The notes beneath the pieces are model-generated. The model worked only from the letters and a program-made list of their open reading frames with translations, made no database searches and was not told the origin of the DNA. A program made the translations under genes and the position numbers. From positions 76,074,001-76,138,000 of the forward strand of contig CM060733.1 of assembly GCA_030704615.1 (NCBI GenBank): a stretch of 64,000 nt of DNA, written 5' to 3'. Positions within the stretch are counted from its first letter, which is position 1. Each line of letters opens with the position of its first letter. The stretch is from Takakia lepidozioides (Eukaryota > Plantae > Bryophyta). Below are positions 1 to 64,000 of this stretch, piece after piece.

Positions 1-2746
1 GACACATACACACACATTCTATTTGTACAAAAAACAAAGATCCACATACAATAGTCAACTAGCTCTACATCTACAAAATCCTCTCATCACATGACTTCAT
101 CTAAATCATTTCACATATTATGTTGAGAGTGCTTTGATGCTCCACTACTCTTCCAACAAATCACATAGATACAACTGAAGTGGACAAGTAATAAATTTTA
201 TCAAACATCGATAGTATGCTCCCATATACACCGAAATAACCACCTATCACAGATCTCCAAATGAACCACCTGAGTGAGGTGTCACATACGTGAATTTGAC
301 ATTCATTTCTCCTCAGTCTTATATAATGGCATATACAACGTGTTGTAGCATGTAGTTGATGTCGGAATTTGATTTGCGGGCAACATGGGCTGACCTTCAA
401 TTTTGATGTTTTATATATATTTTTTCAAAAAACACCAATGATGAGTGTGATAATTGTTGTCTCTTAACGTTCATCATATCCCAAACACATTTTTTTAACC
501 GTTCATATGTATAAAAACACACGTCGAGATGTACATGTGACTATAAGATGAACAAACTCAATAAGTAATCAACATTTAGAAGTACAATTACATTGCATAC
601 CTCAACCATAAGATGCACATTGCCGAACGTGCAAATGTTCACAAATGGATCTGCGTCAACAAGTGTCTCTCCAATAAACATTCATTTTATAATTGAAGAA
701 CATGTGTTATGTAGTTTTTCTAATATATATATATTTTTTTCTCAAGTACAGATAACTCATTGTTTGACATGGTGGACTTCATAGAGAGCTCAAAGTCATC
801 TTTCACGGCCTCTCCTACCGACCGCATGTTTGTGAACAAAAGCCGAAACACCATGGCTCTCAACACCTTATGAACCTCAATATTGAATGTGGGCCCAATT
901 GGGACCCTATACAACCCATCGCAGCTTCAGCACAAGATACATCCTCGCATATGTCCATCTTTGTCGCCCTTTGAGCATCCCCCTCAACAACTATTCATGT
1001 TTGCATCGTTGAATATTACAAAATAAACAATATTGTGTAGTGTTCCATCCACATATCAACAATGTAAGATCCATGGAATTGCTTGGGATCTTGCCACAAG
1101 CATGTTATAGTGCAAAAAATGGTACACTGAAAGCTTTCACATAATCCAACGTTAGAATGGAGGATATTATACTGCCGCAACGGAAGCAAAAGAAAACAGT
1201 ATAATATCTACCTTGCCCTAGATCCGAACATGAATATCAAATGCAAGCATCTCATCTCTTTGGTGCTCGTAATATCAACTTTGTTATGCCTTAATGTGGT
1301 TCGTCCGAACACCTTGTCATCTCTGGCATCTAGACTGGTATCCAAAAATACCCGCTCACAAGTTAGTTGTTAGCAACATTGTATCATTCGTATACCTTAA
1401 GCTTAATCCCAACTGGGTGCTTGTCACCCTAGTTCACTGATCATACACCATCCCGATACTACACTGTCATTTTAGAAATTCAATAGTTCTTCACTGGACA
1501 TCTAATGCATCTTAACTCAAAATCCACTTAGAATAGTAATTATCACTCTATCATGATTGCAAAACCTCTCACAAAAAACCCTTGACAACAACAAATGGGT
1601 GATCACGTTCACACAAAAACTGCTGCCAATATATAACTTCATTTAGAAAATTTCAGCCAATTACAACATCCGTCTTTCCAATCTACCCTTGTACTATTGT
1701 CTGCACTCTAGTGGGCCTCAGCCCTTCTCTCTGAGTACTTCCCTCATCGCCTTAGTCTCTTCACCCTTCCCCCATCAAGTCGATCCACACTGATGCGTTT
1801 GGTGCAGCAGCGAGCCCCTTTTAAGCTCACTGGCCGTCAAGCTACCTTGGCTAGCTTACACCTGAATAACTAATAATTTATATTTTCCCAAAAATACCTT
1901 CTAGGCTTCGTATTTAGTATTGTCGGCTCAAAGGCTTGGCTCTTCATGCCGTTCCACTGCCATCATTTAAATGCAAGGTAGACCTACCTTAACTTTAAAT
2001 AATATTATCATACCCTGGTCTTCATCCCTCCTTGATGAGTCAACCATCCATTCCTCCCTTCATCCAACATTTCACTACTTTGCCAAATACCCCTTTAACC
2101 CCTAAGCGTCAAAACGACCCAAATTGGGTCGGTTGGGTTTAGAAAACAGGCTTGTTATCCCTGAGGTTAAGCCTGATGTGGGCCCACATAGGCTCATTCG
2201 ATTGGAAATCAAGTCAGGTATGGCGTGGCATTGCCCAATTGGTCATACGACTTGGCAATTGCCACGTGGAGAGCGTAGAGTCCGCCACACTCGTGATCGC
2301 GAGGCCACTTTCCACCATCTAACCTACCATGAGGATGACGTGACAACTAGGGTCAGGTGAGGGTGAAATTCCATGCACCCCCCCCATGGCAGGGTGGCGC
2401 ATCTCCCAACACCTATTATTGCGCCACTTACCCCCTAAATGGCACCCGCAACCGACCTGCTTCCCGGAGATCTCCATGCCTAATCCCCAAGCTGGAATCA
2501 ATGGCGATGGTAGCTCCGGACGTGGTTTGGTGTCAAACCTCTTGTTGTGGGGGGGAGAGCGCGGGAGGAAACTCAATTGATGCGCAACTCGAGAGCTGCC
2601 TCGAGATGCTTCTTCAACATTTTTTACTATCGCATTGATGCGATGTTGTGTGCGAGGGAGGCAACGCGGGTGGACAGGCATAGGGCCGCATTACGTACCT
2701 CCAGCCATGCCCGCGAGATTTACTTCAATGTTTTTTGTTTTTATTT

Positions 2747-4368
2747 TGTCGTGCACCTAAACATCGTGCCACAACATACATCATGTCCAACCACACTTCC
2801 TAGCATATAGTCCTAGAAAGCCACGCCACAATCGCCCCCCTAGCTAGTGATTAGGTCCCTCTAACACCGGGTAGCTTGCAAGTATCCACCCCAATAAGAT
2901 CATCGCTTGGTCTTCAATCGCACAAGTCTCAACACCTGAAGTCGATAGATCAAGAGGCCGGGTGCAAACGTAACCCCATCGTTAGTCGCCTTCATGCAAT
3001 CCATGATTTTCAGTTGAGTATCCATGGCATTGAAGCCCCACTAGCTAGACCTTGGATCACTTGTCCGCCTCACCGTTGTCATGCTCACTACCTCTGTCCA
3101 AGGCATCGTGGACACAACCATTCTCTGATAGGAACTTCCTCAAGTGGCGGTATCAAGCATCTCATGTGCCACCCCCTTGAGCATTTGTCACACACCAACA
3201 TGGTCGCGGCACCACCAGCGTGCCCACATAACATGCAACGCAAACCTGCAGGTACCACTGCAAGGTTGGGATCTATCCTCACATCCACATGTGGAAAGTG
3301 ACATGGCGCACAATTGCGCACATGGTCCTTCCATACCATGTTATCTCGACCCTCCAGAATCAATACTCTTGAAGGCAACACCTCCCTGACCCTTAGAATC
3401 ACACGTCATGCTGTGATATCCAAGGTCGTAGGAGCTGTCTGCTGCAGATACACATAGTCCCCAGGGTGGAAACGCCAAACACTTGGCCGATATCCACGTA
3501 TAGTGACGTACCTCAATGTGTCTCGGTGTTGGGCAATAGCAAGGTTCTCAAAAGCCATAGGCGTGACTCTCTTGAACAACTCTGCCCGCTGGACACATGC
3601 TTGTGTCCACACATCCGGATCATCAAGGTTGAGAACTATTGCAGCCTCCCTACGAATAGATGCAGGCAAATATGGCTCTCGGCCGAAGAGAAGAAAGTAA
3701 GGTGAGAATGAGGCAAATGAAGCTTGTTTGTTATAGCCCATAGCTAGCCAAGGCAGCTGAAGGTCCCAATCTCCTAGGTGTCCCTTCTGCAAACCGTACT
3801 TGCGCAAACCTCTTTTGACTGTCTGAACAACTCTCTCCGCCAAGCCATCAGCCTCGGGATAATCTCGAGAAGTAGTGCGGTAATCTATCAAGGCTTGCTC
3901 ACACAAAGCCTGAAACTCTCCCAAAAACTCTCTCCCCTGGTCCGTGAGTACCTTGGCTGGAGCACCAAAATGGCTAAGCACTCGATCTAATAATGCATAC
4001 GCAGCCCCCTCACTTGCCTTGTCAGGCAATGCCACCAGTTCAATCCATTTGGAGAAGTGTTCCACCATCACCAGCACATACTTGTTATGGCGAATCGTCA
4101 ATGGCAATGGGCCTGCGAAGTCAAAACTCCAACGATAGCCCAAACCCATAATGGGTAAAGGATGCAATTGTGGAGTATGGGCATTGAAAGAAGCCCGCAC
4201 TCTATCACACACCATGCACCTTGCCACTAACTGTTGCTCATCTGTGTGCATGACCCGCCACCAATACTGCCCTTGCAGCAAACTATGAGTGCGCCGCACC
4301 CCAAAATGTCTCAACTCCTCATGGGCATGGCGTACCAATCGAGCTTGTTGTGTTAGATGAGGCACAAT
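2747..4368 (-). mobile_element. 5'-truncated copy of the Ty3/Gypsy integrase-PHD element (integrase, PHD finger, PPT, 84-bp terminal B segment)
   Basis: ORFs 3406-4437 (HHCC; WSFDF..TDQGREF..GLAER DDE integrase) and 3088-3402 (PHD: CMLC..CDKC..WHMRC..WLCPRC) are near-identical to 61271-62544. The PPT at 2831-2841 is followed by the B segment 2830-2747, ending ..GTGCACGACA. Homology stops at about 4368. Confidence 0.92.
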
Positions 4369-5010
4369 GTCTCGATTTGGTTGGTTGTTTTCTTTTTCTT
4401 CTTTCTTCCCTGCTCTGTTCTCTTCTATCTTTTCCATGTAACGAGCCTGGGGTACTTAAGTTGAAGGCAGCTAATCATCAGAATACCGCCCTATCGATTT
4501 TCAACTGGGAAATCATACTAGGATGTGACCTAGTTGTTTTCTTTGTTGGCCCAGCACATCCAATCTTATTGCTTAACTTACTAACTTCAAGCTGAGACCT
4601 TAATTAGTGTTTGGATGATCTAGAAGAGGTGCTGATTGAATCTCATATAAGGAAGAATGTAAATGGGAATCTGATTCAAATTTAAGGAAAACAAGTGGTG
4701 AGTGCAGAATTATGAATTTTTGAACAAGGACAATTCTTGACTGCAAATAGTTTTGTTATTATTATGAACAGCTACGATTTGAGTTAAAAACCTTTTTATG
4801 AACCTTGATTCACAAACTAATTCTAGAATCTTGTGGAGTAAAGCTTAGGTTACAGCTTAAGCTTTACAGAAAGTGAATCGAAGAATGTAGCAGGGACTTA
4901 TGAATTTTTGAAAACGGGGAATTCTAACTGTCATGCAATGTTAAAAAGTGAGCTTGGACTATTGTGTTTAAATAACTAAAAGCAACCACCTTGTAACAAC
5001 ATCTTTACAT

Positions 5011-5230
5011 TAGTCTGATGGTTAGTCTGGTAGCTTACACCCTCGTGGTTTGGGATTCAACTCTTGCAGGCCGTAACTTATATAGTTTTGTTCATCTATT
5101 CAAAACCTTTGTAATAGCCCTATAAGTACTTAGATAGGCAAGTTGATTTTGAATATAACTTGAGGGACTTACTGGTTAGAGGTTGCGCTTGCACATTCGA
5201 GGTTAGGGTTTCAAATCCCAATAGCCGCCA
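5011..5230 (+). repeat. Two degenerate tRNA-derived SINE-like heads
   Basis: A-box-like TAGTCTGATGG / TTACTGGTTAG and B-box-like GGGATTCAACTC / GGTTTCAAATCCC at tRNA-like spacing. No convincing cloverleaf. Similar heads lie on the minus strand near 7600 and 22155. Confidence 0.3.
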
Positions 5231-6014
5231 CACTATTTTTTATAGTTAGTTTTGACTCTCTTCTTTTATTTTGGTTATAGTAATATTGTTTGTTGGGCTG
5301 ATCTTTCCCTCAAAATGATCTAATTAATTATTCTTGACTCACCTAGATTAATGGGCACTAGTAAGAACTAAATAAATCAGTATCTCTATCTTTTGAACAT
5401 ATACATAAAGTTATTCAAAAAGAAAAAAAATACTAAAGTTGGTTAATTGAAATTAATTTGTTGTTGTTTACTGAATAACTAATATTTACACTAGATATCT
5501 CTCCTCTAAAATAACCATAACCCTTATACCAAAGGTAATTATACATTCGCATTGCTTATTCCTGGATTATTGTTTTCATAAATACGTCAATGAGTTAGTA
5601 TCAACTGTTGGTTATAGATTACAAACGCGAAACACTTATAACATAGAAAAATTATAATCCACATTAGCAGCACCCTTGGGGCTAGGCGGCGCCTTCGGGA
5701 CCTAATCTAGCTCTGCCTAAACACGAACCCTAAATTAAGTATGCACTCGTTAATGGGATGCATTAATGATTGACACAGTCCCAGGAAAAAAAAGGAAAAA
5801 CTCCTCCCCCACACAAATTCACTTGCCCCCCTCTCCCACGGCTCAGTCCTGGCCACCGAAGTTGAAATTCCAAGAAGCCCCAGAACCGCACTCACAGAGA
5901 GGGAAAAAAAATGGGTTGGGAATGAGGGGTAGGCCCTTATATACTGCCTAGAGAGGTCTGCCTTGAGCGGCGCGCGACCGCCTCTGCTGCCCATTCACAC
6001 CTCGCCACGTGTCC

Positions 6015-6455
6015 AGGTAGCGGTCGCATCTATGGGTGGTCGCAGCTAATAACAAAACAAAAAAAATGTTGTGATCCCCCCCTGTTGGTGGTCGCACCTT
6101 TTAAAAAACAAAACGAAAATGTACGACCCCCCATAAGCGGTCGCACCTAATAACAAAAAAAAAAAAAGTCTGCGACCACCACTGGTTGGTGGTCGCACCC
6201 ATTTAAAAAATAATTAAAAATGTGCGACCATCCCCTGTTGGTAGTCGCACCTATTTAAAAAAAATGAAAATGTTGCGACCACCACCTGCTAGTGGTCGCA
6301 CCCTATTTTTATTTATTTTTAAATGTGCGACCAGCTCTGCTTGTGGTCGCACCCATTTAAAAAATAAGAAAAAATGTGTGACCATCCCTTTCTCGTGGTC
6401 GCACCTATTTTTTTAAAAGGAAAATTGTCCGACCAACCTTTGCTGACGGTCGCAT
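6015..6455. repeat. Tandem array (~51-bp period, ~8 units) of TGCGACC-N-GGTCGCA hairpin units separated by A/T tracts; probable DNA-transposon subterminal repeats
   Basis: GGTCGCA-type motif recurs at about 6090, 6139, 6191, 6244, 6294, 6345, 6397 and 6448. TTTTGTAGTA at 6696-6705 is one mismatch from a CACTA right end. Confidence 0.75.
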
Positions 6456-9400
6456 GGTTGCCAATATAAATCATAATATATGAATTTTACAGATAAATAA
6501 TGAAGTCCACGTAATGAGGCCACATCGGTTGCCACGTCGGTATTCATAGTAAATAGTCAATAGTAAAGTAAAAAAATAAACATATTTATGTACAGTAACG
6601 TTCGTTTAGGACATGACGTGACGCACGTCCGTCGCAGACGTCGGACGTGACGCTGATGCGTCAACGTCACGTCACGTCCAAATTTGCAACTAGGATTTTG
6701 TAGTACCTTACCAGAATGTTCTCAAGTTTCCTAGCGGCCCCCCAAACCCTAACAGGCGGCGGTTAGGGTTCTCCTTTCCCCGCCCCCTACTAGAGCTCGA
6801 CTTGTCGCTGTAGGTCTATTCGGGTATCATGTTAATATGCACATATAGAGATTATGGATGCAGGTATCCTATGAGATGAGGAGGTTTCCCTTGTGGTTTT
6901 CTTGAATATTCAAATGGTCATTTGAATAGTTCAGATGGTCATTTCAATATTGAATTTGAATTTGAATACTAGTACCATTTGTAATTTATTATTTTTTAAT
7001 ACCATATCCGAGTTCATATTTCTAGGTTATTGACATTCAGATACCATTGCTCATATCCGGATTGATTTTTCAAAAAAAACCACTCTATGCATACCAGATT
7101 CATACTTGAAAAAATGAGGGGCTGCATTATTGGAAAACCTACCTATCTTAAAAAAAAACAGCACTGCATACCAGGACTCTTCTGGTATTTCTAATTCAAG
7201 ATATCATACCAACACTGGTGTATTAGTCTAGAAGAGTGGCTACATTTGTACAAGGGTGGTTGGAAATCTATATGAGCTGAGGACAGCTGGTGTGAGAATA
7301 AGGTACAAGAATAATGATGTACACACAACGAGTACGCTCATAAGTATTGTACTCGTCATGCTCCATCTCTATTTACATCCACTATTTGCTGGTCTAAATT
7401 TTTTCTTTTCATGAGCAGGACCAAATGTATAGAGCTGTTGATTTTTTATTTGTTTTTGCTAAAGGAAACCATCGCAATTCATCCTTGGGATGGGGAAAAA
7501 AATAACCCCCTTTCATATAAGCCATAAAAGCACACACAAGAGAGAAACTTTACCCAGACCAACCAGTCACAAAACAAACCATACCCGCAAAACAGAGTAG
7601 CAGGCTTTGAACCTCGAACCACCAGGGTGACACACAGTGCACTTATCCTGCTCAAAATATTGCTTTCAGCGAATATATGAAATAGATATTGATGTTTGTT
7701 TATTAATAGAGTGTAGAAGGAGAGCTACGTCTATACAAGGGTGAATTAGGAATATGAGGACAGCTTGTATGAGCTTGAATTCATTACCATCAATTTTTGG
7801 ACCAAATATCTGAAGCAAATCTATAGCCACCTCATTTTGGCTTCATTTTTCCTAAAATACTTCTTGGGATCAAGACCATGGTGTGACAATCCCACAACAT
7901 CTTTGAAATATCATGCATGAAATGGTTCTTTTGGGTCCAAAGCTTTCACCCGAGCATGAAGTGCAAGCAGCAACATGCAACTCGGGAGATAATGCAGTAT
8001 GACCAAAAAAGTTTGAGAGTTCTATATTGACAGAAGAGGAATGAAGCTGAAAGCTACTATCACCATGATAGGCCGGTATGATATCTTTGCACTCCTCCCC
8101 AACTACCAAGAAGGACTTAAAGACGAAGCATAAGCTGCATAATTTTGAGCATCACACCGGACATATTGAGATTGTCTAAGTCACTGTATCACACTATTAT
8201 GCCCCCACTTTTTGTGAGAAGTGTCACTCTAATGGAGTCTTATTCTTGCCTTCATAAAAGATCACAACTCAATGTCAAGTTTGCTTCTAAACTGATGTCT
8301 TTTTATAATCTTAAACATGAAATTACAACTCAATTACAATTCATAACACAATCTCCTGTAAAATCTTGTCTGATATTAATTAGAACCTAACCACCCATAG
8401 GTCATCTTGATCCGTAAAAGAGTGAACACCGCCCACAATATTGACAGAAAATTTGATTTTTCTTCAAAGTTTCATATACAATAACAACTAAGGATGTCGA
8501 AGCTTACCATAGCTCGATGACAATCCAATTATCCATTGTAGATAAAATTTGTACACAAATTAACGTAATTTCTTTTCTATATATTAAGAGTCAAACATCA
8601 CTACAGTGCACTGTTGTGCACAACTTAAACTCCTTCTATGATCCTTATAGCTAGCTTGTGTTCTTATTACCAAAACCTAACCGTTTGCACAACGATATTC
8701 ACTATTCCGTAAACATGAAGAAAAGCGGGAGGAAATTAGTGAGGGGGAACGTGAAAGGAGAAGCAAGAAGAAGATGGGAGAAAAAAATAATATAACCCAT
8801 ATATTTTACCAGTGAAGATATACCAATGTTATCATTATTCATACTTGGATGATTAATTCAAAAAAAATAAAAATAAAAATTAATTTAAATAAATACATTA
8901 ATTTAAAATAAAAATAAAAATAAAAATAAAAAACAGAGAGAAGACGGTGGATGGTGCGTACTTCACTTTGCAGCTACTTACTACCCCTCCCCGGGGATGG
9001 GCCATATGAATAAAATTCATTACACTGTGGGTAATTTATATTTGTTGGTAATTAATGTTTTGTGATCTTATATCGGTGAGGTGAAGATTTTTCAAGCCAA
9101 CGTAGACGGCTGGATAAGTGTGTTTGGTTATTTACCGGCTTGAGCTTTGTATGTGTATACCACCATGTACCAGCCGACAATAAGAGGTGTCAAGGCCAAA
9201 GATAGTGTGTATCAGCAAATTATTTTTCACGTTTAGTTGATGATCAAAAGTTGATCCATTACCCGGGATTATGTCCCAAAGTCATAATTATTCACACCTT
9301 AATGGGATGGCCGTTATGGCCTATCTTGCCGGGCTTGCTCAACATTCTTGTGGTTATGAGTTCGTCCCTGCCTTTTGGTCCTCCTCCTCCTCTTGTTCCC

Positions 9401-12019
9401 CACTTTGTGGACTTTCAGTATTCAAAAATTAATAGAGGTATTGGTGTAGTAATATGATGGGAAGTGCGAGCAAGAAGCTGATTGCACATCACAAAGCACT
9501 AGACAAACATATGGGTGATCAGAGAGCCTACAGTGAATGGGACCAAGCTGGGATTCTAGTCAATGAGGTCATAGGGGGGGTTTCTACGAGGGTAGCAGAC
9601 TAGAGACAATTCCCAAAGGGGTTCATGAAAGATGGTGGGGGGGGTGAAAAAGAAAAGAAAATAAAAGAAGTCCTCCGGTGTCATGTGGATAATTTGGACT
9701 ACCAGCTGGAAATGAACAGAAAGCATTTGACTTTTGAGTCAAATGGCTTGCTAGGTTCTACTGTCGGGATGTACATATAGGGTGGGTTTCCCATAAATGG
9801 AGCAAGGCGGTGGGACATGTTTTGAAGAGGTTGTAGGAGGCATTTACTGGATCTTGGTCATGTGAGGCTGTTCTCAGCCGCATATGGAGGATGCAACGAC
9901 ATAGGAGATGTCATTACCGCATGGTTGCAGCGGCAAATGGTAAACTCTTTCCATGGATTTAATGCTAGTTTTGAATTAACAAATTAAAAAGGGGCTAACA
10001 CATTATTTCTTGTGATTGGGCACATGAAACAAACCTCATGATTGTAGCAATGTAAGCTGGAAGTACTTTGTGGAGGAGGTACGGCTTAATCGACGTATGC
10101 CAATTAGCAGACAACGAAGTGGTCATACCAACTGCTTGGGGAGTGGTGGTATGCGTAGTTTCATCCAAAAATTTGTAAGAATATAAATTTATTGTCTTTT
10201 TTTTTTGCTTTTCAAGGCAGCAAATTTTATGTCTTTTTGTTCCCTCTGTTCTTACTTTATCACAGTGTGTAGTCTATGACTGAAAAGTACTAATGCAATG
10301 GCTGATATGTTCTTGTATGTAGAAAACTAGGAACCTTGGTTTGGAGGGAGCCCTCTAGGCTCTTCCGAGGAATCGCAAGCAGCCAAATCAAAGGGTGTCA
10401 AGAAATGTCTTGCAGGGTTTGAAAATGTCCCAATCAATGATGGAGCATCATTTTCAAGTGACGACAACTCGAGCAATAGTGATGTAAGTCTACGTTTATT
10501 TTTGTGTTCTTTAGTTTGCTTCAGCTTGCTTTGACCTGCTATGGATATATCATACATTAAAATGATTAGATGATTGGTGTGGTGGATAGTATTGTTGTCA
10601 CTTCATGCATGTTTGAACTAAATACAGGTGGTGGTCAAGTCTTTGCAGCAGCTGACTTTGGATAACAATTGTCTATGCAAAGTGTGGTTATTTCTAACGA
10701 GAGTTCAAATTGTAGTTTCTTCTTCTTCTGTATTTCACCCACTTTCATTAGTGTGTTGTAGTATTCCTTCAATTTATGAGAGTCAATTGAAAGTCCAAAA
10801 AATTTGTTGGTATTTGAGGAACTAGTGTTCTGGTTCCATTATCCACAACTATAAAATTGAATGTTTTTGGAAGTTCAGGTAACCGGTCTAATTTCTCACT
10901 CTTTTAGCTAGACAAACCGGGTTATGGCTAAATTTAGTGACTAGCGAACCTCATAGATCTCTCTCAGCATACTCAAATGCTCAGTTGTACCTCGATACTC
11001 ACAACAGTCATTATGTGATGCAATTTGAGTAACAATAAATAGTGGTACTGGAAAAAGAAGAACATGATCATAAAAGCTGAGTGGCAATGTCCAGGGACTT
11101 GTCCAGACGTCCAGACTCAGCGGAATTTGTACACACTAAACAAACATGTTGCAAGAGTGGTCTTTGCATTTTTCTTTATATGGCATACAACTTTGGTTGT
11201 AATGACAATGTTGAGATGTTACAAATTTTGTTGTTCATCAAAGTATGGTTATTTATGTAGTAAAATCTATAAGACATGATATTATCATTCTACCCAGCAG
11301 TCTAAATATAATATTAGTTTTTAATTAATATTCAAATAAAACAACTATAAGATATCAAACTTCACAGTATTATTCTCAATATGTTACTGCAGTATAATTA
11401 GTTGACAAGAATGATATTTTAAATATGCAATAAATAGATAATAATGAGTAACAACAATTAAGCTACCAGAATAAACAGAAAAAAAAACAAATACATCCTT
11501 ACAATTGCATATAATAATTTAAAAACAACATATATTATAGATTAAAAATTGAAATTATTCTGATTAAGTATATTATCAATAGTGCAAATATTCTAGACTA
11601 AAACAAAATAATATATTATAAACATATGTAGAGATATATTATAATGTTTTATTCGAAGACAAACATATATTATAAATTAACAATTAATTTTATTCTGAAT
11701 AAGTATATTATCAATTGTGAAAATATTATATTAATACTATAATAATGATGATGATGATTAAACGAGTAAATAATAAATAGCTGCATAATAGTGGCTTAAA
11801 TATGTCATTTACAAAGTGTCATTGTAGTATGATTAGTACAAAAAATGCTATTGTAGACGTATCCAAAAAAATTTAAAATGATTAACAGAAATTCAATTAC
11901 AAAAAGCAGCCAAAAAAATAATTATATCATTATAATGGCATATTATTATCACAAAACCATTAGTAATATAACTAAATAACTGGAAACATTGTAAATAGGT
12001 GGAATGAATACTTTGTCAT

Positions 12020-12114
12020 CATTATTATTATTATTATTATTATTTCAAGAACAGGGGACACTGGCTCTGGGTCGAATTTTATTAAGATTATTGAAGATTA
12101 ATTTCTAATAGTAT

Positions 12115-12150
<36 letters not shown>
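12020..12150. repeat. (TTA)n and (TAA)n microsatellites in a very AT-rich block (~11300-12800)
   Basis: Directly visible trinucleotide runs. Confidence 0.9.
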
Positions 12151-12151
<1 letters not shown>

Positions 12152-12881
12152 GCAATTAAAGGATAAACAAATAAAAATTGCATTAATCAGTATAAAAATG
12201 TCATTTTCAAAACACTAAAACAATCAGTAGATATACCATTGTCACTGAATATAATTGTAAAACAATAGCTTATTAATAGAAATAAATAATTGAAACAACC
12301 AGTATAAGTAATTAATCCTAGAAAGTTTATTATAATATTTTTAAGAGCGTTAAAAACATGTCCCAGAAATATGTCCCAGAAACATAAATAATACCGTTAC
12401 TTTTGGGAATGCAAGGTTTACATCTGAAGAACAACATTAAATAAATCATAAAAATAGATTATACTATGTTTATAGAAAGTATTGATCAAATGTGGTAAAG
12501 AATTGTAGATAATAAGTAATATTATAATGGCAAATTTCAGGAAGTACTAAGTATCCTCAAGAAGATGCAAAAATTCCTGACGGAAATACATCCTTGAATG
12601 ATTATAAATATATCAATAATATTATCTATCACTACTAATAATCTGTTAAAACTGACTTCTTTTAAACACTCCCCTCATGAATCTGTAACCAATACTTTTA
12701 AGTTTATATTTGTAACGTTTTAGGCATAATTTGTCTACATATTGAACAAAAATCACAAATTTTTAAATCTCAAAACATTATTAAAATGTGGAAAACTTAC
12801 TACAACTCTGCTCTTAAAAAACCAAATTGTAGTAGTGAATTGCATGCAACACGGGCTCATCCTGTGGCCTGAAATACTGAC

Positions 12882-13088
12882 CTAAACAAAATGCGAGTCC
12901 GACGCAAGAGTACCTGAAAGAGCATCAAGCAGACCCAGAGGGCCAGATGGACCCATAATAGCCAAAATTTGGCCAGGCTTACATACCCCGTAGCATAGAG
13001 AAGCACTCCCTAGAGCAATTCCCCGGGTTGCATGTACTTCGTCATACCCGGAGCCATTCCAATTAGTCTCCTCCTGATCAATGCCCAT
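12882..13088 (-). pseudogene. ABCG (WBC) half-transporter N-terminal fragment with broken Walker A
   Basis: GVCKPGQILAIMGPSG-PLGLLDALSGTLAS matches the ABCG pattern G..PG.I.AIMGPSGSGKSTLLDALAGRL, but GKST is lost. No downstream exons were recognised. Confidence 0.65.
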
Positions 13089-16000
13089 TCAACTTAGCCA
13101 TGACGCAGGTAGATTGTTCGGATCAGAATTGGCTTCTGCAGCACACGACACCTTAATTTGCAAATGCTCATGCTACAAGTTGGCTCTACAGGGCTAGCCG
13201 CACGCGTACCAGTACAGTAGACGAAATTTTGGGGGCCAAAACGAATAATACGAGAACAGGCTGGAAAGCACAGGCCATCCAGAACTTCTTGAATCATAAA
13301 TTTATAAATTCAATGCTCCTCCTCTTGACAACGTGCTAAAGCCGTCGAGCTTTGAAATATATACGTGAATAAAGCGAGTACATATTGTGCATGCTCTGAT
13401 GATCAGTAAGCTACTGGAGCGTTCCAATTCCTGCCCGTCATAACCGTCAGGTCCTTTTTTCAAGCATCCCACTACCAGTATGGCTAGGCACTGTTTTGAA
13501 ATACTAAAACCCGATCTTCTTAAAAGATCCATGTGCAAAGGTGGAGTTTGAACAGGACGACAGAACTTTCGAAACTCAAAGCCTGTACTAATCCAACCAA
13601 ATTCTGATCTTATCTACTATCAGACCCGGATATATATACTGGAATTGGGTAAGACCTAGGGCAGAAGTACCAATTCGACAAGTTAATGAAATATTAATAA
13701 CTTTTTGTATTTCTAACCCTGTGAGGTCATGTAATAGCTTAATAGAACGGGCATTATATATGACATATTTCCTTACTAGTTGAAAGTTTAATGAAATCTT
13801 GTGTATTCTTCCTGATGTTTACAAGGTTCTTGGGAGAGTCAGCTTGGTCTTAGCAGGCCGTGTTTCAATCTCTGCCTGCTCAGCTACACCGTGGTGGTTC
13901 TCACAGACCAATCCGACATGCCCCATCATTTTATAGTTAGAACAATCTTCAATAGAGATCATCTACCTAAGATAAATTGAGTATTAAAAAAGGGGTAGAT
14001 GATTCATGCCTCTTTGGGTAAGTTTATTGGCCAATCGTGGTGCAGGACCTTCACTGTATCACAGGCTACAGCCTCATTCACTTCACAGTACATTTCCACA
14101 TGTGTTATGATTAGGGTATCATAAATGAGCACGATCCAAATGGATGAAACTGTGCACAGTTGAATGAACGAGGTGAGTTGGATGGATGACTGAGAATGAA
14201 TATATGAACGAGAAAGCAAGTAATCGGAGGACTGTGACGAAAAGTGGGAGCTAGTGAACGAAAGCAAACGAATGAACAGAAAATTGGACACATAACGAAT
14301 GAACGAGAAAGCTTAGATATTCATTGTACCCAGCGGTCCAAAGAGAACAGTTGGCAGCCAACTACCAACTACCAGTCTGTCCGAGTCCTGTGAACTGGCC
14401 CTCCAGCCCCTCTTCTTTGAGTGAGAGAGAGAGACACACGCACACATTGACAACAATCCAACCATCCTTTTGCGGGAGAGCTTTCAGAAACTAGGACCGT
14501 CAAATCAACTAACTTTGAGTTCTTTTTTTGACCTTTTACTCCTCACCTTTCCCTCCTCTCCTTTTCCCATGTTGCCCCATCTCTCTTTTTCCCTCTATCA
14601 ACAAACCATTATCCTTGAATTGACTTTAGATAATCAGTTGTTTTTAAAATATTGTATCACGTGTCTTTTTGTTTCTTTTTTTCTTTACTTTTTTGTCCCT
14701 ATGACATGGGTAGTTTCTTCTCTCTTCTTGGGCTCTCTCTCTTGCTCTAATGCAGCTTCCAGGCCCTGACTTTTGAGCATTTTTACTACTATCTTACTCC
14801 CTCACAGCTGTAGTAGCTTTCATCCCATGTCTAGCCCATGTAATAGATGGGCACTTATTGTGGCCATTGAACGTCCACTAGAATGCCAACTTGAGTGGAT
14901 GATGTGAGTATTCATGAGCAGGTGTACTATTAAGTTTCATTACCAACTGCAAGGCCAAGCTTTTCTCCCGGACAATATTACAAGAAGATTTTCGAATGAC
15001 GGAGGTGTTAGTGCCAAAGGTTTACATCTCTTAGCACCTTTTGATTAACGAATACCTCAATTGTCTACACATTCAAATGTATTATGTCCTTCATGCCATG
15101 TGGACACTATAAATGATTCAATGTTCGGATAAAAAACTCCATGGCTCCTATGTTCCGTAGAGGAATATTGTTTTCCAATACCAATTTTACTAGATCTGAA
15201 AAGAAATGCTGAAGTCTAAATGCCATTAGTCACTAATAGCAATAGTTGTGCCGAGGGAATAGGTTGTCTCCGTTGGACTAGAATCAAACACATGTGAGAG
15301 TTCATGTCAAGTAAGCCCCAGATCAATGGATTGTGCCCTCAACACCATGCAAAATATGGCAAGTTGGCCCAAATCAACAGACCAAGCTCTTAGCACCTTT
15401 CGAGGTACATACTTGCGAGAAATGTGAATTTAATTTCCTTCAATTCTATTAGAAGTAGGCGATGGATCAAGATGTTATTTGTTTGTGAAGAGGGCATAAG
15501 AGTAGGGCTTACATTTTTTTGAAAGCTCACTTCAACATATGTCAGCTTCCCTTACACTAGTTGATTTCTTCATGAATTAGTTTAAAAATCTTCCACACAA
15601 GATAAACCCAGTGAGACCTTAGCTCTTTACAAAATGTTTCAAGTATTGATCACTAGAGGCACTTCTTGCTCCAATATATATGGTTAACTAAGGCCCCCCT
15701 TTCCCACACGTATTACAGGGTAGTTACAACATCATGACTCCTCATGTTTGTAGAGTGGGTTCTAATTTGTCGAAATGGGTGGGGTTTGCCAACTCGGTAT
15801 GAACTTCACTTCAATGCCCACAAGCTAAGTGGGCCTCTAGAGTATAGTAGTCAAATCTTGCTTTTACATTAAACCCATCATGAAGCTTAGAGAAGAGAAA
15901 ATAAATATTTTGACACCATGCATGTAAGGAATTAACCCAAATTAACAAGAGAATCAAATAAATATAAACAAGGGAAAACGAGAGAATGAGAAAATTCTAG

Positions 16001-16795
16001 CACTAACCATGTGGGATCTATCCAGAGATTGAGAAGGGCTTGGAAATCCAATTGAAGGACTACATGAAGTTCTTGCAAATTATGGCAACCGATGCCCGGA
16101 TCAAGAACACTGCAAATTGGGTCTCTAAAGAAACATGTGAAGGCAATGCTACCTTCTCCAGAAGGCTAGAGACAACGCCCAACCAATTCTTAGGTCAAGG
16201 ACAAGTTAACTCATTAAAAGACCAAAGAGGTTCATCTGACATGCTCGAGAGTTTGAATACCGATAGCTGTATGGATCAAAAGATCATGGGAACTCATAGA
16301 TTCTTCCACTCCAGAGCAGGAAGCGCCTTAGATGTTTCAGAGATTCTTTCAGAAGCAAGTACTTTGCAAAGACGAAAAGCTTGTCGATCCATCCATGTAT
16401 TGCCCTTAACTAATTCACATGGATCTGCTAATGGAGCGACCCAAGGGTTGAGGAGGGAGCCTACAAAATTGTATCCTCTTGGTGGAGTGCCCCGCCCATG
16501 GTCAACTGAACCTCTCTCAACAACAACTGTCACTCCTAAATCAGTTCTCTCCCTGAAAAATGGCACTGACAAAGAAAAGGTGAATCTTGTCTATTTGAAT
16601 TTGAAATATAGTTTGTTCCTCGAAACTTCAAAGGGGGAAACGGGTGAGGGATTGGCCTTTGTATACACGAAATAATAAAGAAGAAAGAAAGATAGAAAGA
16701 TCTTTGTATGTTGACGTCAACATAACTTACATTAATAAAATGGTCATCCACATAGAAACTACCAGGGAAGCTGTTTAGTTTAAAATGCCTCTCAC

Positions 16796-19700
16796 ATGTC
16801 CAAGTCCAAGGTACTTCTATTTGACATTTTGAAAACTAGTATTCTATCATTGAAGTCTTTTTTTACCTTCACAAGTGGGTTGGTTTGTAGGTACGAGTGT
16901 GCGTGCGCATGAGGCCCTTCAGAGATCATGAAAAAGTGTGCCCTCTTCGACAGGTTCTCTCTTATTATTCTTTGTCGTGGCACATTGTGGCTAAGGAAAA
17001 TACATTTGGCTCAAGGGACAACCAGTTGAACTACTATTTCAGATATCAACAAATGAACTCACTCATGGAAAATCCAGTTGTCAATTATGACTTGCATATT
17101 CTAGAACATGACTAAATCGTGTGTAAGAATTATTAGAAAAATGAAATGAAATGATACTTGACAGAGAAAGATGACTTCAGGAAAAAACAGCTAGAAACCA
17201 ACAAGCCCAAACTATAGACGTACCAATGTATGACCTGACGAATGCAACTAAGTCTTTCCACCAAGTTCTTTGAACTAAAAAAGAGAGATAATCTAGTGTC
17301 AATGCTCTACCATGTTTCTCCACAGATATTGTGCATGCAAAAGGACAAGGTGATTGTGAAAGAGTACAACCTCCACCGTAAGAAGCCATCTTCACGACAA
17401 AGAGATGGGGAGCTCCAATTTGAAGTGGACTACGTCCTAGATGATAGCTACGTACCTCGTAACAATCCACAGAGGAAGGAGTCTTCCCAAAAATGCATGT
17501 TTGAAATCTTTGGCAAACCATGTGTTGAGAATGCATTGGATCATGGCTATAATTCCACTGTAAGATTCATAAGAAGGACTCAAAGTACTGTTAATCTCTT
17601 ACCCGAGTTCATCCAGTATGAGGATATTGCAACCAACATATGGCGTTGGTTAGTATCTTGAGGGTATACTTGATTGATTGATGAATATACCAGTGTTGTG
17701 CGGGTATATCATGTACCTAGGTATACCCACAGGTATATCAAGGTATAACCATTTAACTATAACCGGACCCGACGGTTTTACTTTCCCACCATTAGAATAT
17801 AATCGGAGGATAATTACTAGATAATTACCCTTATTCTATACATAACGGGAGTGTTAGGATGTGGATATACCCTGCCCCGGAGGCAGGTAAAGGTTAGCTC
17901 AAAGGGTATATCCATGGCGGGTAAATCATTATCCCACCTTTACCCTTTGTCAGTTGGTTCGAGCCTTGCTCTAACCCTGCTATAGGTAATCCACTCAACA
18001 ACCTTACTTGGTAATTGATGGGCCCCACCGCTCTGCACCCACCGTGTATTCAAGCTTGGCCTACCCCCAATCTATTGTGGCACTTCCAAAGTAACTTGTG
18101 CTCCATCCATGTCCTCAATACAAATCTTGGTTTTTGGAGCTCGTAAAGTTGTGTTATGTAGGTATGTAGTTTATCCCTAGATAATTTTATCAATAATATT
18201 GCAAGCATTGTTGAGTATATCACTCATACATCTTGAATGTATAACTGAATGAACAATATAAATAAATCTATTTAACTCTACCCGGTATTTATTTATACCC
18301 TTCAAATTCCACCACCAGTAATATACCCTTACCCAAAGAATAAATATAATTTTGAAAATATAGTATATCTGGATCCGGAGGGTAAGACAAAATGCATTTT
18401 CTTCTTACCCAGACCTGGAGGGTATGTTTAAAACAATATACCCCCACAACCCTGGAAAATATTTAATCTAATTGCAATTCATTTGTCTCTCTCCCATCTC
18501 ACACCTTTAGTACAACTGTTGGGGACATTGACAGATACTAACGTATGGCCAACTGGGGTCGGGCAAAACGTATACAATGATGGGTGATGGTACATATGCC
18601 GGAAGAGGACTTGTGAGTTATGACTATCCTTCACAATTGTAATGAAAAGCCATCAACCCATGTGTGTTACAAGTTGTTCCCCGATGTTTGACATAAATGC
18701 ACTCATTCATATCATAGGGTCCATCCCTAAAAGGGAGCCGTAGGCACAAAATAAAATGGCTTTTAATTAAAACCTGGGCTAGTGTTTTTTTTTTCATATC
18801 TTTTGTCCAAAACTGAAGCATAATTGCTCATCGTTTCTTTGAGAGGTCATGCTCACATTTTTGTCATTTGGCTAATTGAACTCATAGTAAATAACATATG
18901 TCATAACATTGTCATAACATATAATTTCAATACTTGTAGTAAATTAAATTTTGTAGTAGTATCCTCAGCTCATCCTCAAGCTACTTTTCTAGTCCGATGA
19001 TTTTTGTCTCTTGAAGTTCATGTGAGCTTGTTGAATTTTTGCAATTACTTATGAGATTTCTGAATTGAGAAGGGGTAGACCACAGGTGCTAAGGGTGGCG
19101 TCCGAACTAATGCATCGCCTTTACGAGGATCGCAAGAATGGCATTTGCTTTTCTGTACAGGTAGCCATGTCCTCTCTCATTGATATCGCTCTCTCTCTCC
19201 ATTCCATTAGCCCCATTTTTCCTTTTATTTTCTACAGACTTCAACGAGAGTAAGGAAAGGACTAAAGAGCATTTACTTAACAAGCCATGCAATGAAACCA
19301 TAACAGGTGAGCTACCTTGAGATCTACAAAGAAAAAGTGCGCGACTTATTGGCAATTGAGAAGAAAGAGGAGCGCAGATATGACAATGTGGGGTTTATGT
19401 CCAAACAAGATGGTGGATTATCGGATGGAAGAAACTCAAACTTCTCCTTCAATGGAAACCCAACTGCTAAAAGAGAGTTTCTACGCGTAAGAGAGCATCC
19501 AATCACAGGTATGCTTGCACCATAAATATGTGGGCATTTGTAAGCATCCAACAAATGGCCTAGTGGGCACAAGGCTGCCTTAAAAGTAGTTGTGGGTTCA
19601 ATCCACATAGGTGTATGTTGGATGTACCCATTATGGCCAACCCAGCCATATATTGGGGGTGCACATAAAATGTGTGGATACTATGGGACTTTCAAGTCAT

Positions 19701-21157
19701 TGGGGGAGGGTTTGACAACCGCGCCGCCCCGGTTACAACCATTAGAAGGTGTCCACCTATCGAATGGAGGGCAATAACCCTACGATGCGAAGTGACACCA
19801 TGAGTTATAGTTACTTCGAAGACTCTTCTTCGTTGTGGGCATGTGGGTCTCTCATTCAGTTTTCATAGGAGAATGTGGGATGAAAATGTGTTAGGGAATC
19901 TCACAATGCCTCTTATGATCCTTACTGTCAAACTAGATGCAATGTTATTGGCCAGAATGCAGATGAAACACACTCTCTCTCTGATATGAAGGGCCTACCT
20001 ACCCTCCTGATCACTACTAGACTGAAATTTAAACTCAGCCGATGGGAAGCCTCGTACATTTGAACAATAAATAAATGCAAAGAGAGAGAAAAAAGTAATT
20101 GCTTATTGTGCCGGGCAACATGAAGACAATATCCATTTAATTTATGATACATTATCTGGGGTATTCTCACCATATAGTGACCACGCTCTTCAAACAGCAA
20201 GAGCATGGATCATGCACATTTGTTCACCAAGTTTCAAAATCTCGAGGTTAGTAGCCTAAAGCCCTGGCCATGTTGGGGTCTAAATTTTGGCCGGTTGTTC
20301 ACACCAGTGTTGGACTGGTAGACCGATAAGAAACTGGTATCAATACTAGTATGTATATTGGTATGTATATTGGTATGAAGTACCAGACCAGTCTGGTATC
20401 GCCTCATGCCACTACCTAGCATATACCCGTATTGGCTTGGTATGTGCTTCCTAATACTGTGGACGATACCCTATCAATCTGGTATCAATCTGGTATTTGA
20501 TACCAGTACCAGGCCCATTTTTGTTAGGAAAACCTAGGTATCAATATCGACGGCGCAATATGCACTATGCACGATATGGATGCAGCTTTCAATAATCAAA
20601 ATAAAAATCAGGCCGGAAGATGAAATATGTGAAGCTGGATATTTTGAGTAATAATATCAATGAGAAGCATGCTTGTACACATTTATATGAGAAGTGGGAG
20701 TTTTTTCAATTCCAGACCAGTATTGATATTACCCTGGTATCGATTTCTAAAAACTCTTGCTATTGATACCTGTAAAACACCACACTAATCATGTATTATT
20801 GATACTGGTACCATGGTATCAAAATCTTAGATTTTTGGCCAATACCAGTACCTCCTTGGTATCACAATTGGCCGGAGGTCTATATACCAGTACTAGTCTG
20901 GTGTGTTCAAAATATGATACCAGTCCAACACTGGTTCACACACAACATATATAATGTTGCATGTGTAAGGGCTCAGTTCTAGAGGATATATGGAAATCCT
21001 GAACAATTCTTTATATCAAGGTAAGTCACACTACTGGAATGACTATGAGCTCTTTCAAAGTTAATATCTATTCCATATGTTTCCAAAGTCCAAGCTAGGC
21101 TTGGGTTCTATGGCCACACGTTTAGGGCAAACAAAGTGTTATGAGTACACACACACA

Positions 21158-21222
<65 letters not shown>

Positions 21223-24200
21223 GTGCCGATAAGTGTGTGGCAAGCAAAGTCTCATGAGTATAGTTCATGTGTTTGTTTCTCAACAGGGCCCTATGTAGAA
21301 GGTTTGACATGGAAGGAAGTGAGTACCTGGGTAGAGATGGATAAGTTGGTGAAGCAAGGGGCGACCAATAGAACAATCAGCCCTACCATTACCCATCAAT
21401 CAAGCCGTGGTCACACCCTCTTCACAATCAAACTCATCAGGGCATGTCTCATTCTTTCGTGTCATTGTTTTTTAAGAAAACCTACCTTAATGTGTCCGTT
21501 TGACAACACCATGATAGCAATTATGCTGAGCTGATCAATATAATCTATTTCATTTGCATATTATAGTATCAAATGTGGTTGTTGATCAAATGATCAAGAT
21601 TGTCGTTGGAATGCATTGTAATGTCAGTACTCAAACATTAATACTGGTTTTATTAAGACAATTGCCATTACAGAATCGCAGGTTTAAAAACAAGAGGCAT
21701 TTTAACAAATCAGTGTTGGTCTTCCCAATGGAAGTGTTTATGTTTATGTGTAAAGAATGGTATAATATTGTATGGGCAGGGGCACTTGAGCAGTGAGCCA
21801 CAAGGGGGAACTAGTGTAAGCTACATCAACCTCGTGGACTTGGCAGGCATGCATTTCCTCCTAGAGTTAACATTCCAAGCAAGGCGCTGAAAACATTGAG
21901 ATAACTACATATTGCTAAACAAATAATGTCTTATTTTTAGAAGAATATTAAGCCCTCCGCTAGATCCTAGAGCATAACTTCCACTTGTTCTTTTTTCTTA
22001 ACAATTAATAAGAAAGGAGACATCTGGGAGCGATAGCTCACAAATTAGGGCCCTTAATTATAGTCAGAGGAGAAAATAACCTCTTTCACAGTAACCTTGC
22101 CGTGAAGGCTTCCGTATGGAAGGGGGAGAAGAACATACCACACCCGTCAAGGAAGCAGGATTTGACCCCAGAATCATCTGGGTGGCACTCAGTGCACTAT
22201 CCAACCGAGTTGTACTGACTGTTGGTCTCTCATTTTCACTTTGGTTCGCTCCCTTATTTCTTGTTGAATTTGTTTTTGAGAAAAAGGTCGAGAGAAGCAT
22301 CCTTCCAAGGACAATATTTCATATGCCCCACATCCCACCCCTACATGCACATTCACTGTTATAGTGTTACTGTTTGTGGTGAAATGATCTACCTCAAATG
22401 GAAACATTACTGGCTACAGTAAGTAAAGTAAAAGAAACTTTGTATAACGTCCAGTGAATTCACAGAGCCTACTGCTCAACACACAGCCCATCGAGGCGCC
22501 AATAGATGGTTGCACATGTTGAAGATTGAACCCAGGCCGGTCACCCAGGTTATTCATAGGCAAGGCACAAATACCCAACCACTGGGCTATCTGCTCAAGT
22601 GCTATGAGAGCTCAGTTGACAATGGATTACACTTAGTCATCTTGGGCAATGATGGATTATATTGATCATGGGCATATGTCTTTAAGGGCAAATGACATAT
22701 GAGAAGCAAAGATGGTATATTGATTCTCGCAAGTATAATCTCTCTCTTTGTGGATTAGATAAAAACGTGTTCTTCTCTCTCTAGAAAATCCAAACCACCT
22801 GTATGTGAGCATAAATATATGTTTGATAAAAACTCGATTTGTTGGGTGGGATTCATATATTAGGACAGGCAGCGAGAAGCTTGCAAGTGTGAAAAAATTA
22901 TCGGCCGAAAGGACTTACGAATCCAAATATATCAACCGCTCTCTTTCTCAGCTTAATGATGTATGCTCACATCCTTATTGCCATTTCTATTTTAGCGTTG
23001 TCTTTCAAGGATATCATACATATATTGTGATTGTCCACTGCAAGTAACTTTCAAGAACCATAATGGGACCATAATATCGGAGAAGAAGAGTATCTATATT
23101 AATTATCTATTGTAGAACTTTGTGGGGGTGTTTTGTAGGTGATAACAAATCTCTCTAGACCAAGAAGAAACTTTGCGTCATACCGGAGCTCTGCGCTCAC
23201 ATGGCTCCTCAGAGAATCACTTGGCAGCAACAGTCGAACTTTCTTGGTAGCTAACATCTCCCCAGCAGAACAGGTACTTATTATATCATCGTTACTATTC
23301 CGTGATGAATTATGTTCAAATTAAGTTCCCCTGCAAACCTCACTACAAATAAGCTCAGATCCGTAACTGGATCTCATGAATACTATAGCCATAACATATT
23401 CAGAATGAGAGACCCTTATGCAGCTAGTTGTTCTATTATTTAATCTAGTTAGAGAGCGCGCTTCTCTTTTATATACCCTCTTAGGGCGGCGGCCCCCACC
23501 CCGTCAAGCAGTGGGGGAATTGCCCCACACATATCACCTCTAGAAACCACCACTTGAGACCTGTACTCTACTTACCCCAATTTGGCACTTGAACCATCCC
23601 GCATTTAATAGTTGTCACCTTCCTACCTATCCTTTTTCTCACCCCCTTATACAGCGGTATCTCTTCAAATCCTTGTGTAGCTTACTATATATCCCCCTTT
23701 TTTTAATTCATGGGCCATCCTCTAATGGACAGGGCCCTACAAACTTGGGGGGCTTATATAGCCCTAACTTAGTACCCTATGACTTTGTAAGACAAAGTGA
23801 AAATCATTTGCTTCTTTATTTATGAGTTTCTAAAAGCCGGACAAATACGAAATTAATAGTGAAAGGGGTGATTTGGATTATATTGGACAGGATTTCCAGG
23901 AAAGTGTTCACACATTGCGATGCGCAGTGAAAGCTAACCGGATCTATAGCATCCTAACAGTCCACCAAGACCCTAGGAAGCAAATTTTTCACAAAATGAA
24001 TGAAGAGATTTGTACGTTGCATTCCCTCATAGCCGAAATGACCAAGAAAAATTCAGTTGCAGTAGAAGAGTTTAGTCCAACCCGGGAAATCACCAATGAA
24101 GAAGAAGATTTCATTGACAATCTAGACCCAAAAGACCAATTTCAGGTGCATCTAAACTCTTTGAAGCATGGACTATCGTCACTCATCTAACATACAATTC

Positions 24201-24423
24201 AAAACCAGTAAAATTCGGATGTTTAATTATATGTATTCTTTTCTCTTTCTCTTTCTCTCTCCTTCTATTTCTCTCTCTCTCTCTAGTATTATACGTTATT
24301 AGACTGATCTTCTAGTACACGTTTGTTGTGTGGGTTGACAATATTTTAAATCTCTAGAATCCATTAGATCGCGTTGCTCAAAGAATTGTTCAGGCCCTGG
24401 ACGAGTTGACATACCTCTTTTAA
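16796..24423 (+). CDS. Kinesin motor protein, kinesin-3-like, ~478 aa; exons 16796-16810, 16891-16953, 17326-17559, 18535-18612, 19086-19160, 19307-19508, 21287-21441, 21780-21846, 22869-22960, 23139-23273, 23891-24145, 24358-24423 (last exon least certain)
   Basis: Phase-consistent splicing gives [16 protein letters not shown]-loop [62 protein letters not shown] and [29 protein letters not shown], then a short coiled coil. Confidence 0.9.
17691..18454. mobile_element. Non-autonomous hAT-type MITE in kinesin intron 3
   Basis: TIRs CAGTGTTGTGCGGGTATA / TATACCCCCACAACCCTG; imperfect 8-bp TSD GAATATAC / GAAAATAT. Confidence 0.7.
20305..20933. mobile_element. Non-autonomous hAT-type MITE in kinesin intron 6
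   Basis: 16-bp perfect TIR CAGTGTTGGACTGGTA / TACCAGTCCAACACTG. Perfect 8-bp TSD GTTCACAC at 20297-20304 and 20934-20941. Internal TGGTAT/ATACCA repeats. Confidence 0.92.
21147..21218. repeat. (AC)n(TC)n compound microsatellite
   Basis: Directly visible. Confidence 0.95.
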
Positions 24424-24721
24424 GCTCTCGATGTGATGACTTCAAGCTAGGGTATCAAATGATGGGGTCAGTTGAATTGCATGGCTAACACAAGATTCCC
24501 TAAGATAATGAATGTTATTTCTTAGGAGCAAGAACATCCTATTAAACATTTTAAGTCTGAAAAGAGTACAAGAGATTTTCAAGTCTCTGATATTCGTCAA
24601 GAAGAATTGACCCAGGTGGATGAAACCAATCCGAAGGGGGTTGTGTCCGAAACCATTCTGTCTGATAAAATTTTCTTGAATTTGTTTCGCTCTGTGACAT
24701 GCAGGGCAAGGACCTTAAAAA

Positions 24722-25170
24722 TGATATGAAAGGCCTACCTGCCCTCAATATTAAACTGAAGTTTAAGCTCAGGAAGCCTACGTCCTTTGAACAAAAAACA
24801 CATGTAGAGGAGATAAAAAGATTGTATTTGCACAGTGTGTGGGCAATATGAAGACAATATCCATTTTCGGATACATTGTCATGGATATTCTCACCAAAGA
24901 ATGAATCTCCTCTTAAGATCATCAGGAATATTGCTCCTACCCCCTCTGTTCATCAATTTTCAAAATCTTGAGGCTAAGCGTAAGACTTTGGCCGTAGTGG
25001 GGTCTAGAGGATATCTCGAAAGCTCGAACTAATTGTTTATATAAAGATAAGCCACACCACCAAAGTGAGCCCCTCACAAAGGTAATGCCTATTCCCTACG
25101 TTTTCGTCGAAACTGGGCGTGGGGTCTATAGCCACAAGCTAGGCTATGACAAACAAAATCTTATGAGTAT
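24722..25170 (+). repeat. Dispersed ~450-bp repeat, second copy of 19983-21148 (that copy is interrupted by the hAT MITE)
   Basis: Shared colinear blocks TGATATGAA.GGCCTACCT, ATGAAGACAATATCCATTT, TCTAGAGGATAT and CTATxGCCACA. Confidence 0.75.
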
Positions 25171-26674
25171 ATCCCTCTCAAAAATAGAATGATTAGTAAT
25201 GGGGTATTTTTTCCCAAAAAAATAGCGTAACCTCTCACATGTGTGGAGACCTTGGAGACTAATTAAATCCCTGAATTTTAGTTGAGATATTTGAATACAC
25301 AACTATTTGATGTACCAACTAATTTCCCAGACCGATAAAATATTTTTAAACTAATTAGATTAAGTAAATATATTTTAAAAGTAGAACCTCAACCTAACCG
25401 GGATCCAGTGGTTTTTGTCGGAAACTAACCGGTAAACGGAACCGCCCCCATGTTTAAAAGTTGGATCTGCAACCAGATCGAAACTGGCTCAATAAAAAAA
25501 CCGGAACCGTCTCTTGAAATAACTGCGGACTCGAAACCAAACCTTGGTTCCTTAACAAATGCAAGAACCGCCCAACACTAGTGGCAGGTGATGACCAGCT
25601 ACGCGTGTGTGGGTTTGCCCTACAAGCCCACCTGCTGTTATGAAGAAAGCCATCTGGTGGCAGTGCAAGGTGGCAGGTGATTAGTCATTTTGCGCGCAAA
25701 TGGCTTTAGTTTTTTCTCTTTCCTTCGCTTCCCTGTAGCTCAACAACGACCTTTGTTTGGCATACCTTTGGAAGCTCATTCCGTGCATGATGGGCAATTC
25801 CCCCAGCTGTACTTGGTTTACTACAGGGAAGCGCTACTGTTCATTTGATATGGCAATAATCTGTAATTTTGCGTGTTTACTCATCCCTGCTTTCATAGTT
25901 TTGGATTATGTGTGTTGTGTTGTTAGGCACGAATACTGTTACTGTGATGTGCCCATGTGTCTTCACCTACCCTGCAACATTGCAGTAATTGTCGTAGACA
26001 ATGCATGTACATAATGATCCGGTGGTCGTGTTCAATCCAGTGTTTAATTTTGCTTGATTTCAAGCTTGGGATTTTGGGTTCATAAGTTTGGGCGCAGGTT
26101 TCATGGCTCCCAAACACAAGGTCCTTGATGCACTTGAGCCACCACCTCCTCCGCTACAACATATGAATGTCGTGCATATCATTTTAACTTGGGCTTTGGA
26201 GCAACAACATTGCACAGAGGGTCAATTGGCAGAGATTCTTGATTGCTTAGTGTACATTGCTTGTTGAGTTTGCCTCTGCCTCTTCGTGCCAACGCTGGCC
26301 AAAGTATCCTCAAGCTCATAACTTCCAATTTCTATTTAGGAAACATGTTGATCCAATTGTACGTTGGAAAGAGAGGAGGGAAGAGGGTAATCCAAAGGGG
26401 TTTTCTGATGGTTGTCAATTTTGTTTTGAGGGAATAGTTGTGGTCGGATGGCAACTCTCAAGCAATTGAGAGACTTAGCTCGAACCAAGCGGTCTCGGGT
26501 CGTGAGTGTGACTTCGCCTCCTCCTCGGGCAACTGTGCGTCACAAAGCCAACCCGATTCGAGCTGATGTTGCTCCGCCTTCTCCTACTGCACACCCCCCA
26601 CGGTCTCTGCATACGATCTTGGCCAATGCAGCCAATGTAAATTCAACGAATTCACGTTTTTATACTCTTAAGAG

Positions 26675-26930
26675 AGAGGGGAGAGAGGAGAGATTGCGCT
26701 GCGTTGCCAGACTGAATTGGAGGAGGAGAAGAAGGAACAAGTAGAGCGAGAGTGCCGGTTAAAGGGGCAGGCACAAAGAATTGAGAATCTCAGTACAATG
26801 GTTATTAACTCTGTTGTGGATGACCTTTGTTTTTTACTTCAAATATGTGCTTATTCATGTGAGAGCTTGTCATTTCTTTATTCCCAGCTTGCACCGGGCG
26901 CAACCAGGAAATTGAAACTAAAGAATATTT
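26675..26930 (+). pseudogene. Captured fragment of a kinesin-7/CENP-E-like coiled-coil exon (copy 1)
   Basis: EIAL..ELEEEKKEQVERECRLKGQAQRIENLSTMVINSVVDD; near-identical copy at 27790-28047. Confidence 0.5.
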
Positions 26931-27006
26931 TTTCTTGAATGGGAAATCGGCGAGAGAGACGAAGAGACCCAATGAAATGAAAAGAAAAAAAAAATAAAAA
27001 TAAAAA

Positions 27007-27585
27007 CAGTGTTGGACTCGTATCGTATTTTGAACACACCGGGCTGGTACTGGTATATAGGCCTCCGGCCAATTGTGATACCAGGGAGGTACTGGTATTG
27101 TTATAAAATCTAAGATTTGGATGCCATGGTGGTATCACTAATACATGATTGGTGACGTGTTTTACGGGTATCAATAGCAAGAGTATATAGAAACCGATAC
27201 CATGGCATTATCAATACTGGTATCAAACAAACTCACGATGTGTTAATATTGAAATGCCCACTTCTCATATAAATATGTACAAGCATTCTTCTCATTGGAT
27301 TTATTCCTCAAAGTCTCTAGCTTCACGTATTTCATCTTTAGTTGCATCTAAGAGCTCATGGATTCAAGACTGAAAAAAGTCTGTTAGGTTCATATCAACA
27401 AAAGAATTGCAGCCACTACGAATATCTACGGCCGTCGATATTGATACCTAGGTTTTCTTCACAAACTGGATCTGGTACTGGTATTAGATACCAGATTTTT
27501 AACCACCTACCAGACTGGTAGGATATCGTCCACAGTATTAGGAAGCAGATACCAGGCCAATACGGGTATATGCTAGGTAGTGGCC
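27007..27585. mobile_element. Second, inverted and one-end-truncated copy of the 20305-20933 hAT MITE
   Basis: Begins CAGTGTTGGACTCGTATCG. Its reverse complement is colinear with about 20410-20933, and ORF 26878-27180 mirrors ORF 20757-20954. Confidence 0.85.
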
Positions 27586-27789
27586 TGAGGTGGATACCAT
27601 TCATGATTAACTCTATGATTGGAAACTGTGTTGTAGTCTGGAGTGCGCTCTTCGAGGTCCTTGTCTCCTCTGCAAGGTGCAGCCTCATTACAACGATGCC
27701 ACACACAATTCAGAGGCCTGGACTGACAACGAGCGGCAAATTTTGAATGATGAGACGAGAGGCCGATTGCCCATTTGGGTTTTGGGAGA

Positions 27790-28047
27790 GAGAGAGAGAG
27801 AGGGGGGGGGGGAGAGGAGATTGCGCTGCGTTGCCAGATTGAATTGGAGGAGGAGAAGAAGGCACAAGTAGAGCGAGAGTGCTGGTTAAAGGAACAGGCA
27901 CAAGAATTGAGAATCTCAGTACAATGGTTATTAACTCTGTTGTGGATGACCTTTGTTTTGACTTCAAATATGTGCTTATTCATGTGAGAGCTTGTCATTT
28001 CTTCATTCCCAGCTTGCACCGGGCGCAACCATGAAATTAAAACTGAG
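27790..28047 (+). pseudogene. Captured kinesin-7/CENP-E-like exon fragment (copy 2, frameshifted)
   Basis: EIALRCQIELEEEKKAQVERECWLKEQAQ; duplicate of 26675-26930. Confidence 0.5.
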
Positions 28048-29789
28048 GAATGAATATATATATATATATTGCTGTATTTTGAGATCTGTGGGAGATTCCA
28101 CTATCTTTTCTGTGGGACATTATAAAATGCCATTTCATTTCATTTCATTTGTTAGGTATTTGTGGTAATGGTACTGTTTGGTCTGTTCCATTTCCCTTGT
28201 ATTCCATCCATCTGGTTCTCTGGTGACTCGTCCTAAACTAACTGTGCTTCTAGACTTGCAGATATCTACGTTGATATATTTTTGCAGTTTTTACAATGAA
28301 GACCTCATTAAGCTCCCCTGAAGGTAATTTTAGGATCTTTGGGATCCAGGGAGATTCCCTATCCAGGGGTATTTTGTATATTTTTATTTTTAATTGTTTT
28401 TGGTGCTTCATTTTGAATTGTTAAATACGGATAAATAGTCATTGAAGAAGCTTTGATTAAATTGACCCCATTTAAAGCTAGACATTGGAGTTTTAAAGGG
28501 CTTTTGCCGTTCCTAAGGGGTTGACCCGAAGCACCCAGGAAATGGAGGGGTAGTGGGAAGAGGTCTCCCCTCTTCTTCCCTAAACTCGATAGGTGCTTTG
28601 TGAAGGGGCAAAAAAAAAAACCAAGTCCCAGCTATTAATGCTTCAGGGGTTTAGGCTAGTAGGAATTAGTAAATAATCAAGACTTTGAATGAAATTACAA
28701 GACTAAAAACACATAAAAATACCGTAGGAATTAGGAACGCAAATTGTCTTGTGAGGGAGAAAGTTAAATTCTTCTTTGCCGGTAGGGATTAGTTATTACA
28801 TAGAAACTGCCACTAACATGCCAAGGATCCCTTGCAGTGTGGATGGTTCTTGAGCCCAACCCATTCCGCTACACACCTCGACCCCTCCTAGCTAGTATGT
28901 CATCACCCTGGCCGCGGCGCCCAGGGCTCGTCAGATTCGATGGTGATTCGTATCGGCACGATAGAGACAACTTTTCCATACCTTGTTATATCTGTGGCAC
29001 TTACATTTGTTTCTGCCACTCCATTTGTAGGAGCATCTTCGTCTGCAGAGTCCAGTCCCAAGTCTCCAACGACTACAATGTGGGGAGAAGATGTTGCCGG
29101 TCGAAGAGTCTGACTGTGGTGACGCAATGTGGCACATTGAACAGACTCCCCAATGATCAAGATTCGGATGTTCCGCTCTCAGGGCGACCACATTTGTGAA
29201 ATGCACCTCTAAAATTTCAAAAGGCACTGACGGAACTCCTGCACCGACATACACAACCCTATTTTAACTAATTCTGGACTTTTGGCTTAAATCTGGACCA
29301 AACTTAATATGTATTTGAATTAAAATTAATCCAAATTTTGTTAATAATATCTTGGATAGTAATGTGTGATTGAACTTTGTGAAATTACAAGTGATGTCAT
29401 ACTTGCTTCAAAATGTAACATATAAGATGTCCATTTGACATTGAAGTGCTTGTGAAGTTGTAGTGTAACTCAACACTTCATTGAACGTCGACTGGGAAGT
29501 CGAATGATGTAATATTACATTATGTTACAATCACGATAAACAAATGTGTCGAATCGAACATGGGATAGACTCATAGTACTCTACCATACTTGATATAAGT
29601 TGATAGTAATTTTGATTGAATTTTCATGTTGACAAGCACAATATTCATAGACAATGCCATTGGAATGATGTTTTGGGTGTGAGAAGGGTAGTAAAACATT
29701 AAAATAGCGTGAACATTAGGAAGATTAGGGCAATAAAATAAGGTTTGGGGTGTAACTAGATATATTAAATGCAATAAGGTCCAAGTTTG

Positions 29790-30850
29790 TGGTGACTCAA
29801 AGAAGGGTTAGGTTTAGGGTTTTAAAGGGTTTAGGATAGAGAGAGAGAGAAACAAATATGGACGACTCTTAACCTCTGTAGAATGTAAAAATGTAAGGGG
29901 AATTTGATATCCATGTAATCATTCTATCATACGTTATCCAACTTGAAAATTAAAGAAAACATTAAGAGAATGATACAAATTTTACAAGAGGTAACATGGT
30001 AGACAACAATAAGGTTTGGAGTTTATTATAAGTAGGGTACTACACTAAGGTTTTTGGTATATGCTAAAAGTAATGGTTTAGGGTGCTAAGGGTTACGCTT
30101 AAGCTTGGGGTAAGGATTATTAAGGGAAGGGTAAAGGGAAGGGTAAGGGTTTAGGGTTTGAATTTAGGGTAGAAAGGGACAAACAAATATAGAAGACTCA
30201 CACATGGTAATACAATAACTTGGTTTGGAGTGTAAGTACGGTAGTTACACACTAACCTGGTTTTTGGTATATTATGGTAAGAGTACTAATGGTTTAGGGA
30301 GGTAAGTGTCAGGCTTAAGCTTAGGGTAAGGATTAAGACCAGGGTAAAGAATTATAGGTAGTAAGGATGGGTTTAGGAGTAGTTGGATTTAGGAGGTAGT
30401 TAAGGGCAAAGGGAAACAAATATAGAAGACTCACATTGGTAGTACAATAACTTGGTTTGGAGGTTTGGTAAGTAGGGTAGTATAGTAGGGTAGGAACAAC
30501 TAATATGGTTTTGGTAAGGGTACATAATGGGTTAAGGTGAGTAGTAAGTGGTATTTTAGAAATTGTAGGTAAGATTAGGGTGGTAAGGATTAGGAGTAAG
30601 GTAGTTGTAAGGGTTTTGTTGAGGGTTTGGATATATAGTGGAAGTACACAAAGGTTTTTGGTATATGGTAAGAGGAATAGTGCTAGGGTAGGTTATGTGC
30701 TAGGCGTAAAAAGAGTGGAAGGGTTAAGGAAAAGGGGTTATGTGATTTTAGGGTTAGGGTAATAACTTATTATGTAAAAAAATGGTAAGGATAGAGAGGT
30801 TTGATGGTAAAGGATTTAGGTTAAATGGACAAACAAATATAGAAGACTCG
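29790..30850 (+). repeat. Degenerate telomere-like (TTTAGGG/TTAGGG/TAAGGG) G-rich tract with a longer-period repeat AAACAAATATAGAAGACTC (x4)
   Basis: For example GGTTTAGGG at ~29810, GGGTTTAGGGTTTGAATTTAGGG at ~30146; anchor motif at ~29850, 30181, 30415 and 30831. Confidence 0.75.
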
Positions 30851-31269
30851 CACTCACTGCAATGAGACATTGCAAAAAAACATTTAGACCGGATTGAAAG
30901 AAAGAAGACAAGAATCCAGGGGTAGTGCCAAGAATTATTATTTTTTTTTTGTGCATTGTCTGTTTTGTAAGCAGAATCCCCCATGTCACGAATATATGTA
31001 GATGAAAAGAATGTATAGATGCAAAAGAGAATCGCAGTGCAGATTCACGGCAGAAAAAAAAAAAAGATGAACGTCCACTGCCCACTCGAGGTTCATTGCG
31101 ACAGAAAAAAAAAGACAAGAAGGATCACCCAAAGCAAAAACGAAGGGAAAGAAGCGTAAATAAATTTTTATATCTTAAATGAAAGACCGGAAAAGGAAAG
31201 GAAATAATAACTCAACATTTAGTCCAGGGATGAAAAGGAAAATGTTCGCGCAGAAGGAAACCTTCAGGT

Positions 31270-34200
31270 ATCTGGCTGAAGGATAGCAACCTCCAAAATT
31301 CGCGCGCCGCCTTCACTGCTTTCCACCGCTGTAATTCTCTTGGTGCTATTTCTTGTCGTATTTTTTCGTGGCAGCATTGTCCACACGACATTGTTCACGT
31401 GGATCCATTGAGCAGGATCTGACAGGTTGTACTCCCAAACTTTTGACCGACAGTCCCTGTACCTCTCAAAGTCTGAGAGGGTAACCTCATTTCTTCGGTC
31501 TCCACCACTCCACCTTCACTTTCTTAAAATTAGGATCTTCTCTTTCTCGGATGACATCTGAAATTGCCATTCCCATCCAGACCGGGCACGGCGTTGGGTC
31601 ATGAGGGCGAACGAGCACAAAAAACCCTTTTCTCAATATCCTTGAACGGATTCAAGGGTATCCTTGGACGCTCACACCTAGGGCCACAGTAAGGTTCTGG
31701 AACTTCATCCTCATCTTCCATATCTTCCTAGGGCCACAGTGGCTGGGTTCTGGAACTTCATCCTCATCTTCCATATCTTCCAGTATCTGTGGCTGGATGC
31801 CATCCCTCCGATGGTTTGAGGACCACTTCCACATCTTGACGCTGGAGTTTGTAGGAAGCCACTCCGAATCAGTAGCTGACTTCTTGTACTCCATAACGGG
31901 CCAGCCATCCGCATCTTTAAAAAATCAAAATACGTGCATCTCTGAGATCCCGACCAAAGCCTCTTTTCCATCATGAATACAACCCTTAACAAACTTCTTG
32001 AAGTCGGGAACCTCCTGTGTGATTTGAGGAATGAATTGCATATCTTGGGAGATCATGAATGACCTCATCAAATCCGGAAGAATGTAGGTGTTGCGTTCCT
32101 TTAGCTTCTTCGAGAGATAAGGAATCCGTCAATATCTTCATGGGTGTGCCCGACCATGAGAAAACCAAGCTGGATCTCTTCAAAGACATCTTTGGTAGTG
32201 AGGAGGGATAAGAAAGCAAGCATCCATCTGTTCTTATTGTCCTTGGAGGAGTTGTCCATCTGCAAATAAAGTCGTCTAGGAAGTGGTCGAGCACCACGTT
32301 TATCGTGCGGCCTGCAGGGTTTCAGAGCCTCCAAACATCTCGATTTACCTCTCATGAGCGTTTCAAAAAAATCATTTTGAACTTCAGTGTCGAAAATGTT
32401 CATGGATTCCCGGCATGTCGGCTTTTCCAGTTGGCGCAGGCACCGAGCCAGCGACCCAATTGTGAAGTTTGAATTGCTTTTCCAGAACTCAAGGGAAAAT
32501 TGAGCGTAAGCTCCATCTCCGTGTCCGTGCGTAACCATTCCTGTCAATGAGACAGGCAACCGACCCAATCCGGAGACCATCTTATTCGTCGTCTGTAGCC
32601 TCGGAATAGCCGTTTTCCTATGATCCATCTTATCATAAATAATACATAGGAACTCCTCCGGAACCATAACGGACTCATTCCTCCAGCTATGGTACAGCCT
32701 TCTGCAAGACTCTTGATATCTCAAGTGCAAATCAAGCGCCTGCTTATGTGCGACCTGTTCGGAACTCCTCTTAATCGACTTCTTGATCAAGTCCTTGAAC
32801 ATCTCGCATTCTGTGCACTTAGCAAAGGTGCTTCCTGTTTTCTCCTGTTAGGAAATATTCGATTCCGTATACGGCTTATAGCTAGCTGCGAGACTCCTTT
32901 CAAATCGAGCAGTCTGTTTGTCTGCACCCCAACTCCCCAACAATGTCAACGTCCACTGGGCAGTGGAGGTTCTACAAAGTGGAAGAACAAGAAATCATGA
33001 TGGCATAAAAAAGAATAAAATCATCCACAGTATTTTGAAAAACGAAAGGGACAACGAAAAAAGTCACCTCGTTGGACTCCTCTCGAATTCTCTTCCAGTT
33101 CATTTCAGGTGGCAAAATTCTCAAAGTATCCCGACGTCCCTCTCCAATGCAACGTGTTTTGTGAAGCATAAGGTCAGTATTGGCATTGATAATGGATATA
33201 ATGTTCCCCTCTGCCTGGAGTGTCCCTGGTCACGGCCGCTTGACGCCACGATTTCCGTGGAAAGATGACAAACAACCCTCTTTACTGAGCTTTTGTACTC
33301 TATGTACGTTGACCTTCCAATTCCGTGTATTATCCACCATGCTTTCTCACAAACATCAACACCTTCTATCGTAACATACGACCTGCGTGATGACCCATCC
33401 ATAATGTGAAGTCGTTTTGAAACATTCAATCCAAGTTCTCTCCTCTCATCGAATGACGAACCCCAAAATGCAGTACAAATTGCCAAGGTTTTTCTCCAAT
33501 CAAAATACTGGCAGCACTGAAGCTTGCAGCAAGGTTTGCTGCTCACCGACCTCACTTCATCCAAAGTAAGATTTTTCTTGCACTTTTTTTAGTCCTCCAT
33601 ATTGGATGGATTTTTCTTCCTAGTAAAATGTCTGTATGTTGCTTTCAATACGCCTGTACCATGGTCGTCATTCTCCATGTCACTGCATGATCGTAGGAAA
33701 TTTTCGAGATCAACGGAGAGTATCCGGCCATTTTCAATAAGTCTTGTTTTTGTTAACGGCCATTTCACAATAGACATCAGTGAACCGGACTCTCCAGAGA
33801 TTGTTCTGGTGACCAGAACCCCATCATCGTCCTCTCCGAGTTTGTCATTCAGAATGATCTCGTTAGGAATGCGTGCCTGAATTCGGCCTTCAAACAGGGC
33901 GTTTCCGTCCTCCCCAAGAAGAAGACACTGCAAGTTTCTCCAACATTCTCTCCCCAGACCTGCAGGCAGATCCCCCCCAGTCTCATCGTTGGACGGAATA
34001 TCATTGCTTTCAGTGCTTTGTCCTTGATAATCACTACCTTCTGTGATGGAATGACATTCTGGGTTTCTCGGGGATGATGAATCCACAGTTTCATGCGTGC
34101 GAACACAGGACACGTCCCACACAACTGGAGTCCCAATTGCCTCCTTCAATGTGTCAGCATCCATGTGTCGATAAGGCAGAGGACATGAGCCAAATGCGTC

Positions 34201-34356
34201 ATCACAAAAGATCGGGGTAACTGAAATGGTGGACGAACACAAGTGGTGTCCGTGGCAAGTTCCATCCCCAGAAACATTCAGGCAATCTCCTGAGGCAACA
34301 ACTGAAGGAGATCCAGGAAGCGACAAAAACACCCTTTGGCCTACTTGGAACCCCAT
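31270..34356 (-). pseudogene. Sola1-like (DUF7869-type) DDD transposase, spliced, with frameshifts
   Basis: Pieces 33589-34356, 33121-33564 (CCKLQCC, VCEKAW), 32972-33169 and 32101-32802 with IIYDKMD, LYLQMDNSSKDNKN and FLMVGHTHEDID catalytic motifs. Intron at ~32923-33067. Confidence 0.8.
32948..32971. promoter_or_regulatory. 24-bp palindrome copy (AACGTCCACTGGGCAGTGGAGGTT) in transposase intron
   Basis: Member of the element-wide AACCTCCACT-N4-AGTGGAGGTT family; function inferred. Confidence 0.6.
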
Positions 34357-34365
34357 GAAGTTAGT

Positions 34366-34651
34366 AACCTCCACCGGGCAGTGGAGGTCCAGTAAAATCC
34401 TATTACTGAAGATTAACTGAAGGAAAGAATGTCTTGCCACCGAAAGGAGAAACTTTAAGTATAACTTTTTCGACGGTTTTGAATGAGAAAACAATATGGA
34501 TTGAAAAAGTAAAGTCAATGTTTGGATCTACACTGGGACTGATAAAAAACAATTGGAATTAAATTGGAGTATGAGGGCGGAGTATAGACTACATCTATCG
34601 GAACTATCAGATGAAGTCACAATTGCCAACCTCCACTGGGCAGTGGAGGTT
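34366..34651. promoter_or_regulatory. Two 24-bp palindrome copies (34366-34389, 34628-34651) just upstream of the transposase ATG
   Basis: AACCTCCACCGGGCAGTGGAGGTC and AACCTCCACTGGGCAGTGGAGGTT; the first is about 10 bp from the probable start codon at 34356. Confidence 0.6.
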
Positions 34652-36944
34652 GGATGATATCTGTTGATGAAATAAACCACATGGATCAACAATGGATAAT
34701 GAAGAAGCCCTCTGTAGATGACAAAGTGATTCTATGGATGGATGAATAATAATGTGGCGACTGCCCTGTGGAGGTTTGGGAGTAACTTTAGACAAACAAA
34801 AGCAAGTTTAGCTGGTGTACATGGAGAGTACACAAAAAATTGAGTATCATACTATCCTACGTGAGAAATGTGCAGTTGACACCTGAGACTAAGGAAGCAA
34901 GGAGAGACTCAGAGGCTGCTTCAGAAGTACCCTATGGGCAGAGTGGTGTAGGACAGGCAAAGAGGTACACGTTGTCCAGAGAGGTGCATGAGAGAAAAGA
35001 AGCAAGTGAGAGGTTCAAAGTGGAAAGTTGGTGTTGTGTGGATTCGGACGTTATATAGAGGTGACATGTAACTTTCATCTTTGAATCGCTCCAATGGCAG
35101 TGTGGTATGATGCTTTCTCTCCTGGATTGATTGTGGCCACCGTGGATTAAGGCGGAATCGAACGGCTTATTTCAACTCATGAAATCTCGGCTTCATTGAA
35201 AGTGTGCACAATTTTCCATTTATTGACAGCAGCCATTGTCACATTAATTATGGAACAAACGATAACGGCCGCGATCAGACTGAATTCTATCGTACTTGTA
35301 CGTTAGTAGGACTAGAAGTCTGGCATCATTATCATGCGGCTCTGACAGCAGACTCTGGAATAAGTGTGAAGGATGTCGATTCTGACAAGTGGCCTGGAGA
35401 AATGAAGTCAGGCGGCTAATCGCCACAACTAATTCGAGACTCCACATTAACAATCGATCATTATAATTAGCTGGGAGGAATCCGGAGGTGAACCATAAAG
35501 CACTTTGAGATTGTTCTGTTTATATTTATCGTGCTGTTACAGTTGTAAGCGTGTGGGTTGCAGAGTCTGACCAATGGCGTCATTACAATCATTTCGTCCT
35601 TTTTTCATTCGTCTATCCAGTCGTCTGTCCAAACGTGTGTGCATTCGTGGAACAAAAGTTGAACTAATTTCATCTGTGTGGATGGACAGTATTAATGTTA
35701 GTTTGCGTGGATGGGGCAGAACATCCATTTGGGCCGCGCGACCGTTCGATTGCGGACGGAGGCGATGGTTCAGATCATCCTTGACGGTCGCTTATAAGGG
35801 GTGCGCTCTTTGAGCCCGGCCTTTGGGCTTCCCATTTTCTACGCGTAAGCGCTGCGCGAGTGAGAGCTTAACAGTTGAGAGAGGAGAGCGTGAAATAGAA
35901 GAGTTTTGGAGCTCGTTTTGCAGCGACTGGACACTGAAGCGTGGAGAGAAAGAGCAGACTTGGCCGAGTGCAGAGAGAGGAGAGGGTGAAAGGCGAGAGA
36001 GTGAAATAGGCAAAATTTGAAGAGCGGGGAGGAGAGACCGGACAGTGGCGAGTGGAGATTGATGAGTGTAGAGGCGAGAGCATAATGCAATTACCGGCAG
36101 GCGGAGGTGCGGAAGAGAGTATCAAACGAAGGACTGTGGTTGTAGGGCCACCAAAATGGCCGGCACAAGCAGGTGCAGCATTAAAAACTCCCTCTCTTCG
36201 TCTTCTGTTTCACGTTTTGTGTTGGCCTGTTCTGAATTCATGTGTTGGCCTGTTCTCAGTTTTGTGTTGGCCCGCTCTCGATTCATGTGGCCTGTTCAAG
36301 ATTCAATTCGTTTCGATCCTGCTTCATTCTTTGCTGCACTGCACTGTCTTCAGTGCTTCAGTCCGTGCTTTAGTGCACATTAGGTTTCTGTTTCATTGTT
36401 TGCTTTGTTGTTTGCTTCAATGCTATTTCATTCTCTGTCAATTCATTTCACTCCTGCTCTATTCTGTGCTTCAGTGCATTCTTGAGTCATTGCTTCACTG
36501 TTGTTTTTCAATTCACCGATGGTTTGTAGGGTGGTTTTGTGTGGTGGTTTTGTGTGCAATTGGGTTTGTGTGTGCTTGTTCTGGTTGATTAGGGTAATGG
36601 TTTAGGGTGGCGGGAGATTATCATGCTGGTTGTATTGCTTGTTTTGTTCATTGTGGTGGTTTATTGAAGACAGTGGTTTCGGAAATGCCCGGATGTTTAT
36701 TTCTCAACCATTTTCTTGATCCCCAAATCCAGCGTTAGTTGATGCATTTCTTCCCATTCAAATTCAATTCTGAATGGAAATTTTCATTTCTTATCCAATT
36801 ATGTCGAATTCGGCAATTCTGAAAAGCCATGATAGCCTAGTCTACTTGTATTCTACAGTAGACATATGCTAACATTAGACTTCGTGCAGGCCAGAGTAGA
36901 GTATTCGTAGACCCATGTCATGCACATGAGCAACCAGAAACTGG

Positions 36945-37169
36945 AACCTCCACTGCCTAGTGGAGGTTCGCGTGAATTCTGTATGCGGAAGCTGAAGGCA
37001 TTTTTTTAAAGTAAGGACGAAATCGGATAATTACGGGAAAATTGAAATCAGTTTGAGATGATGTGGGAACGAGTGATGGAATCATATGTGTAACATTGTA
37101 AGTGTGACACATACTTTCCAACAAAACTGGGATACGATAATTGGGAACCTCCACTACCCAGTGGAGGTT
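36945..37169. promoter_or_regulatory. Two 24-bp palindrome copies (36945-36968, 37146-37169) upstream of the cargo ORFs
   Basis: AACCTCCACTGCCTAGTGGAGGTT and AACCTCCACTACCCAGTGGAGGTT. Confidence 0.6.
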
Positions 37170-37318
37170 CGATATTTCTTTGGGTCAGCCAGTTACACAC
37201 TCTGATTAGTTTTTATGTCAGAATGAGAAAGAGGAACGAGGGTGGGGAACTGGTGTCTGACGATGAGTACAAGACAGCCAGATTAAATTGAAGCAAGAGA
37301 CGGTGTTCGGTAGACGGG

Positions 37319-37876
37319 ATGGAAGCGGACCGTCCAGATCAAAAACATGGTGTTTCGGAACCAAATGAAAAATCCAGTTGGGGGTCTACCGAGCCAAACA
37401 AAGTGTCTATCAATGACAAAAATGTGACTATAGAACCCCCGCGGAATGCATCCGAATCTCCAAGCGATACACCTGAAGTCATCTGTAAGGATACCCTGGC
37501 AGAAATAAGAGAAAGCGTTCATGTAAACAATGATATCAACGGATCTCCTGCCTACTCCCAAGATTATCCGACATACACCCCTTCAGACTATTCCCCAGAC
37601 ACATTGGCGGCGATACGAGTGACCGTTTTTGGATATCCAGCATCTCCGGGTTACTCGCCAGCATCTCCTGAATCCACATCAGGATCTGAAGGATATTATC
37701 CTCCAAACTTCCTCCTGGACACTGAAACAAGCGGGGGAGTCCTGGAACTACTGGACGTCTCCGGATCTCCAGGATACTCCCCTGCGTCTCCTGATAGTAT
37801 CACCGGATCCCCAAAATATACCCCTCCAGACTATTCGTCTGATACACTCAAAGAGATAAGAAGGAGCATTCTGTAG
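37319..37876 (+). CDS. S/P/Y-rich protein with RNA polymerase II CTD-like heptads
   Basis: SPGYSPASP twice, plus SPAYS, YTPSDYSP and SPKYTPP; DTLxxIRxxV/I repeated three times. Confidence 0.55.
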   Translation: MEADRPDQKHGVSEPNEKSSWGSTEPNKVSINDKNVTIEPPRNASESPSDTPEVICKDTLAEIRESVHVNNDINGSPAYSQDYPTYTPSDYSPDTLAAIRVTVFGYPASPGYSPASPESTSGSEGYYPPNFLLDTETSGGVLELLDVSGSPGYSPASPDSITGSPKYTPPDYSSDTLKEIRRSIL

Positions 37877-38197
37877 TTCTTGGGTATATAATCTAGAATC
37901 GTCTGAATATAATGCGAGAAGTTCCTTAGTATATTTTGGACGAATTAGGTTCGAAGATTTCTATTGTAGATTAGTCCTGTTTAAGGATGATGTACTCAAT
38001 GGCTCCTGAGCCTCATTTTCATTAAAGTTTTTTTCTTCAACATCTGAAAAAAATGGAGGATTTCCCATTTCATGTAGAAAGACTCGTACATACAAACCTC
38101 CACTGTCCAGTGGAGGTTCTCATTTCTGGAATGATGGATGCTAGTAAGAGAGATCCTGTTATTGATTATCTAATAAATTTGTGTTTGGTTGTAACAG

Positions 38198-38668
38198 AAG
38201 ACATCCTACACCATCAGATTGCGTCCCGGGATTGATTGGAGATATTTGTGGGCATTCGTATGCCGGAAGTCCTCACATTTCAAAACTAAGCATACCGCTA
38301 TTTTTGAGCTTAACCCAGAGGTGACAGATTGGGGCATCGTGCCTGTCGGTACACCTCCTGATCACAAACTGTCTTTTCATTACAGAAGTCTTGCAGTAAT
38401 AACAAACTTAAAATACGCAGAAGCTCTCGATATAGAGTTTGAATCTGAAGAGGAAAACCCGATGTTGGTTTTGTTCCTGCATGAGGATGCGAGAACCCCC
38501 AGGACGTTTGGTTTCAAAGTGGAGGTGGGTCATCTGAACAAGTCGTTGATGAGTGAATGCGTTGCACTGGGTTTTAGATTTCCAGACGAGGACTCTGTAT
38601 TTACAGACGTAGGTTTGTCGAGGGCCTGGAGTATTTTTTCTGGATCTTCTGCACACAATGGGGAATGA
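38198..38668 (+). CDS. Uncharacterised cargo ORF/exon (149+ aa)
   Basis: Open frame with globular-protein composition after a TAACAG acceptor; no family recognised. Confidence 0.45.
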   Translation, partial: KTSYTIRLRPGIDWRYLWAFVCRKSSHFKTKHTAIFELNPEVTDWGIVPVGTPPDHKLSFHYRSLAVITNLKYAEALDIEFESEEENPMLVLFLHEDARTPRTFGFKVEVGHLNKSLMSECVALGFRFPDEDSVFTDVGLSRAWSIFSGSSAHNGE

Positions 38669-38904
38669 CATTCGCAAGAAACGAGCACTAGAGGAAGCAT
38701 CAAAGCTGAAGAGGGGAAAACGCAAAGTCGTCGACAGCCGGCAATGATGACAATGAGGCCGGGACTTCCGCAGGAAAGTAGAAACAGAAGGAGGATCAGG
38801 ATCCAACATTGATGTCAGATAACAAGAGACCTAAAGCTGGGGAGATTTTTGACAAGGAAAAATGCGAGAAGATGGAGGAGAGTCTCACGGAGGAATAAAA
38901 TGAT

Positions 38905-41789
38905 GTATTTCCATTCAGATTCGAGAGTACCTTCCTTGTGAAGGTTTCCATGATGGAACTAGCTCCAAGGAGCATGGTTTACAGGCCGTTAAATATCAAG
39001 CATAAGGACGAAGTGAAAGCGCGACTCTTCCAACTTCATTTGTTCGACTCCAAACGTCCAGTGTATCTTGCGCCAATCAACCCTTCCAATCCTGAGAAGA
39101 TTGCTTCATCGCGACCGAAGCAACGGAAGGAGATGGACGTATCAAGGTTCTTCGTAATTGGTGGACAACACACCATCGTGGCAGCAAAGGTAATGGACTT
39201 CATTTCCTCCCAGACCTCTCTTTTAACGAACCTCCACTGGGCAATGGAGGTTGGTGTTGAACTACAAAATTGGATATATCCCCACACTTTCAACTCTCTC
39301 ACCCATTTTACATTAACTATAGCAGGAACTTCTCGAGGATCTTTCCGACAGCGAACTGAAGGAGGACTACCGGGAGTGGCCTGCGAAGATTGTATGGTCT
39401 ACCGATGAACAATGGCTCCTGAAGTTGTCAAAGCTCCTCAACGATCCCAATAAGGTGCAAAAGTTTGATACAACAATGCCGGAGAAAGTTGCGCATGCGC
39501 GAATGTTATTCAACCTGAGGGGGAAGCCAAAGAAATACAACGATCACACCACAAAGTCCGAGACAAAACAATGGAAGGTATGCATTTATGGAATCAAAAT
39601 CTACTATTCACATTCATTTTATGCTAAAGAATACTTCTGTTGTCGGAGTGACAACTAATTTATCCCTGAATGAATGTGCAGGAGTTCATGTTTGTCTGTC
39701 ATTTGATACTAGAAATGGGTAGCATTAAGGAGGCAATGGTCTTGATACTTTGCAACGACGACGTTTGGAAGATCTAGGAAGATGTTTTCAAAAACTGGGA
39801 GCAGGGAAAGCTACTCGACCCGCTTGGGATACAGTACAAGGGTGAACAACAACAGCTCACGAAATCTGCTATCGCAAAGCTGCAAGGGTTGAACAGATGG
39901 CAGCTGATAAAAGTTGCGCAGAAAATCCTGGACCTGAAATTGACCATTCGAGATTACAAAGGTCAAGACAAATCAATTCAAGGCATGAACAAATACATAG
40001 ACGACATGAAAATGCGCCGGTTTATTGTCGGCGATGTGATGGAAGTGTTGGGGTGGCCTCGGAGGAGCAAATAGTGCACGGAACCGTACACTAAGGACGA
40101 GTGGCGTGAAGTGAAGAGAAAGTACCACTTCAATAAGGCAGAGTTCTCAACATTTAAAGACAAACTGGGGACGGATTACATCCAAAGCAAGATCAAGATG
40201 AACATGGAGACAAAACCACTCACGGCCGCTTTTGTTAAGTACGTCTCCTCCATCAAGAAAGCTTATGAGGATAGAGAGGATGCCATGGCGATTATTTCAG
40301 CGAGTTTCAAGACTCATTACGCTATCATGGGTGGAGAAACAAAATTCGCCGATGCCAAGTCTCGTCTGCGACTCGCACCGAAGAAACGGTTTGACAACAT
40401 AGCGATGGTGTTCGTCAATACAGTTTCTGAAGACGACTCTGTCGTATTTGAGTCCAACGATTATGTGAACATACTGGAGGCCTTTGTGGCTCAGAAAATG
40501 AACACGAGTGTTTTTGTTTTCTTCTCGACGCAACCGTCCTCGGCCAATCTGGTCTCCTACATCCGAAATGGTCCCGGAAGAACATCGTAGCTTGTCCGTC
40601 AGGGATTTTATGTTCGGGGAGAGTATGAAAATATTACAAAAACAACACGAAGACTTTCTCTCGGACTGTACTGTGCCTGGACTATGTTTTTCCAGCGACA
40701 CCTGAGGAGATGCAGAATCCGGACGAGCACATCTCCACCGTACTGTTAATCGAGCCAATACAGCCGATTCTGGAATGGCCCTCTGAGAAGCCATCAGCTT
40801 TTGAAGAAGAGTGCAAGACTTATAATCATAAGCTACAAGCTGACACATACGACTATTTGGCCTCCCTGTTTTGTCAAGATGGGATGTCCGCTGTCAACAT
40901 CTTCGGAGGCGTGATGTTGACGTACGCCCTTCATGTAAGTGTAAAACCTTTTTGCATTTTAAATACAAATTTTACATTTTTGATCCACCGCATCCTCTGT
41001 TTTACTGACTGGGTTTATCTGCAGGCAAGAAACATTCGAGTGCTTGAGATCAACCACTCAACCAAGAAAAAGTTTTGCAAAGGAAAAGTTGATAATTTTA
41101 AGAAGCTTCAAATTGAGAATGACAATGTTGCTGAAGAGGTTGACGGCGGAGACGATGATGAGGATGAGGAGGAGGAAGATGAAGACTTGGAAGAAGGAGG
41201 CGGACATTCCGAACACGTAGAGGAGGACGAGGTCATCGATGGTAATGGGGACAACGAGGGCCACGATGGTGACAATGCAGACCGTTCGGAGGATGGACAC
41301 CTGGATGTGATTCAAGACTTCAGAACTCAGTCACATGATGGTATTGAGAACATCACCCAAGACATTGTGGTCCACAATGTCGTGATTCTGGATGGGGATT
41401 CGTCGAGTTCAAGCGAGAGAACTAAGAGTAATCCTGCTTCACCATCAAGGGGTGCGGAGGCGAGCTCAATCGAGGTGCGCGGCAATTTGATTGGGAGTGC
41501 AGACGATTGGTTCAAATCTGTAGAAGGGGACGAGCCAGCGCCAATGTCCCCGTCTCCCGCGAAAGAGAGGGTAGAGAGAGTGAGGACAAAGAGCCCGTGT
41601 CCCACAAAAGACAGTGGACACAGAGGGAGGACTAAGAGCCCGTCCCCCGCAAAAATGGACAGTGGTGACAGAGGCAGGACTAAAAGCCCGTCTCCAAGAA
41701 AAAACAGCGGAGGCAGAGGCCGAACTCAGAGCCCAACTTGCTCTCAAAGTGTCTCCCAGCATGTCAATTTGGATGTAGATAACGAATGA
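38905..41789 (+). pseudogene. ParB/Srx-like domain fused to a degenerate beta-class amino (N6A/N4C) methyltransferase-like region, with acidic and RxRTKSPSP tail
   Basis: YRPLN...FFVIGGQHTIVAAK (ParB-like GxHR signature). GT-AG introns at ~39190-39323, 39578-39681 and 40935-41023. C-terminal FDNIAMVFVNT (position of DPPY) and LASLFCQDGMSAVNIFGG..ARNIRVLEIN (motif I/II-like). In-frame TAG stops. Confidence 0.5.
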
Positions 41790-42285
41790 CACCTGGAGAT
41801 TTATGGTATCTTCAAGCATTATAAATGGAACAAATTGTGTGTATTACATCTGGTTGTGTTCTGGTTGTGTTTTTGGCAATACCTGATCTGTATCTTAATA
41901 TTTCCCACATTCTTGAACTTTACATGTGACTAACGGTAAGAAAACTCGTATAGATCCATGAACGGAAATTGGAGGAAATCACACAAACCCGGACAGAATC
42001 CATCGCGACTCAAACAGTGAGGAGGCAGGTGGACTTAACAATAAGGGCCAGCCCAACTGATCCGGTCAAACAAACAACCTCCACTACACAGTCGACGTTG
42101 CGAGATGGAGGAGATGAGCCTGAGATGGTCGTTGCTCACCGTGAAGGAAAAGAGAGCGAGCAGCACCATCAGCAAATTCGGAACCCCTCCCCGAAACGGG
42201 TATACACCTCATAACCATCTTAGCTATGTTCTTCTTTGTCCTTCTTCTAGTTTTCAAAATAAATTAATTGTTCTGTTATTCCACA

Positions 42286-43024
42286 GGATGATATGATTCA
42301 CCCTCCAATCGACTATCACAAATCTGTGAACCCACAGGATTGGTATCGCCTCTCTGAGGGACCGAAAGGATCTCGACCAGGATACTACGTACTGGTTCTT
42401 GACGTCGGTTACCTTGGTGAGGTTTATATCCGAGATGGTCCGAGATCCCCTCCCGCAACCCATCCTTGTATGTGCGCTAGAAAATTCAAGCTTGCAGTCC
42501 GAAATGGGTTGGACGACTTCCTGAAATAGGTCCTTAAGCATTTTGAGGTCTACTTTTGGAACACTGGACCGTTAGAAAATGTCCTGGATATAGGGCTGGC
42601 TTTGTTTGGAAGAAGGTTTTACAAGGTCAGGGAATTCAGCAATGAGAACTGCGTGAAGCATAGACAGACGTTCAGTGCCGACTGGCCCAAATATCCGAAA
42701 GCGCCAATATATCTTAAACGTCTCTACGACCTTTTCACTGTAGACGACCCTGTAGCGTACAAATCAAACACACTTCTTATCGACACTGTAGAAAATATGT
42801 ATAAGTCTTACTTGAACCCAAAGTCGCTCGGTATCTTCCTTCCAAAATATAAAGCGCTCGTCGACCCATACAAGGACAGGTTTCTTCTTGATGAACTCAA
42901 ACCGCACCTGGAAGAGTTGCGGTTATCCGGAAAAGACGTTGATATATTCAACGTGGAAAAACCCATAGGATGTCCACCGTATAATGACCCAAAGGTCAAA
43001 TGCCTCTTGCTATGGGATTTGTAG
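42286..43024 (+). pseudogene. FCP1/NIF-family HAD phosphatase domain 1
   Basis: YVLVLDVG...RNGLDDFLK*VLKHFEVYFWNT...YLKRLYDLF...NTLLIDT...NPKS; one in-frame TAG at 42527. Confidence 0.7.
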
Positions 43025-43203
43025 TGGCAGGTTTATCTTAGAAAACAAAAATTTCCTGACGCTTCATTGGAACAGTTTGAAACGTAGATGGCTGCTCTAG
43101 ATTTTCATGAACCTTGACTGTCCAGTGGACGTTTCTCCCAATGTCAATCCTGTCCTTGGTTTATCTTGATTACCACCTGAGTGGATGTATGAATTTCTCA
43201 CAG

Positions 43204-43830
43204 ATTGCAGCACCAGTTTCTCCAGTTGCGAAATGATTGCGCTTGATAATTTTTGACCTGAATGGAGTTTTGTGCAAAGTGTTGAAGCACCAGAAGAGCT
43301 AATGTGTCCCCCGAATGTCCGAGACAGACTACATGATACCAGCTCTTGTTGGATTTCGACTTGTCTATAGGCTGGAAAAATATCGTGAGATGTGGACAGA
43401 GTTGAACAAACATTTCCGTCTAGGTATATGGAGCTGCATGATGTACAAGAACTTGCAGCCTATACTGGACTTTATGCTTCGGGGTCTTCCTCAGCCGGCA
43501 TTCGTTATGTCTCAGGAAGATTGTATCTCATGTCCTACTTTCTGTCCACCCTCAATTTATATCAGGATACGACCCGCCGAGTCTGTTCTTGAAGCCATTG
43601 ATGACGGTCTGGCAAAGATTTGGTGGTCAGTACAACCTGAGTTACACTCTACTTATTGACGATTCAGCTATTAAGTGTGTGTTGAACCTGCCTGAATCCT
43701 GCCTGATTCTAAAATCGTTTGAATCTGTTGAGACGGACTCTTGCTATCTCCAGAAGGTTCTTTAGAAATATTTGCTTGGAATGAAGAAATCTCACACGGT
43801 TTCCAGTTATCTCAGGGAAAAGAGGATATG
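43204..43830 (+). pseudogene. FCP1/NIF-family HAD phosphatase domain 2
   Basis: LIIFDLNGVLCK...KHFRLGIWSCMM...TLLIDDSAIKCVLN; stops and frameshifts. Confidence 0.75.
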
Positions 43831-44449
43831 ACTTAAGCCTTGTCAGAATGTTTCCACCGATCCCAAGTTTAAGCCTCTCCTGGATTATGTTGATGATTCT
43901 AATTACGGGAATCTCCGATATGATGCTTCAAAATAAAGATTTTATTGATCAACCACGTCTGTGATTCAATGTTTATTTTTTATTGGTTTTTTTTATAGGT
44001 TGTATTGTTTTTCTAGAAAAACTGTTGTGTACTGTGATTTTCTTTTCAATCTGAATTGACATGGAATTGTTTGCTATTTCCTAGTCTCATCCAAGCGTTT
44101 CCCCACCCCATACCATCCCGATCCTCTAAGATACAGGCCTTCTCCGAAACTCGTCTCGGGGGCTTTTTCAAATCCGACAACCTCCACTGTGCAGTGGAGG
44201 TTATCCCGTGTCTGTACATTGACCTTGTAAGTTCGTTTCTACAGGTTCATGGCGATGCTGCTGATGCCAACTTCTTGTCGGGACCTCCATTGGAATCCTC
44301 CATATCAGAAATTCGTCTACAGAGGGACAACATTCACACTACTGTTGAGATTTCTATCATCGACGATGAAGCATCATCCAGGCACTTGGCTTCCCTAGGA
44401 TAACTTTGTCTCTCATCCTTTACATGCAACAGCGGGGAAGAGGAAACGG

Positions 44450-45266
44450 ATGTTGTTAATTTTGAGTGTCAACGGACTCCTCTGCTACCGGCCACCCCCA
44501 ACCGGTGGTGAACTGTTTAAGGAGAAATTTCGTTTCAGGAATGTGACATTTCAAGTTCCTGACAGACCGTTTGTGGTGCCTCGGCCTGGAGTCTTGGAGT
44601 TTATGGACCTTGCATTGAAGCATTTTCACGTGGCCATTTGGTCATGTGCTGATAGAGGTGTTCTTTGTATGATGTTGGAGAGCTTCGTCCCCACGAAAAT
44701 AGCGAAGAAGTTTTGCTTCATACGGTCTGTTGAGGATTGTAAAGATACCACCGGTTATATCAGGCCCGGGATGACATATCTCGTGAAGGATATTCGAAGT
44801 GTTATTGTCAGGTACCCTGGTAGACTGTTTGCTACGCAGGGGCAAATACTTCTTGTAGATGATGAGCCATCAAAAGGCCTACGAAACCCACAAAATACTG
44901 GATTCTTCCCTTTCTCATTCAAGCCTTCACCAAACGGATTGCATGACAGGGATGATAACAAAAGCAGTGTGGCCATATATATCGGAGATGGCTGGAGCTT
45001 CAATAGTCGTTGATTACATTAACGAGAACCGGGCAAAGTGTTCTCATAAGCCTATTGGTCGAAACCATGCCTGCTGGGCCTGGTATAGAAGATATCTTGA
45101 TCCTCGTATTTGGATCCCACAACAAAAAGAACCTGATTACCTTGGTAGGCATGTGGATCCCACTCTTCTCTTGTTTGTTCATAATTTGATTTTCCAATTC
45201 TTTTGCAGCTGCATTTGCACTCTTACCTCAACATATCCATATGCAAAACTTCCACTTTGGGCCTAA
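44450..45266 (+). pseudogene. FCP1/NIF-family HAD phosphatase domain 3
   Basis: LLILSVNGLLC...RPGVLEFMDLALKHFHVAIWSCA...LVKDI...ILLVDDEPSKGLRNPQNT; frameshift near 44960. Confidence 0.8.
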
Positions 45267-47006
45267 CATTTGTCATTTCCATCGCCTCTCCCCAGTTACA
45301 TTCAAGGAACGAATACTAAAAGAGGAACAAGAGCTGCGTGATTGGGAAGAATGGCGGGCGTGTCGGGAGGCTTCAAGGACATCAAGTAGAGTTGGCAGTA
45401 ACATTTCAGATGACAATGTCAGCCGGTTTCACCTTCCTGAAAGTATCTCCGTGTCCTCTGGAGCGGAGACCGTTGCAAGTGGTTGTGGTAATCGGAGGCA
45501 TGCCTTGACTGCAAGCCGTTTGGGAGGAGACTCAATATTATTAATGAGTTAGTATAAGCCGTAACGGTTCTATGCCTTCAGAATCAATGGCTTGTATGGC
45601 ATTAAGTCCATGAACGGATGGACAGTTGACATTCATTTTTCTGTTGGTCCATCGCCTTGAATGATATAATCTCAAATAAAATATGAATGTTTCATATCAT
45701 CAATCAGGTCCCGACAGACTCGTTTTTCCATGTTGTCCTCTTCATCACATGCCATCATTGTTTCATATTTGGTTCTGCCATTATTCCATGTTTGTTTCTG
45801 GATGTCATTTTGGATATCGGAGCTCTCATCATTGTTTGATTCATTGCATCATCCCATTCCTTTTAATGAACGTCAACTTGGCAGTGGATGTTCATCTAAG
45901 ATACATACTTGTATTTTTGCGTAGAATGTGTGGAGGATTACATAATTTGTTGTTATATAGTGCACAAATAGTCAAATAATTATAGATATATCTCTTTATT
46001 TCTATTATAGATTATAATTATTCATATACCTTGTATTATTTCTGGACCAAACAAAAGTCCAGAATTAGTTAAAATAGTGTTACACTAGTTTGTTCAAACC
46101 ATTCATAGCGCGGGCGTCTAAGCCTCACAAGTTTTGGTTCTGCCCTGATGACATTGCACATTGTGTGATGGGGAGTTTTCGTGAATCGGTGATAATAAAT
46201 CCCCAAATTCTTGTTGTCTGGCCAGTGAAGGTGGGAACGTCACTCTCCAAATAGGAGATTGAGATGCTGGAGGATGCTGGAGGATGCTGGGTTTTGCCTT
46301 CCAAGAGGCCCAACTGTGCAACTTACACCCATGTCTTCAATGTCTTTGCCTTCCACATTTCTTGCACGTCCTCCAGTTGGCAATGATTGGCCCACAAAAA
46401 TGAATAGAAAACAGGTCCCTCGGGTTGAGCCAGGTGTAGATCATGAGTTCAAGGTGGAGTGACTCTGCTAGAACTCTGCGGTGTCGAGTGACCCAAATTA
46501 TTAATGTCCCCCCTCTAGGCTATGGGCGGGTGTACACAATGGTGACCTCTAGATCTATTGTTCATGGTAGGACCTATGATATTACAATTGGAATTGCACT
46601 TGCCCGGACTTTCAAAGCATGCTTTTGAGCTCTCTTGGGAAGAGAGGCAGGTTTGTCCCGTGCAAGCATGTATACTATATCTACCTTCAGAATTTTGCGA
46701 TCCTAAACGAGACAAGTACATTCACCAATGTACGCTAGGTTACAGTGAGGTTCCACTACAACAGAAATAAGGATTTGTAACTGGGATTTGTGACTATTTT
46801 CTGGTCATAAGTCCCTTATGACTAATAGTCATGTAACCCCTTAGTCGTAGAGCAACTGTAGTCACGTTCATGGGCAAGCCATTCAATTGGCCTGAGCCGA
46901 AAGACGTATATAGGACGGAGTAGACCATAGTCTCGTAGATATGAGATTTGTGGCGGTACAATGGTTCTTTTATGAAGACATAATTCAATTTTGATCGTGC
47001 ATGTAA

Positions 47007-48590
47007 TAAATAAAGTCCCATTGTAAATACTACATTGCATATGCTCGACCCTGACACCTGTCATCGCAACATAAATGGTTTGTGTACTGGCTCACTGTTT
47101 ATATTTGTAATGTTCCAAGGTTTCGGATAGGGTTATGAGAAAACGATGTATTAGTTCCGTAGGAGTTAGACAATAAATGTCTCACATCTCATTCAACTGT
47201 GCGACACTACCATGAGATGCATGGATCGGAAAGTAATAGGTGTACATGCGACCTCCAAAGTCCGAACGTTTGATACTAGATCCAGCGAATGGTCTACTTG
47301 AATGCCCGGAGGTCGCATGTTCACCTATTATTTTTTTATCCATACTACTCATGGTAGTGTCGACAGTTGAATGAGATATGGAACATTTGTTATCTAACTC
47401 CTAAAAAGCCAATATATCATTTTCTCAGTACCCTGTCAGAAACATTGAAACATTCGAAGTTACAAACAGTGCCACAATACACGGCCGGTTTTGTTGAAAT
47501 AACATCTATGAAATTCGAGCGTATGCAATTTATTATTTACAACGGAACTTTATTTACTCGGGGGACCGGTATTGCTGCAGGAGCGCAACTGATGGTGCGA
47601 GTTCTCTATTGATTAGAGCTGTCACAACCAATGTCAACAATCATATTTACGGTAAGGTGTTTCAAGTTATTGTTGTTCCTCTGGCTGAATTCTGTAGTAC
47701 TCTTTTTGCTATTCCCATGCCAACGTCCTCTGAGACTGTCATGTTCAAACGAACGTATCAGCCACCCCGGCCAACTTGCAGGCTGCAGCCACGGCCTACC
47801 ATAAATTGAATGAATTGGAGATTTTGTGCGAAGTTCCTGGTTTCATGTCCGTGGTGGCTGATACGGAATTTCGCAGTGGACCTGATGTTGTTGGCATGAG
47901 AGTAGTAAAACAATTCCTAAAGAATTCAGCTACATGAACATTGACAGTATAAAACACCTTGCAGTACATATGATTCTTGAGATTGTTTGCACGGATTATT
48001 TGTGTTTGTGCTTTCAAGTGACGAACATTTCCGCCATGGTGCGGAAGAGGTGCATTGGCCACATTCAACGGTTGATGTGATACCATTTCACAAATGTATC
48101 ACATCGCATTTGTGAAAATGTATCACATGAACCGTTCCATGTGGCCTATGGGAATCTTCGATGGGTACGAGATCAATGGGGCCTACGAGATGAGCTTCCA
48201 CCAACAAACATGTGATCATTTCAGAAGTGCTTGAACTTTAAAGCGACGATGGGCAAGGTTCTTCATCCAGATGTTCAACATGCTGAGGTCTTCTGTAATG
48301 TCTCTTGTTTCGTAATGAGGTGCTTCTCCAACTCTTATTTTTTCAATGTTGATATCTTCCATCTGGAACATATCCACACATGCATATATAAAGACTTAAA
48401 AAACCAAATGACCATCAAAACTGGAAGCTGGGGATGAGGCTTATAAAAGTGGAGATGATCATTTGCTTATTTAAGGATTTCTGCACACATGTGTGGATCT
48501 GTTCCAAGTGGAGAAAATCAACATATTGGATAAAGTGGACATGGAGAAGCACCGCATTACGAGGCAGGAGACACTACAAAAAGAGCTTCA
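47007..48590. repeat. Four consecutive long imperfect inverted repeats
   Basis: Arms at 47007-47256/47308-47556, ~47610-47735/47880-48000, 48057-48146 and ~48285-48415/48455-48590. Mirrored ORF translations such as IYNGTLF and NHIY/MYxKVF appear on opposite strands. Confidence 0.85.
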
Positions 48591-48634
48591 AAGGGCATAC
48601 AATGTAACAGGTCCCAGTATAATCGAAGATGAAA

Positions 48635-49945
48635 CCCCACTCATTCAATGGGCGATTGAATGGTTGCCCATTCAAATGATTTTCGTTTGCTTTCAATCTT
48701 TGCCACTATGTTCAACATACCATGTATCAGGTCCCCGACTAATATAAGATCAATCAAAATTCATTCGATGGCTCAACGGATGGTTGGCCATCGAAATGAT
48801 TTTGGTTCGCTTTGAGGCTTGGCACTATGTTCAATGTGCCATATAAGAGGCCCTAGAGTAATATGAGATCAACCGAATTTCGTTCAATGGGCCAACGGAT
48901 GGTTGCCCATCCAAATGATTTTCGTTCGCTTTGAGACTTGGCCAGTGTGTTTAGTGTACCCTCTTATACATCCCAATGTAATACAAGATCAATCGAAATT
49001 CGTTCGATTGTCCAATGAGGCGTTCACTTGTCATCTGGTTTTTGTTCAATGCGAAAAAGAATTCCTGCAATGCGTGCACGGCTATTGCACCCATTGAACG
49101 GATGTGGTTGAAGCCCCTCTTTTGTCCCCATGTGCTGGAACATGTGTGTGATACATGTGCGGAGACACATTAGACAAATAAATCATTCGCCTCCCCATCG
49201 ACGCGCTCACCCCTCAAGCCATTCCACAATTTAATTGAATTTAAATTTATTTTAAGCCAATAAATAGGTTTGTAGTGCCTTTCATTGGGGGCGCAAAAAT
49301 TTGGACCAATAAAAAATGCCCCCAAAAAAAAGTGTTCCGTCTCCCTCACTATTGTAGAACTCTCTATGAAGAGTGCATGAAATTGAACACAAATCAAGTT
49401 TGGAGTGCAAAACAAGGAAGAAAACTGTGGTTTTGGATCCAAATGAATTATGTTCGCTCCCAAATTTGGCACGCGCGTTGCATATGGCTACATTACACTC
49501 CCTATTCAAAAACGGAATGAAAAAAAAATCGTGAGCATGCAAAACACAGTCCAACAGGTCCCAAAGCAATAGCAGATCCAACGGAATATATTCAACGGGT
49601 GAACGGATGGTTGCCCATCCAAATCATTTTTGTTTGCTTCCAAACTTTGCCAGTACGTTTGAGACACCCTCTCACAGGTCCCCGACTAATATGAGATCAA
49701 TCGAAATTCATTCGATGGCTCAACGGATGGTTGGCCATCGAAATGATTTTGGTTCGTTTTGAGACTTGGCCACTATGTTCAATGTACCATGTAAGAGGCC
49801 CGAGAGTAATATGAGATCAATCGAGCTTCGTTCAATGGGCCAACGGATGGTTGCCCATCCAAATGATTTTCGTTCGCTTTGAAACTTGGCAAGTGTGTTC
49901 ATTGTACCCTATGATACGTCCCAGTGTAATATGAGATCAATCGAA
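48635..49945. repeat. ~123-bp tandem repeat in two blocks (48635-49020, 49590-49945), each unit containing a small hairpin
   Basis: Recurring ATGGGCCAACGGATGGTTGCCCATCCAAATGATTTTCGTTCGCTTTGA and AATATGAGATCAATCGAA. Confidence 0.88.
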
Positions 49946-51376
49946 ATGTTTTGAGAACTTTGTGGGTATGTTCGGAGAAAGATCATAGATTTTGCGAAAT
50001 GATTATGAAATACGCAGGGTCTAAGCGAAATTTAATGTTTGGAAGACGACCGTTCGTAACTCGTTATAACTTATTGGTTTACATCAATTTTCCTTGTTCT
50101 CCAGCTTTCGGAGTTCATTGCAAATACCCACATACACGTCATGACCAAATATGACACGATTGTAAATTTGTTTACAGGGTAAACCACTTCTTCCCTAGCA
50201 CACGAGTGTAAATGTGAAGAAAACGCTGCTCATGCAATTGAAATTGGCAGGTGCCGTACATGTGCATTGTGTATTAACAAAATTGGTGATATACAAAAAT
50301 GACGGAATGCTATTACTGTGTTTTCCAACAATATTCAAGGTACAACAAAAATGCACATTGTATATGTACTACGCTGCCAGTCGTTACAAGCCTAGTCGTC
50401 ACTGTCTGAGGACAAGGAATTTGATGCTGTGGCCTGATTTGCACTGTCAATTGCCAGAGCTTGCGACCGTGATCTCGTGGTCAATGAGGGGCCCAATGGC
50501 ATGTGATCAATTCTGGCCTGCATCCGCCTACTTTGCGGCGAAAGTTGACTTTCTTCTTTACTCTCACGATGTGACGGAGGTGGATCGAGAACAAGTGCTC
50601 GGGCTGCATGCAAATCGGCAACGAGGGGCAATAGAGCCCCCGAAACACGATGATAACGATCTGTCCATAGTCGCCTCCATTTCTCTACAACTGCCTTGAT
50701 GGTACTTTTGAAACTTTCCAACTGCCTCTCGCGGGCCCTGTCCCTAATCATTATGTCGTTTCGACGATATGTCGTTTCGACGATAAGTCGTCTCGTACGC
50801 CTCATTCATTCGGCGTTGACATATTATAGCATCTTCCAGTTCGGACAGCAACAAATGTCTCCCAATCGGTTGTAGGTCATACAATTCGTTCTCCTCTGGC
50901 ACCCATAGAACCTGTGGGAGCCGAATAAACCTGGACCTTCTTTGACTCCAATGCCCTCCGAGATTGCGGCAAAACTGCTCTCTCTCCCACCAATCTCGAA
51001 TGTCTCCCGCCAGATTGTAAGCGTGAGCAGATTATTGATGCGGACCCTAAAAGCGAGGGAACAAGTGGGCCTATTGCCGTGGACACAAACTCCACTACAA
51101 CGGCGCAATCTTCTCTCCATCGGACCGAAGACAGATAGAGTCCATGACGACAATGTGGCACAAATGTGCGATGAAAAACTGTCGGATGAATGTATCTATG
51201 ATGAACGTAAAAGGGAATGGATGAACATTGGATGAATGTTGGATGAGTGTCGGATGAAAAATTGCCCAGATGAGTGAACCATAGATGACTGCAACAATAT
51301 GTGCGCAGGGATCCACGTGTTGTTGAGTTTAAATAAGTGTATTTTAATTTGGCAGAAGCTTAAATATTCCGGCCCA

Positions 51377-52976
51377 GAAGACCAGCCAGATCAAGCTGGC
51401 GTCAACGCCACCTTCATCTAGCACCTTCAGAGGGGACAAAACTATATATATATTTATATTTTATATTTTATATTTTTTGTAAAACTTGCAAATGAACCCA
51501 ACCCCTGCTTTGCAAGCAAAAGACCTGGCGTTTACCCAGCATGGATTTCTGGTCACCTGGAATAAGGACATGACAACGAATCATAAGCCAAGCAATTTGT
51601 AAATGTCATTCATCCCAAATAGCACACCAGAAGACCAGCCAGATTAAGGTGTCGACGACACCTTAATCTGGTACATTCGGGGAAAATAAAATAATAATAA
51701 ATTATTATTATTATTATTATTATTTGAAAACTTGCAAATGAACCCAGCCCTTGCTTCGCAACAAAAGACCTGGCGTTTACCCATCATGGATTTTTGGTCA
51801 CCTGGAAGAATGACATAACAACGAATCATAAGCAAAGTAATTTGTAGATGCCATTCACCCCAAATAGCACACCAAAAGACCAGCCAGATTAAGATGTCGT
51901 TGACGACACCTTAATCTGGCACATTCGGGGAAAATAAATATAAATATAAATATTAAATTTTTATTTTTATTTTTATTTTTTGAAAACTTGCAAATGAACC
52001 CAGCCCTTGCTTTGCAACAAAAGACCTGGCATTTACCCAGCATGGATTTTTGGTCACCAGGAAGAAGGACATGACAACGAATCATAAGCCGAGTAATTTG
52101 TAGATGCCATTCATCCCAAATAGCACTCCAAAAGACCAGCCAGACACCTTAATCTGGCACATTCGGGGAAAATAAAATAAATATAAATATTAAAATTTTA
52201 TTTTTATTTTTATTTTTGAAAACTTGCAAATGAACCTAGCCCTTGCTTTGCAACAAAAGACCTTGCATTTACCCAACATGGATTTTTGGTCACCAGGAAG
52301 AAGGACATGACAACGAATCATAAGCCGAGTAATTTGTAGATGCCATTCATCCCAAATAGCACTCCAAAAGACCAGCCAGACACCTTAATCTGGCACATTC
52401 GGGGAAAAATAAAATAATAAAATAATAAAATAATAAAATAATAAAAATTAATAATTAATCGTTAATTGTTTTTATTTTTTTTTTTTTTTGAAAACTTGCA
52501 AATGAACCCAACCCCTGTTTTGCAAGCAAAAGACCTGGCATTTACCCAGCATGGATTTCTGGTCACATGGAAGAAGGACATGACAACGAATCATAAGTTA
52601 TATGGTCCGAGCAATCTGTAGATGTCATTCACCCCAAATAGCACACCCAAAGACCAGCCAGATTAAGGTGGCGTTGACGACACTTTTATTTGGTACATTT
52701 GGGAAAAAATAAAATAAAAAATTATATATATATATATATTGGAAAACTTGCAAATGAACCCAACCCCTGCTTTGCAAGCAAAAGACCGTTAACCGAGTAT
52801 GGATTTCTGGTCACATGGAAGAATGACATGACAACGAATCATAAGTTATGTAGTCCGAGCAATTTGTAGATGCCATTCACCCCAAATAACACACCAGAAG
52901 ACTAGCCAGAGTAAGATAGATTAAGGTGTCATTGAGGACACCTTAATCTGGCACATTCGGGGAAAAATAAAATAAA

Positions 52977-53007
<31 letters not shown>

Positions 53008-53110
53008 TTGAAAAACTTGCAAATGAACCCAACCCCTGCTTTGCAAGCAAAAGACCTGGCGTTTACCCAGCATGGATTTTTGGTCACATGGAAGAAGGAC
53101 ATGACAACAA
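51377..53110. repeat. Seven ~250-bp tandem units with variable AT-rich internal spacers
   Basis: AAGACCAGCCAGA...AAAACTTGCAAATGAACCC...CATGGATTT.TGGTCAC...ATGACAAC at about 51377, 51629, 51875, 52131, 52367, 52649 and 52897. Confidence 0.92.
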
Positions 53111-53622
53111 AGCTCTGCACAAAATCCTCTTCTTTGTTTTGGACTCCGACTCCAGTAGCAGTGGATATTCTTCGTCGGAATGAATCGGCTGTTTTCAAAC
53201 GATTCATATTAAAGCACCAAATGGCCTCTCCACCTTCTTTGCAATTGGGTGTCAGAATCTCTCTCGACTTAGGATACTGGGTGAAAGGACAACCACAACC
53301 CTCTGCAGTTGACAAAGGTTCACTCTGGAGCTCGGGGGATTTGGCAACCACTACTCAAAAATGCTTTTTAATTTTGCATTCAATCATAAACTACATTCAT
53401 CCATCATTCATCCGTCATTCATCCATAACGTTGAATTGATATGCATGTTATACTGGACACTACCCGTAGTAATAGGTCCTCTAAGCCGAATAGGTATCCG
53501 CGGTTATAGGTGAGCACATCCAAAAGCGTGAGCAGAATTCTGTTCACGGCTTAGCAATCCCCCAATACTGCGATCGGGCATCGCAAACTCCGCGTCTATG
53601 TCCATGACATTTGTTCGATCCT

Positions 53623-53987
53623 TGTCATGGTTTTAGTCATGGTTATCTAGAATTACCTACTTCTAGTTAACTAGGACATTTTAGATATCTATATTTATAT
53701 TTTGTGTGTTGGGACTTCATTTGGTCTCACATGCCAAGTGAGGTGTCGAGCCTCACTTGGGACATGGGGATAGGTTTTCCCCTTGTGAGGATGGATGAGG
53801 CTCATCTTCTTGTAGTTGAGCCTCCATGAGCCTCTCTCACCTCCATAGCTCTAGGTATTGAGAGGGAGTGTGGTGAAGGCTTTGTAGGGTGGATTCCCTT
53901 AGCAAGGGTGCCCTTGGCTTGACTTAGTTTATGTGATTGAGTGGATTCATGAGTGGAGGGTTTCTATTATGTTCACTTCCATTATCA
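53623..53987 (+). repeat. Terminal repeat A1 (365 bp, TG...CA)
   Basis: About 13 differences by eye from A2 (62895-63259). Confidence 0.95.
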
Positions 53988-53999
53988 CTACAAGAAGAT
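53987..53999 (+). promoter_or_regulatory. Self-priming primer-binding site
   Basis: ACTACAAGAAGAT is the exact reverse complement of ATCTTCTTGTAGT at 53804-53816 inside A. No TGG tRNA-type PBS is present. Confidence 0.8.
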
Positions 54000-55399
54000 C
54001 ACCTTATGCTTGTGAGTGCGGAGTGTAAAGATAGTTTTGCACTTGTGTTGGTGTACACCAAGGAGTGAGGGAGCTGGGAAAGTTCAGGTATCTCACAAGG
54101 CTTGCAAGGCGTTGCAAGGGAGAGTGGTTTGCATTGCATCAAGGAGGTGGAGAGCTCAAGGAGAGAGCTCTTGAGTTACAAGACTTTGCAAGTATTGCAG
54201 GGAAAAAGTCTTGTGTGTGTGGAAGCAAAGGTTTGAAAGTTTGAGAAGAAAGAGCGTCATCTCTTGTATCTCAAGTGTTGTGACAACCATTTGCCAAGGA
54301 AGTGGCTTCTATGGTGAAAAGAATGCATTGAGGGTTTGTAGAAGCATTATTGTGCACCAAGGGTTTGAGAGCTTGGAAAAGAGCTCTTGCATCACAAGAG
54401 AAGAGTCTTGTATGAGGAGAAGATATACACTAGGGTTTCAAGAGCAAGCTCTAGTTGTTCATGGTGTGAAAGAGAAGCCAAAGAGCGGCACATGCTTGGG
54501 CTAGAAACACCATAGAAGTAGTACAACAAGGATAGTTTGAGGAGCATTGAATAGCTCAAGAGAAGCTAAGAAGTGGTTGTTTTATCCATGGTGAAATGAA
54601 GCCAAGTGGGGTTTCATTTGGTTGACAAACGAGCAAGCTAAGGCGCTAGAAGGGAGTGCTTTTGCTAGTCTATGAGTTCTTGGATTGCTCTTGGTGAAGC
54701 AAGTGGTTGACCAAGCAAGTGGCGCATGTGTGGAGCATGCTTTCCAAGTGCGGCTTCCAACTTCAAGCTTGAGGAGAGCTAGAAGGTGAAGGGAACAAGT
54801 CATTCTTTTGTGTATGAGGTGATGCTTATGTGGAGCATGTTTTCAGCCCATTGAGGCTTCTATTTTGGAGAGCAAGAAGAAAGGAAAAGGGCTGGTTTCC
54901 ACTTAGGTGAAGGAAAAGCACTAGTAGAGCACATGTTTGAGTTGGGGTTTCAACCTTAAGCTTGAGGAGAGCACGACTCTTGAGCTAGTAAGTGAAGGGA
55001 CTTGAATCTTCCTCTTTGCATGAGATGGAGATGTATTGATGCTTGGAGAAGCAACACATAGAAGCCAAGAATGGAGCATGTATGTGGATTGCCAAAGGAG
55101 AGCACATGAATGAGTGCAAGACTTGGTTGCTTGTCAAATGAGGTAAAAAGCTTGATTCTTGAGCTCCAAAGGAAGTGAAGCTTGTTGTGTGGCAAATGCA
55201 TTGCTAGGTGAGATGGAATCAAGCTTGGTTGTGGCTTTGAGGTGAAGAAGATCAAGGTAGTTTTCCTTGGTATCTCATAGAAGTCATGGATGCTTGAGGA
55301 GAGCAAGCATGAAGCTCAAGGAAGCCCAAACCCTAGCTTGGAATGCACAAACCCTAGCATGAGATGCACATGAAACCCTAGGTGCATGGGAACAATCAC

Positions 55400-56020
55400 C
55401 AAAGTGTAGGAACAGTCATCGTAGTCTGGGAACCGTCACCGTAGTCTGGGAATGGTCACCAAGGTGTGGGAACGGTCACTATAGGGTGGGAACATAGTGA
55501 CATATAAAGACAATATAGGGCTTTTGGAGGATTTTCAAGGCCCTTTTGGAGGATTGTTTGGGGGATCTTTTGGGTCCTTTGGGGAGCTTTTGTAAGGCAC
55601 TTTGAAGAGCTCTTGAAGAGGTATTTGGACTATTTGGAGGCCTATTTGCGGTCCTTGAAGGCCAAGTTTTGGCAAGTTTTTGGAGCCTTGGAAGGCTATA
55701 TGGAGGACCATCTGGGGTCTTTGAAGGCCAAGTTTTGGCAAGTTGTTGGAGCCTTTGGAAGGCTATGTGGAGGACCATTTGGGGTCTTTGAAAGCCAAGT
55801 TTTGGCAAGTTTTTGGAGCCTTTGGAAGGCTATGTGGAGGACCATTTGGGGTCTTTGAAGGCTAATATTTGGCAAGTTTTTGGAGCCTTTGGAGGGTTGT
55901 TTGGAGGGCTGTTTGAGGTCCTTGGAGGCCGATATTTGGCAAGCTTGAGGAGTCTTTGGTGACTTGTTGAAGGACTATTTGGGGTCCTTGAGGCCCAAGA
56001 TTTGGCAGGCTCTTGGGGCC
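55400..56020 (+). repeat. Internal tandem repeats of the Gypsy leader (~20-bp units 55400-55500; ~61-bp units 55630-56020)
   Basis: GGGAAC.GTCAC repeats and GGCCAAGTTTTGGCAAGTTTTTGGAGCCTTTGGAAGGCTATGTGGAGGACCATTTGGGGTC repeats. Confidence 0.9.
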
Positions 56021-56080
56021 TTGGTGTACCAACCCACCTTAGCAAATGTGTTTTTGCTGGCAGAGCGGATATAACTCAAT

Positions 56081-56665
56081 ATGGTGGAGGAGCGAGTGGT
56101 CATGGTGGGGTTTGGCAAGGAGACACAACGAAGTGGGGCTCCTAGCCAACAACAACCACTATCCCAACGTGTTCAAAGCAACAAGGAGGCTCAGGTGAAG
56201 CCGAGGGAAGGACAGAGAGGATCTCAGATGCAGAGGTCTCTTCCTTCATTCTCAGGCCAACAACAGTCGGGTGTGACTTGTTGGGATTGTGGAGGACCCC
56301 ATGTCAAGAAGGATTGCCCGGAGAGAGGCAAAGGGTCGGCACAGACACAGCCAATACAACTACAGTGTGGGCATTGCGGAAAATATGGGCATGAGGAGGC
56401 CCATTGTTATGGCTTGCATCCTGAGCTACGGCCAGGCCAGTTCCAAGGGAACAATGGTGGCCGAGGACGAGGCAATGTAGTCCCGAGAGGTAGAGGAGGC
56501 AGAGGTCGGGGTGGAGGTCGTAACCAAAACCAAGGAGCACAGGGTCAGGGTCAAGGTCATGGCATGATGGATAGACTTGCCCAGCTAGAGCAACGTCTTG
56601 CTGCCATGGCCACTACTCATGTTGCGCCAGCTCCAAGGCTTGAGGTTCAAGCCCCACCTGCATAA
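56081..56665 (+). pseudogene. gag: Gag C-terminal/nucleocapsid region with two zinc knuckles and an RGG box
   Basis: CWDCGGPHVKKDC, CGHCGKYGHEEAHC and GRGRGG repeats; no capsid domain recognised upstream. Confidence 0.8.
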
Positions 56666-57244
56666 CCTCATATGCCTAGGGAAGACTAGATTGGTATGGG
56701 CTTCATGTGTGGAGCCACACTTGCAGGGCCATTGCATGTATTGGACTCTGCTGCTGTTGTCACTCGAGCAGCAACGCGTGCTCCTGAGCTAAGAGGAGCG
56801 GATGTGGATTTTGATCCACAAAAGGGGGAAGCGAGTTGTCAGACAAGGCTTCCACAGTCCTTTACATTGGCTGAGACAGTGCCACCTACGCCATCAATGG
56901 CACCCGCTCGCCCAAGTGTGTCAGAGGTAGAGCCACGAATACCATTGGGGAGAGTTGGTGTGGCTCGGGAAATGCCAGTGGGTGGTGCTGCAAAGCAAGG
57001 TGTAGCCAGTACATTGTTGGGGGCGACTACGGCGGTTTGCCAAGCTCCACTGGTTTTTGCAATGACCATTGCAATGCCGGGGATTCGGCCAGCTGCTGTG
57101 TTCAGACTAGTAGCTAGACTCTGTGAGAATGGTGATGCATCGGCACTATCTACGGAGATAGCAGATAAAGTGCAGTCTATGGCTGCTTTGGATTCGAGGG
57201 TGAAGTCAGCCATAGTTGTGCCATGGTAAGCAGAAGCTGCAAGG

Positions 57245-57667
57245 TTGCAGGAGTTGCCAGCTAGGCCAGCCATTGAGCGCAGCATGGTGACTCCTGGGGT
57301 AGTCCTGGTGGACAATCAGGATGGAGTGTTTCAACTAGGTGGCCCAACCGGGAGGAGGTATAGGCCACTGCGGGTCTTGTTGGACTCGGGAGCACAGCCA
57401 TTGATGTTGGGGAGAGCAGCAATTGCAGGCTTAGGCCTTACAGAGGCGGATTTGGAGCCTTGTCCTTTCCAAATTCAAACATCTTTGGGTGGTTCAGAGA
57501 AGGCGCGAGGGATTACACGCCATGAGCTCTTCATTCAATTGCAGCCGGATCATCCTATGGACAGCTCAGTCATGAAAGCTAAAGCCATTGTTACAGACGC
57601 AATGTCCTATGATGTGCTTGTTGGTGGGGCTGTGTTGTACCCTATGGGCTTTACTTTGGACTTTTAG
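57245..57667 (+). pseudogene. Retropepsin aspartic protease
   Basis: VLLDSGAQ catalytic motif and YDVLVG C-terminal motif. Confidence 0.88.
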
Positions 57668-58089
57668 GAGGAAACGGCATCCTACATGCCGGAATGGCAG
57701 TCAGGGGATGGTCGACGTGCACTGCTCCCAGTGCGGTTTATTGGAAATGTAGCGGTGGATCATAGGAACATGATGCCCACATTGGCTGCATTCTCAGGGG
57801 TGGTGGCTTGGGGTGGTGAGCTCTTGGAGGGAAATAGCCATGCAGATGATAGGCCACCACCTGATGAGGACAAACAATTAGCATATAAGGCTGATTTGCT
57901 TCCTTATGTGCCTGTTCATATTCCACTGTGGGGTACAGTTGGGAATTTGCAGCGAGTGACAAACTAGTGTGTGCAGCAAGCATGGCATGAGGCATTTCCA
58001 TCGGTAGGTGAGGGGAGTTCAGTTACATCACCTGGACCTCCTCAATTAGCTCCATTGGACACAGTGCCTATTATCTGGCAACAACCTGA

Positions 58090-59060
58090 CTCAGACATTT
58101 GTTTGCTAGACCTGTTTGGAGGCAATAGCACTGGTCTTGCAGGAGTGTTGCAAGCAGGGATCAAAGTACACAAGTACTTGTATGTAGAGAAGGATGAGAT
58201 TGCTCGGCGTGTTTCCATGCGCCATGTTGCCTTGCTCACACATCAGTATCCTGAGTTGTTGCCTCTCTCAGCAATTCAAGGGTACCAAAAGGCCTTGCCA
58301 GCAGACATTACCATGCTGGGGGCAAAGGATTTGGATCGGCATGATTCCATTGACTTGATGATAGGAGGGTGGTCTTGCCAAGGACATTCTCCCGCAGGTC
58401 ATGGTAATGGTTTGCAAGATGCACAATCGCATCTGTTTTGGGAGATGCTGCGAGTGTTGCGTGACTTGCAGGTAAGACAAGTGCAACCTCCGGCTTACAT
58501 CCTGGAGAATGTTCCTCTCATGGGGGATTCTCGGGCTAGGGTTATGGCCAGTGTACATCAGATCCGGTCATGGATTGGACCAGCTATATTGTTGGATGCA
58601 GCTGCAGTGGATTCACGGGCACATAGGCCTAGGTTGTGGTGGACCAATCTTGCACCACCAGAGTTGCTCAAGAGAGCCTATGGTTCCATTCAACGGCCAC
58701 CCAATCTCACGATTGAGGGCATTTTGGACCAAGGGAGGCAACCACAGAGGGTGCGACATGATGACCGTCCACCTCTAGCAGTGGTAAATCGAGTGGGACA
58801 GCCACGTGCAGCCTTGCCTCTGCTCATGAGCTTTTCCTCGTCTCATGCTTTTCGAGACAATGGTCCTGGGTTGATTTGGGACAGTGTGTTACAACAATTG
58901 GTGGAGCCCAATGCGGATGAGCGAGAGCGGGCAATGGGATTTGCCACAGGCACTACAGCTGTGTCACCCCTGTCAGAGGCATCACGACGCCAAGTGTTGG
59001 GTCAGGCAATGGATCTCAATTGCTTGACATGGGTCATAAGCTTGTGTATGGCGGAACAAC
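58090..59060 (+). CDS. DNMT3-like C5 cytosine methyltransferase domain within pol (ORF 57971-59419)
   Basis: Motifs in order: I LDLFGG, II YVEKD, IV IGGWSCQG, VI LENV, VIII AHRPRLWWTNL, IX ERERAMGF, X RRQVLGQAM. Confidence 0.92.
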
Positions 59061-59479
59061 GGAGATTGCAAGCATTGGTGGCTACTTCTGCTCTCCCATT
59101 GGATATTGCACCCTCTCTGCCAACCGGGACGGTGGAGACAGTGAGTGGGGGCAAACACATGATCATGGGGTGCAAACACCCATGGCAGATGTGGGATGAG
59201 ATGTGCAAAGAGAGAGTCATTGGATCTCTCAAGCAGCAGTATGAGGAGTGGGGAGAGCCATACACTGAGGATCAGTTGGAGGCCAAGGTGACTAAGGTTT
59301 TTGAAGAGGTTGAAGATGTTTCTTCCCCAGAGGATGTTCTCAAGGTGGCTATGGCGGAGCAAGTGGAGGCTACGCCACAGCCAGGATGGGCGGACAAGGC
59401 CCAAGAGGTTGCTATCTAGCAACCAAAGGATGCATCTCCTATCTCCCAAGCCTGGTGTACCCAAGGTTGCAGTCACTGA

Positions 59480-60915
59480 GGACAATTGGGAACCAGATGT
59501 TGGACCTACAGTCACCGGAGGAGAGAGACGGAGGATCCAGCGATTTCTAAGGGCTTATAGAAATTGCTTTGCCTTCGGTTTGAAGGATTTGGGGAGTTTG
59601 AAGGGTTAGGAGATTCGTATTGATTTGGCAAGTGACACGCCAATCTTTCGAAGGCCCTACCGGTATAGTGACATGGAGAGGTCATTGATCCAGTCACGGA
59701 CTATGGAGTTGTTCGAAGCTGGATTGGTGGAGTTGTCAGACGGGGAGTATGCCTCGGCAACGGTGATGCCAGCTAAAAAAGATATCTATGGCAATTGGAC
59801 AGAAAGATGTGTGGGGACTATCGTCGTGTGAACCGTCAGACTAAGTCCGATAGATATGCCATGCCAACTCCAGAGGAGATCTTTGATGCCATTGGGCATG
59901 CAAAGTTGTTTAACACATTGGACTTGTGATCCGGTTATCCACCAGTTGCCGATCAAAGAGGCTGACAAGCAAAAGACGGCATTCTGGGGGATTGACCAAC
60001 ATGGGAATGATTGCTTGTACCAATGGCGGTTCCTACCGTTTGGGTTGAAGAATGCTCTTGCAGAGTTTCAGAGGGTCATGGATAGATTCTTGCGGGGCTA
60101 GACTTCGCCCGGTGCTACATTGATGACATCATCATCTTTAGTGCTACGATCGAGGAGCACGAGAGACACATTCAGATGGTGTTTGAATGCTTGAGAGCGC
60201 ATGGGTTGAAATTGCACCCTGGGAAGTGCAAGTTTTTCCACAACCAGATTGAGTATTTGGGCCACATGATATACCCTGGAGGATTGGGTGTTCAAAAGAC
60301 GAAGGTGGAAGCCATTGCATGCATTCCACGCCCCATCGATGTTAGCAGAGTTCGTGCTTTCATGGGGTTGACAAACTACTATCGACGGTTTGTCAAGGGA
60401 TTTAGCAGCATTGCAAAGGCTCTTACCTTGAGTTGACCAAGGTGGGTCAGGAGTGGCAGTGGGAGGAGGAGCAAGAGGAAGTCTTTGAGGAACTCAAGGC
60501 TCGATTGACTTCTGCGCCTATTCTGAGGCGGCCTATTCAGGGGCGGTCTTTCCAGCTACATACAGATTGGAGTATGCTGGGGATTGGAGCAGTGCTCACA
60601 TAGGTGGATGATGAGGGAAGAGAGTTCATCATGGCATATGCTAGCCGCTCGAACAATGATGCTGAGGCAAAGTATAATTCCTATGAAGGGGAGTGTCTGG
60701 CTGCAGTATGGGCAGTGGCACATTTTAGATGCTACCTCTATGGCAATCTCTTCACTCTTGTCACGGATCACCAACCATTGAAGTGGTTGATTGAGTCAGA
60801 CAAGCTTACAGGGAAGCTTGCACGGTGAACACTTATGCTTCAAGAGTACGACTTCCAGGTGGTGCATCGAGCCGGAATAGTCAACCGGGATGCGGATGGA
60901 TTGAGTCGCAATCCA
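59480..60915 (+). pseudogene. pol: Reverse transcriptase and RNase H (frameshifts/stops)
   Basis: PIFRRPYR, YASATVMPAKKD, KTAF..PFGLKNA..FQRVMD, YIDDII (~60116), LGH, LHTDWS, AYASR, YEGECLAAVWAV, TDHQPL. Confidence 0.93.
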
Positions 60916-61270
60916 TGCACAAGTGAGCTTGATGATACAGGAGCTCGTTGGCATGGTGAGACAGACGAGGAGATGGTGCCAGGATGGCATGCATCTGCCT
61001 TTTTATGCATTCTAGCAATGGGAGCTCAAGCTGGTCCATCCCATGTGATTGGTCATAGAGATAGTGTGCATGACGATCCAGAGATCAGTGAGGAGTTTGG
61101 TGGTGCTAAGGATGTACATGAAGATGCAGCAGTGTTGGCCTACCTTTGTACTGGAGAGACAGCAGCCAGTGTGACTGCTAAGGAGAGAGATCGGATCCTA
61201 CAACGAGCCAAGAGGTTCAAGTGGGAGGGGACTCACTTACTCCGGGTATGGGAGGATGGACGAGTGAGGA

Positions 61271-62544
61271 TTGTTCCTCATCCAACACAGCGAGCGCGAT
61301 TGGTACGCCATACCCATGAGGAGTTGGGACATTTTGGGGGTGCGGCGCACTCATAGTTTGCTGCAAAGACAGTATTGGTGGCAGGGCATGCACACGGATG
61401 TGCAACAGTTAGTGGCAAGATGCATGGTGTGTGATAGAGTGCGGGCTTCTTTCAATGCACCTACTCCACAATTGCATCCTTTACCCATTATGGGTTTGGG
61501 CTATCGTTGGAGTCTTGACTTCGCACGCCCATTGCCACTGACGATTCGCCATAACAAGTATGTGCTGGTGATGGTGGAACATGGATTGAACTGGTGGCAT
61601 TGCCTGACAAGGCAAGTGAGGGGGTTGCGTATGCATTCTTAGATCGAGTGCTTAGCCAATTTGGTGCTCCAGCCGAGGTACTCACGGACCAGGGGAGAGA
61701 GTTCTTGGGGGAGTTTCAGACTTTGTGTGAGCAAGCCTTGATAGATCACCGCACTACTTCTCGGGGTCATCCCGAGGCTGATGGCTTGGCGGAGAGAGTT
61801 GTTCAGACAGTCAGAGGTTTGCGCAAGTACGGTTTGCAGAAGAGACACCTAGGAGATTGGGACCTTCAGCTGCCTTGGCTAGCTATGGGCTATAGGTTCA
61901 GCAAACAAGCTTCACTTGCCTCCTTCTCACCTTACTTTCTTCTCTTCGGCCGAGAGCCGGATTTGCCTGCATCTATTCGCAGGGAAGTTGCAGTAGTTCT
62001 CAACCTTGATGATCCGGATGTGTGGACACAAGCATGTGCCCAGCGGGTAGAGTTGTTCAAGAGAGTCATGCCTATGGCTTTTGAGAACCTTTCTATTGCC
62101 CAACACCGAGATACAGTGAGATACGCCACTATACGTGGAGGGGGATATCGGCCAGGTGTTTGGCGTTTCCATCCTGAGGACTATGTGTATCTGCAGCAGA
62201 CAACGCCTACGACCTTGGATGTCACAGCAGGTCGTGTGATTCTAAGGGTCCGGGAGGTGTTGCTTTCAGGAGTGTTGATTCTGGAGGGTCGAGATGGCAT
62301 GGTATGGAAGGACCATGTGCGCAATTGTGCGCCATGCCACCTTCCACATGTGGATGGGAGGATAGATCCCAACCTTGCAGTGGTACCTGCAGGGTTGCGT
62401 TGTATGTTATGTGGGCATGCTGGTGGTGCCGCGACCATGTTGATGTGTGACAAATGCTCAAGGGGGTGGCACATGGGATGCTTGACACCGCCACTTGAGG
62501 AGGTTCCTAGTGGAGAATGGTTGTGTCCACGATGCCTTGGATAG
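61271..62544 (+). pseudogene. DDE integrase with C-terminal PHD finger
   Basis: HEELGH..CMVC; SLDF, TDQG, GLAER; PHD CMLC..CDKC..WHMGC..WLCPRC at ~62401-62535; frameshifts. Confidence 0.93.
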
Positions 62545-62796
62545 AGGTAGTGGGGCATGACAGTGGTGAGGTTGACAATGATCCGAGGTCTAGCTAACGG
62601 GAGTTCAATGCCATGGACACCCAATTGAAGCCATGGATTGCAGGAAGGCGAGTAACGATAGGGCTACTTTTGCACCCGGCCTCTTGATCTATTGCCTTCA
62701 GATACTGGGACTTGGGGCGATTGATGACCATGCGATGATCTTATTGGGATGGATACTTGTCAGCTATCCGGTGTTAGAGGGACCTAATCACCAGCT

Positions 62797-63345
62797 AGGG
62801 GGGCGATTGTGGTATAGCTTTCTAGGATTGTGTGCTTAGATTGTGTGGTGGACAACGATGTATGTTGTGGCACGATGCTTAGGTGCACGACAGCTGTCAT
62901 AGTTTTAGTTATGGTTATCTAGAATTACCTACTTCTAGTTAACTAAGACATTTTAGATATCTATATTTATATTTTGAATGTTGGAACCTCATTTGGTCTC
63001 ACATGCCAAGTGAGGTGTCGAGCCTCACTTGGGACATGGGGATAGGTTTTCCCCTTGTGAGGATGGAGGAGGCTCATCTTCTTGTAGTTGAGCCTCCATG
63101 AGCCTCTCTCACCTCCATAGCTCTAGGTATTGAAAGGGAGTGTGGTGAAGGCTTTGTACGGTGGATTCCCTTAGCAAAGGTGCCATTGGCTTGACTTAGT
63201 TTATGTGATTGAGTGGATTCATGAGTGGAGGGTTTCCATTATGTTCACTTCCATTATCATTATGGTATAGCTTTCTAGGATTGTGTGCTTAGATTGTGTG
63301 GTGGACAACGATGTATGTTGTGGCACAATGCTTAGCTGCACGACA
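62797..63345 (+). repeat. PPT (62797-62807), full LTR B1+A2 (62808-63259) and terminal B2 (63261-63345)
   Basis: AGGGGGGCGAT directly precedes TGTGG. B1 and B2 differ at 3 of 85 positions. The B1/A2 junction is the palindrome GACAGCTGTC. Confidence 0.92.
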
Positions 63346-63349
63346 GCCT

Positions 63350-63994
63350 CATTGTGGACAACAGTGCCTTCATTGTTTGGAGGCATGTCTTGCAATCTAG
63401 CTTATAGTTCGGCTATGCGCAGTGTTTGCCAGTCTAGTCAGTCCTGCAGGGTCCTGATTCGCTGGTCTCTTTCCGCCAGTTGTTCTTCTAACGTTGCAGC
63501 CAGTTGTATTCCGAACGTGTCCGGGATGTACTCCAAATCGTATAGCAACCTTGCGTTCCTCCTACTAGCAGTTTGCCAATTCACTGGACGCAAGAGTATG
63601 ACCTCCACGTACAACATGGCTGCCAAGGTGTACGGGAGTGACCCTTTAAGAGAGGTTGACCCCACAATGTGCAATGCACCTCATTCGCCCTATGCTGGAA
63701 ATGCAAGTTCATACAAAACCTGGACTCTGCGTAATTGTTTCGGGTTTGCACGTCATGCCTATCCAAAGGCCACAATCGATTGATGTGGTACCATTTCACG
63801 AATTTTTTGCATCTCGTCATCGGCCACCTGAACTCTTCCGAAACATCTTCCCAGCCCTCTTCTGCTAGTATGCTAGGGTCACCATATACTTCCCAATTCA
63901 AGTCTTGCCTTGACTTTTTGATTTTCTTAGAAGGCGGTCCATGTTCATTGGGGTCATCTCTTCCATGACGGTCATCGTCCTGGCCTTCTGCCAT
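63350..63994 (-). pseudogene. Uncharacterised gene interrupted by the Gypsy element (continues at 53622 to ~53505)
   Basis: ORFs 63581-63994 and 63438-63674 read on through ..NNEGTVVHNE|DRTNVMDIDAEF.. across the reconstructed empty site GATCCTCATTG. Confidence 0.55.
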
Positions 63995-64000
63995 TCTGCA

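Follow-up and report, generated by a model that had tools for sequence, protein, structure and literature searches.

A decayed giant Sola1 transposon in Takakia lepidozioides from a land-plant lineage with a selected accessory gene and family-specific palindromes

We analyzed a 64,000-nucleotide stretch of Takakia lepidozioides contig CM060733.1, referred to here as the window, and found that positions 29255–46081 hold a decayed, non-autonomous copy of a giant Sola1 element, a genuine cut-and-paste transposon present in multiple copies in a land plant. The element spans ~17 kb and is bounded by terminal inverted repeats (TIRs) and an ACAC target-site duplication (TSD). In our best explanation, to which we assign a probability of about 0.55 from sequence and by analogy, its accessory gene would encode a VANC-like self-recognition protein that keeps the element's own copies expressed. 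The core design is already known from Ectocarpus, and the new components are the land-plant range, a triple pseudo-phosphatase tail and the family-specific palindromes. Features of the element by position and strand are:

29251–29254, no strand: left TSD, ACAC
29255–29284, plus: left TIR, starting AACCC
29484–45892, no strand: 13 dispersed 24-bp palindromes, mostly in introns and intergenic DNA, starting at 29484, 31070, 32948, 34366, 34628, 36945, 37146, 38095, 39229, 42076, 43110, 44179 and 45869
29737–30853, no strand: degenerate subterminal direct repeats, part telomere-like, with strong G-skew
31300–34296, minus: broken Sola1-type transposase gene, placed by Pfam DUF7869, homologs and reading frames; 3′ end approximate
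32104–32847, minus: transposase core
32922–33067, minus: predicted transposase intron
33592–34296, minus: N-terminal part of the transposase, matching other transposase loci
37319–37876, plus: Ser/Pro-rich ORF of 185 aa with heptads YSPASPE and YSPASPD and three DTLxxIR repeats
38199–38665, plus: probable N-terminal exon of the accessory gene, with a short WGI motif
38899–39577, plus: putative ParB-like domain with a GGQH motif, in two exons (to 39189; from ~39323)
39578–39681, plus: intron, removed from a related copy's probable RNA contig
39682–40934, plus: helical linker and putative amino-methyltransferase-like domain, with three stops and one frameshift in the window copy
41025–42199, plus: acidic and Ser/Pro-repeat linker exons (41025 to ~41774; 41954–42199, predicted)
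42287–43021, plus: NIF/FCP1-family domain 1, motif I DVGYL
43237–43930, plus: NIF/FCP1-family domain 2, motif I DLNGV, broken in the window copy
44435–45266, plus: NIF/FCP1-family domain 3, motif I SVNGL, best matching the third domain of another plant's copy
46052–46081, minus: right TIR
46082–46085, no strand: right TSD, ACAC

The element boundaries proposed in an earlier note on this DNA proved sound. The 30-bp TIRs are complementary at 29 of 30 positions (97%), and ACAC flanks the element on both sides in the single insertion examined. The same note held that the empty site restores the frame of a SWIM gene, a claim that survives in part. Removal of the element and one TSD yields an 88-codon open plus-strand frame across the junction, and the SWIM finger of the host gene lies ~500 bp downstream of that frame (46580–46735, E 3e-4), but since the host gene carries disrupting stops of its own, the frame is restored only locally.

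The left-pointing transposase described earlier is readily recognized by its minus-strand DUF7869 core (Pfam E 2e-31), and its gene is damaged by stops, frameshifts and a 53-bp duplication (31677–31781). We collected 167 transposase homologs, and among those aligned the motifs CxxC, D, QxDNxxxxNKN and VGHTH are invariant or nearly so. Compared by eye, the curated Sola1-1_Ec32 carries the same motifs in the same order as the window transposase, whereas Sola2-1_Ec32 is without them; the best match of Sola1-1_Ec32 is the moss Sola1-1_PPa. The 4-bp TSD, TIRs and DDD transposase motif layout of the window element are those of Sola1, and its AACC start is shared with Sola1-1_Ec32. The transposase has a dN/dS of 0.08.

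Plus-strand cargo had been read as a toolkit of several genes, and the coding sequences are indeed present but their division into separate genes probably does not hold. Inspection of splice sites, and one contig from a run only guessed to be RNA, indicate that the accessory domains are probably one long protein from one spliced gene. That contig comes from a relative, is spliced at the predicted intron and, at 5,983 nt, is long enough for the entire downstream gene. The intron position within the ParB-like domain is also kept in homologs. Exon 38199–38665 has only the short WGI motif in common with the equivalent exon in other families, with a pairwise score that is not significant. The CTD-heptad-like ORF upstream retains some basis in two isolated heptads at 5/7 identity (p 0.0008 relative to shuffled sequences), but its Pfam score is below the cut-off and the heptads form no tandem YSPTSPS-like run. 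In the sequence retrieved for the other two Sola1 families, CTD-like heptads are absent, and a CTD mimic would be a weak, family-specific feature.

What had been called three FCP1-type phosphatase domains are three NIF/FCP1-family domains that lack the phosphatase motif DxDxT. NIF Pfam scores are E 4e-8 at 44399–45010, E 0.01 at 42530–43021 and E 0.03 at 43442–43762, and all three domains match an intact NIF homolog at E ~1e-6. They share with FCP1/SCP (NIF, PF03031) CTD phosphatases a significant NIF match and most of HAD motifs II–IV (Ser/Thr of motif II, Lys of motif III and Asp of motif IV mostly remain), but differ in carrying DLNG, DVGY or SVNG in place of DxDxT and in forming three tandem copies within a transposon gene. 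No DxDx(T/V) motif occurs in the NIF domains of the window or loci L027, L029, L006 and L003; none of the NIF domains seen has the second Asp of DxDxT, and one domain per family keeps D-[LM]-N-G. NCBIfam scores for the Dullard-like and HAD-IIID families are well under the cut-offs, and a homolog search with a NIF piece returned nothing new.

The ParB-like and methylase-like labels have no significant database match on the window sequence. The ParB-like label for 38899–39577 was given by motif and analogy only: a [GS]GQH motif that follows a hydrophobic strand and is conserved in homologs resembles the ParB GxxR box but is without its Arg. This part has no match in Pfam, PDB, PHROGs, phage or plasmid searches; structure models of the ParB-like and methylase-like domains reached pLDDT 36 and 45, and fold searches gave no informative match for a ParB/Srx fold. 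The methylase call is weak. Scores of homolog L006 are all sub-threshold though convergent on the same kind of protein (Pfam N6_N4_Mtase E 0.017, the best methylase score; PRK13699 E 0.05; plasmid methylase E 0.2; M.PvuII E 1.1; Atlas 0.85). The methylase-like domain of the window lacks DPPY and has a degenerate FxGxG, the DPPY/SPPY catalytic motif is absent in three aligned homologs, and a homolog search with the L006 methylase found nothing new.

In another plant, contigs contain two Sola1 copies that carry the cassette of ParB-like, methylase-like and three NIF domains, divergently placed as in the window, and a different palindrome. The cassette is divergent from a DUF7869 transposase at L027 with L023 and at L029, and an accessory gene on the strand opposite the transposase together with element-borne inverted repeats occurs in the window, L027, L029 and L028. 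Cargo order and introns are kept across genomes, and a cargo dN/dS of 0.06–0.24, compared with the transposase value, indicates purifying selection; the kept order and selected cargo support the giant cargo-bearing Sola1 lineage put forward in the earlier note. The cassette also adjoins a CACTA transposase at L003 and is therefore modular. Cargo was found beyond 10 kb of related transposases at three loci, none lies within 10 kb of the transposases at L011 and L022, and no TIRs were found for the other plant's elements.

The recurring palindrome was fully borne out, with AACCTCCACT-n4-AGTGGAGGTT present in 12 copies (≤3 mismatches), all within the element, where 0 are expected by chance; a 13th copy, at 29484, is degenerate. 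Half-site variants recur at positions 4 and 7 and the other arm never compensates, so a duplex read by protein fits better than a hairpin. A hairpin or MITE origin was rejected on these uncompensated variants and on flanks that are not shared. The three Sola1 families (that of the window, that of the other plant's copies and a third) carry three unrelated palindromes. Placement, mostly in introns and in arrays upstream of genes, resembles that of VANC targets (PMC5735166). No array was seen in L003 or L006, and the window palindrome is absent from viral contigs.

The earlier view that this combination had no description was mistaken, as Ectocarpus Sola1-1_Ec32 and red-algal Plavaka are already published. 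According to the accessible passages of its source, Sola1-1_Ec32 from this brown alga is 21.5 kb with a 4-bp TSD and AACC termini, and carries an opposite-strand gene for a ParB-like and N4/N6 methyltransferase protein proposed to bind and modify its own element (Dinatale et al. 2025, PMC12477816). Those passages give a TIR of 282 bp, compared with 30 bp in the window, and a methylase predicted to be active, in contrast to the degenerate window motifs; they report no NIF domains, CTD-like ORF or palindromes (PMC12477816). The Plavaka (EnSpm) elements of Bostrychia, 17–19 kb long, have accessory genes PAG2/PAG3 with ParB-like and N6-methylase domains, inverted-repeat arrays beside the ParB-like gene and a cassette that moves between transposon superfamilies (10.1101/2025.02.11.637652). 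They differ from the window element in their transposase, in encoding ParB and methylase in separate genes, in having no NIF domain and in fusions of the ParB/methylase genes to 2OG-oxygenase and SET domains. Arabidopsis VANDAL elements encode the anti-silencing accessory protein VANC and hold family-specific motifs in non-coding parts (PMC5735166), an arrangement like that of the window and the sole tested model for it. VANDAL differs in its Mutator-type transposase, in tandem-repeat VANC targets and in a function that has been demonstrated; no VANC homology was found in the window, nor would any be expected. VANC is the only tested transposon self-recognition system named in the literature examined, and the ParB-methylase accessory class was proposed from algal sequences. 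The window family extends this class to land plants and adds selected phosphatase-family domains; neither the three phosphatase-like domains nor the family-specific palindromes appear in the literature searchable here.

Under a VANC-like reading, the accessory protein would bind its family's palindromes as a dimer through the ParB-like part, putatively marking the element's own copies. With their canonical catalytic motifs missing, the methylase-like and NIF domains would serve mostly to bind DNA and phospho-Ser-Pro proteins, the Pol II tail among them. The element would stay transcribed or escape silencing, as VANC achieves for VANDAL elements, with dead copies such as that in the window served in trans. 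By comparison, it is highly improbable that the cargo is a nested element or consists of host gene fragments picked up by random Pack-type capture: the window copy is full of stops and frameshifts, but most other copies lack the breaks that we checked, cargo order and introns are kept, the longest inverted repeats inspected include no internal TIR/TSD pair, and both ideas are refuted because the cargo dN/dS is 0.06–0.24.

Alternatively, the palindromes may be bound by the transposase, to pair the ends or to drive activation, with the accessory gene unrelated to them. We consider this unlikely, although palindromes lie near both ends, L002, L023 and L028 have arrays upstream of their transposases, the transposase also differs by family and could equally read the palindrome, and the accessible part of a 2026 preprint describes sequence-specific activation by a Mutator transposase. 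Against it, the largest array in L027 and L029 directly precedes the ParB-like gene, and red-algal Plavaka, with an unrelated transposase, also has inverted repeats beside a ParB-like gene (10.1101/2025.02.11.637652). Quite unlikely, in our judgment, is that palindrome binding by the accessory protein helps in the mechanics of transposition or in self-restraint and not in anti-silencing; it could compact the 17-kb element, join its ends, prevent self-insertion or repress the element. ParB proteins bridge DNA and spread along it, the sites are evenly spread from end to end at intervals of 0.2–2.8 kb, and the published carriers are all giant elements, yet this leaves three selected phosphatase-family domains and a methylase-like fold unexplained. 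More doubtful still is that these domains are catalytically active despite their unusual motifs: the element would place its own 4mC/6mA mark, or the NIF domain that keeps the nucleophile Asp would dephosphorylate a host defence protein or the Pol II tail. The D-[LM]-N-G domain in each family and the retained motif II–IV residues would suit such activity, as would the Ectocarpus protein, a predicted methylase in the accessible passages (PMC12477816), but the absence of a DPPY-type motif in three aligned homologs and of the second Asp argues against it.

A bolder form of the VANC-like reading, speculative and rather improbable as a whole, sees an ancient superfamily-hopping module of early-diverging land plants in which a palindrome-reading ParB-like protein brings three phospho-CTD-reader pseudo-phosphatase domains to the DNA of its own element. 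Such a sequence-programmable device would capture or shield RNA polymerase II and keep the element transcribed, and reader and palindrome would diverge together by family. If the VANC-like reading is true, these elements would reveal how transposons of such size survive in methylated plant genomes and would be a source of sequence-specific chromatin-targeting proteins. The families supply three natural protein–palindrome pairs, so that specificity is directly testable by cross-binding.

The giant Sola1-type element at window 29255-46081 is real. Its TIRs and the ACAC adjoining both ends as a 4-bp TSD are as the earlier note had described, and they enclose the following features:

29255-29284, left TIR, 30 bp, one mismatch against the right TIR
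~34296 to ~31300, minus strand, transposase gene, broken
37319-37876, plus strand, Ser/Pro-rich ORF
38199-38665, plus strand, probable N-terminal exon
46052-46081, right TIR, 30 bp, one mismatch against the left TIR

In-silico excision yields an open plus-strand frame of 88 codons spanning the junction with a genuine SWIM finger downstream (46580-46735), and the proposed empty site holds to that extent, although the host SWIM gene is itself decayed. The palindrome said to recur throughout the element was recovered as 12 copies of 24 bp at ≤3 mismatches, all inside the element in a search of the window (0 expected by chance), plus a 13th, degenerate copy at 29484. Degenerate telomere-like subterminal repeats with strong G skew lie at the left end only (29737-30853).

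The left-pointing transposase is likewise confirmed, with a core that matches Pfam DUF7869 (E 2e-31) and has 167 homologs (maximum identity 61%), and with conserved motifs in the same order as in the curated transposase of the Ectocarpus element Sola1-1_Ec32. ORF 33592-34527 was rejected as separate cargo, being the N-terminal part of the transposase. Sola1-1_Ec32 has AACCG termini, a 4-bp TSD and moss Sola1-1_PPa as best match (PMC12477816); TSD, termini and motifs point to a Sola1 assignment for the window element. Among related loci, a ~61% identical Sola1 transposase from the cluster closest to the window's (L020:4600-17593) is joined at ~8540 to a bacterial cell-division cluster (mraZ, mraW, ftsI, mur, mraY); the metagenome contig that unites them is probably chimeric, though it may record a bacterial insertion. 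Elsewhere, at L023:11056-14125, the 3′ part of the transposase recurs as an inverted duplicate of 1.1 kb. In the family of the other plant considered below, the palindrome also lies within the transposase 5′ reading frame (L002:8176-8937), encoding a repeated GIGGPPIP peptide, and a small conserved ORF of ~95 aa between transposase and accessory gene (L023:7139-7429 and L002:7248-7526, minus strand) matches none of the window ORFs.

Downstream of 38665 the plus-strand cargo encodes, in order, a GGQH domain, a helical linker, a methylase-like region, acidic and Ser/Pro linkers and three NIF domains. Same-species public contigs aligned to 6 kb (1,240 and 2,069, in all identity classes) indicate a multi-copy family. 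The stops at 38898, 39776 and 40072 are replaced by other letters in most contigs, and many contigs have indels where the window copy is frameshifted (40633 and 43539), so these lesions belong to the window copy. One long spliced gene is likely. The predicted intron 39578-39681 is precisely missing from a contig of 5,983 nt, which represents a relative of ~80% identity and comes from a run tentatively taken to be RNA, and the variant often read at 41779 is predicted to strengthen a splice donor that would connect the methylase and NIF portions in frame. That contig continues ~4.4 kb beyond the intron, about the size needed for a spliced transcript through NIF3.

The giant cargo-bearing Sola1 lineage proposed earlier is borne out in another plant (sample ERZ25073694), where we walked upstream from related Sola1 transposases. 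In two elements there (L027+L023 and L029), a GGQH domain, a linker, a methylase-like region and three NIF domains are encoded divergently from the transposase; their linker matches that of the window (E 1e-5), and reciprocal best matches link the third NIF domain of one plant to that of the other. Every cargo piece compared between these two elements falls at dN/dS 0.06-0.24, against 0.08 for the transposase (one pair, Nei-Gojobori, with synonymous sites near saturation in the ParB-like and linker pieces). Pack-type capture of neutral cargo is thus refuted and retains almost no probability, as the cassette is conserved in another plant's Sola1 elements and no cargo piece evolves neutrally. 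Exons were searched individually, and for the GGQH exon this gave ten homologs, most of which stop at the conserved intron; L006 repeats the domain order with a single NIF domain and shares the second intron. At L003:9971-18548 a GGQH (ParB-like) exon, together with a single NIF domain (DLNRV motif), adjoins, tail-to-tail, a CACTA transposase (Transposase_21, DUF4218), which places the cassette on another superfamily; long telomere-like inverted arrays lie upstream. In the L027+L023/L029 family the palindrome is a different one, 21 bp long and present ~24 times, both within introns and as an array ahead of the accessory gene. A third family (L028+L001) combines GGQH domain and linker with yet another palindrome, of 18 bp (17 copies), with no NIF domain seen within the fetched range. 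L027:1-1857, directly adjoining the Sola1 element, holds another methylase-like gene in convergent orientation, whose motifs are closer to canonical (DPLW; FTKPGDIVLDW); it is probably the accessory gene of a different element.

The domain calls differ in strength. Sequence firmly identifies three NIF domains, the FCP1-type phosphatase domains of the earlier note, but DxDxT is absent from all of them; one per family retains D-[LM]-N-G, and other HAD motifs are largely retained. The methylase-like region lacks the methylase catalytic motif. In L006 it gives five independent weak matches, all to beta-class N4/N6 methylases and none significant alone, and the window exon aligns clearly with L027 and marginally with L006. 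The ParB label reflects motif resemblance and analogy, database and fold tests of this part being blank or uninformative. The supposed CTD-heptad-like ORF does contain two heptads at 5/7 identity, above chance, but they form no array and are absent from other families, so we treat the Ser/Pro ORF as a putative family-specific disordered ORF.

Half-site variation in the palindrome recurs at positions 4 and 7 and is never compensated in the opposite arm, a pattern more consistent with recognition of duplex DNA by a dimeric protein than with a hairpin. Most palindromes fall in non-coding DNA and each family has its own, which is also true of the targets of VANC, the Arabidopsis VANDAL anti-silencing protein (PMC5735166). 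Inverted repeats also adjoin ParB-like genes in red-algal elements with an unrelated transposase (10.1101/2025.02.11.637652). We favor, at a probability of roughly 0.55, an accessory protein that would recognize its own family's copies, bring non-catalytic methylase-like and phospho-binding domains to them, and so keep the element expressed. That the palindromes are instead transposase sites is unlikely, if still a reading to reckon with. A mechanical or repressive role for the same protein seems rather improbable, and we consider it more doubtful still that the domains are active enzymes.

The earlier statement that no such combination had been described does not stand: PMC12477816 describes a 21.5-kb Sola1 element whose opposite-strand gene encodes a 1104-aa ParB plus N4/N6-methyltransferase protein, with the idea of self-modification. 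Like the window element, this one, Sola1-1_Ec32, carries its accessory gene on the strand opposite the transposase, and similar mobile cassettes are described for red algae (10.1101/2025.02.11.637652). Literature searches, including land-plant cases, DUF7869 and FCP1 domains as transposon accessory genes, returned nothing further, with most subscription journals outside their scope. The design belongs to a known class, proposed from algal sequences, of which the window element is a variant.

The window holds other repeats. A tandem array of ~51-bp units at 6035-6410 contains GGTCGCAC/GTGCGACC inverted motifs and is possibly another element's palindrome array. Degenerate tandem repeats of 119-120 bp occupy 48641-49947, with 120-bp repeats also present at L003, and tandem repeats of 236-256 bp occupy 51444-53108.

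Follow-up and report, generated by a model that had tools for sequence, protein, structure and literature searches.

Family-Private Palindromes in a DUF7869 Transposon of Takakia lepidozioides and Its Relatives

Introduction

The En/Spm (CACTA) transposon encodes TnpA, a protein separate from the cutting activity. TnpA binds a repeated short motif, some of it arranged in inverted pairs, close to the promoter and to the ends of the element and controls its expression and methylation. In the bacterial ParB-parS system, the parS consensus is a 16-bp palindrome of the TGTTNCACGTGAAACA type, and the CTP-binding box of the ParB/Srx N-terminal domain reads GxxRxxA. The Sola1 superfamily of transposons generates target-site duplications (TSDs) of 4 bp.

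In Arabidopsis, VANDAL elements encode the accessory protein VANC, which binds the motif of its own family; both binding and the loss of methylation have been shown (PMC5735166). The Ectocarpus element Sola1-1_Ec32 carries a ParB-methyltransferase gene opposite its transposase, and the predicted binding target of its product is the DNA of the element itself (PMC12477816). In Bostrychia, arrays of inverted repeats lie next to the ParB domain of the Plavaka element PAG3 (bioRxiv 10.1101/2025.02.11.637652). For algal transposons, papers from 2025 thus predicted accessory genes of the ParB type and noted inverted repeats close by.

The element described here, W, is the DNA transposon contained in a 64-kb window, i.e., the whole stretch of T. 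lepidozioides DNA that was analyzed. W resembles En/Spm in having a repeated short motif and a putative element-encoded binder apart from the cutting activity. However, Spm motifs are subterminal only, whereas those of W are found in introns and in the spaces separating internal genes as well; the two elements belong to different superfamilies. With bacterial ParB-parS, W shares a multi-copy palindromic site whose proposed reader is a dimer with a ParB/Srx-type domain. The W site, in contrast, is 24 bp long rather than 16 bp and is unrelated in sequence; no HTH, complete CTP box, or ParA partner was found in W, which has a eukaryotic host and no segregation function. Like Sola1-1_Ec32, W appears to be of the Sola1 type and has an accessory gene that runs opposite to the transposase. 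Unlike the algal elements, its palindromes are dispersed element-wide at gene boundaries and in introns rather than in one adjacent array, and phosphatase-like genes of the NIF type form a further part of its cargo. In W, the ParB assignment is weak, and relatives without detectable cargo have palindromes too. The likeness to VANDAL/VANC lies in a short, family-specific motif that is dispersed in the element's non-coding DNA, often in tandem arrays (PMC5735166). VANDAL elements, however, are of the Mutator type, their motif is not palindromic, and VANC has no ParB-like or Sola1 relation.

Element W and Its Genes

W occupies 29255..46081 (16,827 bp). It is delimited by terminal inverted repeats (TIRs) and a TSD, and all palindromes lie within it. 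The left TIR (29255..29284, plus strand) and the right TIR (46052..46081, minus strand) are 30 nt each and 97% complementary, and the core of the left one, TTTAACTAATTCTGGAC, is kept in related families. A 4-bp duplication, ACAC, flanks the element at 29251-29254 and 46082-46085. Together with an architecture common to W and Ectocarpus Sola1-1, the TIRs and the 4-bp TSD suggest by analogy that W is a Sola1-type transposon.

The exon model of the W genes combines homology and splice signals; no RNA run was found to contain the element. The transposase gene (31267..34356, minus strand) has exon blocks placed by homology to relatives and a DUF7869 core at 32104-32847 that is recognized by Pfam (E 2e-31). 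The protein has 167 homologues, and its N-terminal part is conserved far below the level of the core. A word-indexed protein search with the 312-aa N-terminal ORF gave no match, and the scan of a prokaryotic genome collection yielded no closest relative of the transposase. On the plus strand, a ParB-like/methyltransferase-like cargo gene (38947..41786; exon 1, 38947-39189) is followed by NIF/FCP1-type phosphatase-like cargo ORFs (42530..45010) that match PF03031 with E values of 3.9e-08 and 0.01.

The Palindrome in the Window

The initial annotation described about 12 copies of a palindrome confined to the transposon, and a scan of the whole window bears this out. The sequence AACCTCCACT-N4-AGTGGAGGTT occurs 12 times at no more than three mismatches between 31070 and 45892, always inside W, with no copy in the remaining 47 kb and none in 100 shuffles of the sequence. 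W has 13 exact occurrences of the 10-nt half-site, and the rest of the window has none. No exact palindrome was found in viral contigs. Six exact occurrences, each single, are present among 241 million metagenome records; these are unrelated and sit in a bacterial, terminator-like hairpin context.

The arms are conserved, as first described, but the 4-bp centre is not free to vary. Positions 11 and 14 of the unit are mostly G and C, which leaves 11-bp arms around a true centre of 2 bp. The 24-bp unit is therefore 11+2+11, AACCTCCACTG-SS-CAGTGGAGGTT, with the half-site AAC[C/G]TC[C/G]ACTG. The centre is GG/CC in 8 of the 12 copies, in random orientation relative to the gene strand. A half-site table has near-invariant positions in both arms, and changes in one arm are found without a compensating change in the other. 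Each copy can fold into a stem of 10-12 bp (-9.8 to -13.5 kcal/mol as DNA; z-scores of -4.8 to -6.7), and the palindrome has no match in Rfam. The flanks of the 12 copies are mutually unrelated, again as annotated. Direct repeats of 2-10 bp, the TSDs of a MITE that the annotation had named as the refuting case, were sought around all 12 copies and none were found.

The non-coding placement also holds. The coding-like set makes up 54% of W, and 12 of 12 copies fall outside it, in introns, upstream of start codons, between ORFs, or near the element end. Around the transposase gene, a copy with three mismatches (31070..31093) lies ~175 nt past the probable 3' end of the coding sequence, and a copy with one mismatch (32948..32971) lies in a GT-AG intron (~32924-33067), ~25 nt before the 3' splice site. 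Another with two mismatches (34366..34389) is 9 nt upstream of the first transposase-frame ATG (34354-34356, minus strand), and a perfect copy (34628..34651) is found farther upstream in the divergent intergenic region. Within the cargo, perfect copies lie between ORFs (36945..36968), 150 nt upstream of the ATG at 37319 (37146..37169), between the ORFs at 37292-37873 and 38195-38665 (38095..38118), and upstream of the NIF-domain ORF at 44399-45010 (44179..44202). The ParB-like gene has a copy with one mismatch (39229..39252) in a GT-AG intron (39190-39322), where it lies 39 nt downstream of the 5' splice site. One with two mismatches (42076..42099) separates the ParB-like/MTase-like gene from the first phosphatase-like ORF, and one with three (43110..43133) lies between phosphatase-like ORFs. 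The last, also with three mismatches (45869..45892), is 189 bp from the right end of W.

Most of these positions had been listed in the initial annotation, which overlooked the copy at 31070 and counted two remnants as copies. The remnant at 34753..34776 retains the right arm (one mismatch) and has lost the left. The weak remnant at 29484..29507, 229 bp from the left end, differs at 7 of 20 positions and retains the inner palindrome TCGACT..AGTCGA.

Palindromes of Related Families

Relatives of W were taken from metagenome assemblies (contigs L007-L019 and L022) as elements whose DUF7869 transposases are 48-61% identical to that of W. These relatives contain six private motifs, with no cross-matching between motifs. 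In L012-14, the motif GATGGGGAG-CG-CTCCCCATC is present in ~27-35 copies confined to 575-6620. L010, L011, and L015 have GTGGGGAG-NN-CTCCCCAC; L018 and L019 have GTATCGGC-N5-GCCGATAC in at least 25 copies; L016 and L017 have CTCGGCGG-N-CCGCCGAG; and L022 has GTATCGGCGG-S-CCGCCGATAC. The palindromes of L007-9, of the form ATCTGGAGATCTCCAGAT and with at least 15 copies in L008, were found by a mismatch-tolerant scan. Motif similarity tracks the transposase tree: proteins with 70-81% identity go with related motifs, and those with 48-61% identity go with unrelated ones. Palindromes also occur as tandem arrays in the relatives.

What is new here is that each related family has its own palindrome at matching places around the transposase gene. 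One shared transposase intron gap holds the palindromes at 32948 in W, 3569 in L012, 6110, 6242, and 6270 in L010, 9834 in L008, and 9907 in L022. Palindromes lie just 5' of the transposase ATG in W, L012, L008, and L018, often as arrays, and just past the stop codon in these four as well as in L010, L015, and L022. In cargo-carrying elements, they are also found between and inside the cargo genes. In L008, the leftmost palindrome is at 5678 and the TIR is at 13501, with the transposase as the sole ORF between them. As judged from these sequences, private palindromes are a trait of the whole DUF7869 (Sola1-type) clade and extend beyond W.

The ends of the elements behave differently. W and families E, F, and D have kept the TIR core ATTTAACTAATTnTGGAC in common. 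Since this core is conserved between families and the palindromes are not, the palindromes are probably not end-recognition sites for cutting.

The ParB-Like Cargo Protein

The initial annotation compared the palindromes with parS sites read by a ParB-like protein of the element. The box motif of that protein in W, GGQHTIVAA, has the glycines and alanines of the CTP-binding box and lacks its arginine. Pfam finds no ParB domain in the W ORFs even at E values up to 5, no HTH family in the exon-sized ORFs of the ParB-like gene (exons searched separately), and no ParA-type ATPase among the W ORFs scanned. In the ESM Atlas, two non-overlapping exon pieces of two divergent homologues fall nearest to DUF6551/ParB_N clusters (0.82-0.92), as language-model look-alikes only. 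Folded by AF2 as a single sequence, the ParB-like exon reached a pLDDT of 45, too low to be of use, and a word-indexed protein search with the exon ORF gave no match. When the 171-aa methyltransferase-like exon was compared exhaustively with a representative set, the only two matches were spurious ones to repeat proteins, so this cargo gene family is absent from that set. The putative ParB identity of the cargo protein is thus weak, and the parS/ParB assignment does not stand as originally stated.

No ParB-like or NIF homologue was detected in L008, L009, L022, or L012-14, all of which are dense in private palindromes. Contigs of families A and B end 2-6 kb upstream of the transposase, and cargo is therefore still possible there. 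Because palindromes are present even in compact relatives where neither ParB-like nor phosphatase cargo was detected, the ParB-like protein appears not to be required for them. Related families do carry different palindromes, a point that the initial annotation had proposed to check.

Possible Functions of the Palindromes

The palindromes may be family-private double-stranded DNA binding sites, each with two 11-bp half-sites and an unread 2-bp centre, for a two-fold symmetric protein encoded by the element. We consider the chances of this reading about even. It agrees with the earlier prediction of a dimeric-protein site serving as a self-recognition tag, and it is favored by the conservation of both arms, the random orientation of the centre, the uncompensated decay, and the private motifs of the relatives. 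The protein would dock on the palindromes, and the sites would mark and regulate the element's own DNA. They might control transcription of the element, counteract silencing, or help to compact an element of this length, and private motifs would stop the protein of one family from acting on relatives.

Because compact, transposase-only relatives have the sites, the most economical binder would be the transposase, the alternative already named in the initial annotation, or a part of it other than the end-binding surface. Elements with the ParB-like cargo protein have a second putative binder, which is ranked slightly below the transposase. As a counterpoint, a transposase in this role would need a second, fast-evolving DNA specificity beside its conserved end recognition. 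Its variable N-terminal part is modeled, at weak confidence, with a fold like tandem Agenet/Tudor chromatin readers and not like a DNA-binding domain. Relatives without cargo could also obtain a ParB-like protein in trans from a cargo-carrying element with the same motif.

Should the palindromes instead be parS-like loading sites, the ParB-like cargo protein would spread over or modify the chromatin of the element. A gene with a ParB-like box lies on the strand opposite the transposase in both W (FFVIGGQHTIVAAK) and L018 (YIIGGQHIVESF); the palindromes of the two differ, and copies are found in the introns of that gene. The ESM Atlas neighbors of the two homologues, the use of a different, conserved motif at the element ends, and the published precedents of Sola1-1_Ec32 (PMC12477816) and PAG3 (bioRxiv 10.1101/2025.02.11.637652) point the same way. 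We nevertheless regard loading by this protein as rather unlikely. The domain, arginine, HTH, and ParA searches described above were negative, palindrome-dense relatives such as L008 have no detectable ParB-like gene, and it is the transposase gene, rather than the cargo gene, that anchors the placement.

At the RNA level, the palindromes could act as hairpins in 5' UTRs, introns, and 3' UTRs that affect translation, splicing, or 3'-end formation or are bound by an RNA-binding protein. The stem-forming capacity of every copy and the recurrence of transcript-relative places (9 nt 5' of the ATG, ~25 nt ahead of a 3' splice site, soon after the stop) would fit such a role, which is made improbable by arms conserved beyond mere pairing and by degenerate copies that lose pairing uncompensated. 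Copies are also found in arrays upstream of genes, near the element end, and in either centre orientation. Neither Rfam nor RNA runs gave a match, a further point against hairpins. Even less probable is an origin as selfish or mechanistic by-products with no binder, either tiny mobile (MITE- or REP-like) units or hot spots of duplication or conversion. Identical 24-bp units with unrelated flanks do imply some copy-and-insert process, arrays have expanded in the relatives, and in other copies four end points of contig joints are no more than 6 bp away from the edge of a palindrome. Against this, no copy is flanked by a TSD of 2-10 bp, the palindromes avoid coding sequence and stay inside the element, and different motifs at homologous positions in six lineages point to selection rather than drift.

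Returning to the binding-site reading, a broader scheme can be put forward as a tentative possibility for the Sola1-type clade in plant-like and fungus-like genomes. Self-recognition may operate through fast-turnover private palindromes, at fixed places around the transposase gene and in the cargo, that are read by an element protein. Regulation or anti-silencing would then reach an element's own copies only, with cutting and ends conserved, and the ParB-like cargo would be a later add-on using the same tags.

If an element protein reads these tags, they would be the second independent case, after VANDAL/VANC, of private transposon address labels, and the labels would span a superfamily clade whose hosts belong to more than one kingdom-level group. 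With the ends conserved and the internal tags private, the question of "who cuts me" would be kept apart from that of "who regulates me". Such a system would suit the study of co-evolving DNA-binding specificity and sites. The tags may also serve as a practical marker for sorting Sola1 families and, with their readers, as candidate orthogonal protein-DNA pairs for chromatin targeting in plants.

Resemblances to Element Ends

The palindrome shares AACC with the element tips, and an origin as two tips joined head to head was considered. It was rejected, as the copies have no TSD and other families have no such resemblance. An identity between the half-site of family E and the terminal TCTGGAC of W was likewise rejected because the TIR of L008 itself reads differently. 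In W, an extra TCTGGAC lies near the left TIR at 29292, and an inverted one lies near the right TIR at 46041.

Palindrome Copies in the Element

The palindrome AACCTCCACT-N4-AGTGGAGGTT has 12 matches at 31070-45892 when the whole 64-kb window is searched with up to three mismatches, all inside the 16,827-bp transposon at 29255-46081 and none elsewhere in the window. No match was found in 100 shuffles, and the element contains 13 exact half-sites, with none in the rest of the window. The initial annotation, which reported about 12 copies confined to the transposon, is confirmed as a whole. Most of its sites hold, but the copy at 31070 was overlooked, and 29484 and 34753 are remnants only.

The palindrome had been described with a variable 4-bp center. 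This center is less free than that: G and C predominate at positions 11 and 14, so that the unit is an 11+2+11 arrangement. Its 2-bp center reads GG or CC in 8 of the 12 copies. Across the 24 half-sites, positions 1-3, 5, 6, and 8-10 are nearly invariant, and C alternates with G at positions 4 and 7. Such transversions would not be expected in a copy whose other decay is by C-to-T changes. The recurrent C-to-G variants may represent a second tolerated half-site type.

An origin as MITE-like insertions, i.e., tiny MITEs with TSDs, was rejected because none of the 12 copies is flanked by direct repeats of 2-10 bp. Among the half-sites at 29484, 31070, 32948, 42076, 43110, and 45869, arm variation is mostly C-to-G at positions 4 and 7. 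The arm variants AACGTC and TCGACT recur across several copies, and the two arm changes of the remnant at 29484 are complementary to each other.

Private Palindromes in Related Transposons

The core of the element's transposase matches Pfam DUF7869 (E 2e-31), and the ORF has 167 homologues with 37-61% identity. Sixteen loci around 9 of these homologues were fetched, all from metagenome assemblies. Among the 16 loci, every transposase subclade has a palindrome of its own. In L012-14 it is GATGGGGAG-CG-CTCCCCATC, with 27 copies (up to three mismatches), all at 575-6620 of L012; the gene neighboring the element has none. L018/19 carry GTATCGGC-N5-GCCGATAC, with 26 copies across the entire 14.7-kb contig, and in L007-9 the motif is ATCTGGAGATCTCCAGAT, which occurs at least 15 times in L008. 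The remaining motifs are GTGGGGAG-NN-CTCCCCAC in L010/11/15, CTCGGCGG-N-CCGCCGAG in L016/17, and GTATCGGCGG-S-CCGCCGATAC in L022.

The matrix of motif cross-counts is clean except for two related GGGGAG motifs, and the shuffle control gave at most two matches. Transposase core identity is 70-81% within groups that have similar motifs and 48-61% between groups with unrelated motifs. Related families thus carry different palindromes.

Some of the relative loci adjoin a fungal-type HET gene. The closest transposase relatives (59-61% identity), L010:1-17593 and L015:1-21137 of ENA assembly ERZ25039595, have their own palindrome arrays and run straight into typical bacterial gene clusters, mraZ-rsmH-ftsI-mur-mraY in one and flagellar flg genes in the other. 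These contigs are probably chimeric assemblies; this protein was not found among the prokaryotic species genomes scanned.

Placement of the Palindromes

Exon blocks of the transposase gene were defined by tblastn with the relatives, and splice signals were read directly. The first ATG of the transposase frame, where homology also begins, has a palindrome copy (34366) 9 nt upstream. The copy at 32948 is in a GT-AG intron (~32924-33067), roughly 25 nt before the acceptor, and the copy at 31070 is about 175 nt past the probable end of the coding sequence. In the ParB-like cargo gene (38947-41786, plus strand), the palindrome at 39229 sits in the GT-AG intron 39190-39322, directly after the exon ending ...FFVIGGQHTIVAAK. 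The rest are located between cargo ORFs or, in one case, 189 bp short of the right end. All 12 copies avoid the coding-like set, which covers 54% of the element and was defined post hoc (rough P 1e-4), in agreement with the non-coding placement originally described.

The same positions recur around the transposase gene of the relatives. The gap homologous to intron 32924-33067 holds the private palindrome in the window element, L012 (at 3569, also ~25 nt before the acceptor), L010 (three copies), L008 (at 9834, in a GT-AG intron), and L022 (at 9907), and none is present there in L018 or L016. Copies or arrays are found directly upstream of the transposase start in the window element, L012, L008, and L018. 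Copies ~20-175 nt past the transposase end are found in these four and in L010, L015, and L022.

Element Ends and the Candidate Binder

Inverted repeats of 30 nt (29255-29284 and 46052-46081) mark the ends of the element, and ACAC flanks it on both sides. A second TCTGGAC adjoins each TIR; of 8 TCTGGAC occurrences across the window, 4 fall within 50 bp of the ends. Element ends in L007, L008, L022, and L016/17 also carry the TIR core TTTAACTAATTCTGGAC, little altered. The core ATTTAACTAATTnTGGAC, found at 29262-29282 and 46054-46074 of the window, L008 13482, L022 12976, L016 3990, L017 9570, and L007 14770, can be used for locating element ends. This core is conserved among families even though their transposases share only about 50-56% identity. 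Because the end sequence is shared by families with unrelated palindromes, sequence comparison argues against the palindromes being what guides the transposase to the element's ends.

The palindrome was initially interpreted as a parS-like tag read by the ParB-like protein or the transposase. Pfam gave no match to the ParB-like/methyltransferase-like exons, permissive thresholds included, and identified NIF phosphatase in two cargo ORFs (within 42530-45010, plus strand). The ParB-like exons were searched singly. No true relative was found by PDB sequence search, by length-limited homology search, or, for the 171-aa exon, by an exhaustive representative search. By language-model similarity, exon 1 resembles DUF6551 and ParB_N clusters (scores 0.89-0.92), and a non-overlapping exon of the L018 homologue also retrieves DUF6551/ParB_N (0.82-0.89), a convergent but weak pointer to ParB-type families. 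The AF2 model of exon 1 had a pLDDT of 45 and was not used.

Among the relatives, L018 combines a ParB-like homologue (YIIGGQHIVESF) with NIF cargo, and L016/17 have NIF cargo with only a doubtful GGRH remnant as a ParB-like trace. No ParB-like or NIF homologue was detected in L008, L009, L022, or L012-14 by tblastn, phmmer, Pfam, or motif search, and all of these carry palindromes. L008 is an apparent compact element, from the leftmost palindrome at 5678 to the TIR at 13501, that encodes the transposase as its sole gene. The trait thus does not depend on a ParB-like reader, unless one is supplied in trans. The tag interpretation is partly supported: family-specific palindromes stand, and the ParB-like protein as a required reader does not, with the same exception. 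As candidate binder, the transposase or another protein shared by all families ranks slightly ahead of the ParB-like protein.

The N-terminal part of the transposase diverges fast (24-42% identity versus 48-61% for the core). It was modeled from a 10-sequence alignment using L008:8520-9806, which is homologous to window 33592-34353 on the minus strand. The model has a pLDDT of 64, with 78-90 for the two N-terminal domains, and shows two SH3-like barrels that resemble tandem Agenet/Tudor/KOW domains (weak match, E 3e-4). The best PDB matches are the plant tandem Agenet H3K9me readers ADCP1 and AGDP1, followed by Tudor and KOW. If this weak fold match is correct, the N-terminal fold would be a chromatin reader and not a DNA reader, and the barrels could be a chromatin-reading module on the transposase. 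The conserved Cys-rich and helical region that follows the barrels probably binds the conserved element ends.

Comparison with Known Systems

ParB-domain accessory proteins of giant algal transposons, e.g., Ectocarpus Sola1-1_Ec32, have been proposed to bind their own element (PMC12477816). A second published example of this idea is Plavaka PAG3 of Bostrychia, which has inverted-repeat arrays next to it (bioRxiv 10.1101/2025.02.11.637652). No description of palindromic tags in Sola1 elements was found in the literature. The closest tested system is VANC/VANDAL, where a protein of the element binds family-specific non-coding motifs, often in arrays, and removes methylation (PMC5735166). What is new here is that the tags are clade-wide yet private to each subclade, recur at set positions around the transposase gene, contrast with conserved ends, and are also present in cargo-less relatives.

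Other Copies and Repeats

Numerous diverged copies of this stretch are present in DNA runs of 'organism A' and a plant metagenome (1454 contigs aligned, 85-100% likeness), and none of the RNA runs searched contains it. At 34300-40200, the window has an excess of A where other copies have G and of T where others have C. Substitution counts, window versus other copies, are A>G 54 and T>C 33 against G>A 19 and C>T 15, a pattern suggestive of a dead, methylated copy undergoing C-to-T decay.

In other copies, four contig-joint end points lie within 6 bp of a palindrome edge (window 34657/34748, 37144, and 39258); they are based on short contig ends and are a lead only. At one joint, the 90 bp separating the 34628 palindrome from the one at 34753 are missing. 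Such joints could be rearrangement hot spots or assembly artifacts.

Outside the element, TTAAGGTGTCGACGACACCTTAA-like palindrome copies occur around 51.4-53.0 kb, including 51643-51667 and 52921-52946, and an identical 25-nt palindrome is found at 53735-53759 and 63007-63031. Long inverted repeats at 20402-20936 and 27004-27590 (~500 nt in segments, 86-93% complementary, 6-7 kb apart) probably delimit a further large element that has long TIRs.
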